A stretch of DNA of 49,030 nt, the filler included, from Jimgerdemannia flammicorona (lineage: Eukaryota): NCBI GenBank assembly GCA_003990765.1. It is 2 parts of 2 records of this genome, joined end to end, with 100 filler letters (N's around TTAATTAATTAA, not from the genome) between each part and the next. Parts side by side here need not be neighbours in the genome. Positions count along the whole stretch, not along the records: positions 24,567 to 49,030 come from RBNJ01000971.1; 1 more part is not named here. The stretch is one strand, 5' to 3'. The notes below the pieces were generated by a model that was given only the letters and a program-made list of their open reading frames with translations, did no database searches and was not told the origin of the DNA. The position numbers were made by a program, and so were the translations under genes. This document shows positions 1 through 49,030 of the stretch, piece by piece; positions within the stretch are counted from its first letter, which is position 1, and each line of letters begins with the position of its first letter.

Positions 1-76
<76 letters not shown>

Positions 77-229
77 CTAGAATAATAAAGTAATATATAA
101 TATATATATATATAAACTAGAACTACATATAACTCAGAATTATAACTAATATAAAATTCTATAACTAAGGAATTTTCTTAAATTGAAAAGTATTTCAAAA
201 TGTCTATATAATATATACCATATATTACC

Positions 230-3200
230 TACAGAATCTACTTATAGATGAAGAATATAACTAATATAGATGTAATTGTATAAGTAATGAGACTTTTAAG
301 AGCCTGAAAAATATCCAATTATTAACCACCAGACTTTGCCAAAATACTGGATATTGTTGAGCCAATTGTTGTACTATTTGCACTAGATATTGTTAGTGGG
401 CTTAAGCATAGTGTCATTTGTTTCAAGTATAGTAACAGGCTTCCTTAACTTTATAGAAGTATCTATTAGAGTACTTACAGACTTACATTCACTCATATTG
501 AAGTGTTTAAGGATAGCTTTAGTGTAGTTTCTTATAGGAGGTGTATAGTATATATATTTTTGTTATGTATGATAGATATCCTCAAAAGGAAGAATGCATC
601 ACGCATGTCAGTCATCTTGAATTATTAGCATAGGGCTTCTTTGACTCTATTAAGCCTATTCTTGCTGGTAATGATAATTATATCATCAACCTATATACTA
701 ATGAATACTATACTACCATTATCATAATGCTGGACATATATATAATTATCTACTTTGTAATACATGAATTTATTATCAAGGAGATATTTGTCAATCCTTT
801 TGTTCTATAGCTATATTACTTGCTTGATACTATATAGTCTCTTATACAATCTACATACAAGCTCACTATTTTTATATTCTTGTAGTTGATGGATGAATAG
901 TTCAATATCTATGTCACTATTTAGGAATACTATCTTTATATTCATTTGATGAATTTTAAGGGCATATATTATATTAATCATAAGGAGTATTCTAAGTAAA
1001 GTAAGCTTAAATATAGGTGAAAATGTCTCATTATAGTCTATGCTATAATCTTATAAATAACTCTTGGCAACATAATGAGCTTTATATCACTCTATATTGC
1101 CATTGACATTGTGTTTTATCCTATATACCCACTTGGATCCAATTGCTTGATAATTTGGAAGAAGAGGTACTAGACTATTTTTGATAAGTGAATCATATTC
1201 CTCATCTATTGCATATTGCTATTTTCTTTTGTCAGGATATTGCATAAACTTATTATATATACTTAGCTTACCAGAAAATATTATAATATATATATATTTA
1301 TACACTTTGGCATAGCTCATGTGGTCTTGACATTGCTACTATCTCGGACTTGCTGATATATCCCGATAACTTTCTAATTCTGAATAAGTTTCTCATCATA
1401 CATTAGAATACTTTTGTATTTGTTTACCTTTTGTAGAAGATTCTTTGTCATTGAATTCACCATCATTTTCAACTTTGATCTTAGTAATCCTTAGCTCAGG
1501 CAACTCTGGCTCAGGTATATATAGTAGTTGAAAATAGTTTAGATTAACTACTGGAGTTATTGAAGATGTTGGCAGTACTGATTATTATACTGGCTAGATA
1601 TAGATATAGAGGTCTTTATAGATATTTCCACATACATCTCTGAGCCCTTTTTATTGAATTGTATATTATATGAAATCACTACATATCTTATACATAGATC
1701 CCAGAGCTTATATGATTTCCTGCTATAGTTTAGAAGTATGTACTTGACTATCTTTGGCTTAAATTTGTACCTATTGATACTCTTGTTAAGAATGTATAAA
1801 TCATATCTGAATATATATAGATGCAATACATCAGGCTTGATTCCACTCCATAACTCTTCAGGAATATGATCAGCATCTTTAGAGTATTTGTTATTACTGA
1901 ACTTCTTGCTTAATGATCAAGATACATACTAGTTGTAGATGTATACTACTATGTTGATAGCTTTGGCTCAATAGAAATATCCTAGTCTAGCTACATTGAT
2001 CATTGTAAATATCATTTCTATATCTATATAGTTAAATTACTTGGCTATACCATTCTACTAAGATATATAAGAAGCTGTTATTTGATGACTTATGCTATAT
2101 TTTGTCAAGAATTATCTGAATATGTTGTAGATATATTCATGTCCATTATCTGATAGTATAGCATACATTCTACATTCTGTTTTGTTCTCAGCAATTACTT
2201 TGAATTCTTTGAATTTCTCTAAGACTTTACTCTTTACTGATAGGAAATATATATATGCCTTATATATATATATAATTATCATTAAATGTCAGAAAATATC
2301 TCTTACCAGAGTATGATGAAGTATATATCAGACTGCATATATTGGTATAGATGAGATCAAAGATCCCAAAGACACACTTCAATCATTCTTTGAATGGTTG
2401 CCAGAAAACTTTGTTTTCTATATATACTTGCAAAAGTTATCTTCTGAATATATATATGCTGGTAATCTACTCACCAAGTTACTTATTATTATATATTTGA
2501 GACTTATTTTACTGATATATCCTAAGCATTGATATCATATATTAGATATATCAGATATAGTTATTGTATAAGTAGAGGCTTTTATACTATTTGGAATCTC
2601 ATTGATTATATAAAGATTGTCATATTTTGAGACTATCATTAGCTCATATCATATAAATCATATACTATGGCATTCTTTAAATATATATAGATCTTCATAT
2701 TATTGCAAGTCATCATTTTGCCAATAGAGAAGAGAGTTTTTCCTATCTCTAGAGTATACAGTATGTCTACAAAACTAGTAGCAGGCTCAATAATATTGCT
2801 ATGGAGATGTATCCCTATATTTCTCTTTCCTTAAATATAGATGATATTGTTATCTCCTAACTTAAGAGATATAGGGTACTTGAAAGACTCATATATAGAG
2901 AACCATTCTCTGTATGATATCATGTATTGTGTAGCTTCAGAATCCATGAGCCAGACATTATTGTTATCAGCTATATTGGTAGTATATTCATCAGATGTAT
3001 AGCTAATATTATTATTACTTTTTATCAGGTGAAAAGTATTTTGCTATTAATTGAAATTTATAGATAATAGGTTGATAGATTTGGTGGTAGATCTCATGCT
3101 GGCAGAACTGACATTACTGGTAACTTGTATAAAAAATAGATTACTGCTTATCTCAGTTTCTGTGGTATTTGAATTACCACACTTCTCTTGATAGTTCGCA

Positions 3201-4352
3201 TGCCTATATTGCCAATGCTGGCTTCCACATTGTTGCTTATTTTCATCACTCTCTTTGTCATTTTCCCAGCTATAGTAATGGTATTTCCTATGTCCATACT
3301 TACCACAGTATTCACAGTACCCATCATACTTAGCTAATTAGCTGCTATTGTGTTAAGCTTGAGTTTAGGTTCATTGGCCTTGTTATTGACTGTACTTTTA
3401 ATTCTGCTATTAGTACTAGCTTTCACTACATTTGCTATAGGACTTGTAGAAGGTATTTTTGTCATCATCAGTACTGTTTCCTTGACACATTTCCTCGTTT
3501 GAGACTTGTTATATTGTGGGCATAATCCAAGAGTCTCCTGCTCTTATATATAGCTGCCACTATGACATTAAACATATCTGGAAGTCTTCTTGTAAGTGCT
3601 ATAACCTTGTCTTTATTCCCAATACAATCTACAGACATACTGAGAGAATTCACTAGATTCATCAGATCATCAACACAACTGTCATATTTGCAGATGCTGT
3701 CTTTAGACTTTATTTGAAGATTGAATAGCTGAGATTTCAAGTGGAACTAATTTAACATAGATGCTTGCATATAATGATTATATAGACTCTCTCATATCTA
3801 TATACAGTTGTTATATATATTATATACTTTATTTGCAAGTTCAATAATATAAATATGATTTTATATAATACTCAGTAATTAATTATAGTATCCTAATCTT
3901 GAATTAGCACTTGTGGCTTTATATACTCTACTAAGCTGCATTTGTCAAAGAGATTCATTATATAAAACACCCAAATAGTATAGTCTCTCCTATTGAAGAT
4001 CAGGATGGACCTCTTGGCTATATTTATACTAATAACTAGAACTGTGTTTATCATATTTATTGAGGTGGTTATACCTATAGTTGGTGAAATACTCATAATT
4101 GATATATCTCTTTCTATGCTTACATTGCTAGACTAATCATCAGATATATTTCTAGCATAGTGTATTTTAAAGAGATATATTTATTTGCTATAGCTATTTA
4201 GTGCTAGCAGGGCTCATAATCTTTATTATAATGAGATAGATATTTTATTGAAGTTTTATAGATTGTATATTTCATATTTTACTGATAAATGATGTAAATC
4301 TGATAGAATAGTATAAGATCACATTCTGATATATCAAGTTGCTATCTCAATA
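230..4352 (-). mobile_element. Decayed Ty1/copia LTR retrotransposon (5' LTR, gag, PR, IN, RT; 3' end lost)
   Basis: Manual minus-strand translation gives the copia domain order: gag knuckle YCEYCGKYGHRKYHY (~3275-3320), protease WLMDSEATQYM (~2920-2953), integrase YFLTFND..KSKVLEKFKEFK..SDNGHEY..NGIAK (~2030-2380), RT AIDEEYDSLIKN..IGSKWVYRIK..DYNETFSP (~1010-1215) and *VDD (682-693). Many in-frame stops. The left boundary is approximate. Confidence 0.93.
4224..4352 (-). repeat. 5' LTR (~130 bp) of copia copy 1, followed by PBS-like AGATTATGAGCCC (4210-4222)
   Basis: Its reverse complement aligns with 5450-5577. It is followed by a decayed form of the GGTTATGAGCCC motif typical of the 5' LTR junction of fungal copia elements. 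Confidence 0.8.
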
Positions 4353-5254
4353 CTTCTAATAAACTCTTATTATAACTCTTTAAATTCAAATTTCCATATT
4401 TATATATTTCTTCTCTAATACTAAAAATTAAATTAGATATATAAATAGAATCTTTAAATAGATATTTAGAAAATATATATCTTATAAATAAAATAATTTA
4501 GATTATTAGCTAATCTAAGTAAAATTTATATATATATAATAATAATATTTAATTATCTATTAGTCTTTTTCCTTATAAGCTACTTTATAATCAAAATTCT
4601 GAGATCTCTATAAGTCTAGTCTCTTTTTAGAAAAGTAGTTATATATGTATAAGTTTCAATTACTAAAACCTTTTCAATAGTATCAAACTAAATATACTAA
4701 TGAGAAATATATATAGTAATAATATCTGTATAATTAATAATTAAGTTTTTTTATTTATAAAAAATCTTAAGATTTAACTTATGTATATCAACTATCTATT
4801 AAGTAAGTTCAATCTTAAATTTATTTGAATCTTGAGATTATAAAACAACTCTCTGTATTTTTTTATTATCTCAAGTTTCTTAAAAATATATAAATTTATT
4901 TAGTCTTTTATACATATTATCTTAAGATCTTAAATTAGTTATTACTATATCTCAGTCAAATTTTCAAGTTTTCTGCTTTTGTAATTATTAAAGATCATAT
5001 TAAGTAAAATATTGAAATTTTAACAAATAAATCTACTACTATTAATTATAATATCTTAATAAGTAAATAAACTATTCTAAATATAATATTACTTAGATAT
5101 TTCTAATATTCAAAAATCTAGAATATCTTATTTAAGAATTTAAGTAAAACTATATCTCTAATATTAATCTATTAGCTTAATATACTTTTAGATATAGTGT
5201 GATAGTTAATCTAAATTAAGAATAATAATCAGAAGATAGACATTTTATCATAGT

Positions 5255-5449
5255 ACCTAAATCTGATTTCTGATATAGTATAGTATTATAGTTAAACAGT
5301 CACTCAATCTCTCAGTTATATGAATTTTATAGATATACTGATCTTTTAACTATACAAAATAACTTATAGAAAAAGAAGTCTTAACTTAGCCTCTATAGAG
5401 CTAGCAAACTTGTATATATCTAGAGTAAATAAATTTTAAATTGAAATAG
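5255..5449 (+). repeat. LTR-like repeat fragment, homologous to 16415-16675
   Basis: Shared blocks tatagtatagtattatagtt..actcaatctctca, taactatacaaaataactta.agaaaaagaagtctt.acttag and gctagcaaactt..aaataaat. It is cut exactly where copia copy 2 begins. Confidence 0.7.
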
Positions 5450-7688
5450 TATTGGGATGGCAACTTGATATATCAACACATAACTTGCACTATTTCATCA
5501 GATTTATATAATTCATCAGTAATATATAAAATATGTGATCTATATAACTTTAATAAAGTATCTCTCTTTTATAATAAAGATTATGAGCTCTGCTAGTACT
5601 AAGTGGTAATAGTAATAAATACAACTCTTTAAAATACACTATACTAGAAATATCTGACAAACAGCCTAGCAATATATGTGCAAAAATAAATATACCAATC
5701 ACAAGTATTTCTACAGATATAACTATAATAACAACTACAACAGATATGGAAAATATAGTCTCAGTTATAAGTGTAAATATAGTCAAGAAGTCTATCATGA
5801 TCTTTGATGGGAAAAATTATATAATCTGGATATTTCATATGATGAATCCTCTTAATAAATGTGACTTGGTGGAGTATATGAAGCTACAAGTACTGATTCA
5901 ATATTATGATAGTATAAATAACTATCAAGTATTATACAAGATCATATTCATATTATCCAACTCCCAAATAAAGCTTATAATATATATAGTAACCACTTAT
6001 GAGACCTGAGAGACTCTATATAATCATCATATACAAATATCTATATTGAATTAATTCCACCTGAAATCTCAGCTATTCAATCTATGAATAAAGCCAAAAG
6101 AAACTATCTGTAAATATGCCAGTTATGTTGATAATCTAGTGAATTAGGTGAATTCTCTAATCATATTAGCACAATATATAAGTGATAAAGACAAGGTCTT
6201 GACTCTTATAAGAAACCTTCTGGAAATATATCACATCATAGTGGTAGCTATACAAGAGAGCAGTAAACTTATAAATTATATCTATATGATAATGAGCCTT
6301 ATGAATGAAAAAATGTATCAAGGAAATGATACTACTGATGATGATAAAAACACATTCTACAGATTATACAGACATGGTTTCAAATAAGATCAAAAGCACA
6401 GATGATAAGAACAATAAACCCAAATCCAAAATCAATATAATGGCAGTTAATCAACAAAGTATAATGATTACTGTGAATATTGCAGCAAGTATGAATACAG
6501 GAAGTGTAACTGTAATCACTGAGAAAATGAAAAAAGAGTAGTAAAAATAATCATAAAAGTCAGTATTGATAACATAGAGGTGGTAGAAAGAGTTATTATG
6601 ATAAAGGAAAATGTGACAATGCTAATACTACTGAAACTGACGAAAGCAGTGGTATGTATGTTCATGCAAGCAATATATGTAGATCATAGTTTTACTGCCA
6701 AATCCACCAAATCCACCAAATCCACCAATTTATCATCTATATCTATGAATTCTGATCAATAGCAAAATACTTTTCACTTGATGAAAAGTGGCAATAATAT
6801 CAGTACCACCAGTAGCAAAATTTCCAATAGATTCTGAAGCTATATAACATATATATAATGCTATACAGGGAATAGCTCTCTATATATGAACCTTTCAAGC
6901 ACTCTATACCTATTAAATTAGGTGACAACAATATCATTTATGCTCAAGAAAAGAGAAATATAGAAATCTATCTAAGGCAATGTTATTGAACCTACTAATA
7001 TCTTTCTAGATATATTATATACTCTAGAAATCAGCAAAACCCTCTTTTCAATAGGAAAATAATATCCTACAGCAATAAAGATATATATATATAGGTAAAG
7101 GGCATAATAATATATAATTTACATAATAATGAGCTAATGCTGACCTCAAAATATAGTAATCTTTATATAATCAATAGGACACCAAATAGTATGAAAGCCT
7201 CTGAACATATGCCAATTATATCTGATATATCCAATATATGATATCAATGTTTAGAACATATCAGCAGAATAAGCCTTAAATATATGATAAAGAGTAAATC
7301 TATCAGTAGATTACTACTAAATATATACCCTAGAGATAATTTCTTCTGTAAAGATTATATGGTAAATAAAGAATCCTAGTAATAATTTAAAGAATAGTTA
7401 AAGTGTGTATCTGGGATCCTTGACCTTATATATATAGATATTTATGGGTCAATATATATGCCATCATACTCTGAAAAGAAATATTTCATCATATTTATTA
7501 ATAATTATATATATATATAAGATATATATATACTTTCTATTAGTGAAGAGCAAAATACTGAAGAAATTCAAAAAATTCAAAGCAATTACTGAGAATGAAA
7601 TAGAATATAAAATATGCTCTATATGGTTAGATAATAAATGTGAATATATCAATGACACATTTAAACAATTTCTGAAAAAATATAAATG
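5450..7688 (+). mobile_element. Decayed Ty1/copia copy 2 (same family as copy 1): LTR, gag, PR, N-half of integrase, then truncated
   Basis: LTR 5450-5577 and AGATTATGAGCTC (5578-5590); gag IFDGKNYIIW; knuckle YCEYCSKYEYRKCNC (~6470-6512); protease IDSEA (~6828-6842); integrase KSKILKKFKKFKAITENE..WLDNKCEY..FKQFLKKY ending at ~7688. Confidence 0.92.
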
Positions 7689-10600
7689 AGATGTCTTCAA
7701 AGAAAATAAGGTTAGTGAGCATTTCTATAAGTGTTCATATATATCAATTAGCAGGATGTTATTATCAATAATGATGATATCATATTCAGTAGCAGTGACA
7801 AGGAGATCAGGAGCTCTCCAATCTATGATATTTTCCTCTACAAAGTAGGAGATAAAGGTGAAATCTTGAGGGGGTCTGATCTGGATACTGAGGCCTTAGA
7901 ATACTGAGATTAATCCTTATAGGAATTGATCTGGATTGTCCTGGAGGATGGAATTCTAGAACTCTTCTACCTTATTAATTTTGAGAGTAAAGGTGGATTG
8001 GGCTTCTGTGGCCACCATAGCTTCTAGTGCATCCATACAATAGGCTGATAATTTCTTTAAATCTGAGACTCTGGTATAATCCAAGTTGGGAATTGACCAA
8101 GATACATATCTGAAGATCAGATGGATCTTTTTGGCTATCCTCAATTTATATATATTCATAGAGGTATTATCTTATATCTCTTGGAGGCTGGCCTGAGAGA
8201 ATTTCTGGTAGAGAGGGTTTCCTATTTCATTTTTCTACCATATCAAGAGACATTTGGTAGCAGTAGTGATCCTTGTCTCCATTTCATAGTGGTAGAGAGT
8301 AAAGTGGTAAGAGTTACTATTATCTAGATTAAGGCTAGGAATTCTTCTGATACCAGTCCTCATGACTCTCCTGATGTCTTAGAATATCCTTTCTTGAACT
8401 GAGAGGTCTTGGTAGTTCCTATACCTTGAGGGTTGGTGAGTGGTAGACTTTTTGTTTATAGTGAGTCTTTAGAACTATTTTTGTGAGTCTTGTTTGAGTT
8501 ACTATTGCTGCAGTTTCTTAGTTCTTCTTTTATATTTCTTGAGATATCTATCTTATAGTCATTATGACTTATGGTTTGTCATCATTGCTCATCTTGTAGC
8601 CTGGTTGAGTTATGCCATATGATCTTCTTGTACTTCAATCTGATGTCTTATAAGGAAAGGCTATCTCTTGTAATGATGTCACTATTCTGAGAACACTATT
8701 ATATCTTTCTTCTAAATAAGGATCTTCTCTTGAACATTCTTATTCATTGATCCAGACTGAAAAATTTTCTGATCCTATAACCTCTGGCAGGGGGTTGAAA
8801 AGTGGTGTTTATGGGCTGGCAACTTCTTTATATATTTTGATATAATAGTGAAGGATAGCTCCCTTCATATAGAGCAAGGGTCTGATTCTGATCTTGACCA
8901 ATCAGTTGACTGTTCAGACTCTTCTGGCTTTGAAAGTATCATGGATGAGTAGTTGCTAGTGCCATATCTCTTAGAGAATAGTCCAGACAGATTGTCTGCC
9001 AGTCATAGGATATACTGTTATAATTTACAGACTAGAACCTTGTAGGCAGTCATTATGTTTTACTTCTCTTATATAGGTTCATGGTACTTCTTGAGTCTGT
9101 TCTTATATACCATAGTAGGCAGTATAGTTTCTGAGAGTTTTCTAAGTTAGAAGGTAGTTCTCTTGATATCTTGTACATAGAATAGTCCTTTCTATTTGGG
9201 CTCCAGTTTTCATACCTATGAGGCTTCTACTATATTTCGATATAATAGAACCTTTTCTCTGATTTGAATGAGTTCTAGGGTCTTGTGATTCTTTTTCACA
9301 TTCTTTCTTATTAGTGATTATGACTTGATGATGTAATCTTCTGTCTTCTTTCTAATTTGGTGTAGTCTCTGGATTTCTGAGTCAATCTGTTACCAAGTTA
9401 GGTCTAGATTCATAGCTGAGATTCCATCAGAATCATCTTCTCTGAAGAGTAGTTCTTTTGGAGTAAAGTGTATACTCTGTAACCATATGTCTCATAGAAC
9501 AGAGAGAACAGTTGAGAGATAGTTATCCCAATTCTCATATGTATCTGAGATCTTAGTCAGGATATTCTTAAGAGTCTTATTTGTTCTTTCTATCTGTCTA
9601 TTTTCTTGAGAGTGATATATAGTAGTCTTGATATGCTGAATCTTATATTTCTGATATATTATCTTATGGAATCTGTTGACAAATTCTGTACTATAGTTGG
9701 TGGTGATTTGTCTTGATGTCTTATAGTGGCAGATAATTTCTCAATACAGGAAGCTATAATAGAGAGAGGATTGACTTCTTGTACATAATACTCCTGCTTC
9801 TCTATTTGATAAAGAGATCTATAATAACTATAATGTAGTGGTTTCCTGATAGGGTTACTGATAGAGGTCCAATGATATCCATTGCAATATGGTAGAAGGA
9901 GATAGGTTTAATTCTTGATAACCTAGATATCTGATCTTACTGATCTTATTTCTGTTTTTGATACTTGTTATACTCTTTGACAAATTGGTACAGGTCTTCT
10001 TCCATCTTAGGCCATTATATAGCTCTTCTTGTCTTGGCATATATATTGGTTCCTTCTAAGTATTCTTGTTCATATACTTCCTTCATCATTACTTTATACT
10101 TCTCATAATTGGGTATAATGAGCTTTCCTCCTTTTCTGAGTATGGTGTTGTCTAGTTTGAATTGTTTCTAAGTCTGGTGGATGATAGTGATAGTCCAGAG
10201 TTTGGGGTGGTTGGGTATCTTTCACTGCCTAAGATAGCTAATTAATCTATAGTATAGCTCTATATTTATATTAAATAGTCTTGATGGAGGTGTTTTGAGA
10301 TATCCTTGAAAGTACATCAGCATTGGTATTGGTTCTTCCTGAGCAGTGTTTGAAAGTACAGTTATACTCTTGCAGTCTGTAGATTCATCTAGTATATATT
10401 TCTTTGGGATTTAGAGTGTGGAATAGCCAGATGAGAGCAAAATGATCTGTTTGAATAGTGAAGTATTTTTCAGCTAGATAGTAGTGGAACTTATCTACTG
10501 CCCAGACTACTGCTAAGCATTCAAGCTTGTATGACTTATAGTTCTGTTCTACTTCATAGGTATCTTAGCTTACATAGAAGATGACATAGTTATGTCCATC

Positions 10601-11669
10601 TTTCTTCTGAGCTAGTACTACTCTAAGTTCTATAGTACTTGTATCTGTCTATATGATGAACTCTAGGTTCCAATCTGGTCTTCTGAGAATGGGTGCTTGG
10701 GTCAACTTGGTCTTGAGTTCATTAAAGATTTCTTAATGTTCTTTAGTCTATTTGAACTTAATCTTCTTCTTCAGTAGCTCATAGATAGGTGCTGTAATAT
10801 TGGAGTATCTTTTGATAAATCTTCTATAGTAGAAGGCCAGTCTAAGGAAGGCATAGACTTCTATAGTTGTTCTGGATCTTGGGTAGGCTATAATAGCCTC
10901 AATCATTATGAGATCTGTATGAATTCCTGATATATCCTAGATAGACAATTTCTTAAGATGTAAACTTACACTTCTTGGGCTTAATATATCATCAATATAG
11001 ATAAAGGGTTATTTTTCAACTTCATTGCTGAAGACTCTATTCATTATTTACTAAAAACTTGCTGGAGTATTACATATTCCAAATAGTATTTATAAGTAGA
11101 CATAGGTGGTGTCAGGTATGATGAAGGCTGATTTAACACTAGTATCTTGAGTGAGACAAATCTGATAGAAGCCTGAGAATAGATCTAAAGTAGTATAGTA
11201 TTTGACTTAGGTAAAGATTTCTTGAATATTTGATAAGAGCTATCTATCCTTCTTAGTGATTGTATTGAGCTTTCTGTAATCAATCCAGAGTCTTAGAGTA
11301 AACTCTCCAGACTTGCTTCTTTTCTTTGGGTAAGAACAATGGGTAAAATCTAGGACTGTTGCTTAATAATACTAGCTTCTTTTATTTCTTTAAGTTCTGC
11401 TTGCAGTCATTCTCTGTAGATAGGTGGTATGGGTCTGGCATTCTGGTAGATGGGCTTAGTATCACTAGTGTCAACTTTATGATAATACTTGGGTTTTTAG
11501 TTTTGGATATCTCTGAAGTCTGTAGTAAGTACTCCTTTATTCTAGTGTAGAATCTTGAGAAGTTGTTCTTTTAGGAAAAAGTTTTCTCTAATGATATATA
11601 TGTACTTATTCTGGTCCTTGTCTTTCTTATACTTGAGTTTGGTAATCTTAGTAGTAGTATAAGCTCCTC

Positions 11670-12085
11670 TTCCAGTAGATCCAAAGTCTTGTTTTCCTCT
11701 CTTAGTCTTAATGAGTTCAATGACTTCAGTGATCTTAGGCTTCTTAAGTTTATGGATCAGCATCTGGCCAATCCTGTCATACTTCTTGACTTTGAATAAA
11801 GTGGTGGGGTTGTGATTCCAGACTATAAGGAAGATCTCACAGTGTAATTAGGGTCAATAACTCCTCCTTCAACTGAGATTTCACTCTTGGCCAGACTGCT
11901 CCTGGTCTTGATAATTCCAGTATGGTTTTCTAGTAACTTGACTAAAATTTCAGTTCCAAGTAGAGTGGTGGTCTGTAGTTCAAGGATAACATCTTAGATA
12001 CTGGTAAGGTCTACATATTTCTATAACTCCTATAGTCTTATATCCTGGAATCTTAACTTTGGAGTGAAACTTCTTAATCTTGAAA
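11670..12085 (-). pseudogene. dUTPase domain of the old gypsy element
   Basis: Trimeric dUTPase motifs are readable despite frameshifts: DLTS, KTRSSLAK, GGVIDPNYT, DRIGQML, RGKQDFGSTG. Confidence 0.9.
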
Positions 12086-14318
12086 ATAATGTCTGGTTCT
12101 TATTCCTCCTCATCATCACTATCAGCTTGAAGCTCTGGGGGCTGGTCCTCTTCTTTGGCTTTCTTTTTGCTTCAGCTACTTCTTACTTATATTTTTGTTG
12201 ATGGATTTTTCTAACTTCACTGGTATAGGATCAGCAGTTATTTAGGTGTTTGGAGCAGTATATTCTAGCACCATAGAGGCATCTTCCTTGAGGGGCATAG
12301 CCATTGATGATCTTGTTGTATCACTGCTTATCTGTGAGCTTGGTTATTTGCTCTTGTTCTTATACATCAATTGCATGAAGACTTCTGTATCCTCTTCATC
12401 TCCTTCTTTTATATATAGTAGTACTCCCTTTTTTTTTTTTTTAATGGATCTAGTAGTACTCCTTTGTAGATATTGATAGAGACTCATACCTTTCTTCCTC
12501 TATAGTTGATCTGTATCTTCTGGACATTGAGGTCAATGATAGCTTTGGTCTTGTAAAGCCATTAGTTATCAATGAGGATATCATAGTTAGTAGTACTTAT
12601 AATGATCACATCTACTGAGATAGTAGCTCCTTTGATCTTAATGGAGACTTCTCAGATCTTGCCTAAGAGGGTAGCTCATATACCATCTACTGTGACATAG
12701 ACCATTTTGGTGAATTCTTCAATATTTTAGCCTAGGCAGTCAATTGTCTTCTTGCTTATAAGATATCCTCCAGCACTGGTATCAATAATAGTATCAAAGA
12801 TATAATCTACAATCTGACATTGGGTATAGACTGAGGTCTTGTACTGATCTTCAGATTCTTTACCTAAGTCTTCTTGTTCATCTTCTTATTCATTGTGAGC
12901 TTTTATGATCTTGTACTCTTGGTTCTTAACAGTGATTACAAGTTCTGCTCTCAACTGCTGTCTATAGGTGGGGACTTCTGCTAGTTGTTCAAAAGTAATA
13001 TTGACCTTGAGGTTCTTATAGATACATATCATACTAATGGATCTTGGTCTTGTGCAGCTTCTGTTCTTTCTTGCTTTCACCTGCTCCTAGAGTAGTGCCT
13101 TTAATAATTTGGCAGACAGCTTCATCTTACTCTATATCTTGATCAATCTCCTCAGATTGGGTCTTACTTTGAATGGTGATGATTGGGGTCTTTTTTGATC
13201 TTCCAACTAACTTGCTATTGCTCTTCTTATCATAGAGCTTGGACTGGATTTAGGTATCTTAGTAACAGGATAGAATTTGGACTCCTCATAGTATTCTTCA
13301 TCATCAGTATCACTAATCTCCTTAATGACTACTGTATTGGTTTATTCTCTAGTTCTGGTAGCATTACTTAGTTGAGCTCTATATATTGTTTCAGTCATGC
13401 AATTATTTGTATAGTGGCCTTCTTCTTCACATTTAAAGTATATGATAGTATATTCTTCTATAGTAGCTGCAAACCTCTGTACTGGTCTCCTGTTGGTACT
13501 TTGTACTTCTCTAATAATATTACCAAGATTTGTAGACATCTTGGCAAACTACTGGGTGAGTTCCTCTACTGGGTCAGCTTTGGCCATCTTTAGGGTAGAT
13601 AGAGATAATTATTTGTTGAGAGCTATAATAGGTATGATACTGGTTGACTTTATTGACTTTGTCTTGATACTGGTTATTCTTTTTATTGAGTGTTCAGTGG
13701 GGGGTCTAGCAGTTCAATATCTCTGTGCAAAGATCACTTTTTGGTCAAGGGTCAGAGTAGCTGAGATCAACTGGATTGTTAGAGTGATTTCATAGTGAAC
13801 TCCTTTTAGAAAGATTGAATTAGCTATCTGTTCCTTAAGGGTATCATAGCCAGCCAAGACAATCTGGTAGCAGATTGAGTATAGAATGAGTTAGGGTCTT
13901 CATTGAGTCTTTGGCAGATAGTGTTGAGTAGATCTTTGAGAGCTTACTTAATCTTTTCAGTATAGTATATAGTTCTGGGGAAGTTCTTCATATTGGTAAG
14001 TTGGCTATACTATTGTTGGCAATAGTGGCTATATTGAACTTATCTCTAGCAAGTCCTCTGAGGCTGATAGATAGAAGGGCCAATTGTGCTTCAATGTTGA
14101 GAGCTCATATAGCAGCAAATTGTTCAAAGTCTTCAATGAAGGTCAAGATTAACTCTTCAGTAGTAAATCTATAGAATGTAGGGGAAAGTATTTATATCTT
14201 ATCTTGAATTCTTACAGAGGGTGACTATTGTAGTCAGGGTAGTTATTGTAGTGGTTGTTCATTGTTCAGCTTGAAAGTGAGAGATTCTAATAATATTACC
14301 AGTCAATAGGCACCAAGT

Positions 14319-14650
14319 TGTAACATAGCAGATATATATCTTAGTAAGTTGGTAGAATTCTGGATTTTGTGTGAAGGGGGAAAGAGTATGTAAAGAAGAC
14401 TTGTTTTTTTTGGAATTGAACTAACTTTATTTACTCTAAAATACTGGGTTATTTATATAAGTTTGTATACTAATTTTGCTATTAAATATACAGCTAAGTA
14501 TCAAGTCTTTTCATGTAAAATTCCTAGTAGAATTACTTTCATATCTCAGGTAGAATCTCATGTAAAATCCTATTTAAAATTTATGAAAGTAATAAGAGTT
14601 TCACTAATAATGTTTTAGATATAGTATCTGCAGTAAAGGTAATTTCTACA
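14319..14650 (-). repeat. 5' LTR of the old gypsy element
   Basis: Ends in ..GTTACA next to the PBS. Contains TATATAAATAACCCAG..AGAGTAAATAAA (TATA plus polyA signal), the same core seen at 17480-17525 and 18070-18115. Confidence 0.7.
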
Positions 14651-15289
14651 CTATACTAAAACAGAAATCAGATTCTGATACTATGATCAAATGTCTATTC
14701 TCCTAATTCTTATTTTTATTTCATACTATATATTATAATAATTATCAATTAAACCTAGAAACAATTTGAAATCAATAAAGAAATACTAAGAAAGACAAAC
14801 TACTAGTTATATCAGAATATAAGAAGGAATGGGTGGTGGGATTGGTATATAAGCTTGGTCATGTGAGGGGAATAAATACCTATGATAAATATTAGAAATA
14901 AAAACAAGATTAGTAAAACCAGATACCAGAATCAGTAAATATAGAACTAGTACTATTTACCTGTATTAAAATAGACATAATTAGTCTACTACCCTTAATA
15001 TTGACTAGCAGCTGATGTGCTGTTGTTGTTGTGGGCTCCTTTATGGGATATATGTGGGTAAGACTCCTCAGGGGGGTTGATATATGGTTAATTGCTAATT
15101 TTTCCTATAGAGAAATTACTTATTGATTCAAGACCTCAAAGTGAGTAACAATAGAAAGAGGAACAAAATTTGTGAAGTGGGTACAGTGTATTATATAAAG
15201 AATAGATGGGTATATTAATAAAGAAAGAAGTCCAAGTGACTATAAAAAAAAAACAAAAAACAAAAAACAAAATTTATAAATAAGCTCTT

Positions 15290-16720
15290 TAAGATTCTAT
15301 TTAAAAAGTATAAGATCCAGTACATTCAAACTACAGCTTATTATTTATAAGGAAATGGATAGACTGAAAGGACCAATAAGATACTTAAGAATATTATTAC
15401 TGAGATCTAAAATATATAACTATAAAAATTGGAACAACTATCTGCTAATGGTATTATCTGCTCTCAGGAATATATAATCACAAAGCACCCATTTCACTTC
15501 TTGAGAATTGTGGTTTGGAGAAGAAAGTTCTGAAGAAACTTTATTATTCAATAGAGATATGGTATAAAAATACATAGATGCTAAGATATAGAGATTGTAT
15601 CAAATAAGAAGAAGGTTAAAGATTATATAATTAAGATATAGGTATTGTAAGAGAATAATGTTAAGAAGATCTATAAGTCTCTGGAGATTATTAAGATAGG
15701 AGACAAAGTTCTAATATATATATTAGAATATAGTAGAAGCTTCATAGTCATAAAAACTAGGGCCTAAGTAGAAAGAATATTATATTGTACAAAATATAAT
15801 AGAAATAATCTTTTGATAATAAAAACTATCAGTCAAATCATCCCATCACTATTTACTAAAACTGACTTAAGAAGTACTATAGCTAACTAATGAAGTATCA
15901 ATCTGACCCTTAAGATCACAAGTACTATCCAGTAAGCTATAAAAAGATAATAGTATTTCACTAAGCCACTAGTTATAGTGGAATTCTTTAATAATATTTA
16001 AAGTATTGTACAGACTCATCTATTACAAATTTCATACTTTAGAGCCTATCAATATTATGCTGAGTTTCAAAAGTACTTCAAGTTAAAGAAATTGCTAAAT
16101 GAGAAAGAAATGACTAAAGAAGAATAAATTGCATAGTACTAGATATCTTATATCCAGATCACTATAACTAAGTAGGTCTACAAATTATTCAAGAATAATG
16201 AGCAAGACCTAGCCCATTTCCAAGAAGTAGTCTCAAGAGATTTCTAATAGATAAAGAGATATTATTAGAAGAATAATTATATTGAATAAGAATATATAAT
16301 TAGTTAAAGTATGAGAGTTTGAATAGATAATTTAGAAATAAAATCACTTATGTAGAAAAAATTATAATAATTTATCTAAATTAGGAATAACAATTAGGAG
16401 ATAAATATTTAATTATAGTATCTAAGTCTAATTCTCAATATAGTATAGTATTATAGTTTAGCAGTTACTCAATCTCTCAATTATATGATTTATATAATTA
16501 TATAAAAAGTATAGATTAATAAATCTCTCAGCTTTACAGATTTAATAGATATACTGAACTCTTAACTATACAAAATAACTTACAGAAAAAGAAGTCTTGA
16601 CTTAGTTATCATATAGCTAGCAAACTTATATAAATATCTCTAGTATCTAAATAAATAAATATCAGATTGGAATAGTTCAAGCAAAGAGACAAGAGTAACT
16701 CTGTAGGTAGATATACTTTA
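15290..16720 (+). mobile_element. Very decayed Ty3/gypsy 3' remnant (integrase C-terminus, probable 3' LTR ~16415-16720)
   Basis: KYKIQYIQTTAYY..GNG*TERTNKILKNII..NWNNYL..LSALR..STHFT..ELWFG (~15305-15520) matches the gypsy integrase core end. The downstream repeat matches 5255-5449. Confidence 0.78.
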
Positions 16721-17311
16721 AACTTACTCACTCCTGCACCTGAGGACTCTAAGAAGTCAAAAAAGATCAAGTATTTAAAATAAAGAAATTCAACACACTT
16801 CTGTTAGTATATATCTACTATATTATAAAAAATATTTATAGTTACTACTTATTGATCTACTTGAGATAATTAAAATTTCTCTTTATATAATTTTATACTT
16901 CAACTACTAAGGCTTTAGTTCTTATTTTATATAAAGTAGCTAACTTTTTATAAAGATCTCTTAATTATTTTTATCTGATTTAATATTATAATAAATTGAT
17001 ATACTGATAGAATTAATATATTATAGATAATCAAGATGACTATCAGCTCTAAGTTCTATATTCTTATAAGAAAGTACTAAGGTTCAATTGTCTATTGCAG
17101 TAGAGTAGTCTAAGTATTACTTTTGAGTTCTTGTGCTAAGAGAGATACTATACTTATATTTAAAGTTCAGACTCAGAATCATTAATAAGTTAGATCTGAG
17201 GATTCTTGATATTAATATTGCTTTATTCTTATATTAGAAAAAGCAGAGCTGAGATTATAATATAATCATTATAGAGAATATTTTTATCAATTTGAATATA
17301 TGTATAACCAA

Positions 17312-17700
17312 TATAATATGGCAGATGCCTAATCTTAGAAGTATGGCAGATTTCTGTATCTTGAAAACTTGACTTGTTCTGACTCTTGCAGAGTTCTCAG
17401 GATACAGGGAAGTGAGTTTGAAGTGTATCTGCAGACTTACTAGTTCTTTTGCTTTTTCATTACTTTAAACTATTTTGATCTGAGGTTTATTTACTCTAAG
17501 ATACTGGATTATTTATATAAGTTTACTAGCTATAAGGTGGCTAAGTTATGACTATGTTATGAGTTACTTTTCATAAGTATTAATCCTTAATATCTGTTAA
17601 ATATTTGATGATTATCAAAACTTTAACATCTGTGAATTCTTTATATTTGGAAAATGTTTAATATTTATAAAAACTTTAATATTTGTAAAATAACTACTAT
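17312..17700 (-). repeat. Solo/relic LTR related to the gypsy LTRs
   Basis: Minus strand has TATATAAATAATCCAG..AGAGTAAATAAACCTCAG, matching TATAAATTACCCCAG..AGAGTGAATAAAACCTCAG at 18075-18112. It ends GCCATATTATA-TTGG, like GCATATTACA-TTTGG at 19312-19326. The upper boundary is uncertain. Confidence 0.65.
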
Positions 17701-17739
17701 TTATAAGACTATACTGTATTGGGAATTGGATTTAGATAC

Positions 17740-19321
17740 TGTAACAGACCAAAACGTACCACCTGAATTATAACTTAGCCAGATGACACGAACAATTAGC
17801 ATACTTACTCAGCATGATGTGACTTCCAGTATATCATAGTTACTCATGCCTGCCATACTTATAATTAGCCAAGACACCAGATCAGGATTGTTTACTTATA
17901 TCCTGTGGACATACTTATATCCTGCGAACACACTCATGTCCTGCAGACACACTTATGTCCTGCAGACACACTTATGTCCTGTGGACACACCTGTATCCAG
18001 AGGACACACCCAAATATTACCGAAGATAGCAAATCTATAGTTAGCCACATAGTAACCAGATAGCAACCAACTTGTATAAATTACCCCAGAGACGAGAGTG
18101 AATAAAACCTCAGTCCGAAAAGTCTGAAATTGAAGCAAAAGACAAGTCTGCCTACCAAACTTCGAGAGGAACTCTACAGCCACTGTTAGGAGATTGTGAG
18201 CTTATTTCCCCTTTCCACTCCAGTCTACTTTCTGATATAAAGAATGAGTTCATTTTTGGTTCACTTGCCAGATAAGCCTGAAGATTTGCCACCTAAGTTC
18301 AAGGAGAACTTCGCTGCCTTTGAGAATTCTTATTATTGGTTCACTTGCCAGATAATCCTGAAGAATCCCAGTTTTCTGCCAAGTTCAAGGAAGAACTTCA
18401 CCACATTCCCAGAGAAAGCCGCCTTGCCCAAGTCAGTTTCTGACACAACTTCGCAGAGATCTGTTCGCGCAAACAAAGCCAGTCTTTGACGCAACTTTGT
18501 CAAGAGACCCTTTCCAAGCTGTCATCCCATTTCCCAGTTAAAGACTGCCATTTTTGAGTTATCCACCATATTCCCAGTTGAAGCCAAGTCCGCACTATCT
18601 GAGTTAATTCCCAGTTAAGCTGCCGTTTTCAAGAAGTCCACTGATTCAGGAAGAATCTGTGTCATCTGCCATTTTCAAGTTATCCGCATTCCCAGTTGAA
18701 GCCGCTGATTCAAGAAGAATCTGTGCCATTGTATTCCCAGAAAAGCCACCAAATCAGGAAGAAACTCAAGTTATTGTTCCCAGAAAAGCCATCTGAGTTA
18801 TCCATTATTCCCAGTGAGCCTGTTATGGAAGAATCCACACCATACAATTCCCAGTGAGCCGAATCGAGTTATCTGCCAAATTATCAGAACATCTGCATAA
18901 GGAACCCATCACGCTATACAGAGATCGTCGCACTACACAAGATCATCACAAAGAAATTGCATAAGGAGAACCGCTAAATTGCCAGACTATCATGCATAAG
19001 GAGATTATCATACAATACAGAAATTACCCATTACTCAAGAAGGAAACCGCTCGTGCTATACACAAATTCTGCCATTCCCAGTTGACCCAGGAAGGAAATC
19101 TATTCACACAAATCACCGCTACACCCAGGGAACCATCCCAATTAGGAAATCAACATACAAATCACTCGCAGATATCCAGCTTTGACTATTATACCGCTAA
19201 ATACCAAGGACCTCAGGAATCTTAGAACATTTTGTTGCTTTTTGACAAAGTAACTGGGGGCTCAAGTCAAACTATCAACCCCCAACCTTGTAATTTGCCT
19301 CCATTGAGCCGGCATATTACA
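17740..19321 (+). repeat. 5' LTR (~1582 bp) of the young gypsy element
   Basis: Starts TGTAAC and ends ATTACA directly before the PBS. TATA (18075) and AATAAA (18101) are present. The 3' LTR is not in the window to confirm. Confidence 0.75.
17894..18007 (+). repeat. Tandem array, 6 x 19 bp (consensus ACTTATGTCCTGCAGACAC)
   Basis: Direct reading of six diverged units just upstream of the LTR TATA box. Confidence 0.9.
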
Positions 19322-19323
19322 TT

Positions 19324-19341
19324 TGGGGGCTCAACTGGGAA
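19324..19341 (+). promoter_or_regulatory. Primer binding site, tRNA-Pro type
   Basis: TGGGGGCTCAACTGGGAA versus canonical tRNA-Pro PBS TGGGGGCTCGTCCGGGAT. Two of the differences are CpG-decay type. Confidence 0.75.
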
Positions 19342-19355
19342 GATTTCAAAAATCA

Positions 19356-22300
19356 ATGTGACTTTTCAGCTCACAAGAACCCACAGTCAAACTGGATACA
19401 TTTGATACAACACCAACCTCTGCCACTACAGAAGAACTAGTCATCACTAGCATTTAGACAGGAAGAGAAGTAATCACCTCAAGACTTGCCAACTAACCAG
19501 CATCAGAAGGATCCCAACCAGAAGCAGGAGGCAGTATAGCCTGAAATCCTCAACCAGATCAACCAGATCAACCAGACAATACAGGCAGCCCTGCCGGAGA
19601 TTTTGGAGAACTTGCATAAGAACTAGAAGATTTTATTACCTGGACCCAACACTTTACAGCCAGACACCCCACACCAGTCCCACCAATCTCACCAATAGAG
19701 CTCCTACCACAACCTCTTGCAGAACCAGAAGTAGCTCCTACAAGGATACCTAGACCTACTCCACCCCGCCCAAGAACCAGAACACCATCTTCAAGATACC
19801 CAAGCACCCCTGTCTCTAGTGATAGTTCAGAAAGTGAATCAGAATCAGAATCAGAACTTGAACCGGAATCAGAAGAAAGTGACGACGAAATGGCCACCTC
19901 ATTGCCAACCTTTGCAGGATATCCAGAGGAGGACCCCAGAGAATTCCTTGATGGAATTGAAGAAATTGCAGTCTTGAGAAACCTCTCAGATGAAAGAAAA
20001 ATCACTATCTACAAAGCCCAGCTTAGAGAACCAGCTAGAGGAATTTTCCACCAAACAGCAAACAACTCAGATTTGGAACTGGCAAGACAGATAAAAGCAG
20101 CATTCTCTGATGAGCTAGAATATGAGGCCATGGTCCACTGGCTCATCGAAAAGTATGCAGGAAATGAAACCCGCCACAAGGCTCAGGAATCCATCATAGA
20201 AATGAAGATGAATCTTGGAGAATCACCCAGGGCCTTCTTCATAAGAATCTAGAAGAGAATGCATTCTGCCGGATTCAATGCCACCAACCAAGACATCATA
20301 GGTCCAATGACCTTCATGAATGGAATTCCTCCAAATATTGCCCAGCATGTCCACACTCTAGGCATCAGAAGGTCTGAAGAGCAAGTAGATGCAGCCCAAG
20401 GATTCTTTGATGTTAGGCAAGGAACTACCTGGAGTGATCATGACAAGAAGGAAGACAAGGAAGATATCCTGGTCAAAGCCCTGCAAGGACTCCTTCAAGG
20501 ACAAGAAGGATCCAAAGAAAGAAGGCCAGCTAAGGAAGAAAAGAAGGACAGAAGTGAAATTCAAGACCTCAGCTCTAAGTTAGATCAATTGGTTGGCCAG
20601 ATTGAAAAACTCACTACAAGCGAAAATCGGAGCTACCAAGACAACAAAGGATACCCACCACAGAGGAGCCAAGGTTATCCACCAAGAGATAATAGGAATT
20701 ACCAGCAAGAAGAAAGAAGATACCCTGCCTGAGACAGAGCCCAAGTCCAATGCTTCCACTGTGGACAATTTGGACACTATGCCACTGAATGTGACAACAA
20801 AAGAAGTGACTGAAGGGACTCAGAACCACCAAACTGAAGGAATGACACCCAGTACAAGAAGACTAAAGCCCATCCTGTTGAAGATTTCGAGGAAGCAAGC
20901 AACAGTGAAGACTACAGTGACCTAGACTTGTATCCTACCAAGGTTACTATCTGAAAGACAGTCTACCCAGCAGAAAAAAGAAAGAGACCTGTGGGAAGAC
21001 CATCCAGGAACATCAGCAGAAGAATCATGCAAGAAGAAGATGAAGAACATGAGGAGGAACAAGTTGAAACACCTCTCTGAACCCCCTCACCTTTTGCGCC
21101 CAAGACAAATGAGTTGCTATCAGAAGATGAAGAAATGGAACAAGAAGAATGGGAACCTGCTGCTCCAAAGTCTAAGAAGAAGTACACCCTGAAGACCATG
21201 CCTAGGGATATTTACAATGAAGCCTGGCAGAAGATTCTAGAAGCCAAGATGGAAGTCCCTCTCCTGCAGTTCTTGCAATTGATACCAGCTGGAGTCTGAA
21301 ACAAATTGCTGAGAACCACCAGGTCTAGCACTGGCCGAGTTCCAATTCTACAGCAAGAACCAGCCTCCATCCCTGTCCAAGCAGCTGAAAGACATGTCAG
21401 CACCTACTTACATGGAGACATTGGAGGACAAAAAGCAAAAATCCTCATAGATACAGGAGCAGCTATCTGTGTCATTGCCAAACGATTCTTGGACACCCTC
21501 CAATGGCCCATTGATGGACCATCCAACCTCAGCATCATAGTAGCAGATGGAGCCTGAACTCAACCCCTTGGAGAAGTACAAAATATCACTATCTCCCTCA
21601 GACACATTCTGTTCTCTATCTCCAAAGCTGTTGTCACTGAAGCTGTCACCTATGATATGATTCTTGATACCAACTGGATGAAGGAAATGAATGCAGTTGT
21701 TGATATTGACCAACAAGTACTCAAGTTTGACTACTGAGGCAAGAAGTATAGAGTTAAGGTGACCAGCTATGAGCAATCAAAAAAGAAGAAGAAGGTCACT
21801 ATTCAAGAAGAATATGCCAGCAGTGAGGAGTCTACTACAGAAGAGGAAGAAGAATCCGAAGATGGAAATGATCCCAGACTCAATCCTCGAATTAACCTGG
21901 TGGATGACAGACAAGAAGACAATGTGTGGGCTAAGAACACCATCCCCATCACCATTGGAGCCATTGCAGGAGAAGCCAAAGGATGCCTCACATGCCTCAA
22001 GAGACATAAGTGTCCCGAGCACTCCTCCAAGGTCATGGGAACAAGGAAATCGCCTGGTGCAGCCTGCCGAGAATGCAGAAGAAAGAAGAAGAAATGCAGA
22101 CATGTTCCAGAAACACCTGCGACCAAAGCTGCAGAAATACAAGCAATTTGGGGTCAAGAATCATCTGAGGAAGAAGAAACTTCTGACCAAGAAGTTCCTG
22201 AACAAGAAGCACCTGATGAAGAAGAAGTCCCTGAACTCATCTCCTGGGATGACCCTCACTGGATACCACCTGAAGACAATGACCCCTGGAATACAGAGGA

Positions 22301-23891
22301 AGGACCCAGTACCATCACCATTATCCCTAAGAAAGAAACCCACCAAGAGAAAGCTTTCCGGCTAGGAAGATGTTTACATCAAATGGTCTTCCACTCTTCC
22401 TGAGACTACTGCTATCAGTGTCATCTGTTGGATCAACAAGAAAGACAGAGACCCCAGAGACCAGAACCCCCAACTACTCTTGCACAGTCCACCACCTTTC
22501 AAGAGGTCACTACAAGGTTACAAAGTCGATTTAGGGGACAAGGCTTCTTTACCCGGACAGAAATATACCCCTTATCTACCCTTCCTCCAACCTATGACCA
22601 AGATGGGTACCAATTCCTCAGACAACAAGAGATAAATAGCCGGGAACTTCATTTCCGAGCAATGGGATATTGTAACCATGAGAGACACCCTGATTACCGA
22701 GACTGCAGACATCAAAAGATTCACCTCAGTCATGATGTTGTAGTGCACACTTTGAAGAAAGGAGATAACCAAAGCCAGATCTGAAAAAGTCAGATTCGAA
22801 AAAGCCAGACCAAGAAGCCCGGAAAAAGAATTCTCAAGATCTACGATTTGGGAGAAGATATCCTAGCTCTCATCAGACATATAACCCGCCAAGGATGGGC
22901 AGAAGATGCCACCAACTTCATGGAAGCCCTTGACCCTACAGGAAGGAGGGGAATCAATTACCTCTGAGACCCCTCTACTGGAGCCAGATGGCCACACCTC
23001 AACCTTAGAGCTTGGAGGCTTTCCACCAGTGGAGCTTCAGCCTTAGGAAAGCCTGAACTCAGCAAGGATATTGCCCAGTATGCCCTGCTGCACCCCAAGG
23101 CCAAACCCCCAACCAAAGCTCACCCAGAGGACGTAGGATATGATCTTCACAGCCTAGAGGATGAATCTATCAAGTCTGGAAAAACCTTCATAGTCAGAAC
23201 CGGATTAGCCATGCAGCCACCTCAATGAGCCTATATTCAACTGACCTCAAGGTCCAGTCTTGCCAGACAAGCAATAACTGTAGAAGGAGGAACCATTGAC
23301 CCTGGATATACAGGAGAAATCAAGGTTATTCTATACAACAGTAGTGCAGAATGGCACCGAATTATTAGAGGACAGAAGATCGCCCAAGCAGTCTTCATGA
23401 AGGTCAAGACCCCACAGTTACAGGAAGTCTCTGAACTAACTGAAGGAACAAGACAAGCCAAGGGATTTGGAAGTTCAGACAGAAAAGAGGTATATCTCCT
23501 TCAAGTCAACCACCTCAAGAGGAATGTTCCCCAGCAAGTATACTGGCAACCAGTCAGACTGCACAAGAATCTCATCCTGGAGCCTGGAGAACAAACTACT
23601 TTCGAAATCTTTGCACCACCCGACCCCAGAAACCTTTTCTTTGAACCTAAGGAAGATATCCCACACCTAGACATAGAGGGACACACATTCCCTAACAAGA
23701 TGAATCCAGTACACTCCTGAGCAACCAACCAAAGTTGGGAGACCATCATCCTGCCAAAAGGAACTATCATAGGACATCTGGTGCCTTTCCTCAACTGAAC
23801 TCATAGGGAAGTTTATGAACTAAACCTATTGGGAAATGGCAAAAGGTCCCAGAAGAAAGGAAAGGCCCCTCTGCGACCCAGGAGACAGTGA
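19356..23891 (+). pseudogene. ORF1: Gag - CCHC - aspartic protease - Cys/His insert - dUTPase - dUTPase-like spacer (nonsense-disrupted, no frameshifts)
   Basis: ATG 19356 and ORF pieces at 19890, 20259, 21114, 21306, 21759, 22428 and 23397 all lie in one frame. Motifs: knuckle CFHCGQFGHYATEC (20751-20792), ILIDTGAA protease (~21440-21465). Confidence 0.9.
23070..23480 (+). pseudogene. dUTPase domain of the young gypsy element
   Basis: All five trimeric dUTPase motifs: VGYDL, SRSSLA, GTIDPGYTG, KIAQ, RQAKGFGSS. One TGA at ~23226. Confidence 0.95.
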
Positions 23892-24466
23892 AGCCTTCCA
23901 CCAACATTGGAGAAGAATTGACACCTCAACAACAACAACAATTAGTAGAACTTCTCAACAAATATCAAGATATCTTCACTACCGATTATGGCAACCTGCC
24001 ATACAATCCATCATATCACCACAGCATAAATACAGGAAGTGTAACATCCATCTGGCAGAAACCCTATAGAATACCCCATCACTTGAAAACATTCGAAAAG
24101 GAGCACATCCAAGAACTCTTAGACAATGGAGTCATCCGACCCTCTACCATCCCCTGGGCCAGCCCTATACTTATTGTACCAAAGAAAGGAGGATGGAGAC
24201 TCTGTGTGGATTACAGAAAACTCAACTCAGTCACTGAAAAGGATACTTATCCTTTGCCCAGGATCGATGACCTTTTGGACCAGTTACAAGATGCCAGATA
24301 CTTCAGCAGTATGGACCTCTTTGCAGGATTCCATGAGATCTCCATGGACCCCAAAGACATTCAAAAGACAGCCTTTCTTGCTCTAGGAAAACTGTTTGAA
24401 TACCTCTGAATGCCCTTTGGACTCTGCAATGCACCCCCCACCTTCCAGAGGATGATGAATTCAGTC
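23831..24466 (+). pseudogene. Reverse transcriptase (pol, -1 frame relative to ORF1), truncated by the gap
   Basis: ORF 23888-24409 has the gypsy RT N-terminal motifs and continues past a TGA as MPFGLCNAPPTFQRMMNSV. Confidence 0.93.
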
Positions 24467-24566
24467 NNNNNNNNNNNNNNNNNNNNNNNNNNNNNNNNNN
24501 NNNNNNNNNNTTAATTAATTAANNNNNNNNNNNNNNNNNNNNNNNNNNNNNNNNNNNNNNNNNNNN
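24467..24566. other. Artificial contig-joining linker (44 N, TTAATTAATTAA, 44 N)
   Basis: Symmetric 100-nt spacer whose 12-mer has stops in all six frames. It is not biological. Confidence 0.95.
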
Positions 24567-26796
24567 GGGGTTCTTAGGATGGGGGGGGGGGTTGGGTTGT
24601 GCATCTAGATTTAGCCTCAATTTTATTGTACATGCTCAATCCGTCGGTCTTCCCGTCTTCCTTTTGACACAGCGAGCTCTAGTACTAAAGACTTGAGATG
24701 ACTGTGGGCAGTGTGTGCCCAGGAAGGGGCTCTTCTATGGACGGTTTGCCGGTCCTTCTGGAAAGACTGGCGACCGTTCCCGGTCTTAAGAAAGCCAACT
24801 GATGAGTCCCTTTAGCAAGGACGAAACCATTGTGGGGAGTCGGTTGTGCGGGTTTAGTTGGCGAACGTTGAGATGGGCGAGAAAAGAAGGCAAGCTATAT
24901 TTGAATGAGAGAAATCCGGAAAGCAGAGCCAGGACGAGGGTAGGCGGAACTTCATAGAAGAGTAAATGAACGTGAGTCCTCGTATACATAACATATCAGG
25001 AACTCTATAGTGATATCGACAACAATGCGCGCTCTCCGATCTATAGTTATTTCGAACGATGAAACACATTCTTCGGTCATAACAGTACGTCCTTTTAGTA
25101 ATTACAGATCTCAACTACATTTTTATACACATAATGGCTAGAAATCGCAGCATGCTTTCTCGTTGGCGCTGAAGTCCCTTTCGTGACCATTGTCACTGGA
25201 TTACCGCCTCTAATAACAAAATAAACCAAACCAAACCAAAAAAACATCAACACACATACACAATCCTGAGAATCGTCTCGCGCGTCGATGTATACCACGG
25301 GAAGTTTCTTTCCATTGCTATTGAAAGGTTTGGATTGAAGATGCGAACCCCGATAGAGTAGCAGACGGGGAGAGGGGGGGCGGAGACAGGAAAATCGGGG
25401 CAGCTTTGAGGTCGAAGGAAAGAGAAGATGTGCGCAGAAATGCGGTCCCGAATATTGAATATTGAACATGTGCATGCATTTGTCGACGGTAAGAAACAAC
25501 CGGAAACCAACCCAAAACATATCATACTGAAATGTGATACCAGGAGCGATCACGACACCGGTTAAGAAAACCGATTCAACTAGTGATTCATGCAGGCGGT
25601 ACTGGACAAACGGGAAAGTGCTAATCATCGTATCATACCCCTCAAGCGCTATCCTCGGGCGGTCTGGAAGAAGATAAACTTACCAGCCCCCCCCCCCCCC
25701 TCTCTTACCGGAGGTTGGCGTGCCTGTTGCTTCTCTTTCGGGGCCGATCGTCTATGCGGACCGGTATTATTTGGATGCAAAAAAATAAAATAAAATAAAA
25801 AAGTAACTCCAAATTGGTACCACCCTTCAGCGTGTTTTATAATTCCCAAAACCACGACACTGTAGTATATTTGGAAGACGGGTATTATAAATAGCTGTTT
25901 GCAGGGAGAGGTGGGTGCGTCGCACTCGCAATTAGATTTCCTGCGGGATTTGCTGAAGGGAGACCGAAAGGGGGGACATGTTTTGATGTTGACCAAATAG
26001 AAGGCGGAGAAGTTGTTCGCAAAGGATGGAGAAGGGAGGTAGCCAGCTCAGAGTTGGGGACAAAGAGGCTCGTCGCCGTTGCCGCGGCGCGTTTGGGGTT
26101 TCTGACTTTGCCCGAAAACCGTATTCCCATCCAGACCCGATCTTCGGTCATCCCCGCCAAAGACGCCAAGGAGTTATTGACCTCCAACATTTCCACAACT
26201 TTATAGTGAACCAGAGGAGAGACTTGGCCTTCCTACTAAACCACGAAAGCAAGGCCCGGGTATTTTGAGATCTAAACTCTTCGTTCAGCTTCCCTGCCAA
26301 GACAAATGCGCACGGCACTCATCTGGTATTCTTACACAGCAGACACGTAACGAACCACAAAACCCCAGACTTGTTCATCTCCCGTCGTCAGAAAAGGCCG
26401 CAGCCAAAAAGTCTCATTGAAATGCCGGCACCTAGGCTTTCGGGATAAACTGTATCCATCGTCGTGACCAAACGTTGCAGATTTATCTTTTGGACGATTC
26501 TCACACGCACCGCCGCAATCGTGATCTTTGGGAAATGCAAAAACATCGCTGTACATTACTGCATAAAGTGCTGCGAGGGGTCCGAGCTCGTTACTCGTGC
26601 CACGAATGTATCGAGCAGGGTTTACGCGGGTTTTGGTCCGAATGCATTGAGATTCGGTAAGGTCGTGTTTGGTCTGGTGATTCTCATTACAATTTTGTGG
26701 AAATAAGCATTTGTTGTGACGCATTATAATAGGTATTCAGATCTGCTGTTGAAAACTACGGCCCATTCGTTTTAATAGATGATTATTATTGCATAT

Positions 26797-27885
26797 CTAT
26801 GAACTCCACTGAGACTGCCATGCGTCTATACAATCCTCCGCGCACCATAACCATACTTTTTCAATGTGGTACCACGCACGCTCAAACGTGGGATTCTGCA
26901 ACGCGAGAATTACGTCTTCGCGTGAGCCCTTGTGGTACGGGAATCTGAGCCTTTTGAGCCCCTCGCTCGCGCCGACTACCAGCCGGACGAAGCGGAGTGG
27001 GACCTGGGTGCTGCGTAAGTGGAGCGTTCTGAGATGACGCAGGCTGACAGCCGTCTCATCAGGAATGTCGATCGGGATTTCGCCGTATGGGAGCGCGCCG
27101 ACCTCGAGGTAGAGGCGTAGATGGGCGAGGTTCGGGCAGTTGAAGAGGAGGTACTTGAGGAGGTCGGAGAGGACCGGGGTGTGGTTAATATTGAGACCAT
27201 AGCTGCCTAGAAGGAGGGAGTCGAGGTTTTGCCAGGATTGCGTTATGTTTATTACGTGGGGTAGGACTTCATTGCCGGTGATGTGCGCCTTGGTGATGTG
27301 GGGGCACTGCCGAAAGGCTCTTGTTGCGTCTTCGTCGAACTTCACGTCGTGTAAACGAACGATCCGCAAGTTGTCTCTGAGCGCCTTGATGAGTGGGTGG
27401 ACGCACACGCCCTCCAGCGTGAGTTGGGAGACGTTCTGGCAAAACGGCAGGATACGCGAGACGGTGCCCTCGTAGTTCAGGAATTTCTTGAAGGCAAGCT
27501 CTCTAGAGCCCTGAGCTAGTATCTCCATTAGTTCCCATGAACTCGACGAGAAGCATACACGAATTTTGTCAAAGGTCGTCAACCCTAGCCGGCGCGTCTC
27601 CTGCACGAGCTTCCGGAATCGGTCTACTTCCTCCAACTTCGGTTGCCGGAACGTCAGAGCCCGCTCGAGGCTCGAGAAGGAGATGGCGGCAGTGGCGAAA
27701 GGGTACCACGATTTGCAAACAAGGGAGCAAGACAGCAGGTCTAGTTGGAGGTCGCCGTACGTTGAGGAGACAGGCATGAGGGGTTTGAAGAATTCATTTA
27801 GAATTTCAGGTGGAATGTGGGCGGGTGGGGTCGCTTCTGTTGGATTCGGGAGGAAACCATCGTTTGAATGTGTTGAGGGAGACAT
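26797..27885 (-). CDS. F-box protein with C-terminal leucine-rich (RNI-like) repeats
   Basis: Long uninterrupted ORF. F-box signature IPPEILNEFFK..DLLSCSLVCKSWY; LRR-like CQNVSQLTL, CPHITKAHI, CPNLAHLRL, LRHLRTLHL. The first ATG (MSPSTH) at 27885 is taken as the start. Confidence 0.88.
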   Translation of the reverse strand: MSPSTHSNDGFLPNPTEATPPAHIPPEILNEFFKPLMPVSSTYGDLQLDLLSCSLVCKSWYPFATAAISFSSLERALTFRQPKLEEVDRFRKLVQETRRLGLTTFDKIRVCFSSSSWELMEILAQGSRELAFKKFLNYEGTVSRILPFCQNVSQLTLEGVCVHPLIKALRDNLRIVRLHDVKFDEDATRAFRQCPHITKAHITGNEVLPHVINITQSWQNLDSLLLGSYGLNINHTPVLSDLLKYLLFNCPNLAHLRLYLEVGALPYGEIPIDIPDETAVSLRHLRTLHLRSTQVPLRFVRLVVGASEGLKRLRFPYHKGSREDVILALQNPTFERAWYHIEKVWLWCAEDCIDAWQSQWSS

Positions 27886-28189
27886 GACAGCGCTGTCTTG
27901 TGTCAGTTGACCCGCACTCCAATGAATAGTCAAAGTGCGCAGTAGTGGGTGGTGACGAAACCTGAATATCCCCTTCTCCGGCTCTCGCTCTACCCTTCGT
28001 ATTGGAGTTGGATAGTATATTGAGATTGAAGTCACAGCACGACGAAAATAAATTCTGAAGAGTTCATTTTGTGAATATTTCTCAAAGAGAAAACAAGCAC
28101 CAATGCAAAAATTAATGTTTGAGATGCATGGCCAAGTTTATACAGCTCTTCGCCACGCACTGTCAAAAAAGATGGCTACTGCGCAAGTC

Positions 28190-28640
28190 CTGCCACCTGG
28201 AGTGGCGCCGTGACGCCATGACGTCAAACGCGTGACGATTCTATAGAGCCAACCCCTTCGAATTCTTGATATCTACGATTACCACAACCCATGTCCGACA
28301 CCATTATCCACGCACTGTCCAAATATCGCTGAGCCTGAGCGATCACCACACCGCCCGCTAAGACCTGTCCGAGGGCACCCTCAGCCAGCTTGTCTTCTCG
28401 GTGTCCACGGCTCGCGCGCCTCACCATCATCAGCGTTCCGGTTGCTCTCCAACTGCATTCTGGCCGACTGCGCGTTCCCTCCGTCGGCTGACTATCTTCA
28501 ACCCGGAGCAGACGGCTGACGGGCCAGGGCGTGACGGATCTGGGAAGATGAAGAAGGCTCGACATCCAGCACCGTCGTTGGTCGGCATGGACGAGGCCTT
28601 TGTGCAGGCCGTCAAGGAAAAGTGTCATGGATTGACTTGA
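28190..28640 (+). pseudogene. LRR C-terminal fragment of an F-box/LRR-type gene (other copies ~30420-30745, 34158-34510, 41150-41375, and 42455-42640 on minus)
   Basis: Joining frames gives LRILDIYDY..CPNIAE..DLSEGTLSQLV..RCPRLARLTI..LRRLTIFNP..FVQAVKEKCHGL*. Frameshifted. Confidence 0.6.
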
Positions 28641-28899
28641 GGTTGTTGATGTGAATCTGATTGTAGCGAGGGGAGGGTGAGTAGATCCATCCGATGTTTG
28701 AACCGTGGTCGTGAAGGATGAAATACCTTTTAATACGCAGATGAAAAGCGAAGGTGGCGGAATTTGCAGTCTTCAGAAAAAGAAAAATAAAATAAAATAA
28801 AATAAAACAATCTACTACTCCTCTCTTGTACCAGATTTTATTTGATCGAATTTAACTATATTATTGGTCAAAATGAAGTAGAAATTTGTTTGAAGATTT

Positions 28900-29235
28900 C
28901 CCAGGCCTCTCATCAATCGGCAAGTACCAGCCCCACCGATCTCACCCATCCAACTTCAAAACCCTACACTATGCATATATTGACTCAACAATCTTCAAAT
29001 CACCATCGAATTCCGCCCGCCTGCCCATAGCCACTAGCCTCTCATCCTTGGACGCGGTCATTCTATTGCGCACGTCGCACGCACGAATTAGCATGTGCGA
29101 GTTCAACTGGCAGAACCACTTTCGGAATAGATGCTCCCCGACCAACGTCGCAATGTTCGCCGACCGCACCGCCAGTCACGCTGTGTCTGGATCACGGCCC
29201 TCTCCGCCTATCCCGCCAGTCTCGGCGAGCTGGGC
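28900..29235 (+). pseudogene. Probable F-box N-terminal fragment (other copies ~34990-35350, 40850-41100, 41680-41900)
   Basis: Repeated block (ATCTTCAAA..C(G/A)AxTCCAACTGG..AATGTTCGC). The copy at ~40915 reads MSDTHLPSKLL / QTIFKILVRLHLLIVASLSHPW, which resembles an F-box. Confidence 0.45.
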
Positions 29236-29576
29236 AGTGGGAAACTATGTTTTGAAGGCGTAGCTGGCGTCCCCCCCCCCCGAAATGGGACCTCCCACGG
29301 ACATTGTTTGGGGTGGCATCATTCTTTGTCTATATTGTGGTTCCCCCGTAGGACAAGGTGATGAAAACAGTTTATTCCGAATGACACCGCCTACATATCG
29401 GGAGTGGTCCCGATCAGCCGCAACTGTTCCGGATCAAGTCTGATTTCCGGACTTCCTGTCCCGGATTATCACGGGATCAAGTTTTGGTCCCGGACCAAGG
29501 CCATCCCTGTCACGGGATTGATCTCAGGTATAAAAGCAAGTCTGATTTCCTGTCCCTATCGTAACTCATCCTCCCT

Positions 29577-30281
29577 ATGTCTCAAGAAATCGAATGTGGG
29601 CCATTCAACGGGCCTTTTAATTCCGGTCTAGCTTACCTTCATAACAATACACTACCCCATTTCAGGTATCTCCGCTGCCCTTATCCAACCTGTCCAAACA
29701 CTTTCAGCAGAATGGACATCCTTCAAGGCCACCTCAAACTGGAAACTCACGACAGCCTGCCACCAAATGGCGTCCTGATGGACCTGGTACCAAACGACAT
29801 ATTGATCGATGGAAGCACATCCGACCAAACATCCATTTTCCAATCTCATGGTGACCCACAGCCTCATGAAGATATACACACCCCCTTCGATGTCCTCCAA
29901 GCGTTCACCAACACAGAAATCCTTACCGACGTATACGTAGATGGTGACGTCATCGACCAAGCAACGTTCAATCCAGGGCCGACTTTTCCGTATCTCAGTC
30001 AACATAGCTCCGCTTTTCATGCCGATGGTGCGCCATACCCGCCGACCACGACCATCGCCCTTACACCTGATCCTGCGCAGCACAAACAGTGTTCTGACTG
30101 CTTTAAGAGGAAAAAGCGGTGTCACCTTCACATCACCAACAAGGCCGCTAAGCGGACTCCACCAGGAAAGGCATGCATCTGGTGCCGAATTGACAAGAAG
30201 CGATGTCAGGGCAACCCTTGTACTCGTTGCCTTTATCACGGCAGGTTTTGTTTCGGGAGCCGTACCTATCCTACTGCATGA
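29577..30281 (+). CDS. Small zinc-finger protein: C2H2 + CxxCx6CxxH + Zn(II)2Cys6-like cluster (copy Z1, intact)
   Basis: 234-aa ORF with CPYPTC-x12-H-x5-H, CSDCFKRKKRCHLH and CIWCRIDKKRCQGNPCTRCLYHGRFC. TATAAAA at 29529; AATAAA run at ~30376. Confidence 0.85.
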   Translation: MSQEIECGPFNGPFNSGLAYLHNNTLPHFRYLRCPYPTCPNTFSRMDILQGHLKLETHDSLPPNGVLMDLVPNDILIDGSTSDQTSIFQSHGDPQPHEDIHTPFDVLQAFTNTEILTDVYVDGDVIDQATFNPGPTFPYLSQHSSAFHADGAPYPPTTTIALTPDPAQHKQCSDCFKRKKRCHLHITNKAAKRTPPGKACIWCRIDKKRCQGNPCTRCLYHGRFCFGSRTYPTA

Positions 30282-31306
30282 AGGCTCGGTACGATTAGTT
30301 GCCCCAACATCCTCCATCACAGATTAGTGCAACTTCGCTCAATTTTCCTTGTTGTAGTAGCTTATATTATTTAGGAATAAATAAATAACCAGTTTATTAT
30401 CTCGAACGTGCTATCTACTTCACGTGGACGTGTGGAAGCGCGGCGATTCTATATAATATATCGCTAATCCTTACTAACCCTGAGGTCCTCGTTTTGAAAT
30501 TCGACATCTACGATTACCACAATCCTATGTCTGAATCTCACTGAACTACCGGATCGCCGCCGAGGGCGCCCTCAGGCAACTTGTCTTCGTACCCATGGCC
30601 CCATCTTTAGTTCTCCGACCACTTTTTGGCCGACTGCACGTTCCCTCCATTGTCTGATCATCTTCAATCCTGAGCAGATGGTGGATAGGTCAGGGGAGTG
30701 ATGGATCTGGGCAGATGAAGGGACCCGAGGACACATCCGCGCCTTGCCTTGTGCACGCACTCGAGCTTAAGCCGCTCGCACCGATTGCATGGGCCGTCGT
30801 CGTTGCCACCCATGTCGGGCACGCACCTTCGTCGCAGGCCTAGCAGAGATTGTTGCAGTTGCTGAGTTATTTTTGTAGTGCCTATTCAGGTGAGAGTTTG
30901 AAGCATGAAAAATCGTTTCTGGCCTTGTTTGGAGTGACGTCACGACCACAGAACGCCACTGAGGCTCACGCAGCCAATATTGAATTGAACTGGATCTTAG
31001 ACAGACATGGCCCGGAATACGGTGAGTGACCCAAACGGGGCCCGCTCGGCTAGAGGTCCATGGGAAAAAATGACAGCCCAGCTAGAATGCCATGGGGTTC
31101 CGGACGCGCGGCGGTCAGGCTCGCCCATAGGGGCGCCGGGTGCCGAGGGAGGAGGGTTCGGTCAGCCGCTTGATATTGCAAACCCTAACACGCATAGGCA
31201 TTACCGGCTTTACGTAACGCAGGAAACTGGGCTGATCGATTCCTCTTTTCGAGCAAGCTCAACATGGACCCTACCAAAGGTGTGCACCGTCTTACCCGGA
31301 TCAACT

Positions 31307-31340
<34 letters not shown>

Positions 31341-31487
31341 CTAAACCTCTACGTAGGGCCCTCCCCTGGGTGGCGCATAATATGGGCATCAATAATTATC
31401 TGAAACGCGGAGCGAATTTGCTCTATTTAACCCCAAATTTTACCGCCGCTCTGATTCAGATCACTCACCCTCGTAATTTTTCCTCCC

Positions 31488-32143
31488 ATGTCTCAAGAAA
31501 TTGGCTGTGGGCTTAATATGCCTTTTGATTCCAGCCTAGCTCATCTCCCTCACAACAACCGACTACCTCATTCCATCCTACCACCCCGGCATCTCCGCTA
31601 CCATTTTTCAACCTGTCCAAACACCTTCAGCAGAATGGACATACTTCAAGTTGAAAATTCACGGCAGCCTGCCACCGAATGGCGTCCTGACGATCGATGA
31701 AAGCACATCCGATCACACACTTATCTTATAGTGACCCACAGCCTCATGAAGATATACACACCTCCTTCGATGTCCTCCCAACACAGAATCCTTACCGACG
31801 TATACGTAGATGGTGATGTCATCGATCAAACAGTGTTCAATCCAGGGCCGACTTTTCCGTATCCCAGTCAACATATCTCCTCCGCTTTTCACGCCGACGG
31901 TGCGCCATACCCGCCGACCACGACCATGACCGCCGCCCTCACACCCGATCCTGCGCAGCACAAACAGTGTTCCAACTGCTTTAAGAAGAAAAAGCGGTGT
32001 CGCCTTCACATCGCCAACAAGGCCGCTAACCGGACTCCACCTGGAAAGGCATGCACCTAGAATTGACAAGAGACAACCCTTGTACTCGTTGCCTTTATCA
32101 CGGCAGATTTTGTTTCGGGAGTGGTACCTATCCTACTGCATGA
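31488..32143 (+). pseudogene. Zinc-finger family copy Z2 (frameshifts, deletions, stop in cluster)
   Basis: MSQEIGC start and YPTA* end are conserved. The ORF is split, with a stop after GKACT. Confidence 0.85.
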
Positions 32144-33253
32144 AGGCTCGGCACGATTAGTTGGCCCCAACAACAGCCTCCATTATAGATTAGTGAACTT
32201 CGCTCAAATCTCCTTGTTTTATTAGTTTATATTATTATTAAGAATAAATAAATAACCTGTTTATTAGCTTGAATATGCTATTATTACTAGTGGAGTGGCG
32301 CCATGCACGTGGGAACGCAACGATTCTATATTACCACAACCCCCTGTCCGAACCTCACTGAGCTCGAGCGACAGAGCCGGTGTGGGGAAACCGTCGAAGA
32401 TCTCGTGTAGAACCCATGAAGTAGGTAGAGGAGGGCTCGTACATGATGACCTGTGTCCGCTCGGCGGTCTATGGAGTGAGGAGGGAGGCAGGTCGAAGTC
32501 GCCGAAGATGGACTGCTCGGACGAAGAGACAGTGCTCACGGTGTCAGTAACGTTGCTATAGAGTTCATAGAAGGGGCCTTCTCGGACTCGGCTGGCCAGG
32601 GCAGGGCGGGGCATGGTGGTGGGTGTTAAGCATGAGGTTCTGGTTGAGCTATTATTGTGCGGAGGCGCCTCGAACTGTTGTTGCTGCTGTTGTTAGCGCA
32701 GGTCGTGTTCTTGGAATGCGGAATGGTGGTAGCAGGCAGGGCAGCGAAGCGGGCGGCGGGCTGGGAGGCTGTGTCCCGATGACGCAAAACCCTTTTGAGA
32801 ATCAGACGTTGGTCACGGGAAAATCACGTGATAAATTACTCGTGCAATTCGCATAAAAGGGAGTGACGTCATGACACAGGGCATGTTTTTTTTTTTTTTT
32901 TGGAATGTAATAAATAAAAGAAAGCACTATTATTTGCAGGCACTGGCTTCAGGAATGGCAGGGTTATAGAAAGGTAGCAAGTAGTGAGCGAAATGGCAGT
33001 GGGTACATGTATGCAGGCCGTCAAACTAACCTATAGTACTAATATATGGTTTCTAAGACGATTCCGGATTTATACAAAGTACATAATACAGGAGCTAACC
33101 TGTCTGAGGGAACTCAGCCAGCTTGGGGTGGGAAAATCTGATACCCTATGAGGCGGCCACTTTTAAAATGTTACGCTCTGGTGGCTTAAGTATGACTAAA
33201 AAACGTATCCCATTTGCGGAAATAGAAGTCACAAGGAGGCTGCTCGGTGGATA

Positions 33254-33304
33254 AAAGTCTGATTTCCTTTTTTTTTTTTTTTTTTTTTCCAAAGTCTGAT
33301 TTCC
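33254..33304 (-). mobile_element. Poly(A)-only retro-insertion with 14-bp target-site duplication
   Basis: AAAGTCTGATTTCC (33254-33267), T21CC, AAAGTCTGATTTCC (33291-33304). The paralogous site upstream of Z1 has one copy and no T run. Confidence 0.7.
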
Positions 33305-33330
33305 TGTCCCTGTCGTAACTCATCCTCTCT

Positions 33331-34017
33331 ATGTCCCAAGAAATTGCCTGTGGGCCATTCAATGTGCCTTTTCTTCATAACAATCTACTACCCCATTCCA
33401 GGCATCTCCGCTGTCCTTATTCAACCTGTCCAAACACCTTCAGCAAAATTGACATTCTTCAAGATCACCTCAAGTTGGAAACTCACAACAGCCTGCCACC
33501 GAATGGCGCACTGACGAACCTAGTACAAAACGACACATCGATCGATGGAAGCACATCCGACCACACACTTATCTTCCAACCTCATTGTAACCTGCAGCCT
33601 TATAAAAATATACACATCCCCTTCGATGTCCTTCAAGCGTTCATCAACACGGAAGCCATTCCCGACGCATACGCAGGTGGTGACGTCATCGACCAAACCA
33701 TGTTCAATCCAGGGCCAACTTCTCCGTATCCCTGTCAACATCTCTCCGTTTCCAATGCCGGTGGTGCGCCACAACTACCAACCACAACCACCACCCTCAC
33801 ACCCGATCCTGTGCAGCACAAACGGTGTTCCGACTGCTTTAAGAAGAAAAAGCGGTGTCCCCTTCACGCCGCCATCAAGACCGCTAAGCGGACTCCGCCA
33901 GGGAAAGCATGCACCTGGTGCAGAATTGACAAGAAGCGATGCCAGGGCATCCCTTGTACTCGTTGCCTTTATCACGGCAGGTTTTGTTTCGGGAGCCGTG
34001 CCTATCCTACTGCATGA
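33331..34017 (+). CDS. Zinc-finger family copy Z3 (intact, 228 aa)
   Basis: Full-length paralog of Z1 with all Cys/His ligands. Confidence 0.85.
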   Translation: MSQEIACGPFNVPFLHNNLLPHSRHLRCPYSTCPNTFSKIDILQDHLKLETHNSLPPNGALTNLVQNDTSIDGSTSDHTLIFQPHCNLQPYKNIHIPFDVLQAFINTEAIPDAYAGGDVIDQTMFNPGPTSPYPCQHLSVSNAGGAPQLPTTTTTLTPDPVQHKRCSDCFKKKKRCPLHAAIKTAKRTPPGKACTWCRIDKKRCQGIPCTRCLYHGRFCFGSRAYPTA

Positions 34018-36109
34018 AGGCTTGGCGCAACTAGTTGGCCCCAACAGCCTCCATTACAGATTAGTGAGCTTCGCTCAATTCTTCTTGTTGTATCAGCTTA
34101 TATTATTTAAGAGTAAATAAATAACCAGTTTATTATCTCGAACGTGCTATTCTATTTCACGTGGAGTGGCGCCAGACGTCTCACACACATGGAAGCGTGG
34201 TGATTCTGTATAACATATCGCTAATCCCTTCTAATCCTGAGGTCCTCGTTTTGAAATTTGACATCTACGATCACCACAATCACATATCCGAATCTCACTG
34301 AGCTACCGGATCGCCCGCCAAGGGCGCCCTCAGCCAACCTGTCTTCGTATCCACGGCTTGGACGCCTCGACATCTTCAGTTCGCCTACTGCTTTCTGGCC
34401 GACTGCACGTTCCCTCCATCGTCTGATCATATTCAATCCTGAGCAGACGACGGATGGGCCAGGGGAGTGACGGATCTGGGCAGATGGAGGGACCCGAGGA
34501 CACGTCCGGCACTTCTTCTTAGTACTTTAGTATTGCCAAACTATATTTAAAAATTATTAACTTCTCTCTATTTTGCGGCCATTGGTCGGGCGGGACGAGG
34601 CGCCGTCAAGGCGTGAAGGAAAGGTGTCTTGGGTTGACGTGGTGCCAGCTGGGAAGCGGGCGATGGAATGTGGGCTGGGAGCAGCACGATGGTTTGAGGT
34701 TGATGTGAATCTGATTATCCAATAGATTTGCTATATTTAAGAGGTGAGGTAGATCCATCCGATGTTTGGGTCGTGGTCGTGAAGAATGGAACACCTTTTA
34801 ATGCGCAGAGAAAAGCAATTTACAGTCTTCAAAAAAAAAAAAAAAAAAAAGCTACTGCTCCTCTCTTGTACCAGATTCTATTTGATCAACTTTAACAATA
34901 CTATTGAACAAAATGAAATAGAAAAAAACTCTTCATGTTTTCCCACAATGGGCAGGCCGCTCATAAATCTACAAGATTTGCTACCTATCACAAGCTCCAC
35001 CGACCTCACCCATTCAACCTCAAACCCTACGCCATCCTCCTCCAACGACCATGCCATGCACATCAGACACACATCCTCCTTCCAAATCCCGCCTCCTTAC
35101 CCGGACGATCTTCAAAATCCTCGTCAGATTTCGCCTGCCCATAGCCCCTCGCATCCTTGGAGGCGGCCATTCTATTGTGTACGAATTAGCACATGCGAAT
35201 CCAACTGGTAGAACCCCTTCCGCAATAGATGCTCCCCGACCAACGTCGCAATGTTCGCTGACAGCACGCAGATCGCCAACAGTCGCATAGCTAGTCGCAC
35301 TGTGTCTGGGTTACGGTCCTCTCCCTCCGCCCCCCCCCCTCGCCTGTCGCGCCCTAGGTGACGGGTAGGAATTGCGAGTGCACGAGAAGCCAGCACGCAT
35401 AAAAACATAGCGCGTACGGGTCCATCACTTTCAGGTCCTCGGGCGATAGGCACTGGAATACGTGTGACGCAGATGGCAGTCGGGAGCCACACATACCACC
35501 AGTACAGGCAGTCGTCGACGATGGTAGTAGCGTCCATCGAAAGTCGGTCTGGCAGCTGGGCAAAGACAAAGCGCAGGTCAGTAAACTCGTCCTTGTTCTA
35601 GCTAGATACAGCCGGTAGCCCTCCTCCAACGGAAATTCGGTGCCAGTTACCAGCCTTATCGCCTGCACTTCCTTCTCAAGCGACGCCAGCTGTCGCTGAA
35701 GCTTTGCGACGTCCTCGATCATCCGCGCCTTGCCTCCACACACTCGAACTGCTCGCACCAGTCGCACGGACCGGGCACGCACCTTCGTCACAGGGTCGTT
35801 TCTGGCCTTGCTTGGAGTGATTTTTTGTTTTTAAAAAATAATCGCGAGCCGGCGGTGGGAGACTAGAGTTATGGAAAGGTAGCAAGTATATAGATGGGGA
35901 TTGTGTAAATAAAGCCTCACGTGATCACTTACATATATGGTAATCCCCGGATCGGTGATAAAAGCACGTGAATGCGGGACTTGGTCGCTGTCAAAAACCC
36001 TCCATCTTCTGTCTGCCACCATCGCTGCCATCCCGTAAGACGGCTTTCCACAACCCTGCTGGCTACGCCTTCAGAACAGAGTTCCCACCACCATTCCTGA
36101 CCCCCAATT

Positions 36110-36563
36110 CCAAGAACACGACTCGCGCCAGCAACAGCAGCAGCAACAGCAGCAGCAACAATTCGAGGCCGCCTGCGCACAACAATAGCTCAACCCGAAC
36201 TTCATGCTTAATTCCCACCACACCGCCCTGCCCTGGGCAGCCGAGTCCGACGACGGCTCCGAAGGTCCCTTTTATGAACTCTATAGCAGCGTTTCCGACA
36301 CCGCGAGCAGTGTCTCTTCGCCCGAGCAGTCCGTCTTCGGCGACTTCGACCCTGCCGCCCTCCTCACTCCACAGACCGCCAAGCGGACACAGATCATCAT
36401 GTACGAGCCCTCCTCTACCGACTTTATGGGTTCCACCTTCGCCGACCTCCAGAACCAGATCTTAGACGGTTTCTCCACATCGGCTCTATCCCCAAATAGT
36501 TCCACCCAGAACCCTGCACACAACTCTCAGTGCGCACAACAACTGTCCCTCTCCTTCCCGTGA
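36110..36563 (+). pseudogene. PolyQ + acidic/Ser-rich gene fragment (copies at 39815-40275 minus and ~32370-32720 minus)
   Basis: QEHDSRQQQQQQQQQQFEAACAQQ*LNPNFMLNSHH..EGPFYELYSSVSDTASSVSSPEQSVFGDFDP..LSFP*. No family is recognised. Confidence 0.5.
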
Positions 36564-36789
36564 TCGCTAGAGCTCAGTGAGGTTCGGACAAGGGGTTGTG
36601 GTAATATAGAATTGTCATGCTTCCACTTGCGTGGCGCCATTCCACTAAGTAATGATAGTATGTTCGAGCTAATGAACTGGTTATTTATTTACTCTTAATA
36701 AAATAAACTGATACAACAAGGAGATTTGAGCGACGTTCACTAATCTGTAATGGAGACTGTTGTTGAGGCCAACTAGTTGTGCCGAGCCT

Positions 36790-37473
36790 TCATGCAGTAG
36801 GATAGGTACCACTCCCGAAACAAAACCTGCCGTGATAAAGGCAACGGGTACAAGGGTTTCCCTGGCATCGCTTCTTGTCAATTCTGCACCAGATGCATGC
36901 CTTTCCTGGCGGAGTCCGCATAGCGGCCTTGGTGGTGATGTGAAGGCGACACCGCCTTTTCTTCTTAAAGCAGTCAGAACACTGTTTGTGCTGCGCAGGC
37001 TCGGGTATGAGGGTGGTGGTTGTGTTCGGCGATTGTGGCGTACCGTCGGAGAGATGTTGACTGGGATACGGAGAAGTCGGTCCTGGGTTAAACATTCTTT
37101 GGTCGATGACACCGCCATCTGCGTGTATGCCGAGAAGGTTGGTGAATGCTTGGAGGACATCGAAGGGGCTGTGTATATCTTCGTGAGGCTGCGGGTTACA
37201 ATGAGGTTGGAAGATAGGTGTGTGGCCGGATGTGCTTCCATCGATCAATATGTCGTTTGATACTAGGTCCGTCAGGACGCCATTCGGTGGCAGGCTGTCG
37301 TGAGTTTCCAACTTGAGGTGATCTTGAAGGATGTCCATTCTGCTGAAGGTGTTTGGACAGGTTGGATATGGGCAGCGGAGATGCCTGGAATGGGGTAGTG
37401 GATTGTTATGAGGGTAAGCTAGGCCAGAATTAAAAGGCACATTGAACGGCCTACAGCCAATTTCTTGAGACAT
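36790..37473 (-). CDS. Zinc-finger family copy Z4 (intact, 227 aa)
   Basis: Full-length paralog with all ligands. TATAAAAG ~40 nt upstream of the ATG. Confidence 0.85.
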   Translation of the reverse strand: MSQEIGCRPFNVPFNSGLAYPHNNPLPHSRHLRCPYPTCPNTFSRMDILQDHLKLETHDSLPPNGVLTDLVSNDILIDGSTSGHTPIFQPHCNPQPHEDIHSPFDVLQAFTNLLGIHADGGVIDQRMFNPGPTSPYPSQHLSDGTPQSPNTTTTLIPEPAQHKQCSDCFKKKRRCRLHITTKAAMRTPPGKACIWCRIDKKRCQGNPCTRCLYHGRFCFGSGTYPTA

Positions 37474-38915
37474 AGGGAGGATGAGTTACGATAGGACAGG
37501 AAATCAGACTTTCTTTTATAGTGATGGCCTTGATCTGGGACAGGAGCGGTTTTGCGGCATTCTTTAAGTATCGGCTCTCGTGTGTAACCATTTCCCTGGC
37601 GGACAGCGATCCTCTCCGTCTTTCTGGGTGTGGAATGGACATTTGAACCTCGTTTCCATAACGGAAACGCAGTCTCCATCAGCCACCCAATTCTCAAGGC
37701 AAAAGTTTACACGCAGACCAGATCAGGATTGCTATTGGTTGCCACGTTGTGAACCCTAAATTGCAGACCCAGATGGCCCAGACTTGAACGCATTTGTTGT
37801 TATGGTGGCAATGTAACCTCCAGCCAGCAATCGTCCTACGACAAGATTCATTGTTTGTCGCAACATTCATGCGTCTTAGGCCCGTACACACCCGAACTGT
37901 GACGCGATTTCTTGGCGGACACATCGTAGGAAGATAGTGACTCACGAGGGAAGCCATCACTATTTTCGGTTCTTCTCCGTATACATAAATAACGCGAATC
38001 ACAGATAAGATGATGTCGTGTGCTACATGCTGAGCTTCCGTTAAATATCTTAAAAGATGGCGATAAAATCTTGAATCTGTCGTCCTGAACCGATGGATAA
38101 GGCCTGCCCTTAGTACTTTGGGCAGGATATCCACATTGGACCACCGCATTGAATTAATTTATCTTGTTTTCTACTTATATTACCTTCCTATTTCCTTTCT
38201 ATGCATTGTTTGGACAGAAAAAAAAGTGCGATGCAAACGTCAAACCGATGAACACGCCAATTTGCAAATTCCGCACAACCACAACCATCCATACCCGATC
38301 CAATATGGAAAATATAAAATACTTCCATATTGCATTTCCATTTTCCTTTTGCTCGTGCAAGTCGATTCCGCACGTCCTCGAACAGTAACTTGGATGACAT
38401 CATAGCTTGGTTACACCAGGGGAGGGGCCCTAGGCTTGGATATAGCACACCAATTTTATGACAGGCCAGCCGCGAAGGTAAAAGATCGTCAATTCTATGT
38501 ATCGTTGGTTGCACGTCCGCTGCGTCAGCGGCTGGATCGTCACGGTTTGGAGGATCCCTCTCCCGCGCCCGGTTACCCCTTCCCTTCCCAGCGAGTTGAT
38601 ACGCGTATTATACTCCTAACCATTGGCAAATCATCACATGACATACATGCCACAAAAATGGCGTGTAATCTTTTGCCTTGATTGGGTGGGTGGTGGCTAA
38701 TGGTGACTTCATTTCCGTTATGGAAACGCAGTTCAAATGTCCGTTCCACACCCAGAAAGACAGAAAGACGGAGAGGATCGATCGCTGGGTCCGCCGAGTT
38801 TACCGGTCGAGATGCAGGCGAGGAGGGATTTGGCAATTGGTGAAACAATGAAATGTTTACACACGAGAGCCGATACTTAAATAATGTCGCAAAACCGCTC
38901 CTGTCCCAGATCCCT

Positions 38916-39588
38916 ATGTCTCAAGAAATTGGCTGTAGGCCATTCAATGTGCCTTTTAATTCTGGCCTAGCTTACCCTCATAACAATCCACTGGCATCTC
39001 CGCTGCCCATATCCAACCTGTCCAAACACCTTCAGCAGAATGGACATCCTTCAAGATCACCTCAAGTTGGAAACTCACGACAGCCTGCCACCGAATGGCG
39101 TCCTGACGGACCTAGTACCAAACGACATATTGATCGATGGAAGCACATCCGACCACACACCTATCTTCCAACCTCATTGTAACCCGCAGCCTCACGAAGA
39201 TATACACAGCCCCTTCGATGTCCTCCAAGCGTTCACCAACCTTCTCGGCATACACGCAGATGGCGGTGTCATCGACCAAAGAATGTTTAACCCAGGACCG
39301 ACTTCTCCGTATCCCAGTCAACATCTCTCCGACGGTACGCCACAATCGCCGAACACAGCCACCACCCTCATACCCGAGCCTGCGCAGCGCAAACAGTGTT
39401 CTGACTGCTTTAAGAAGAAAAAGCGGTGTCGCCTTCACATCACCACCAAGGCCGCTATGCGGACTCCGCCAGGAAAGGCATGCATCTGGTGCAGAATTGA
39501 CAAGAAGCGATTCCAGGGAAACCCTTGTACCCGTTGCCTTTATCACGGCAGGTTTTGTTTCGGGAGTGGTACCTATCCTACTGCATGA
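38916..39588 (+). pseudogene. Zinc-finger family copy Z5 (inverted twin of Z4; frameshifted)
   Basis: A short deletion near 38990 shifts the frame before the C2H2. Cys to Phe (DKKRF) in the cluster. The TATA-containing segment is deleted. Confidence 0.85.
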
Positions 39589-40443
39589 AGGCTCGGCACA
39601 ACTAGTTGGCCTCAACAACAGTCTCCATTACAGATTAGTGAACGTCGTTCAAATCTCCTTGTTGTATCAGTTTATTTTATTAAGAGTAAATAAATAACCA
39701 GTTCGTTAGCTCGAACATACTATCATTACTTAGTGGAATGACGCCACGCAAGTGGAAGCATGACAATTCTATATTACCACAACCCCTTGTCCGAACCTCA
39801 CTGAGCTCGAGCGATCACGGGAAGGAGAGGGACAGTTGTTGTGCGCACTGAGAGTTGTGTGCAGGGTCCTGGGTGGAGCTATTTGGGGATAGAGCCGATG
39901 TGGAGAAACCGTCTAAGATCTGGTTCTGGAGGTCGGCGAAGGTGGAACCCATAAAGTCGGTAGAGGAGGGCTCGTACATGATGACCTGTGTCCGCTTGGC
40001 GGTCTGTGGAGTGAGGAGGGCGGCAGGGTCGAAGTCGCCGAAGACGGACTGCTCGGGCGAAGAGACACTGCTCGCGGTGTCGGAAACGCTGCTATAGAGT
40101 TCATAAAAGGGACCTTCGGAGCCGTCGTCGGACTCGGCTGCCCAGGGCAGGGCGGTGGTGGGCATGGTGGTGGGAATTAAGCATGAAGTTCGGGTTGAGC
40201 TATTGTTGTGCGCAGGCGGCCTCGAATTGTTGCTGCTGCTGTTGCTGCTGCGGGTCGTGTTCTTGGAATTGGGGGTCAGCCGCCAAGAATGGGGTGGGTA
40301 TAAGCAGACCGTCAAGCTAACCTATAGTGGGAACCCTGACGGTTACACTAGTCACGCCTCCCAGATCTTCGGGCTAATTATCTGCTCGACCAAAGCCCTA
40401 TAAAATCCTAGTTTATCACTCACCCTCGTAACTCATTCTCCCC

Positions 40444-40845
40444 ATGTCTCAAGAAATTGACTGTGAGCCATTCAATGTGCTTTTTGGTTCCGGCCTAGTT
40501 TATCTCCCTCACAATAACCCACCACCTCATTCCAGCCTACCTTCCCGGCATCTCCGCTGCCCTTATCCAACCTGTCCAAACACCTTCAGCGGAATGGACA
40601 TCCTTTCAAGTTGGAAATTCGTGACAGCCTGCCACCGAATGGCATCCTTACGGACCTAGTACCAAACGACATATTGATTGATGGAAACACATCCGACCAC
40701 ACACCTATATTCCAACCTCATTGTAACCCACAGCCTCTTGAAGATATACATGGCCCCTTCGATGTCCTCCAAGCGTTCACCAACACAGAAATCCTTCCCG
40801 GCATATACGCTGATGGCGGCGTCTTCGACCAAAGAATGTTTAATT
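40444..40845 (+). pseudogene. Zinc-finger family copy Z6 (5' part only, fused to an F-box-like fragment)
   Basis: MSQEIDC start; frameshift inside the C2H2; homology ends at DQRMFN (~40845). Confidence 0.8.
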
Positions 40846-42781
40846 CTCACCAGCCTCACCAACCACCCATCCAACCTCGAACCCTACGCCTTCCTTACCC
40901 ACCGATCCTACCAACCATGTCAGACACGCATCTGCCTTCCAAACTCCTGCCTCCTTACCCAGACGATCTTCAAAATCCTCGTCAGATTACACCTTCTCAT
41001 AGTCGCTAGCCTCTCGCATCCTTGGACGCAGCCATTTTATTGCGCACAAATTAGCATATGCAAATCCAACTGGCAGAACCACTCTTCCCGAATAGATGTA
41101 TATCGAGAGTGTCTGGCATCTTGGTAAAGACGAAGCATTGTCTGATCGCCTTCGATGGCGGATGAGCCAGGGGCGTGACAGAGCTGGGTAGAGTACCTGG
41201 AGAGGCTCGACCTCGGGCACAGTCGTTGATCGGGCGAGATTGGCATGGACAAGGCGTCCGTGCAAGCCGTCAAGGAAAGGTGCCATGGATTGATGTGGTG
41301 GCAGCTGGGAAGCGGGAAGATTTTAACAAAAAAGCTGGCGATGGAATAAGGATCTTAAGCAGCACGATGGTTTGAGGTTGCTGATATGAATCTGATTGTA
41401 GCGATGGATTTGGTGTGTATTTAGGAGGGGAGGGGAGGTGTATTCATCCGATGTTTGGACCGTGATTGTGTAGGATAAAATACTTTTACTGCGCAGATGA
41501 AAAGCAAAAGTGACGGAATTTGCAGTCTTCAGAAAAGAAAAAAGAAATTCTACTGCTCTTCTCTTGTACCCGATTCTATTACATCAACTTTAACAATTGT
41601 ATAATAATACTACTGGTCAAAATAAAACAGAAATCGCCGGGCCAGTCATCAATTCGCAAAGTCTGCTATCCATCACCAGTCCCAACGACCCTACAAACTC
41701 CACCAACGCCTTCTTACCCGGCTCAGCCCCCGCACATTTGACTCCTCAACGATCTTCAAATCCTCAGTAGGTGTGCGAGTCCAACTGGCAGAACTACTTC
41801 CGTAATAGATACTTCCCAAGCAACGTCTCAATGTTCGCCGACCGCACGCAGATTATCAACGATTCCACCGTCAGTCGCACAGTCCCCTCGCCTGTCGCGC
41901 TAGCCTCGGCAGTACGCATAAAACACAGCAACAAACCGAGCGCGTGTGGGTCCACAATCTCCAGCTCCTCGGTTGACAGCTACTGGAATACGTTCGGAGT
42001 GACGCAGAAGGTAGTCAGAACCTGCGCATACCACCGGTACAGGTAGGTGGTAGCGTCCATGTCGCTGAAGTTCTGCTACATCCTTGAACGTCCGCGCCTT
42101 GCCCTGTACACGCACCCGAGCTTAAGCCGCTCGCATCGTACCTTCGTCACCTTCGTTGGCTAGGGATTGTGATTTTGTAGGTTCACGATACATCAGTTCA
42201 GGGTCTTTCACAGAAGTAACAGAAGTAATTACAAAATCACATGATCTCAGCAATAATCCCTGCCATGCACGAGGATGTAGCAGAGCTCCAGCGATGGCTG
42301 GCGTCGCTTGAGAAGGAAGTGCAGGCAGTGAGACTGGTAACCGACGTTGACGTTTCGCCGTTGGTGCCGTTGGAGGAGGGGCTACCGGCTGTATCTTATA
42401 CCGCGAAAAAGCCGAGTTTGCTGACCTACGAACGGAACGTGCCGTCGGCCAGGAAGCGGTCGAGCAATTGAAATGCCGAAGATGGTGAGACGCTTGAGCC
42501 GTGGGCACGGAGAAGACAAGCTGACTGAGAGTGCCCTCCGACAGGTCTTGGCGGGCGGTCCCATGATCGCTCGAGCTCAGTGAGGTTCGGACATGGGATT
42601 GTTGTAAATGTTATATAATTCCACATGCGTATGTGGCTGGCTATGGTAGGCGTGAAGTAATGATAGCTAATAAAGCGGTTATTTGTTCTTAATAATATAA
42701 GCTGATACAACAAGAAGATTTGAGCGAAGCTCGCTAATTTGTAATGGAGGCTGTTTGGGGCCGACCAATTGCGGCGAAACT

Positions 42782-43409
42782 TCATGCAGTAGGATAAGTA
42801 CCGCTCCCGAAACAAAATCTGCCGTGATAAAGGCAACGAATATAAGGGCTGCCCTGGCATCGCTTCTTGTCAATTTTGCACCAGGTGCACGCCTTTCCTG
42901 GCGGAGTCCTCTTAACGGCCTTGATGGTGACGTGAAGGCGACACCGGCTTTTCTTTTTAAATCAGCCGGAACACTGTTTGTGCTGCGCAGGCTCGGGTGT
43001 GAGGGTGGCGGTTGTGGTCGATTGTTGTGACGCACCGTCGGCATGAAAAATGGAGAGATGTTGACCAGGATATGGAGAATTCGAACATTCTTTGGTCGAT
43101 GACGCCGTCATCTATGTGTACGCCGGGAATGGTGAACGCTTGGAGGACATCGAAGGGGCCGTGTATGGGTTACAATGAGCTTGGAAGATGTGTGTGTGTG
43201 GTCGGGTGTGCTTCCATCGATCAATATATCGTTTTTTACTGGGCGTCGTTCGGTGGCAGGCTGTCGTGAGTTTCCAACTTGAGGTGATCTTGAAGGATGT
43301 CCATTCTGCTGAAGGTGTTTGGACAGGTTGGAAGGCAGGATGGAAGGAAGATAAGCTAGGCCGGAATTAAAGGCACACTAAATGGCCCACAGCAAAATTC
43401 TTGAGACAT
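42782..43409 (-). pseudogene. Zinc-finger family copy Z7 (most decayed)
   Basis: ATGTCTCAAGAA start and YPTA* end. Internal deletions, and stop/substitution at Cys ligands. Confidence 0.82.
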
Positions 43410-44198
43410 AGGGAAGTGGCGAAGATGAGTGATCTGAATCTTCTATTTATACACTTAGAGCAAGATTGGGAAGCAGTGACGGATTGCTAACTCGAACAGT
43501 TCCCGACCAAAAGCAGCGCACAGAAACACGGACGGCGACCTTACTTCCGAACTACGGGAAATTATTAGATCTCCCAACATACACCCCGCATGTAACGAAC
43601 GGAGCAACCGCTTGGGAAAACCTTGCCGTCGCAGCGCCCATCAGTTATACAGCGCTTGGGACCTCTCAAAAACCCATATTACTGTTTGGTGCACCAAGTT
43701 TGTGGGAACCAGCGGCTTGCGGTTAGGATTTTCGCCACGCTGTCATAAATTTTCATTTTCGTGCTAGTTTACGGGAACGGCTCTTTTCCCATTCCCTCAG
43801 TTGAGCGATGTTATCTTTCGTCCAGTAGTCTCGACACCGTTTCCATGTCATTTCATTTGAATATCTCTGAATTATTTGTTAGTCTACGAACGGATGTGAA
43901 ATTTGTCTTTCACCAAACATTGCATGAGCTGTCATTTTAAGGTTCCTAAAACATTGGGCCCATTAACAATTATCCGGAAAACAAACAATAAACTCCATGC
44001 GCCCGTCCTTTCCAGGAGATCCATCACGCGTCGCAAACACAGAATGCAAGTTCTCATCTTTCAAATCGCGCGCCATTTTTGCCATTTTTGTGGCAATGTC
44101 TGTCACGTGATGACTTGCCAATGGTTAGGCGTCGTGAGCGCATCGTGGACAAACCGCGCGCTGGTATAATACGCGCTATCAGATTCCCGGATTGTCAC

Positions 44199-47100
44199 TT
44201 TTTTTTTTTTTTTTTTTTTTTGAAAGGTGGTACAGCTAGCTTGGGCATGGCGGGTCCCTCCTTTCGCGGCATGCAAACATGTCAACTCAAAGTACCCTCA
44301 CACTCTAAAGCACCCCCTTCCACCAAATGTCCCAACCTATAATTCAGCATCACATTGTACTACAAGAGCCTCTACCATATCACCCAAAACTTGGGGGGAA
44401 CACCTGCTTGCTCTAAGACCAAATGTCATTCTAGTCTCACTTCTTGCTAATTTCTACCCCCTGCCAGGTCTCAGGCCACAAATCTCTCCCATACTCCCAC
44501 AGATATTCTAAGCCATTCTCCAAATAAAAATCATTCACTGGTGCTCTTTCTAATAGAAGATGATCCCACCTCCACATCTGGGGTCCCCAGTCTTTCACTC
44601 CACCACTTGAGTCCAATTTAATGAGTACTATCAACCACTCTACCAGAATTCCCTAAAGTATACCTTCTAGCTCTCCTCCATTGCCACCAGAGAGAGCAAG
44701 TCACCAGTTATGTCCCAGGGAGATAAATGAACCTCCTATATCCTCTGCATTAGAGGCACCCACTCTCAACCCCTCAACTCACTAGCTTGCTTTAGCTACC
44801 ATACCCTCAAGCAGTATAAATACTTGGTAAAGTCTATCAAACTCAGCCCTCCTCTGTCTACAGGCAATGTCAATACCTCTCAGCCAATCTGACTCTACTG
44901 CCCTACCCATATCTCTGATCTAGCCATCTTTAACAGCCTCTTGACCACCTATATCAAAAATAATATCCCAGATACTATAACTTAGACAGTCAACATATAT
45001 TCAATACTATCACTCTTCCTACCAGAGAGACCTATCAGCTACTCTATCTCAAGAGAGTATCTTTCTACTTGAACAGCCTCTATTCTTACCATCTCTAAGG
45101 CAATAGAGAACTATATACTAAGAAGTAGATCTCTAGATATCAGACTGCTTCTCCTGTTAGGACAACTGTTCTAATTACATCTCCTCCTACTATTCCTCCA
45201 CCTAAGACCAGAGTCTCACACTTATATCAATTGAGCTTAACATCTGAGTATCTCTCATATCATTCTACTATACTCTTCAGTACTACTACATCCTCCACAG
45301 AATCCAGCCTAATCACTATATCATTAGTAAAGACCCCTCTCCTCCAGTTTACTCTCAGAATATTCAACCCCCTACTCTATACTTTATTCTGTCCAATAAA
45401 AGTTCCAGAGAGAGAATATAAAGGAACAGTGATAGTAGATCTCTCTGCAGCACTCCTCTACTCAGAGAAAAAGATTCATTTACCATAATAGCTATCTGAC
45501 TTCTCTCCAACAAACTAATCAGCAATCTTTTAAATCTTGGAGAGACCTTCATTTGCTTCAATACTCTCTCCAGCTACATCTATCTGACTCTATCATAAGT
45601 CTTCTTTTGGTTAAGAAATACTAGTCAACCATTAACCTCAGCAGCACAAGCTCCTTCAATAATACTATAGACTCATACTATCTTATCTCATATCAAATGA
45701 CCTCTAACAAAGTCCCTCTACTCTACTTCTAATATCTGCTGAGCCACTTCTTACAACCTAGCTACTAAAATCTTCATCACCAACTTACAATCTATATCTA
45801 GAAGTATGATTGATCTCTAGTTCTTTCAATTCTCTCTTCTCTTCTTATTTTTATATAACAGAGCTATAAGCCCTAAGCACTGCCCCTCAATCTAGCTTTC
45901 TGAGCTAATAACTTTGTCATATATCTACATTATTTCCTCCAGTACTATCTCTATATCAGTCATTTGCTTCTAAAAATCTCAAAGTAGTCTATCCTCTCCT
46001 GGAGCTATCCCTAGACTCATTGTTACCAAAACCCTACAGACCTCCCCCCCTTGGACAAGAACTCCAAGATCACTGAGACTCTCTGCTGGGTCTGGGTACC
46101 AATCTTCCAGATATTATTCAATGTCCATTATATCTTCACCACTCTCCTCTTTACTTCATAATTGCTCCCAACAAGACCTCAGTTGGCCCAAGATCTCTGG
46201 CATCCCAATTACTATTTCACCTACCTCATCCAATACTTCTTCTCACTACTGCCTCATCCTCTTTGTCTGAAGTAGCTATGACAGGAACTTTGTAGGTCAC
46301 TCTCTCTCCTCTAAGCCCTATTACCTCAACTAAGCTACTATTTCCTTCACCTGCAATTTCTCCTCTTACCAGATCTGTTGAGTCCTCTAATCCCCTTCCT
46401 TACTGCCATCCAAATATTCTGCCCACCTCTCCAGTAGTCTCTTCAACCTCTGTGAGGCCTACCTTATACAACTCCTCTTCTGAGCCCCCCTTTTTCTCCC
46501 AGCCTTACCCCAAAACTACTGAGCATCAGATTTCAAATACTACCAATGATCTCTAATCTCCAGCCTCTGTGTTCTCTAGTTAATAATCCTAGCACTAATG
46601 TCTACTACCCATTTATCCTATAAGATGTATTCCCTCAGCAATGAAGTATTCAAACACCAATGTCCAGATCACTCTCTACTTTCTCCAAATCTCCTGCAGT
46701 CCAGCAAACTCTAGTGGTCAGACTAAAGACACTAAACCATCTCAAGAGAACTTTAGATATCTACTCCCCAGCACTCAGCAGTCAATATTCAGTCAATTCT
46801 CAATTTCAGCCCTGCTATCCAGTAAGTATAGATCCTGCAATCTCCCTATCTAAGGTGCTCTGCATCTACTAGTAAGCTCAATCTCTCAATCTTCTCCCAG
46901 TTATTCATCTCTCTACTCCTATCTATCATCTCTCTCTCTCCATCAGTCCTATTCAACAGTCTATTATATATCATATTAAAGTCACTTTCTAGACAGTCAA
47001 TCTCCTCTACTACTATAATATTAGTATCTCATAGTTCTCTTATCTACTCTACATACTCCTCCCTTTCTACTGGGCAATAGTATGATCTAATAGTTAAGGG

Positions 47101-48986
47101 GCTCCAGCCCAGCCTCCTCTATACTCCCCATACTACTCTGCCCCTCTAATGTCCAATGTCCCCAATGTCCCCCTTACTCTTCCTAATCAGAATGTTTACT
47201 TAACTCTACTACATGGCCATATCTCTCTATTTTCTTATCTAATCCTGTATATCTAAGCCAGCATCATAGCCTATATCTTGCAATAAAAACAGATCCCATC
47301 TAGCTCCTTCAACTAGCTGAAAATATTTCAATATCTTATTATACCCCTCAAACTATTGATATTTAAAGAGAAGATTCTAGTTGTACTATTCATATTGAAT
47401 AATGTTTAGAGAGTAAGCACTCACCTTACAATTCTATACTTACTACATTACTTGTAATATCCAGGTTTCACTCTGTTTTAAGCCCATCTACTTCTCTCTA
47501 CTGAGTATTACTTCTAAGATCTCCCAATAGTCCTCACTGTCCACTGTCTCTATGTTAGACTAATATTTCTCATATACCACCTGCCACTTCTCCAACTCTT
47601 TCTAAGTTCCTACAAATATACTATATACTCATTCACAATAATTAAAAGCACTGTCTCTTTGGTATCATTTACTTCATATTTCTTTACCTCTAATAAGCCT
47701 GACAATAGTTTATTTTGAAGCTTCTGTATTATCTCCTCTCCTTGCAGGATATTGTCCCAATGTCTTTTACTAATTACTCTAAAATCTATCTCACCTAACT
47801 CATCTGCCACAATATTTATCACTACCTTCTATAGTTACCTCTCCTCCTCTATGGCCTCATCAATATCTAGAGCCATCTTCTGCCTAGACCCCCCTCAGTA
47901 TTTGTCCTCACTGACTCATCTCAGTCCTTCTTTAGTATATTCTACAGCTCATTAGTCTTCCTCCCTCCTGTGGGCACTCTATACTACACTTGGACCTCCT
48001 TGGTCATCATTATATTCTTGGCTACTGCACTTTACTTAGAGCTTCTCCTCTTCTCCAAAATCACTATAGGAGTCCCTCTCTTTTCCTCTGTTCAAGTACT
48101 TGCTCTCAATCTACTATCAATAGCAGTAGTCTCACTCTCTGCCCTCTCTCTCAGATTTGCCAACAGGTCTTTCTGATATTGTCTCTCTTGTATCCTCTCC
48201 TAGGCAGTCTTATTTAGTTGTACTCTTCCAATCTCAACTACTATCCTAGCTTCAAACTCTCTCTAGGTCAGCTGTTTCTTCTCCACTACTCTGGCCAGGT
48301 TCTCTAATACCTCTAGTAAGTTCTTCTTCTCTTCTGATATCTCCTTCACCCTCAAGATCTTATACTCTACTTATCTCCACTTCAGTACTACTAGCTAATC
48401 CTGTTCTTTCCCAGTATTCTTCTTGTCTATTATTTTAATCTGAACATCTATATCTCCAGTCCTGAACTCAGTCTCTTTTAGACCCAGAAGCCAATATCTA
48501 CCATATTACTATACTTCTTAATGATATCTACAATCAGCCTCCTGGTCACTATCTTTTTTACTGTAAGTATATTTGCCACTATCAGTTGCACTACTCTGAG
48601 GTCTCAGTACAGATATTGAGCTATAGGGATTGCCACTCCTCTTATCACTACTTTTTTCTCCAATACTCTCAACATCAACTCCTCCTTCTTAAAGCCCACC
48701 TCTACTTCTTCCAGTTCTTTCAAGAACTTCATGAGGCTACTTATTTCACCTCCTAAGTCAGAAGACCCAGAACTATTTTTGCCATAACTGCTAAGTCTTG
48801 GAAGTACAAAGTGATGGTAAATTTGGATATAGACTTCTTGAGTAATAGTACTATTACTAAATCCATTATATTATTAGTCAGATTCCTAGACCTTATGTCT
48901 CCCCTCAGTCTAACTCTATTATCAATTATTACATCTGGATTTTTTTTTCAAATTAGCAGTTCTCTCTCCATCAGCAGTTCTACTCT

Positions 48987-48990
<4 letters not shown>
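44199..48990 (-). mobile_element. Decayed non-LTR retrotransposon (LINE, L1/Tx1-like): ORF1, APE endonuclease-RT ORF2, poly(A) tail
   Basis: T23 at 44199-44221 is the tail. ORF2 from ATG 47393: SLNINSL..FLLQD, SDFN (~46975), LRID. RT motifs APGED, RSIILLDIDCK, FLNQKKTYDRV, GVLQRDLLSLFLYILSLELL, FTND (decayed FADD). ORF1-like sequence ~47450-48850. The 5' boundary is approximate. Confidence 0.9.

Positions 48991-49030
<40 letters not shown>

Follow-up and report, generated by a model that had tools for sequence, protein, structure and literature searches.

The window, i.e. the whole analysed stretch of 49,030 nucleotides, consists of two contigs joined by an artificial linker at positions 24467–24566 (N44 + TTAATTAATTAA + N44). 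The caveat of the earlier note on this DNA, that closeness of the two loci compared below means nothing because such a linker separates them, is therefore correct. The first contig carries a decayed Ty3/gypsy polyprotein in the order gag CCHC, protease (PR), X region, dUTPase and reverse transcriptase (RT), and ends inside the RT at position 24466. A zinc module is encoded within this polyprotein. The second contig carries a cluster of small genes, called Z1–Z6. The features of the element are the following (L001 is an intact relative on a metagenome contig, and P0003 is a distant sister polyprotein):

19620–20732, plus strand: gag-like portion of the polyprotein (in a tblastn search, the L001 ORF aligns over 19362–22301)
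20748–20798, plus strand: gag CCHC zinc knuckle, CFHCGQFGHYATEC (Pfam zf-CCHC, 21.2 bits, cut-off 20.8)
21414–21680, plus strand: retropepsin-type aspartic protease, LIDTGAA (Pfam gag-asp_proteas, 30.9 bits, cut-off 28.2; Asp_protease_2, 27.6 bits)
21969–22160, plus strand: lineage-specific insertion of about 64 residues relative to P0003 (pairwise and three-way alignments; segment also in L001)
21984–22103, plus strand: zinc module core (translation, 8-sequence alignment, shuffles, host-only HMM)
22161–22967, plus strand: conserved region X between the module and the dUTPase (alignment A1; shared with P0003)
23100–23477, plus strand: dUTPase domain (Pfam PF00692, 91.6 bits, E 4.6e-26)
23819–24409, plus strand: start of the reverse transcriptase, in another frame (Pfam RVT_1, 40.3 bits; cut by the contig end at 24466)

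All four of the zf-CCHC, gag-asp_proteas, dUTPase and RVT_1 matches exceed the curated Pfam cut-offs. The zinc knuckle was also found in L001 and P0003, homology to the L001 ORF begins at about 19362, and the retropepsin D-T/S-G active site is present as LIDTGAA. The dUTPase is located between the protease and the RT. About 450 residues separate it from the protease, and they hold the six-cysteine module and region X, which contains the motifs AFRLGRC-x-H...C-x2-C and GYC...C and has no match in Pfam.

The window copy is a pseudogene. It is truncated in the RT, changes frame before it, and contains 13 in-frame TGA codons and one TAG (at 20250). No LTRs, RNase H or integrase were seen in this copy, whose 3′ end lies off the contig. 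Upstream of the element, only tandem repeats, at 17894–18009, were seen. The use of TGA as a sense codon in the source organism was considered and rejected: L001 has no TGA in 986 codons, the element is depleted in CpG (observed/expected 0.16, range 0.16–0.21), four of the seven TGA codons with an aligned L001 codon face arginine codons, and the TGA at 23226 reads GGA in all aligned contigs. The host of the element is probably an Endogonales-like fungus of the Mucoromycota.

The module core has the form C-x2-C-x5-C-x2-H-x14-C-x2-C-x6-C-x-H, and the translation of 21984–22103 (plus strand) is CLTCLKRHKCPEHSSKVMGTRKSPGAACRECRRKKKKCRH. Translation thus confirmed one of the two peptides compared in the earlier note, and it confirmed the other as well, which is encoded by Z1 at 30090–30206 on the plus strand (CSDCFKRKKRCHLHITNKAAKRTPPGKACIWCRIDKKRC). 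The inserted segment sits in the acidic linker after the protease, and its right-hand boundary is fuzzy, from about 22100 to 22160. In the alignment, the linker around the module is of low complexity and varies in length between elements.

The spacing in Zn(II)2Cys6 domains (PF00172) is C-x2-C-x6-C-x5-12-C-x2-C-x6-8-C, and the cysteines of the element (C-x2-C-x5-C-x23-C-x2-C-x6-C) are spaced differently. The module has no third triad and its first triad is spaced by x5, not x6; therefore, it cannot be a canonical Zn2Cys6 domain. Pfam Zn_clus (gathering cut-off 21 bits) gave no match to the module at E ≤ 1 or to the L001 ORF at E ≤ 0.1, and the module alone had 0 matches in the PDB at E ≤ 10, so that all solved Zn2Cys6 domains miss it. 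Judged by its sequence, the module is not an ordinary Zn2Cys6 domain. When it is compared with Gal4, Put3, Leu3 and Pho7, its second triad, A-C-x2-C-R-x4-K-C, fits the first, DNA-contacting half of the domain, whereas the second half (C-x2-C-x6-8-C) is missing. In addition, a further C-x2-C-x5-C-x2-H precedes the second triad in the element, and 23 residues separate the two triads. Zn2Cys6 domains hold two zinc ions by six Cys and bind CGG half-sites. For the module, AF2 models from 8-row alignments had a mean pLDDT of 47.4 (element first) and 53.5 (Z1 first), which is too poor to judge geometry. The best ESM Atlas score of the module was 0.81, a lead only.

On the second contig, we distinguished six module-bearing Z copies:

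29577–30281, plus strand: Z1, intact host ORF of 234 aa; a C2H2-like finger, then the module (30090–30206), then a third Cys triad
31692–32371, plus strand: Z2, broken copy with stops in the second triad
33331–34017, plus strand: Z3, intact copy of 228 aa
36790–37473, minus strand: Z4, intact copy of 227 aa
39040–39588, plus strand: Z5, N-terminally shortened, with the last Cys of triad 2 changed to Phe
42559–43414, minus strand: Z6, broken copy with a stop in triad 1 and a Cys to Tyr change in triad 3

The first cysteine of the module lies at 30090, 31968, 33826 and 39397 on the plus strand and at 36981 on the minus strand; in the sixth copy, also on the minus strand, the second triad starts at 42889. 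An additional N-terminal Z fragment is found at 40426–40843. Nucleotide identity among the copies is 78–86%, reaching 97% in one inverted pair (Z4/Z5), which agrees with the earlier description of an amplified host family. The ORFs of three of the six copies (Z1, Z3 and Z4) are intact. In the Z copies, the second triad runs into C-x4-C-x2-C-x6-C, resulting in a near-canonical Zn2Cys6 pattern. Triads 2–3 of Z1 read C-x2-C-x6-C-x4-C-x2-C-x6-C, with a loop one residue short of that pattern, and against Zn_clus they scored 19.7 bits as a 70-aa piece and 16.3 bits within the whole ORF (cut-off 21 bits). The best ESM Atlas score for Z1 was 0.85, to generic C2H2 clusters, and is likewise a lead only.

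Two proteins of Jimgerdemannia flammicorona (Endogonales), RUO96690.1 and RUP13587.1 (the P0008/P0009 pair; hypothetical proteins according to NCBI), are members of the same family, and Z1 matches P0008 in BLASTP with 46.6 bits (E 9e-11). The host proteins are 227–289 aa long and have the layout C-x2-C-x5/6-C-x2-H-x14-(A)C-x2-C-x6-C, with a C2H2 finger upstream at least in Z1 and in one of the two Jimgerdemannia proteins. No TE domain was found in P0008 and P0009 with Pfam. Their genes are placed on short contigs of 3.5 and 5.3 kb, and a residual chance remains that they originate from mis-annotated mobile DNA. The family is known here from two sources, the Z cluster and these two genes, and a word-based search with Z1, which needs shared 5-mers, returned no homologue among proteins of 128–410 aa. 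The analysis defines a small, previously unnamed family in Endogonales-type fungi, which combines a C2H2 finger with an extra half-cluster before a Zn2Cys6-like motif. Fungal factors of the Cmr1/Pig1 type also carry both C2H2 and Zn2Cys6 motifs. As these factors are generally described, the proteins found here pair the two motifs likewise but are much smaller and have an additional half-cluster triad.

The element shares the module of this family but not its architecture. The upstream C2H2 finger and the third triad are absent from it, and the module is internal to a polyprotein instead of belonging to a small stand-alone protein.

The starting point of the earlier note was the similarity of the element module to that of Z1. 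A hand count gave its 17 identities with one gap, all six Cys and the His are shared, and the His-to-Cys spacer of 14 residues is seen in both translations. In BLASTP the two align with 22/60 identities (33.5 bits, E 1e-6). When the cysteines were fixed and the non-Cys residues of the element module were shuffled, none of 5000 shuffles had as many non-Cys identities as the real module shares with Z1 (11) or with P0008 (15), and the result was also 0/5000 for Z3 and for P0009. An HMM built from host modules only recovered the element module among 1548 six-frame fragments with 33.0 bits (E 4.7e-9) and the L001 module with 22.1 bits (E 1.2e-5), while the best fragment not assigned to the family or to the two TE copies scored 13.2 bits. 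The shuffled controls, which the earlier note named as a possible refutation, thus fall short of the observed similarity. In a tblastn search of the whole polyprotein against the window, the single match outside TE sequence was the Z3 module (33814–33960, E 4.5e-6).

An exhaustive phmmer search with the element module in 1,835,955,588 representative proteins yielded 5 matches at E ≤ 0.001. P0008 (E 1.7e-5) and P0009 (E 6.5e-5) bear the module and are the sole non-repetitive matches; P0006, P0007 and P0010, which are internally repetitive and do not have the six-Cys pattern, were set aside by judgement. The earlier note had allowed for the case that ordinary Zn2Cys6 proteins match equally well. 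They do not: none was found at E ≤ 0.001 among the 1.84 billion proteins, and Zn_clus and the PDB chains miss the module. In BLASTP, the region of the element aligns with P0008 without a gap (23/52 identities, 55.1 bits, E 8e-14) and with P0009 at 57.0 bits (E 5e-14). The module itself scores 52.8–55.1 bits against the two Jimgerdemannia proteins and 30.8–42.0 bits against the Z copies of the window, and the x5 spacing of triad 1 is common to the element and these two proteins.

Across 8 aligned sequences, including both TE copies, 10 columns are invariant (C8, C11, C17, H20, R28, P31, G32, C35, C38 and R39); an eleventh, A61, falls in an unalignable tail. All 8 carry the signature C-x2-C-x5/6-C-x2-H-x14-C-x2-C-x6-C with R-x2-P-G-x-(A)-C, and the element has the layout and the ten columns in common with Z1–Z6, RUO96690.1 and RUP13587.1. 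When the whole-family profile was searched against the PDB, all matches (9/9) were Zn2Cys6 proteins (PUT3, GAL4, Pho7, LAC9, RSC3, LEU3 and others; E 0.011–0.54), matched through triad 2 onward. A blastn comparison of the two contigs gave homopolymer matches only; therefore, no DNA has recently passed between the element and the Z cluster. At the sequence level, the likeness of the element and host modules is real and beyond chance.

Further evidence comes from relatives of the element. The frame of L001 is open and free of stops over 986 codons, and 613 of 865 aligned residues (71%) are identical to the window copy, with synonymous sites saturated (pS 0.62–0.65). The module of L001, GCIKCLHRQKCEEHSSRHVEIRKSPGTTCPECRRKKKRCLH, retains all six Cys and both His. 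Between the two copies, the module has a pS of 0.65, a pN of 0.22 and a dN/dS of 0.17, and the dN/dS of the protease is 0.06; by hand count, the module is the faster-evolving of the two (63% vs about 85% identity). Two copies that diverged deeply have both retained the module under purifying selection. The module bins are covered by contigs from three soil metagenomes and from a fourth run, labelled 'organism A'. Among these contigs, X3 (record 18) spans 21958–22209 with 16 differences, and no indel or joint inside the module is listed in the related metagenome contigs.

P0003, with 36% identity in alignment A1, lacks the entire module: the pairwise alignment and three MAFFT modes all place a gap there, between IG(A/P)IA at one edge and an acidic stretch leading into (S/A)WDDP at the other. 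Absence of the motif from sister elements, which the earlier note named as an argument against its view, thus applies to the distant sister but not to the close one, L001. A word-based search (needing shared 5-mers) with residues 480–720 of the PR-dUTPase linker found nothing among proteins of 649–2067 aa; given this need for shared words, it is a weak negative, as is the corresponding search with Z1. The alignment-based metagenome scan found L001, a metagenome scan with a single 214-aa ORF found no relative, and neither did a viral-contig scan with alignment A1. In a tree of the module (47 columns), the two TE modules pair with 96/95 support; the attachment of this pair among the host members has 60/66 support and is not resolved.

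We propose, with a probability of roughly 0.7, that a gypsy lineage captured the module once from a host family of C2H2 plus zinc-cluster proteins and retained it. The earlier note had offered two alternatives, and the one in which the element captured a transcription-factor-like module is supported by the clean insertion relative to P0003, by its presence in L001 with the putative metal ligands intact and by the match to a cellular-type family. A lineage of dUTPase-bearing Ty3/gypsy elements would have gained the segment of about 64 residues once, in frame, between the protease and X-dUTPase. Its core is homologous to the 'double-triad' zinc module of the small cellular proteins. Only triads 1–2 would have been taken from the host gene, and possible routes of capture include recombination and a template switch to a co-packaged host mRNA. 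Because the element module scores higher against the Jimgerdemannia proteins, the Z cluster of the window is probably kin of the donor and not the donor itself. Transfer from host to element appears to be quite the most plausible direction. This polarity rests on one distant sister (P0003) and on parsimony, and a deletion in the P0003 lineage would give the same picture.

The other alternative of the earlier note, that the host family took the module from the retrotransposon by domestication or TE-to-host transfer, is disfavoured, even if the module tree leaves the direction unpolarised. The Z and Jimgerdemannia genes would then represent a TE fragment fused to a C2H2 finger. The family does look young and labile, with half of the Z copies intact and dN/dS values of 0.37–0.56 among them, the word-based search found no Z1 homologue in the size range given above, and the Jimgerdemannia genes lie on short contigs. 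We nevertheless regard this origin as unlikely. The second triad of the Z proteins continues to a near-canonical Zn2Cys6 pattern, recognised by Zn_clus (19.7 bits) and by solved Zn2Cys6 proteins, and the element has the first half only, so that, starting from a fragment, the host gene would need to have reconstructed a cellular domain. Moreover, P0003 does not have the segment, no further TE-derived sequence is present in Z1, P0008 or P0009, and the Z contig is not depleted in CpG (observed/expected 0.83 vs 0.16–0.21 in the element).

It is very improbable that the module was acquired independently, or arose de novo, from an ordinary Zn2Cys6 factor and came to resemble Z and P0008 through convergence of Cys/Lys-rich motifs. 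Both sequences are indeed basic and Cys-rich, Cys-Cys pairs give much of the BLAST score, and 33.5 bits between the element and Z1 is by itself modest. However, the shuffles that kept the cysteines fixed never reproduced the likeness to Z1, Z3, P0008 or P0009, and the shared features extend outside the Zn2Cys6 motif to the upstream triad, C-x2-H, the 14-residue spacer and R-x2-PG-x-(A)C. The phmmer, Zn_clus and PDB searches, in which no ordinary Zn2Cys6 protein or chain matched the element module within the thresholds given, also speak against convergence.

As for the function of the captured segment, a basic, zinc-stabilised module for nucleic-acid binding or nuclear import is the likely candidate. 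The six Cys of the module, together with His, would hold two zinc ions. Its basic stretch, C-R-R-K-K-K-K-C, is the counterpart of the half of a Zn2Cys6 domain that comes first and contacts DNA; this stretch would bind nucleic acid and/or act as a nuclear-import signal. The module would do so on behalf of the Gag-PR-X-dUTPase polyprotein or of the cleavage product in which it ends up. We give somewhat less than even odds to such binding or import being its main role.

There is a slim chance that the segment is a neutral passenger, i.e. junk inserted into a variable acidic linker and of no use in the element's life cycle. The low complexity and varying length of this linker, the death of the window copy and the lower conservation of the module compared with the protease would fit such a view. 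On the other hand, synonymous sites between the window copy and L001 are saturated, yet the frame is open, with no change at the six Cys and both His and with a dN/dS of 0.17, and no indel is listed where the related metagenome contigs cover the module. An equally slim chance can be given to the module being a weapon in a conflict between element and host, in which the element stole the DNA-recognition half of Z-type genes. These clustered, fast-turnover genes would then encode sequence-specific binders of element DNA, for which the vertebrate KRAB zinc-finger repressors provide a comparison, and the element module, acting as a decoy or anti-repressor, would vie with them for their binding sites. 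It might instead steer the cDNA or a dUTPase-containing complex to chosen genomic sites. If true, an early-diverging fungus would harbour an element that uses a zinc cluster for targeting or to counter silencing.

PosPlaTy3-5 of Postia placenta is a fungal Ty3/gypsy (Metaviridae) element with a dUTPase between PR and RT, and fungal gypsy lineages acquired the dUTPase as an accessory domain (PMC2864245). The order of gag CCHC, protease, dUTPase and RT is the same as in the excerpted description of that type; unlike it, the element studied here has about 450 residues from PR to dUTPase, with the Cys6 module and a region X without a Pfam family. The excerpt of PMC2864245 on dUTPase-bearing fungal elements contains no mention of a zinc-cluster module. 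Ty3/gypsy elements have gained other accessory domains as well: chromoviruses carry a chromodomain (PMC2864245), and orchid elements an m6A demethylase domain (PMC9289625). To the extent covered by the excerpts of these sources, the present case is the same in that a host-type domain lies in frame in a gypsy polyprotein and is kept across copies, but the module is of a different domain type and sits between PR and dUTPase, neither located C-terminally in the integrase nor forming an enzyme domain of its own.

Full-text literature searches brought up no description of a Zn2Cys6-type module in a gypsy polyprotein; subscription journals and supplements may hold one. The gain of an accessory domain by an LTR retrotransposon is a known phenomenon, and the captured zinc module is a new variant of it. 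Stable gains of host domains by LTR retrotransposons are few: the chromodomain, the dUTPase and the orchid demethylase. Each of these raised the question of how elements tune integration, replication or host control, and the present case adds a transcription-factor-type zinc module to them. Its cellular relative can be traced, its insertion point is bracketed by presence in two diverged copies and absence from a distant sister, and the purifying selection on it can be measured; simple experiments are therefore possible. They may tell whether the peptide binds zinc and DNA, whether it recognises the same sites as the Z-type proteins, and whether it affects the localisation or the insertion sites of the element.

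One copy of a Ty3/gypsy retrotransposon fills the last stretch of the first contig, from about 19362 to 24466, and its polyprotein carries, downstream of the protease and between acidic linkers, a zinc module with the pattern C-x2-C-x5-C-x2-H-x14-C-x2-C-x6-C-x-H. Translation placed the peptide quoted in the earlier note at exactly 21984-22103. Its proposed host counterpart, the module of the zinc-finger copy Z1, was found at 30090-30206, within an intact 234-codon ORF (29577-30281).

Gypsy features of the first contig
19620-23795, frame mod3=0: polyprotein frame, beginning with a gag-like region
in the 19620-23795 frame: CCHC knuckle (Pfam, 21.2 bits)
in the 19620-23795 frame: aspartic protease, LIDTGAA (Pfam, 30.9 bits)
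between protease and dUTPase: linker of about 450 residues without a Pfam family
in the 19620-23795 frame: dUTPase (Pfam, 91.6 bits, E 4.6e-26)
23819-24409, in a different frame from the polyprotein: start of reverse transcriptase (RVT_1, 40.3 bits)
11090-13593, minus strand: second gypsy relic, far more decayed than the 19362-24466 copy
12834-12463, 12011-11659 and 11293-11090, minus strand: its protease, dUTPase and RT matches

The contig end cuts the reverse transcriptase, and neither LTRs nor an integrase were seen; the junction of the two contigs (24467-24566) reads N44-TTAATTAATTAA-N44. Placement of a dUTPase between PR and RT has a precedent among fungal elements of the gypsy type, PosPlaTy3-5 being one example (PMC2864245), and the window's element resembles them in this respect. 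The frame switch between dUTPase and RT (23796-23819) could be a real frameshift boundary, with Gag-PR-X-dUTPase as ORF1, or decay of this copy; the distant sister polyprotein P0003 likewise stops shortly past the dUTPase. Region X, between module and dUTPase, has no Pfam family, and its stretches conserved with P0003 (22340-22440 and 22620-22700) hold Cys/His motifs of their own (AFRLGRC-x-H...C-x2-C and GYC...C...H); possibly this is a zinc-binding domain, so far without a name, that belongs to this clade of gypsy elements. Ahead of gag, a tandem repeat of about 6 copies with a 19/38-bp period (17894-18009) may lie inside the 5′ LTR or leader. The second relic has only about 150 codons between PR and dUTPase, where a Cys-triad scan found no triads.

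We read the window copy as dead, with C-to-T changes at CpG sites, turning CGA into TGA, as the main cause of its erosion. The frame (19620-23796) contains 13 in-frame TGA, one TAG and no TAA, and all 13 stops after 20250 are TGA; the module itself is free of stops. In 19620-22403, seven of nine TGA codons face an aligned codon (four Arg, one Gly, one Asn, one Gln) in L001, a metagenome locus carrying an intact relative; in P0003, Arg stands opposite two TGA, and the TGA at 23226 is GGA in all covering contigs. The observed/expected ratio of CpG is 0.83 across the second contig, 0.16 across the polyprotein ORF and 0.02 across the AT-rich stretch 1-17800. Stops and ratios alike fit with repeats of this genome decaying strongly through C-to-T change directed at CpG. 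A recoded TGA was rejected on the CpG depletion, the opposing Arg codons and the absence of TGA from the 986 codons of L001.

BLASTP of the polyprotein ORF against the Z1 ORF gave 22/60 identities (33.5 bits, E 1e-6), and because six Cys-Cys pairs inflate such scores, four controls were run. With Cys fixed and the remaining residues of the element's module shuffled 5000 times, no shuffle equalled the observed non-Cys identities to Z1 (11), Z3 (11) and two hypothetical proteins, P0008 (15) and P0009 (14); the 9 identities to Z4 were equalled by 12 of 5000, and those for the L001 module by 1 to 26. In tblastn against the window, the whole polyprotein matched itself, the second relic and otherwise only the Z3 module (E 4.5e-6). 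A host-only HMM (Z1, Z3, Z4, Z5, P0008, P0009), applied to the window and L001 in 1548 six-frame fragments, placed the six Z copies at the top, followed by the module of the window's element (33.0 bits, E 4.7e-9) and that of L001 (22.1 bits, E 1.2e-5); the following fragment scored 13.2 bits. Ordinary Zn2Cys6 domains match the element's module less well, Pfam Zn_clus giving no match at E ≤ 1, and the module alone yielded 0 PDB matches at E ≤ 10. Overall, the resemblance reported in the earlier note is confirmed.

An exhaustive phmmer search of 1.84 billion representative proteins with an 84-residue piece returned 5 matches at E ≤ 0.001. P0006, P0007 and P0010 were set aside, being internally repetitive and without the Cys pattern. 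That leaves P0008 (E 1.7e-5) and P0009 (E 6.5e-5), which are hypothetical proteins of Jimgerdemannia flammicorona (Endogonales, Mucoromycota) at NCBI, contain no TE domain in Pfam, and have the element's module layout, including the x5 spacing of the first triad (the Cys-x2-Cys-x5/6-Cys half-cluster). Aligned to the element without a gap, P0008 gave 55.1 bits with 23/52 identities and P0009 gave 57.0 bits; Z1 and P0008 align at 46.6 bits, and P0008 has an upstream C2H2 finger, as in Z1 (Pfam zf-C2H2, E 2e-4, under cut-off).

In the eight-sequence alignment, C8, C11, C17, H20, R28, P31, G32, C35, C38 and R39 are invariant. All nine PDB matches of its profile are Zn2Cys6 proteins, from PUT3 (E 0.011) to LEU3 (0.54), running from the second triad onward, and triads 2-3 of Z1 reach 19.7 bits with Zn_clus, just below the 21-bit cut-off. 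By sequence, the host module is therefore a Zn2Cys6 derivative behind an extra half-cluster; the element has this extra half-cluster but, of the Zn2Cys6 part, just the first half.

Around the Z copies, an inverted duplication of 1.35 kb and 97% identity (36137-37478 and 38911-40251) carries Z4 and Z5, with a poly-Cys run in one frame beside each duplicate (about 36145, minus strand; 40228, plus strand), probably a trinucleotide repeat. Between Z1 and Z2, on the opposite strand, lies a Zn2Cys6-like half motif, CNRCERLKLEC (30789, minus), unmatched by the host-module HMM. A 412-codon ORF (26797-28035, minus) resembles an F-box only weakly, scoring 23.7 bits where the cut-off is 24.3.

The earlier note had proposed either that the element took up a transcription-factor-like module or that the host family derives from the element. 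Given homology, transfer from host to element appears the better reading, with a probability of roughly 0.8. It is favoured because the cellular proteins hold in full a motif of which the element has just a portion, because Z1, P0008 and P0009 have nothing else in common with the polyprotein, because CpG depletion marks the element but not the Z contig, and because P0003 lacks the segment, this single outgroup setting the polarity. P0003 (1179 aa, E 3.1e-99), a gag-PR-X-dUTPase polyprotein, was the best of three proteins found with the PR-to-dUTPase region, and aligns over all of it except a clean gap across the module, after IGPIA, in the pairwise alignment and three MAFFT modes. The module probably came from a paralogue of the x5 type, not from the Z cluster itself, since it scores higher against the Jimgerdemannia proteins (52.8-55.1 bits) than against the Z copies (30.8-42.0). 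No DNA-level similarity between the two contigs was found; their ends (1-82 and 48990-49030) are homopolymer-like and match each other in blastn, as low complexity only.

Retention also supports capture. A metagenome scan with the window-P0003 alignment found one locus, L001, whose open 986-codon frame is identical to the window at 613/865 positions and carries the module at the corresponding position, its six Cys and two His all kept. The motif is thus kept in one sister element but absent from the distant one. Synonymous sites between window and L001 are saturated (pS 0.62 overall); the protease has a dN/dS of 0.06, the acidic linker 0.08, the module 0.17 and the part beyond it 0.13. In the module tree, the two TE modules group (96/95), which suggests a single origin, as do the Z copies (91/92); P0008 and P0009 are placed without resolution. 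The module bins are covered by contigs of three soil metagenome runs and of a fourth run from a coded organism, with no listed indel or joint inside the module, and one contig spans 21958-22209 with 16 differences from the window; as these are contigs, depth is no guide to copy number.

The pattern suggests that six Cys plus His would hold two zinc ions. Gal4-type Zn2Cys6 domains contact DNA through one half, to which the basic stretch C-R-R-K-K-K-K-C may be the counterpart; it also resembles a basic nuclear-import signal. The AF2 models (pLDDT 47.4 and 53.5) are both too poor for use. A role of the module in an arms race or in targeting seems improbable.

Literature searches turned up no account of a gypsy polyprotein with a Zn2Cys6-type module; supplementary element-structure tables might list such modules. 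The main text of a fungal LTR survey (PMC3248453) contains neither 'zinc' nor 'transcription factor' by term search. Gain of accessory domains by LTR retrotransposons is a known phenomenon, and the module described here is a variant of such gain.

What the first reader, a model, noticed from the sequence alone, without database searches (positions are those of the whole stretch)
29577..43409. Seven-copy birth-and-death cluster of a small intronless triple-zinc-module gene
Seen: seven paralogs within ~14 kb on both strands; three are intact ORFs (Z1, Z3, Z4) and four are broken in different ways. The architecture is an N-terminal C2H2, a ~110-aa acidic/Pro linker, a CxxCx6CxxH knuckle, then a C-terminal six-Cys cluster with only four residues (QGNP) between C3 and C4. 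Known: typical Gal4-type factors have an N-terminal cluster, a longer C3-C4 loop and downstream dimerisation/middle-homology regions, none of which are seen here. Inference: a lineage-specific, fast-turnover DNA-binding family, possibly a TE-control or conflict system analogous to clustered animal ZNF genes.
Basis: partly seen in the sequence, partly recalled or inferred. Interest (0 to 1): 0.8.

Follow-up and report, generated by a model that had tools for sequence, protein, structure and literature searches.

The report
Hidden zinc-cluster family with importin tail
These seven gene copies are a weakly constrained, tail-less branch of a large and apparently unannotated family of fungal DNA-binding genes, most of whose other members carry a piece of the nuclear-import protein importin-alpha, a fusion whose purpose is untested.

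Summary
Observation confirmed: seven copies, three intact; RNA contigs cover Z1 and Z3 unspliced. They belong to a genome-wide family of at least 118 open frames. The six-Cys cluster is a Pho7-like Zn2Cys6. New here: 58 of 105 full-module members carry a tail homologous to the C-terminal ARM9-10 of host importin-alpha (61.8 bits, shuffles at most 7.8), under purifying selection in 3 of 5 clades. The family module is constrained (omega 0.38), but this cluster's clade is near neutral (omega 0.77-0.85; intact and broken tips alike). No support for a KRAB-ZNF-like arms race: positive selection is weak and misses the base-reading residues, and the related module of a high-copy Gypsy element groups apart. 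No close relative is in public protein sets. The scan noted the Gypsy module and other arrays of this family before on other DNA; the importin link was then unproven. Verdict: new variant of Zn2Cys6 factors; TE control untested.

The parts
29577..30281 (+). Z1, intact 234-aa ORF: C2H2-like finger (29676-29750), linker, CxxCx6CxxH knuckle (30090-30131), Zn2Cys6 cluster (30174-30251)
   Evidence: 775-nt RNA-type contig over 29580-30354 without gap, 10 other letters
29400..29534 (+). Z1 upstream region: TATAAA at 29529 and a local cluster of CCGGA/CGGGA words
   Evidence: 12 hits in 300 nt, shuffles 2.9, 0 of 500 as high; motif chosen after seeing it; not in the other six copies
31488..32143 (+). 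Z2, broken (5 frameshifting deletions, ligand losses)
33331..34017 (+). Z3, intact 228-aa ORF
   Evidence: 541-nt contig over 33319-33859 with no difference in run X2, short pieces in X3 and X4
36790..37473 (-). Z4, intact 227-aa ORF
38916..39588 (+). Z5, recent inverted copy of Z4 (98.8%), 11-nt 5' deletion and third cluster Cys to Phe
40444..40848 (+). Z6, 5' half only, 10-nt deletion, runs into a W fragment
42782..43409 (-). Z7, most decayed copy (about 7 frameshifts, stop in knuckle)
36097..40279 (.). Inverted duplication: arms 36097-37714 and 38661-40279 (Y+Z4 / Z5+Y), head to head
   Evidence: self-BLAST, 1650 columns, 91% with gaps
36010..36563 (+). Y1: deleted copy of the N-terminal part of a three-finger C2H2 gene on contig C3255; further copies 39815-40275(-) and 32370-32717(-), each tail to tail with a Z copy
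   Evidence: contig over 32298-32706 in X2
34838..35868 (-). W: internally deleted copy of a canonical Gal4-type gene on contig C3002 (coiled coil plus C-terminal part), with a 95-nt GT-AG intron at 35556-35650; other fragments at 28973-29205, 40898-41098, 41772-42046, 42270-42378
   Evidence: (joint in X1, X2, X4)
21984..22103 (+). Related two-half zinc module inside a decayed Gypsy polyprotein, between protease and dUTPase; on another contig, across the N gap
26797..27885 (-). Single F-box-like ORF beside the cluster; not duplicated with it

Best explanation
The seven copies are one local branch of a lineage-specific family of chimeric, intronless Zn2Cys6 transcription-factor genes. The full form is C2H2-like finger, low-complexity linker, half-cluster knuckle, Zn2Cys6 cluster, importin-alpha ARM9-10 tail; branches have lost the tail (this one), the knuckle or the finger. 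Shown: architecture, family size, importin homology, purifying selection on module and several tails, RNA cover of Z1 and Z3, spread here by DNA-level segmental and inverted duplication. Inferred: the proteins bind CGG-type sites as monomers like Pho7 (Z1 D206/K207/K208 match Pho7 Asp298/Asn299/Lys300; the conserved R-x2-PG arm matches Pho7's minor-groove arm), the knuckle adds a second basic helix that extends the footprint in place of a dimer partner, the linker is an activation or spacer region, and the tail in long members recruits an importin-alpha C-terminal partner (Cse1/CAS or Nup50) or just caps the protein. This tail-less branch keeps its zinc ligands but is otherwise drifting and turning over.
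For: 105 distinct full-module ORFs on 83 contigs or loci from the hits, 13 more with cluster and tail among 20 further stretches. Pho7 is the best solved relative by sequence (E 4.7e-5) and by fold (weak scores). Tail profile against host importin-alpha C-terminus 61.8 bits, 200 shuffles at most 7.8, non-overlapping ARM windows at most 6.6; 40 of 58 tails E<1e-3 pairwise; DNA profile 86.8 bits; Arm_3 hits one member; a genome-wide search with one member retrieves the importin gene (E 2.3e-9); Foldseek's top rows are importin-alpha. Module omega 0.38 over 104 genes; residues not used in my filter are kept (R 104/104, R 103/104, P 101/104, K 100/104); tails omega 0.32-0.48 in 3 of 5 clades. TATAAA upstream of 70 of 99 (22.5 expected). 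CpG o/e median 1.02 against 0.15 in the Gypsy copy. In the five intact Z-clade ORFs the true frame alone shows a class of invariant codons (2dL 21.2; five other frames 0-7.3).
Against: No binding or activity was measured. The module model is of low confidence (pLDDT 65; knuckle 57-64) and no fold match passes E 0.001. Most members score below Pfam's Zn_clus cut-off (16 of 21 bits for Z1, Z3, Z4). In this clade omega is 0.77 (p 0.08) or 0.85 with broken copies (p 0.14), intact tips 0.89 and broken tips 0.89. Tail omega is not below 1 in 2 of 5 clades (0.86, 0.68). Independent tail loss in the Z clade is not shown: one clade of all tail-less genes is not rejected (AU p 0.10) and no tail remnant lies past the first 55 nt. 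Invariance of the Cys/His ligands is partly built into my filter.
Confidence: 0.55

Rival explanations
1. This cluster is passive: a duplication-prone island in which tail-less copies are transcribed but no longer matter, and the three open frames are simply not yet broken. Function lies in other branches of the family.
For: Z-clade omega 0.77-0.85, linker 1.03-1.06, intact tips equal to broken tips; only 5 of the 11 Z-clade copies aligned are intact, and further partial copies lie on four other contigs; the same units carry transcribed debris of two other genes, W and Y.
Against: Invariant-codon class only in the true frame; module omega 0.66 with p 0.046; intact copies carry several indels that all keep the frame while broken ones carry up to 7 shifts (partly by selection of intact copies); the Z1-like contig of run X1 is also gap-free.
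Confidence: 0.25
2. TE-control or conflict system analogous to KRAB-ZNF clusters: paralogs diversify to bind transposon DNA and silence or sequester it, perhaps competing with the Gypsy-borne module.
For: TE-rich genome with CpG-depleted repeats; a Gypsy family of at least 150 copies (87-93% identical, 1351 candidates) carries a homologous module; 22 different recognition-helix triplets among 105 genes; M2a and M8 fit better than their nulls (p 4e-4, p 0.004).
Against: The selected class is weak (omega 1.27-1.56) and its best sites (Z1 F176, N188, Q211, N213) are not the base-reading D206/K207/K208; 54 of 105 keep DKK. The Gypsy module groups with a distant host-type protein (P0043, support 94, long branches), outside the 105-gene clade. 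The repeated TTCCCAG word in the element's 5' region is not a deaminated CGG site (CA 239, CG 2). No repressor domain found.
Confidence: 0.13
3. The family is itself a selfish or mobile unit (non-autonomous element, retro-copies or a drive factor) rather than a host regulator.
For: Intronless ORFs up to 631 aa where the Cse1 gene is cut into at least 9 short exons; spread over 83 contigs or loci; shared module with a retrotransposon; nuclear-transport duplicates are tied to meiotic drive in Drosophila (PMC8645118, abstract).
Against: Copies keep CpG like genes; homology between Z1 and Z3 runs about 450 nt past the stop, beyond the polyadenylation signal, so these are DNA-level duplications; no transposase, RT or terminal repeat was seen in the cluster.
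Confidence: 0.07

Closest known systems
Schizosaccharomyces pombe Pho7 DNA-binding domain (PDB 6o19, 6e33; PMC6265462)
   Same: Zn2Cys6 with short C3-C4 loop, basic N-terminal arm, no coiled coil; Asp-x-Lys recognition residues in register
   Different: Extra CxxCx6CxxH half-cluster before the arm; cluster at or near the C-terminus; loop of 4 in 60 of 105; over 100 paralogs
Gal4/Put3/Ppr1/Leu3-type Zn2Cys6 factors (PF00172)
   Same: CxxCx6Cx(4-5)CxxCx6C spacing, two helices, Lys at the Gal4 Lys18 position in 66 of 104
   Different: No dimerisation coiled coil or middle homology region in any member read; N-terminal C2H2-like finger in 37 of 105; below Pfam cut-off
Importin-alpha C-terminus (ARM9-10, Arm_3 PF16186)
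   Same: About 30% identical to the host's own importin-alpha over 90-100 residues in the best members, DNA similarity detectable, same fold
   Different: Only the last 1.5 repeats; no IBB and no NLS grooves; core residues kept, last helix more diverged; absent from the seven copies here
KRAB zinc-finger clusters of vertebrates (recalled)
   Same: Large, clustered, birth-and-death DNA-binding family with a borrowed protein-interaction domain in a TE-rich genome
   Different: One cluster domain rather than finger arrays; no known corepressor domain; no selection signal at base-reading residues; TE binding untested
Zinc module of the dUTPase-bearing Gypsy family of the same genome
   Same: CxxC..CxxH-x7-R-x2-PG-x2-CxxCx6C in register (hhalign 96%, E 4e-9)
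   Different: Five residues in the first loop, no second half of the cluster, groups with other host proteins

Membership tests
Zn2Cys6 binuclear cluster (PF00172) | Six Cys in CxxCx6Cx5-12CxxCx6-8C spacing | tested here: met
   Met except for the loop: 4 residues in Z1/Z3/Z4 and 60 of 105, 5 in 45 of 105; the 5-12 range is recalled
Zn2Cys6 binuclear cluster (PF00172) | Pfam gathering score 21 bits | tested here: inconclusive
   Z1, Z3, Z4 16-16.3 bits; L106 21.0, L119 19.7, L113 17.3; 12 of 16 long members match at E<=0.1
Zn2Cys6 binuclear cluster (PF00172) | Two-helix cluster fold | tested here: inconclusive
   All listed Foldseek rows are zinc-cluster proteins, rmsd 1.2-1.4 over about 28 residues for the best, but best E 0.11 on a pLDDT-65 model; Z 3.3 to Pho7
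Zn2Cys6 binuclear cluster (PF00172) | Zinc-dependent binding to CGG-type DNA | not testable with these tools
   needs protein
Canonical Gal4-type factor | N-terminal cluster followed by coiled coil and middle homology region | tested here: not met
   Z ORFs stop 9 residues after the last Cys and RNA contigs show no splice out of the frame; long members continue into an importin tail
Importin-alpha-derived domain | Homology specific to ARM9-10 rather than generic ARM repeats | tested here: met
   61.8 bits against at most 6.6 for non-overlapping repeats of the same protein; applies to long members, not to Z1-Z7
Importin-alpha-derived domain | Binds Cse1/CAS or Nup50 | not tested
   Site location from 10.1101/2021.10.25.465662 (passages); no intact single-frame partner was at hand
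KRAB-ZNF-like TE repressors | Tandem C2H2 finger array plus repressor domain | tested here: not met
   At most one degenerate finger; no repressor family in Pfam scans
KRAB-ZNF-like TE repressors | Positive selection at base-contacting residues | tested here: not met
   Posterior for the selected class 0.00 at D206, K207, K208 (own implementation, branch lengths fixed up to scale)
KRAB-ZNF-like TE repressors | Binding sites in transposons | not testable with these tools
   One sequence-only idea tested and rejected
Transposable element | Terminal repeats, mobility enzyme, CpG depletion typical of repeats here | tested here: not met

The most novel reading that the evidence does not exclude
An Endogonales fungus has built its own KRAB-ZNF equivalent: over a hundred monomeric zinc-cluster readers with a duplicated recognition helix, fused to the Cse1/Nup50-binding end of importin-alpha, which bring bound loci (transposons among them) or the proteins themselves under nuclear-pore or export control; the tail-less branches such as Z1-Z7 act as competitors, and a Gypsy element has taken up a related module to compete for such sites.
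Probability: 0.13. Interest if true: 0.9.

Novelty: new variant of a known kind. Interest (0 to 1): 0.62.

Why it matters
A family of more than 100 constrained, TATA-bearing regulator-like genes seems missing from the public protein sets that do hold other genes of this species, so the regulatory repertoire of this root-associated lineage is probably undercounted. A DNA-binding domain fused to a fragment of importin-alpha and then amplified is an architecture I found in no database or paper searched. It gives two direct tests: does a captured ARM9-10 still bind Cse1 or Nup50, and do fungi have a clustered, sequence-specific answer to transposons. The seven copies themselves are the less interesting, drifting end of the family.

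Tried and rejected
Protein searches for close relatives found none: Z4 (82 candidates), long-member alignment (8000 scored), L119 region (73 candidates); Atlas best score 0.84 for Z4 and no usable hit for module plus tail; metagenome contigs, 61 pattern hits, none confirmed. Exact look-up of 9 family ORFs found none, but the F-box control was missing too, so it shows nothing. Treating the J. flammicorona proteins as outgroups was wrong: P0019 is 341/341 identical to own locus L217, so those rows are distant paralogs of the same species. Idea that the Gypsy 5' word TTCCCAG is a deaminated CGG site: rejected. Shared CGG motif in family promoters: CGGAAC in 33 of 99 against 11.4, but paralogous flanks are not independent; the CCGGA cluster is in Z1 only. 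Tail remnants behind short genes: only L122 (a frameshifted long gene) and 55 nt behind Z4. First branch-model fit did not converge, refitted. Likeness of the Z1 finger to the first finger of the Y parent (13 of 25) had no control and is left as a lead. Lack of RNA cover on Z2, Z6 and the F-box ORF shows nothing. The wide fold search of the long model gave many helical-repeat proteins at Z 8-10 and does not single out importin. No complex was folded. Paper searches listed no description of the family; PMC8778642 (passages) has none; subscription journals and supplements were not seen and may describe it.
Full report
Observation. The seven copies are there as described. Z1 (29577-30281,+), Z3 (33331-34017,+) and Z4 (37473-36790,-) are open and keep all 14 zinc ligands; Z2, Z5, Z6 and Z7 are broken in different ways. 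Z4 and Z5 are the arms of a recent inverted duplication (98.8% in the coding span). Homology between Z1 and Z3 runs about 450 nt past the stop codon, so the copies arose at DNA level. The duplicated units also carry deleted copies of two other regulators: Y, from a three-finger C2H2 gene on C3255, and W, from a canonical Gal4-type gene on C3002. The island has normal CpG content (o/e 0.8-1.1) between repeat blocks with almost none.

Expression. Five runs were listed and four laid; all are contigs, so neither strand nor level can be told. In X1 one gap-free 775-nt contig covers 29580-30354 with 10 other letters; of the 8 I could classify, 5 change the residue, 3 do not, none hits a ligand. In X2 a 541-nt contig matches Z3 exactly. 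X1 and X2 are RNA by guess only, but they and the RNA-labelled X4 skip a 95-nt GT-AG intron of W that is present in both genomic copies. So Z1 and Z3, or very close alleles, are transcribed and unspliced. Translation is not shown.

Family size. A search of the own genome with Z1 gave 168 matches from 150 scored of 655 candidates. I fetched DNA around nearly all of the 150 listed and recovered 110 distinct frames with the module, 105 of them complete, on 83 contigs or loci, 15 with two or more; 98 of 105 start with Met and reach 150 aa. Twenty further stretches picked gave 19 cluster-bearing frames: 13 with the tail (11 of these with the knuckle decayed) and 6 more distant tail-less genes. The count is thus at least 118 and is a lower bound. 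TATAAA lies within 300 nt upstream of 70 of 99 (22.5 expected; paralogous flanks are not independent).

Organism and relatives. A profile of 34 modules against 1.84 billion representatives gave 82 hits; 14 carry knuckle and half-cluster in register. Of 20 hits looked up, 13 are named J. flammicorona or Endogone proteins, 6 are unnamed and 1 is a Guillardia cluster protein. P0019 is identical to an own-genome locus, so the window most likely comes from J. flammicorona and those rows are distant paralogs, not outgroups. Among the 15 best hits to the 105 genes none exceeded 52% identity, apart from a 38-residue stretch of one unnamed fragment. As other genes of the species are in the library, the family has probably been missed by annotation; repeat masking through the shared Gypsy module is my guess at the cause. 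The range of the fusion outside this genome is therefore unknown.

The DNA-binding module. The six-Cys cluster is a Zn2Cys6 closest to Pho7 by sequence (E 4.7e-5) and by a low-confidence model. Passages of PMC6265462 state that Pho7 binds as a monomer, that Asp298, Asn299 (Gal4 Lys18) and Lys300 read TCGG, and that an N-terminal arm lies in the minor groove. Z1 has D206, K207, K208 at these places; K208 is kept in 100 of 104 and the arm's Arg in 104 of 104. The knuckle repeats the first half of a cluster, with Lys at the Lys18 position in 99 of 104 and His as fourth ligand. I infer monomeric binding to TCGG-like sites with a second basic helix; this is not shown.

The tail. 58 of 105 genes continue for 60 or more residues. 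A profile of these tails scores 61.8 bits on the last 95 residues of the host importin-alpha repeats (L156), against at most 6.6 on non-overlapping repeats and 7.8 on 200 shuffles; 40 of 58 tails hit it pairwise at E<1e-3. The likeness holds at DNA level (86.8 bits), in Pfam Arm_3 for one member, in a genome-wide search and in Foldseek ranks (best E 0.03, 26-28% identity). Passages of bioRxiv 10.1101/2021.10.25.465662 place the Nup50 and CAS/Cse1 sites in ARM9-10 and note that the IBB also contributes to CAS binding; the NLS grooves are not in the captured piece (recalled). Tail omega is 0.32, 0.37 and 0.48 in three clades (p at most 2e-5) and 0.68 and 0.86 (not significant) in two. Z genes end in FGSxTYPTA, matching the first tail residues of one long clade, which suggests truncation; the protein tree nests them among tailed genes (support 89-91), but the DNA tree of 46 chosen rows leaves the fork open and does not reject one origin of all tail-less genes (AU p 0.10).

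Selection. With my own codon models, the module has omega 0.38 over 104 genes (L122 left out). Site models favour a small class above 1 (M2a p 4e-4, omega 1.56; M8 against M8a p 0.004, omega 1.27), but at spacer positions, not at D206-K208. The Z clade is weaker: 0.77 over five intact ORFs (p 0.08), linker 1.06, module 0.60-0.70; the five other frames give 0.98-1.48 and lack the invariant class; with six broken copies added, intact and broken tips both give 0.89.

The Gypsy link. Z3 hits 21972-22115 in the retrotransposon across the N gap; the profiles align at 96% probability and the element has at least 150 copies at 87-93%. In the tree its module joins P0043, outside the 105-gene clade (few columns, long branches). 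It shares ancestry with the family but is neither its evident parent nor a shown target. Earlier scan notes had reached the same link; they are leads, not support.

Verdict. A real, previously undescribed variant of Zn2Cys6 factors: large, chimeric, constrained as a family, with an importin-alpha fragment in most members. The seven copies are its tail-less, loosely constrained branch. TE control remains possible but nothing tested here favours it. Paper searches (listings only unless cited) found no description; PMC8645118 was seen as abstract and outline, PMC8778642 as passages.

Noticed in passing
window 35556-35650 (-): The intron of W has donor and acceptor in sequence that is coding in the parent gene (L167); splicing it joins the coiled coil in frame to the C-terminal part across a large deletion: a likely new intron making a small cluster-less protein. 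RNA contigs carry further indels and may come from the C9107 copy.
   Followed up: partly
window 29400-29530: Cluster of CCGGA/CGGGA words just upstream of the Z1 TATA box, the densest place in 187 island windows (3 overlapping windows with 12 hits, the rest 4 or fewer); the matching word before Z4 reads CCCAGA.
   Followed up: partly
L203-L211, L220, L221: A clade of 11 genes with Zn2Cys6 and importin tail, 8 with a C2H2-like finger, in which the knuckle has decayed (remnants in L209, L211).
   Followed up: partly
L213-L217: Tail-less host genes with a CxxCx6CxH variant of the knuckle, like the second half of the Gypsy module.
   Followed up: no
window 18400-19080: Ten copies of TTCCCAG in the 5' region of the Gypsy element, stable across 29 copies; possible binding array for the element's own module.
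   Followed up: partly
window 22400-23100: Further Cys/His-rich and unnamed segments between the zinc module and the dUTPase of the Gypsy polyprotein.
   Followed up: no
G000:C21559:1-127 and window 34202-34328: The end of contig C21559 is identical to this stretch over 127 nt; C9107, C4083, C21559 and C28340 hold more Z copies, the first two also W, and may belong to one larger array or to another haplotype.
   Followed up: partly
window 43445-43548: Region upstream of Z7 matches DNA upstream of the Y parent gene (82% over 113 nt): possible promoter capture.
   Followed up: no
window 26797-27885 (-): Intronless F-box-like ORF (362 aa, Pfam F-box-like 24.1 bits, cut-off 24.3) beside the cluster, also not found by exact look-up.
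   Followed up: no
L060, L064, L065, L071: The linkers of several members have grown by internal repeats, giving ORFs of up to about 600 aa.
   Followed up: no
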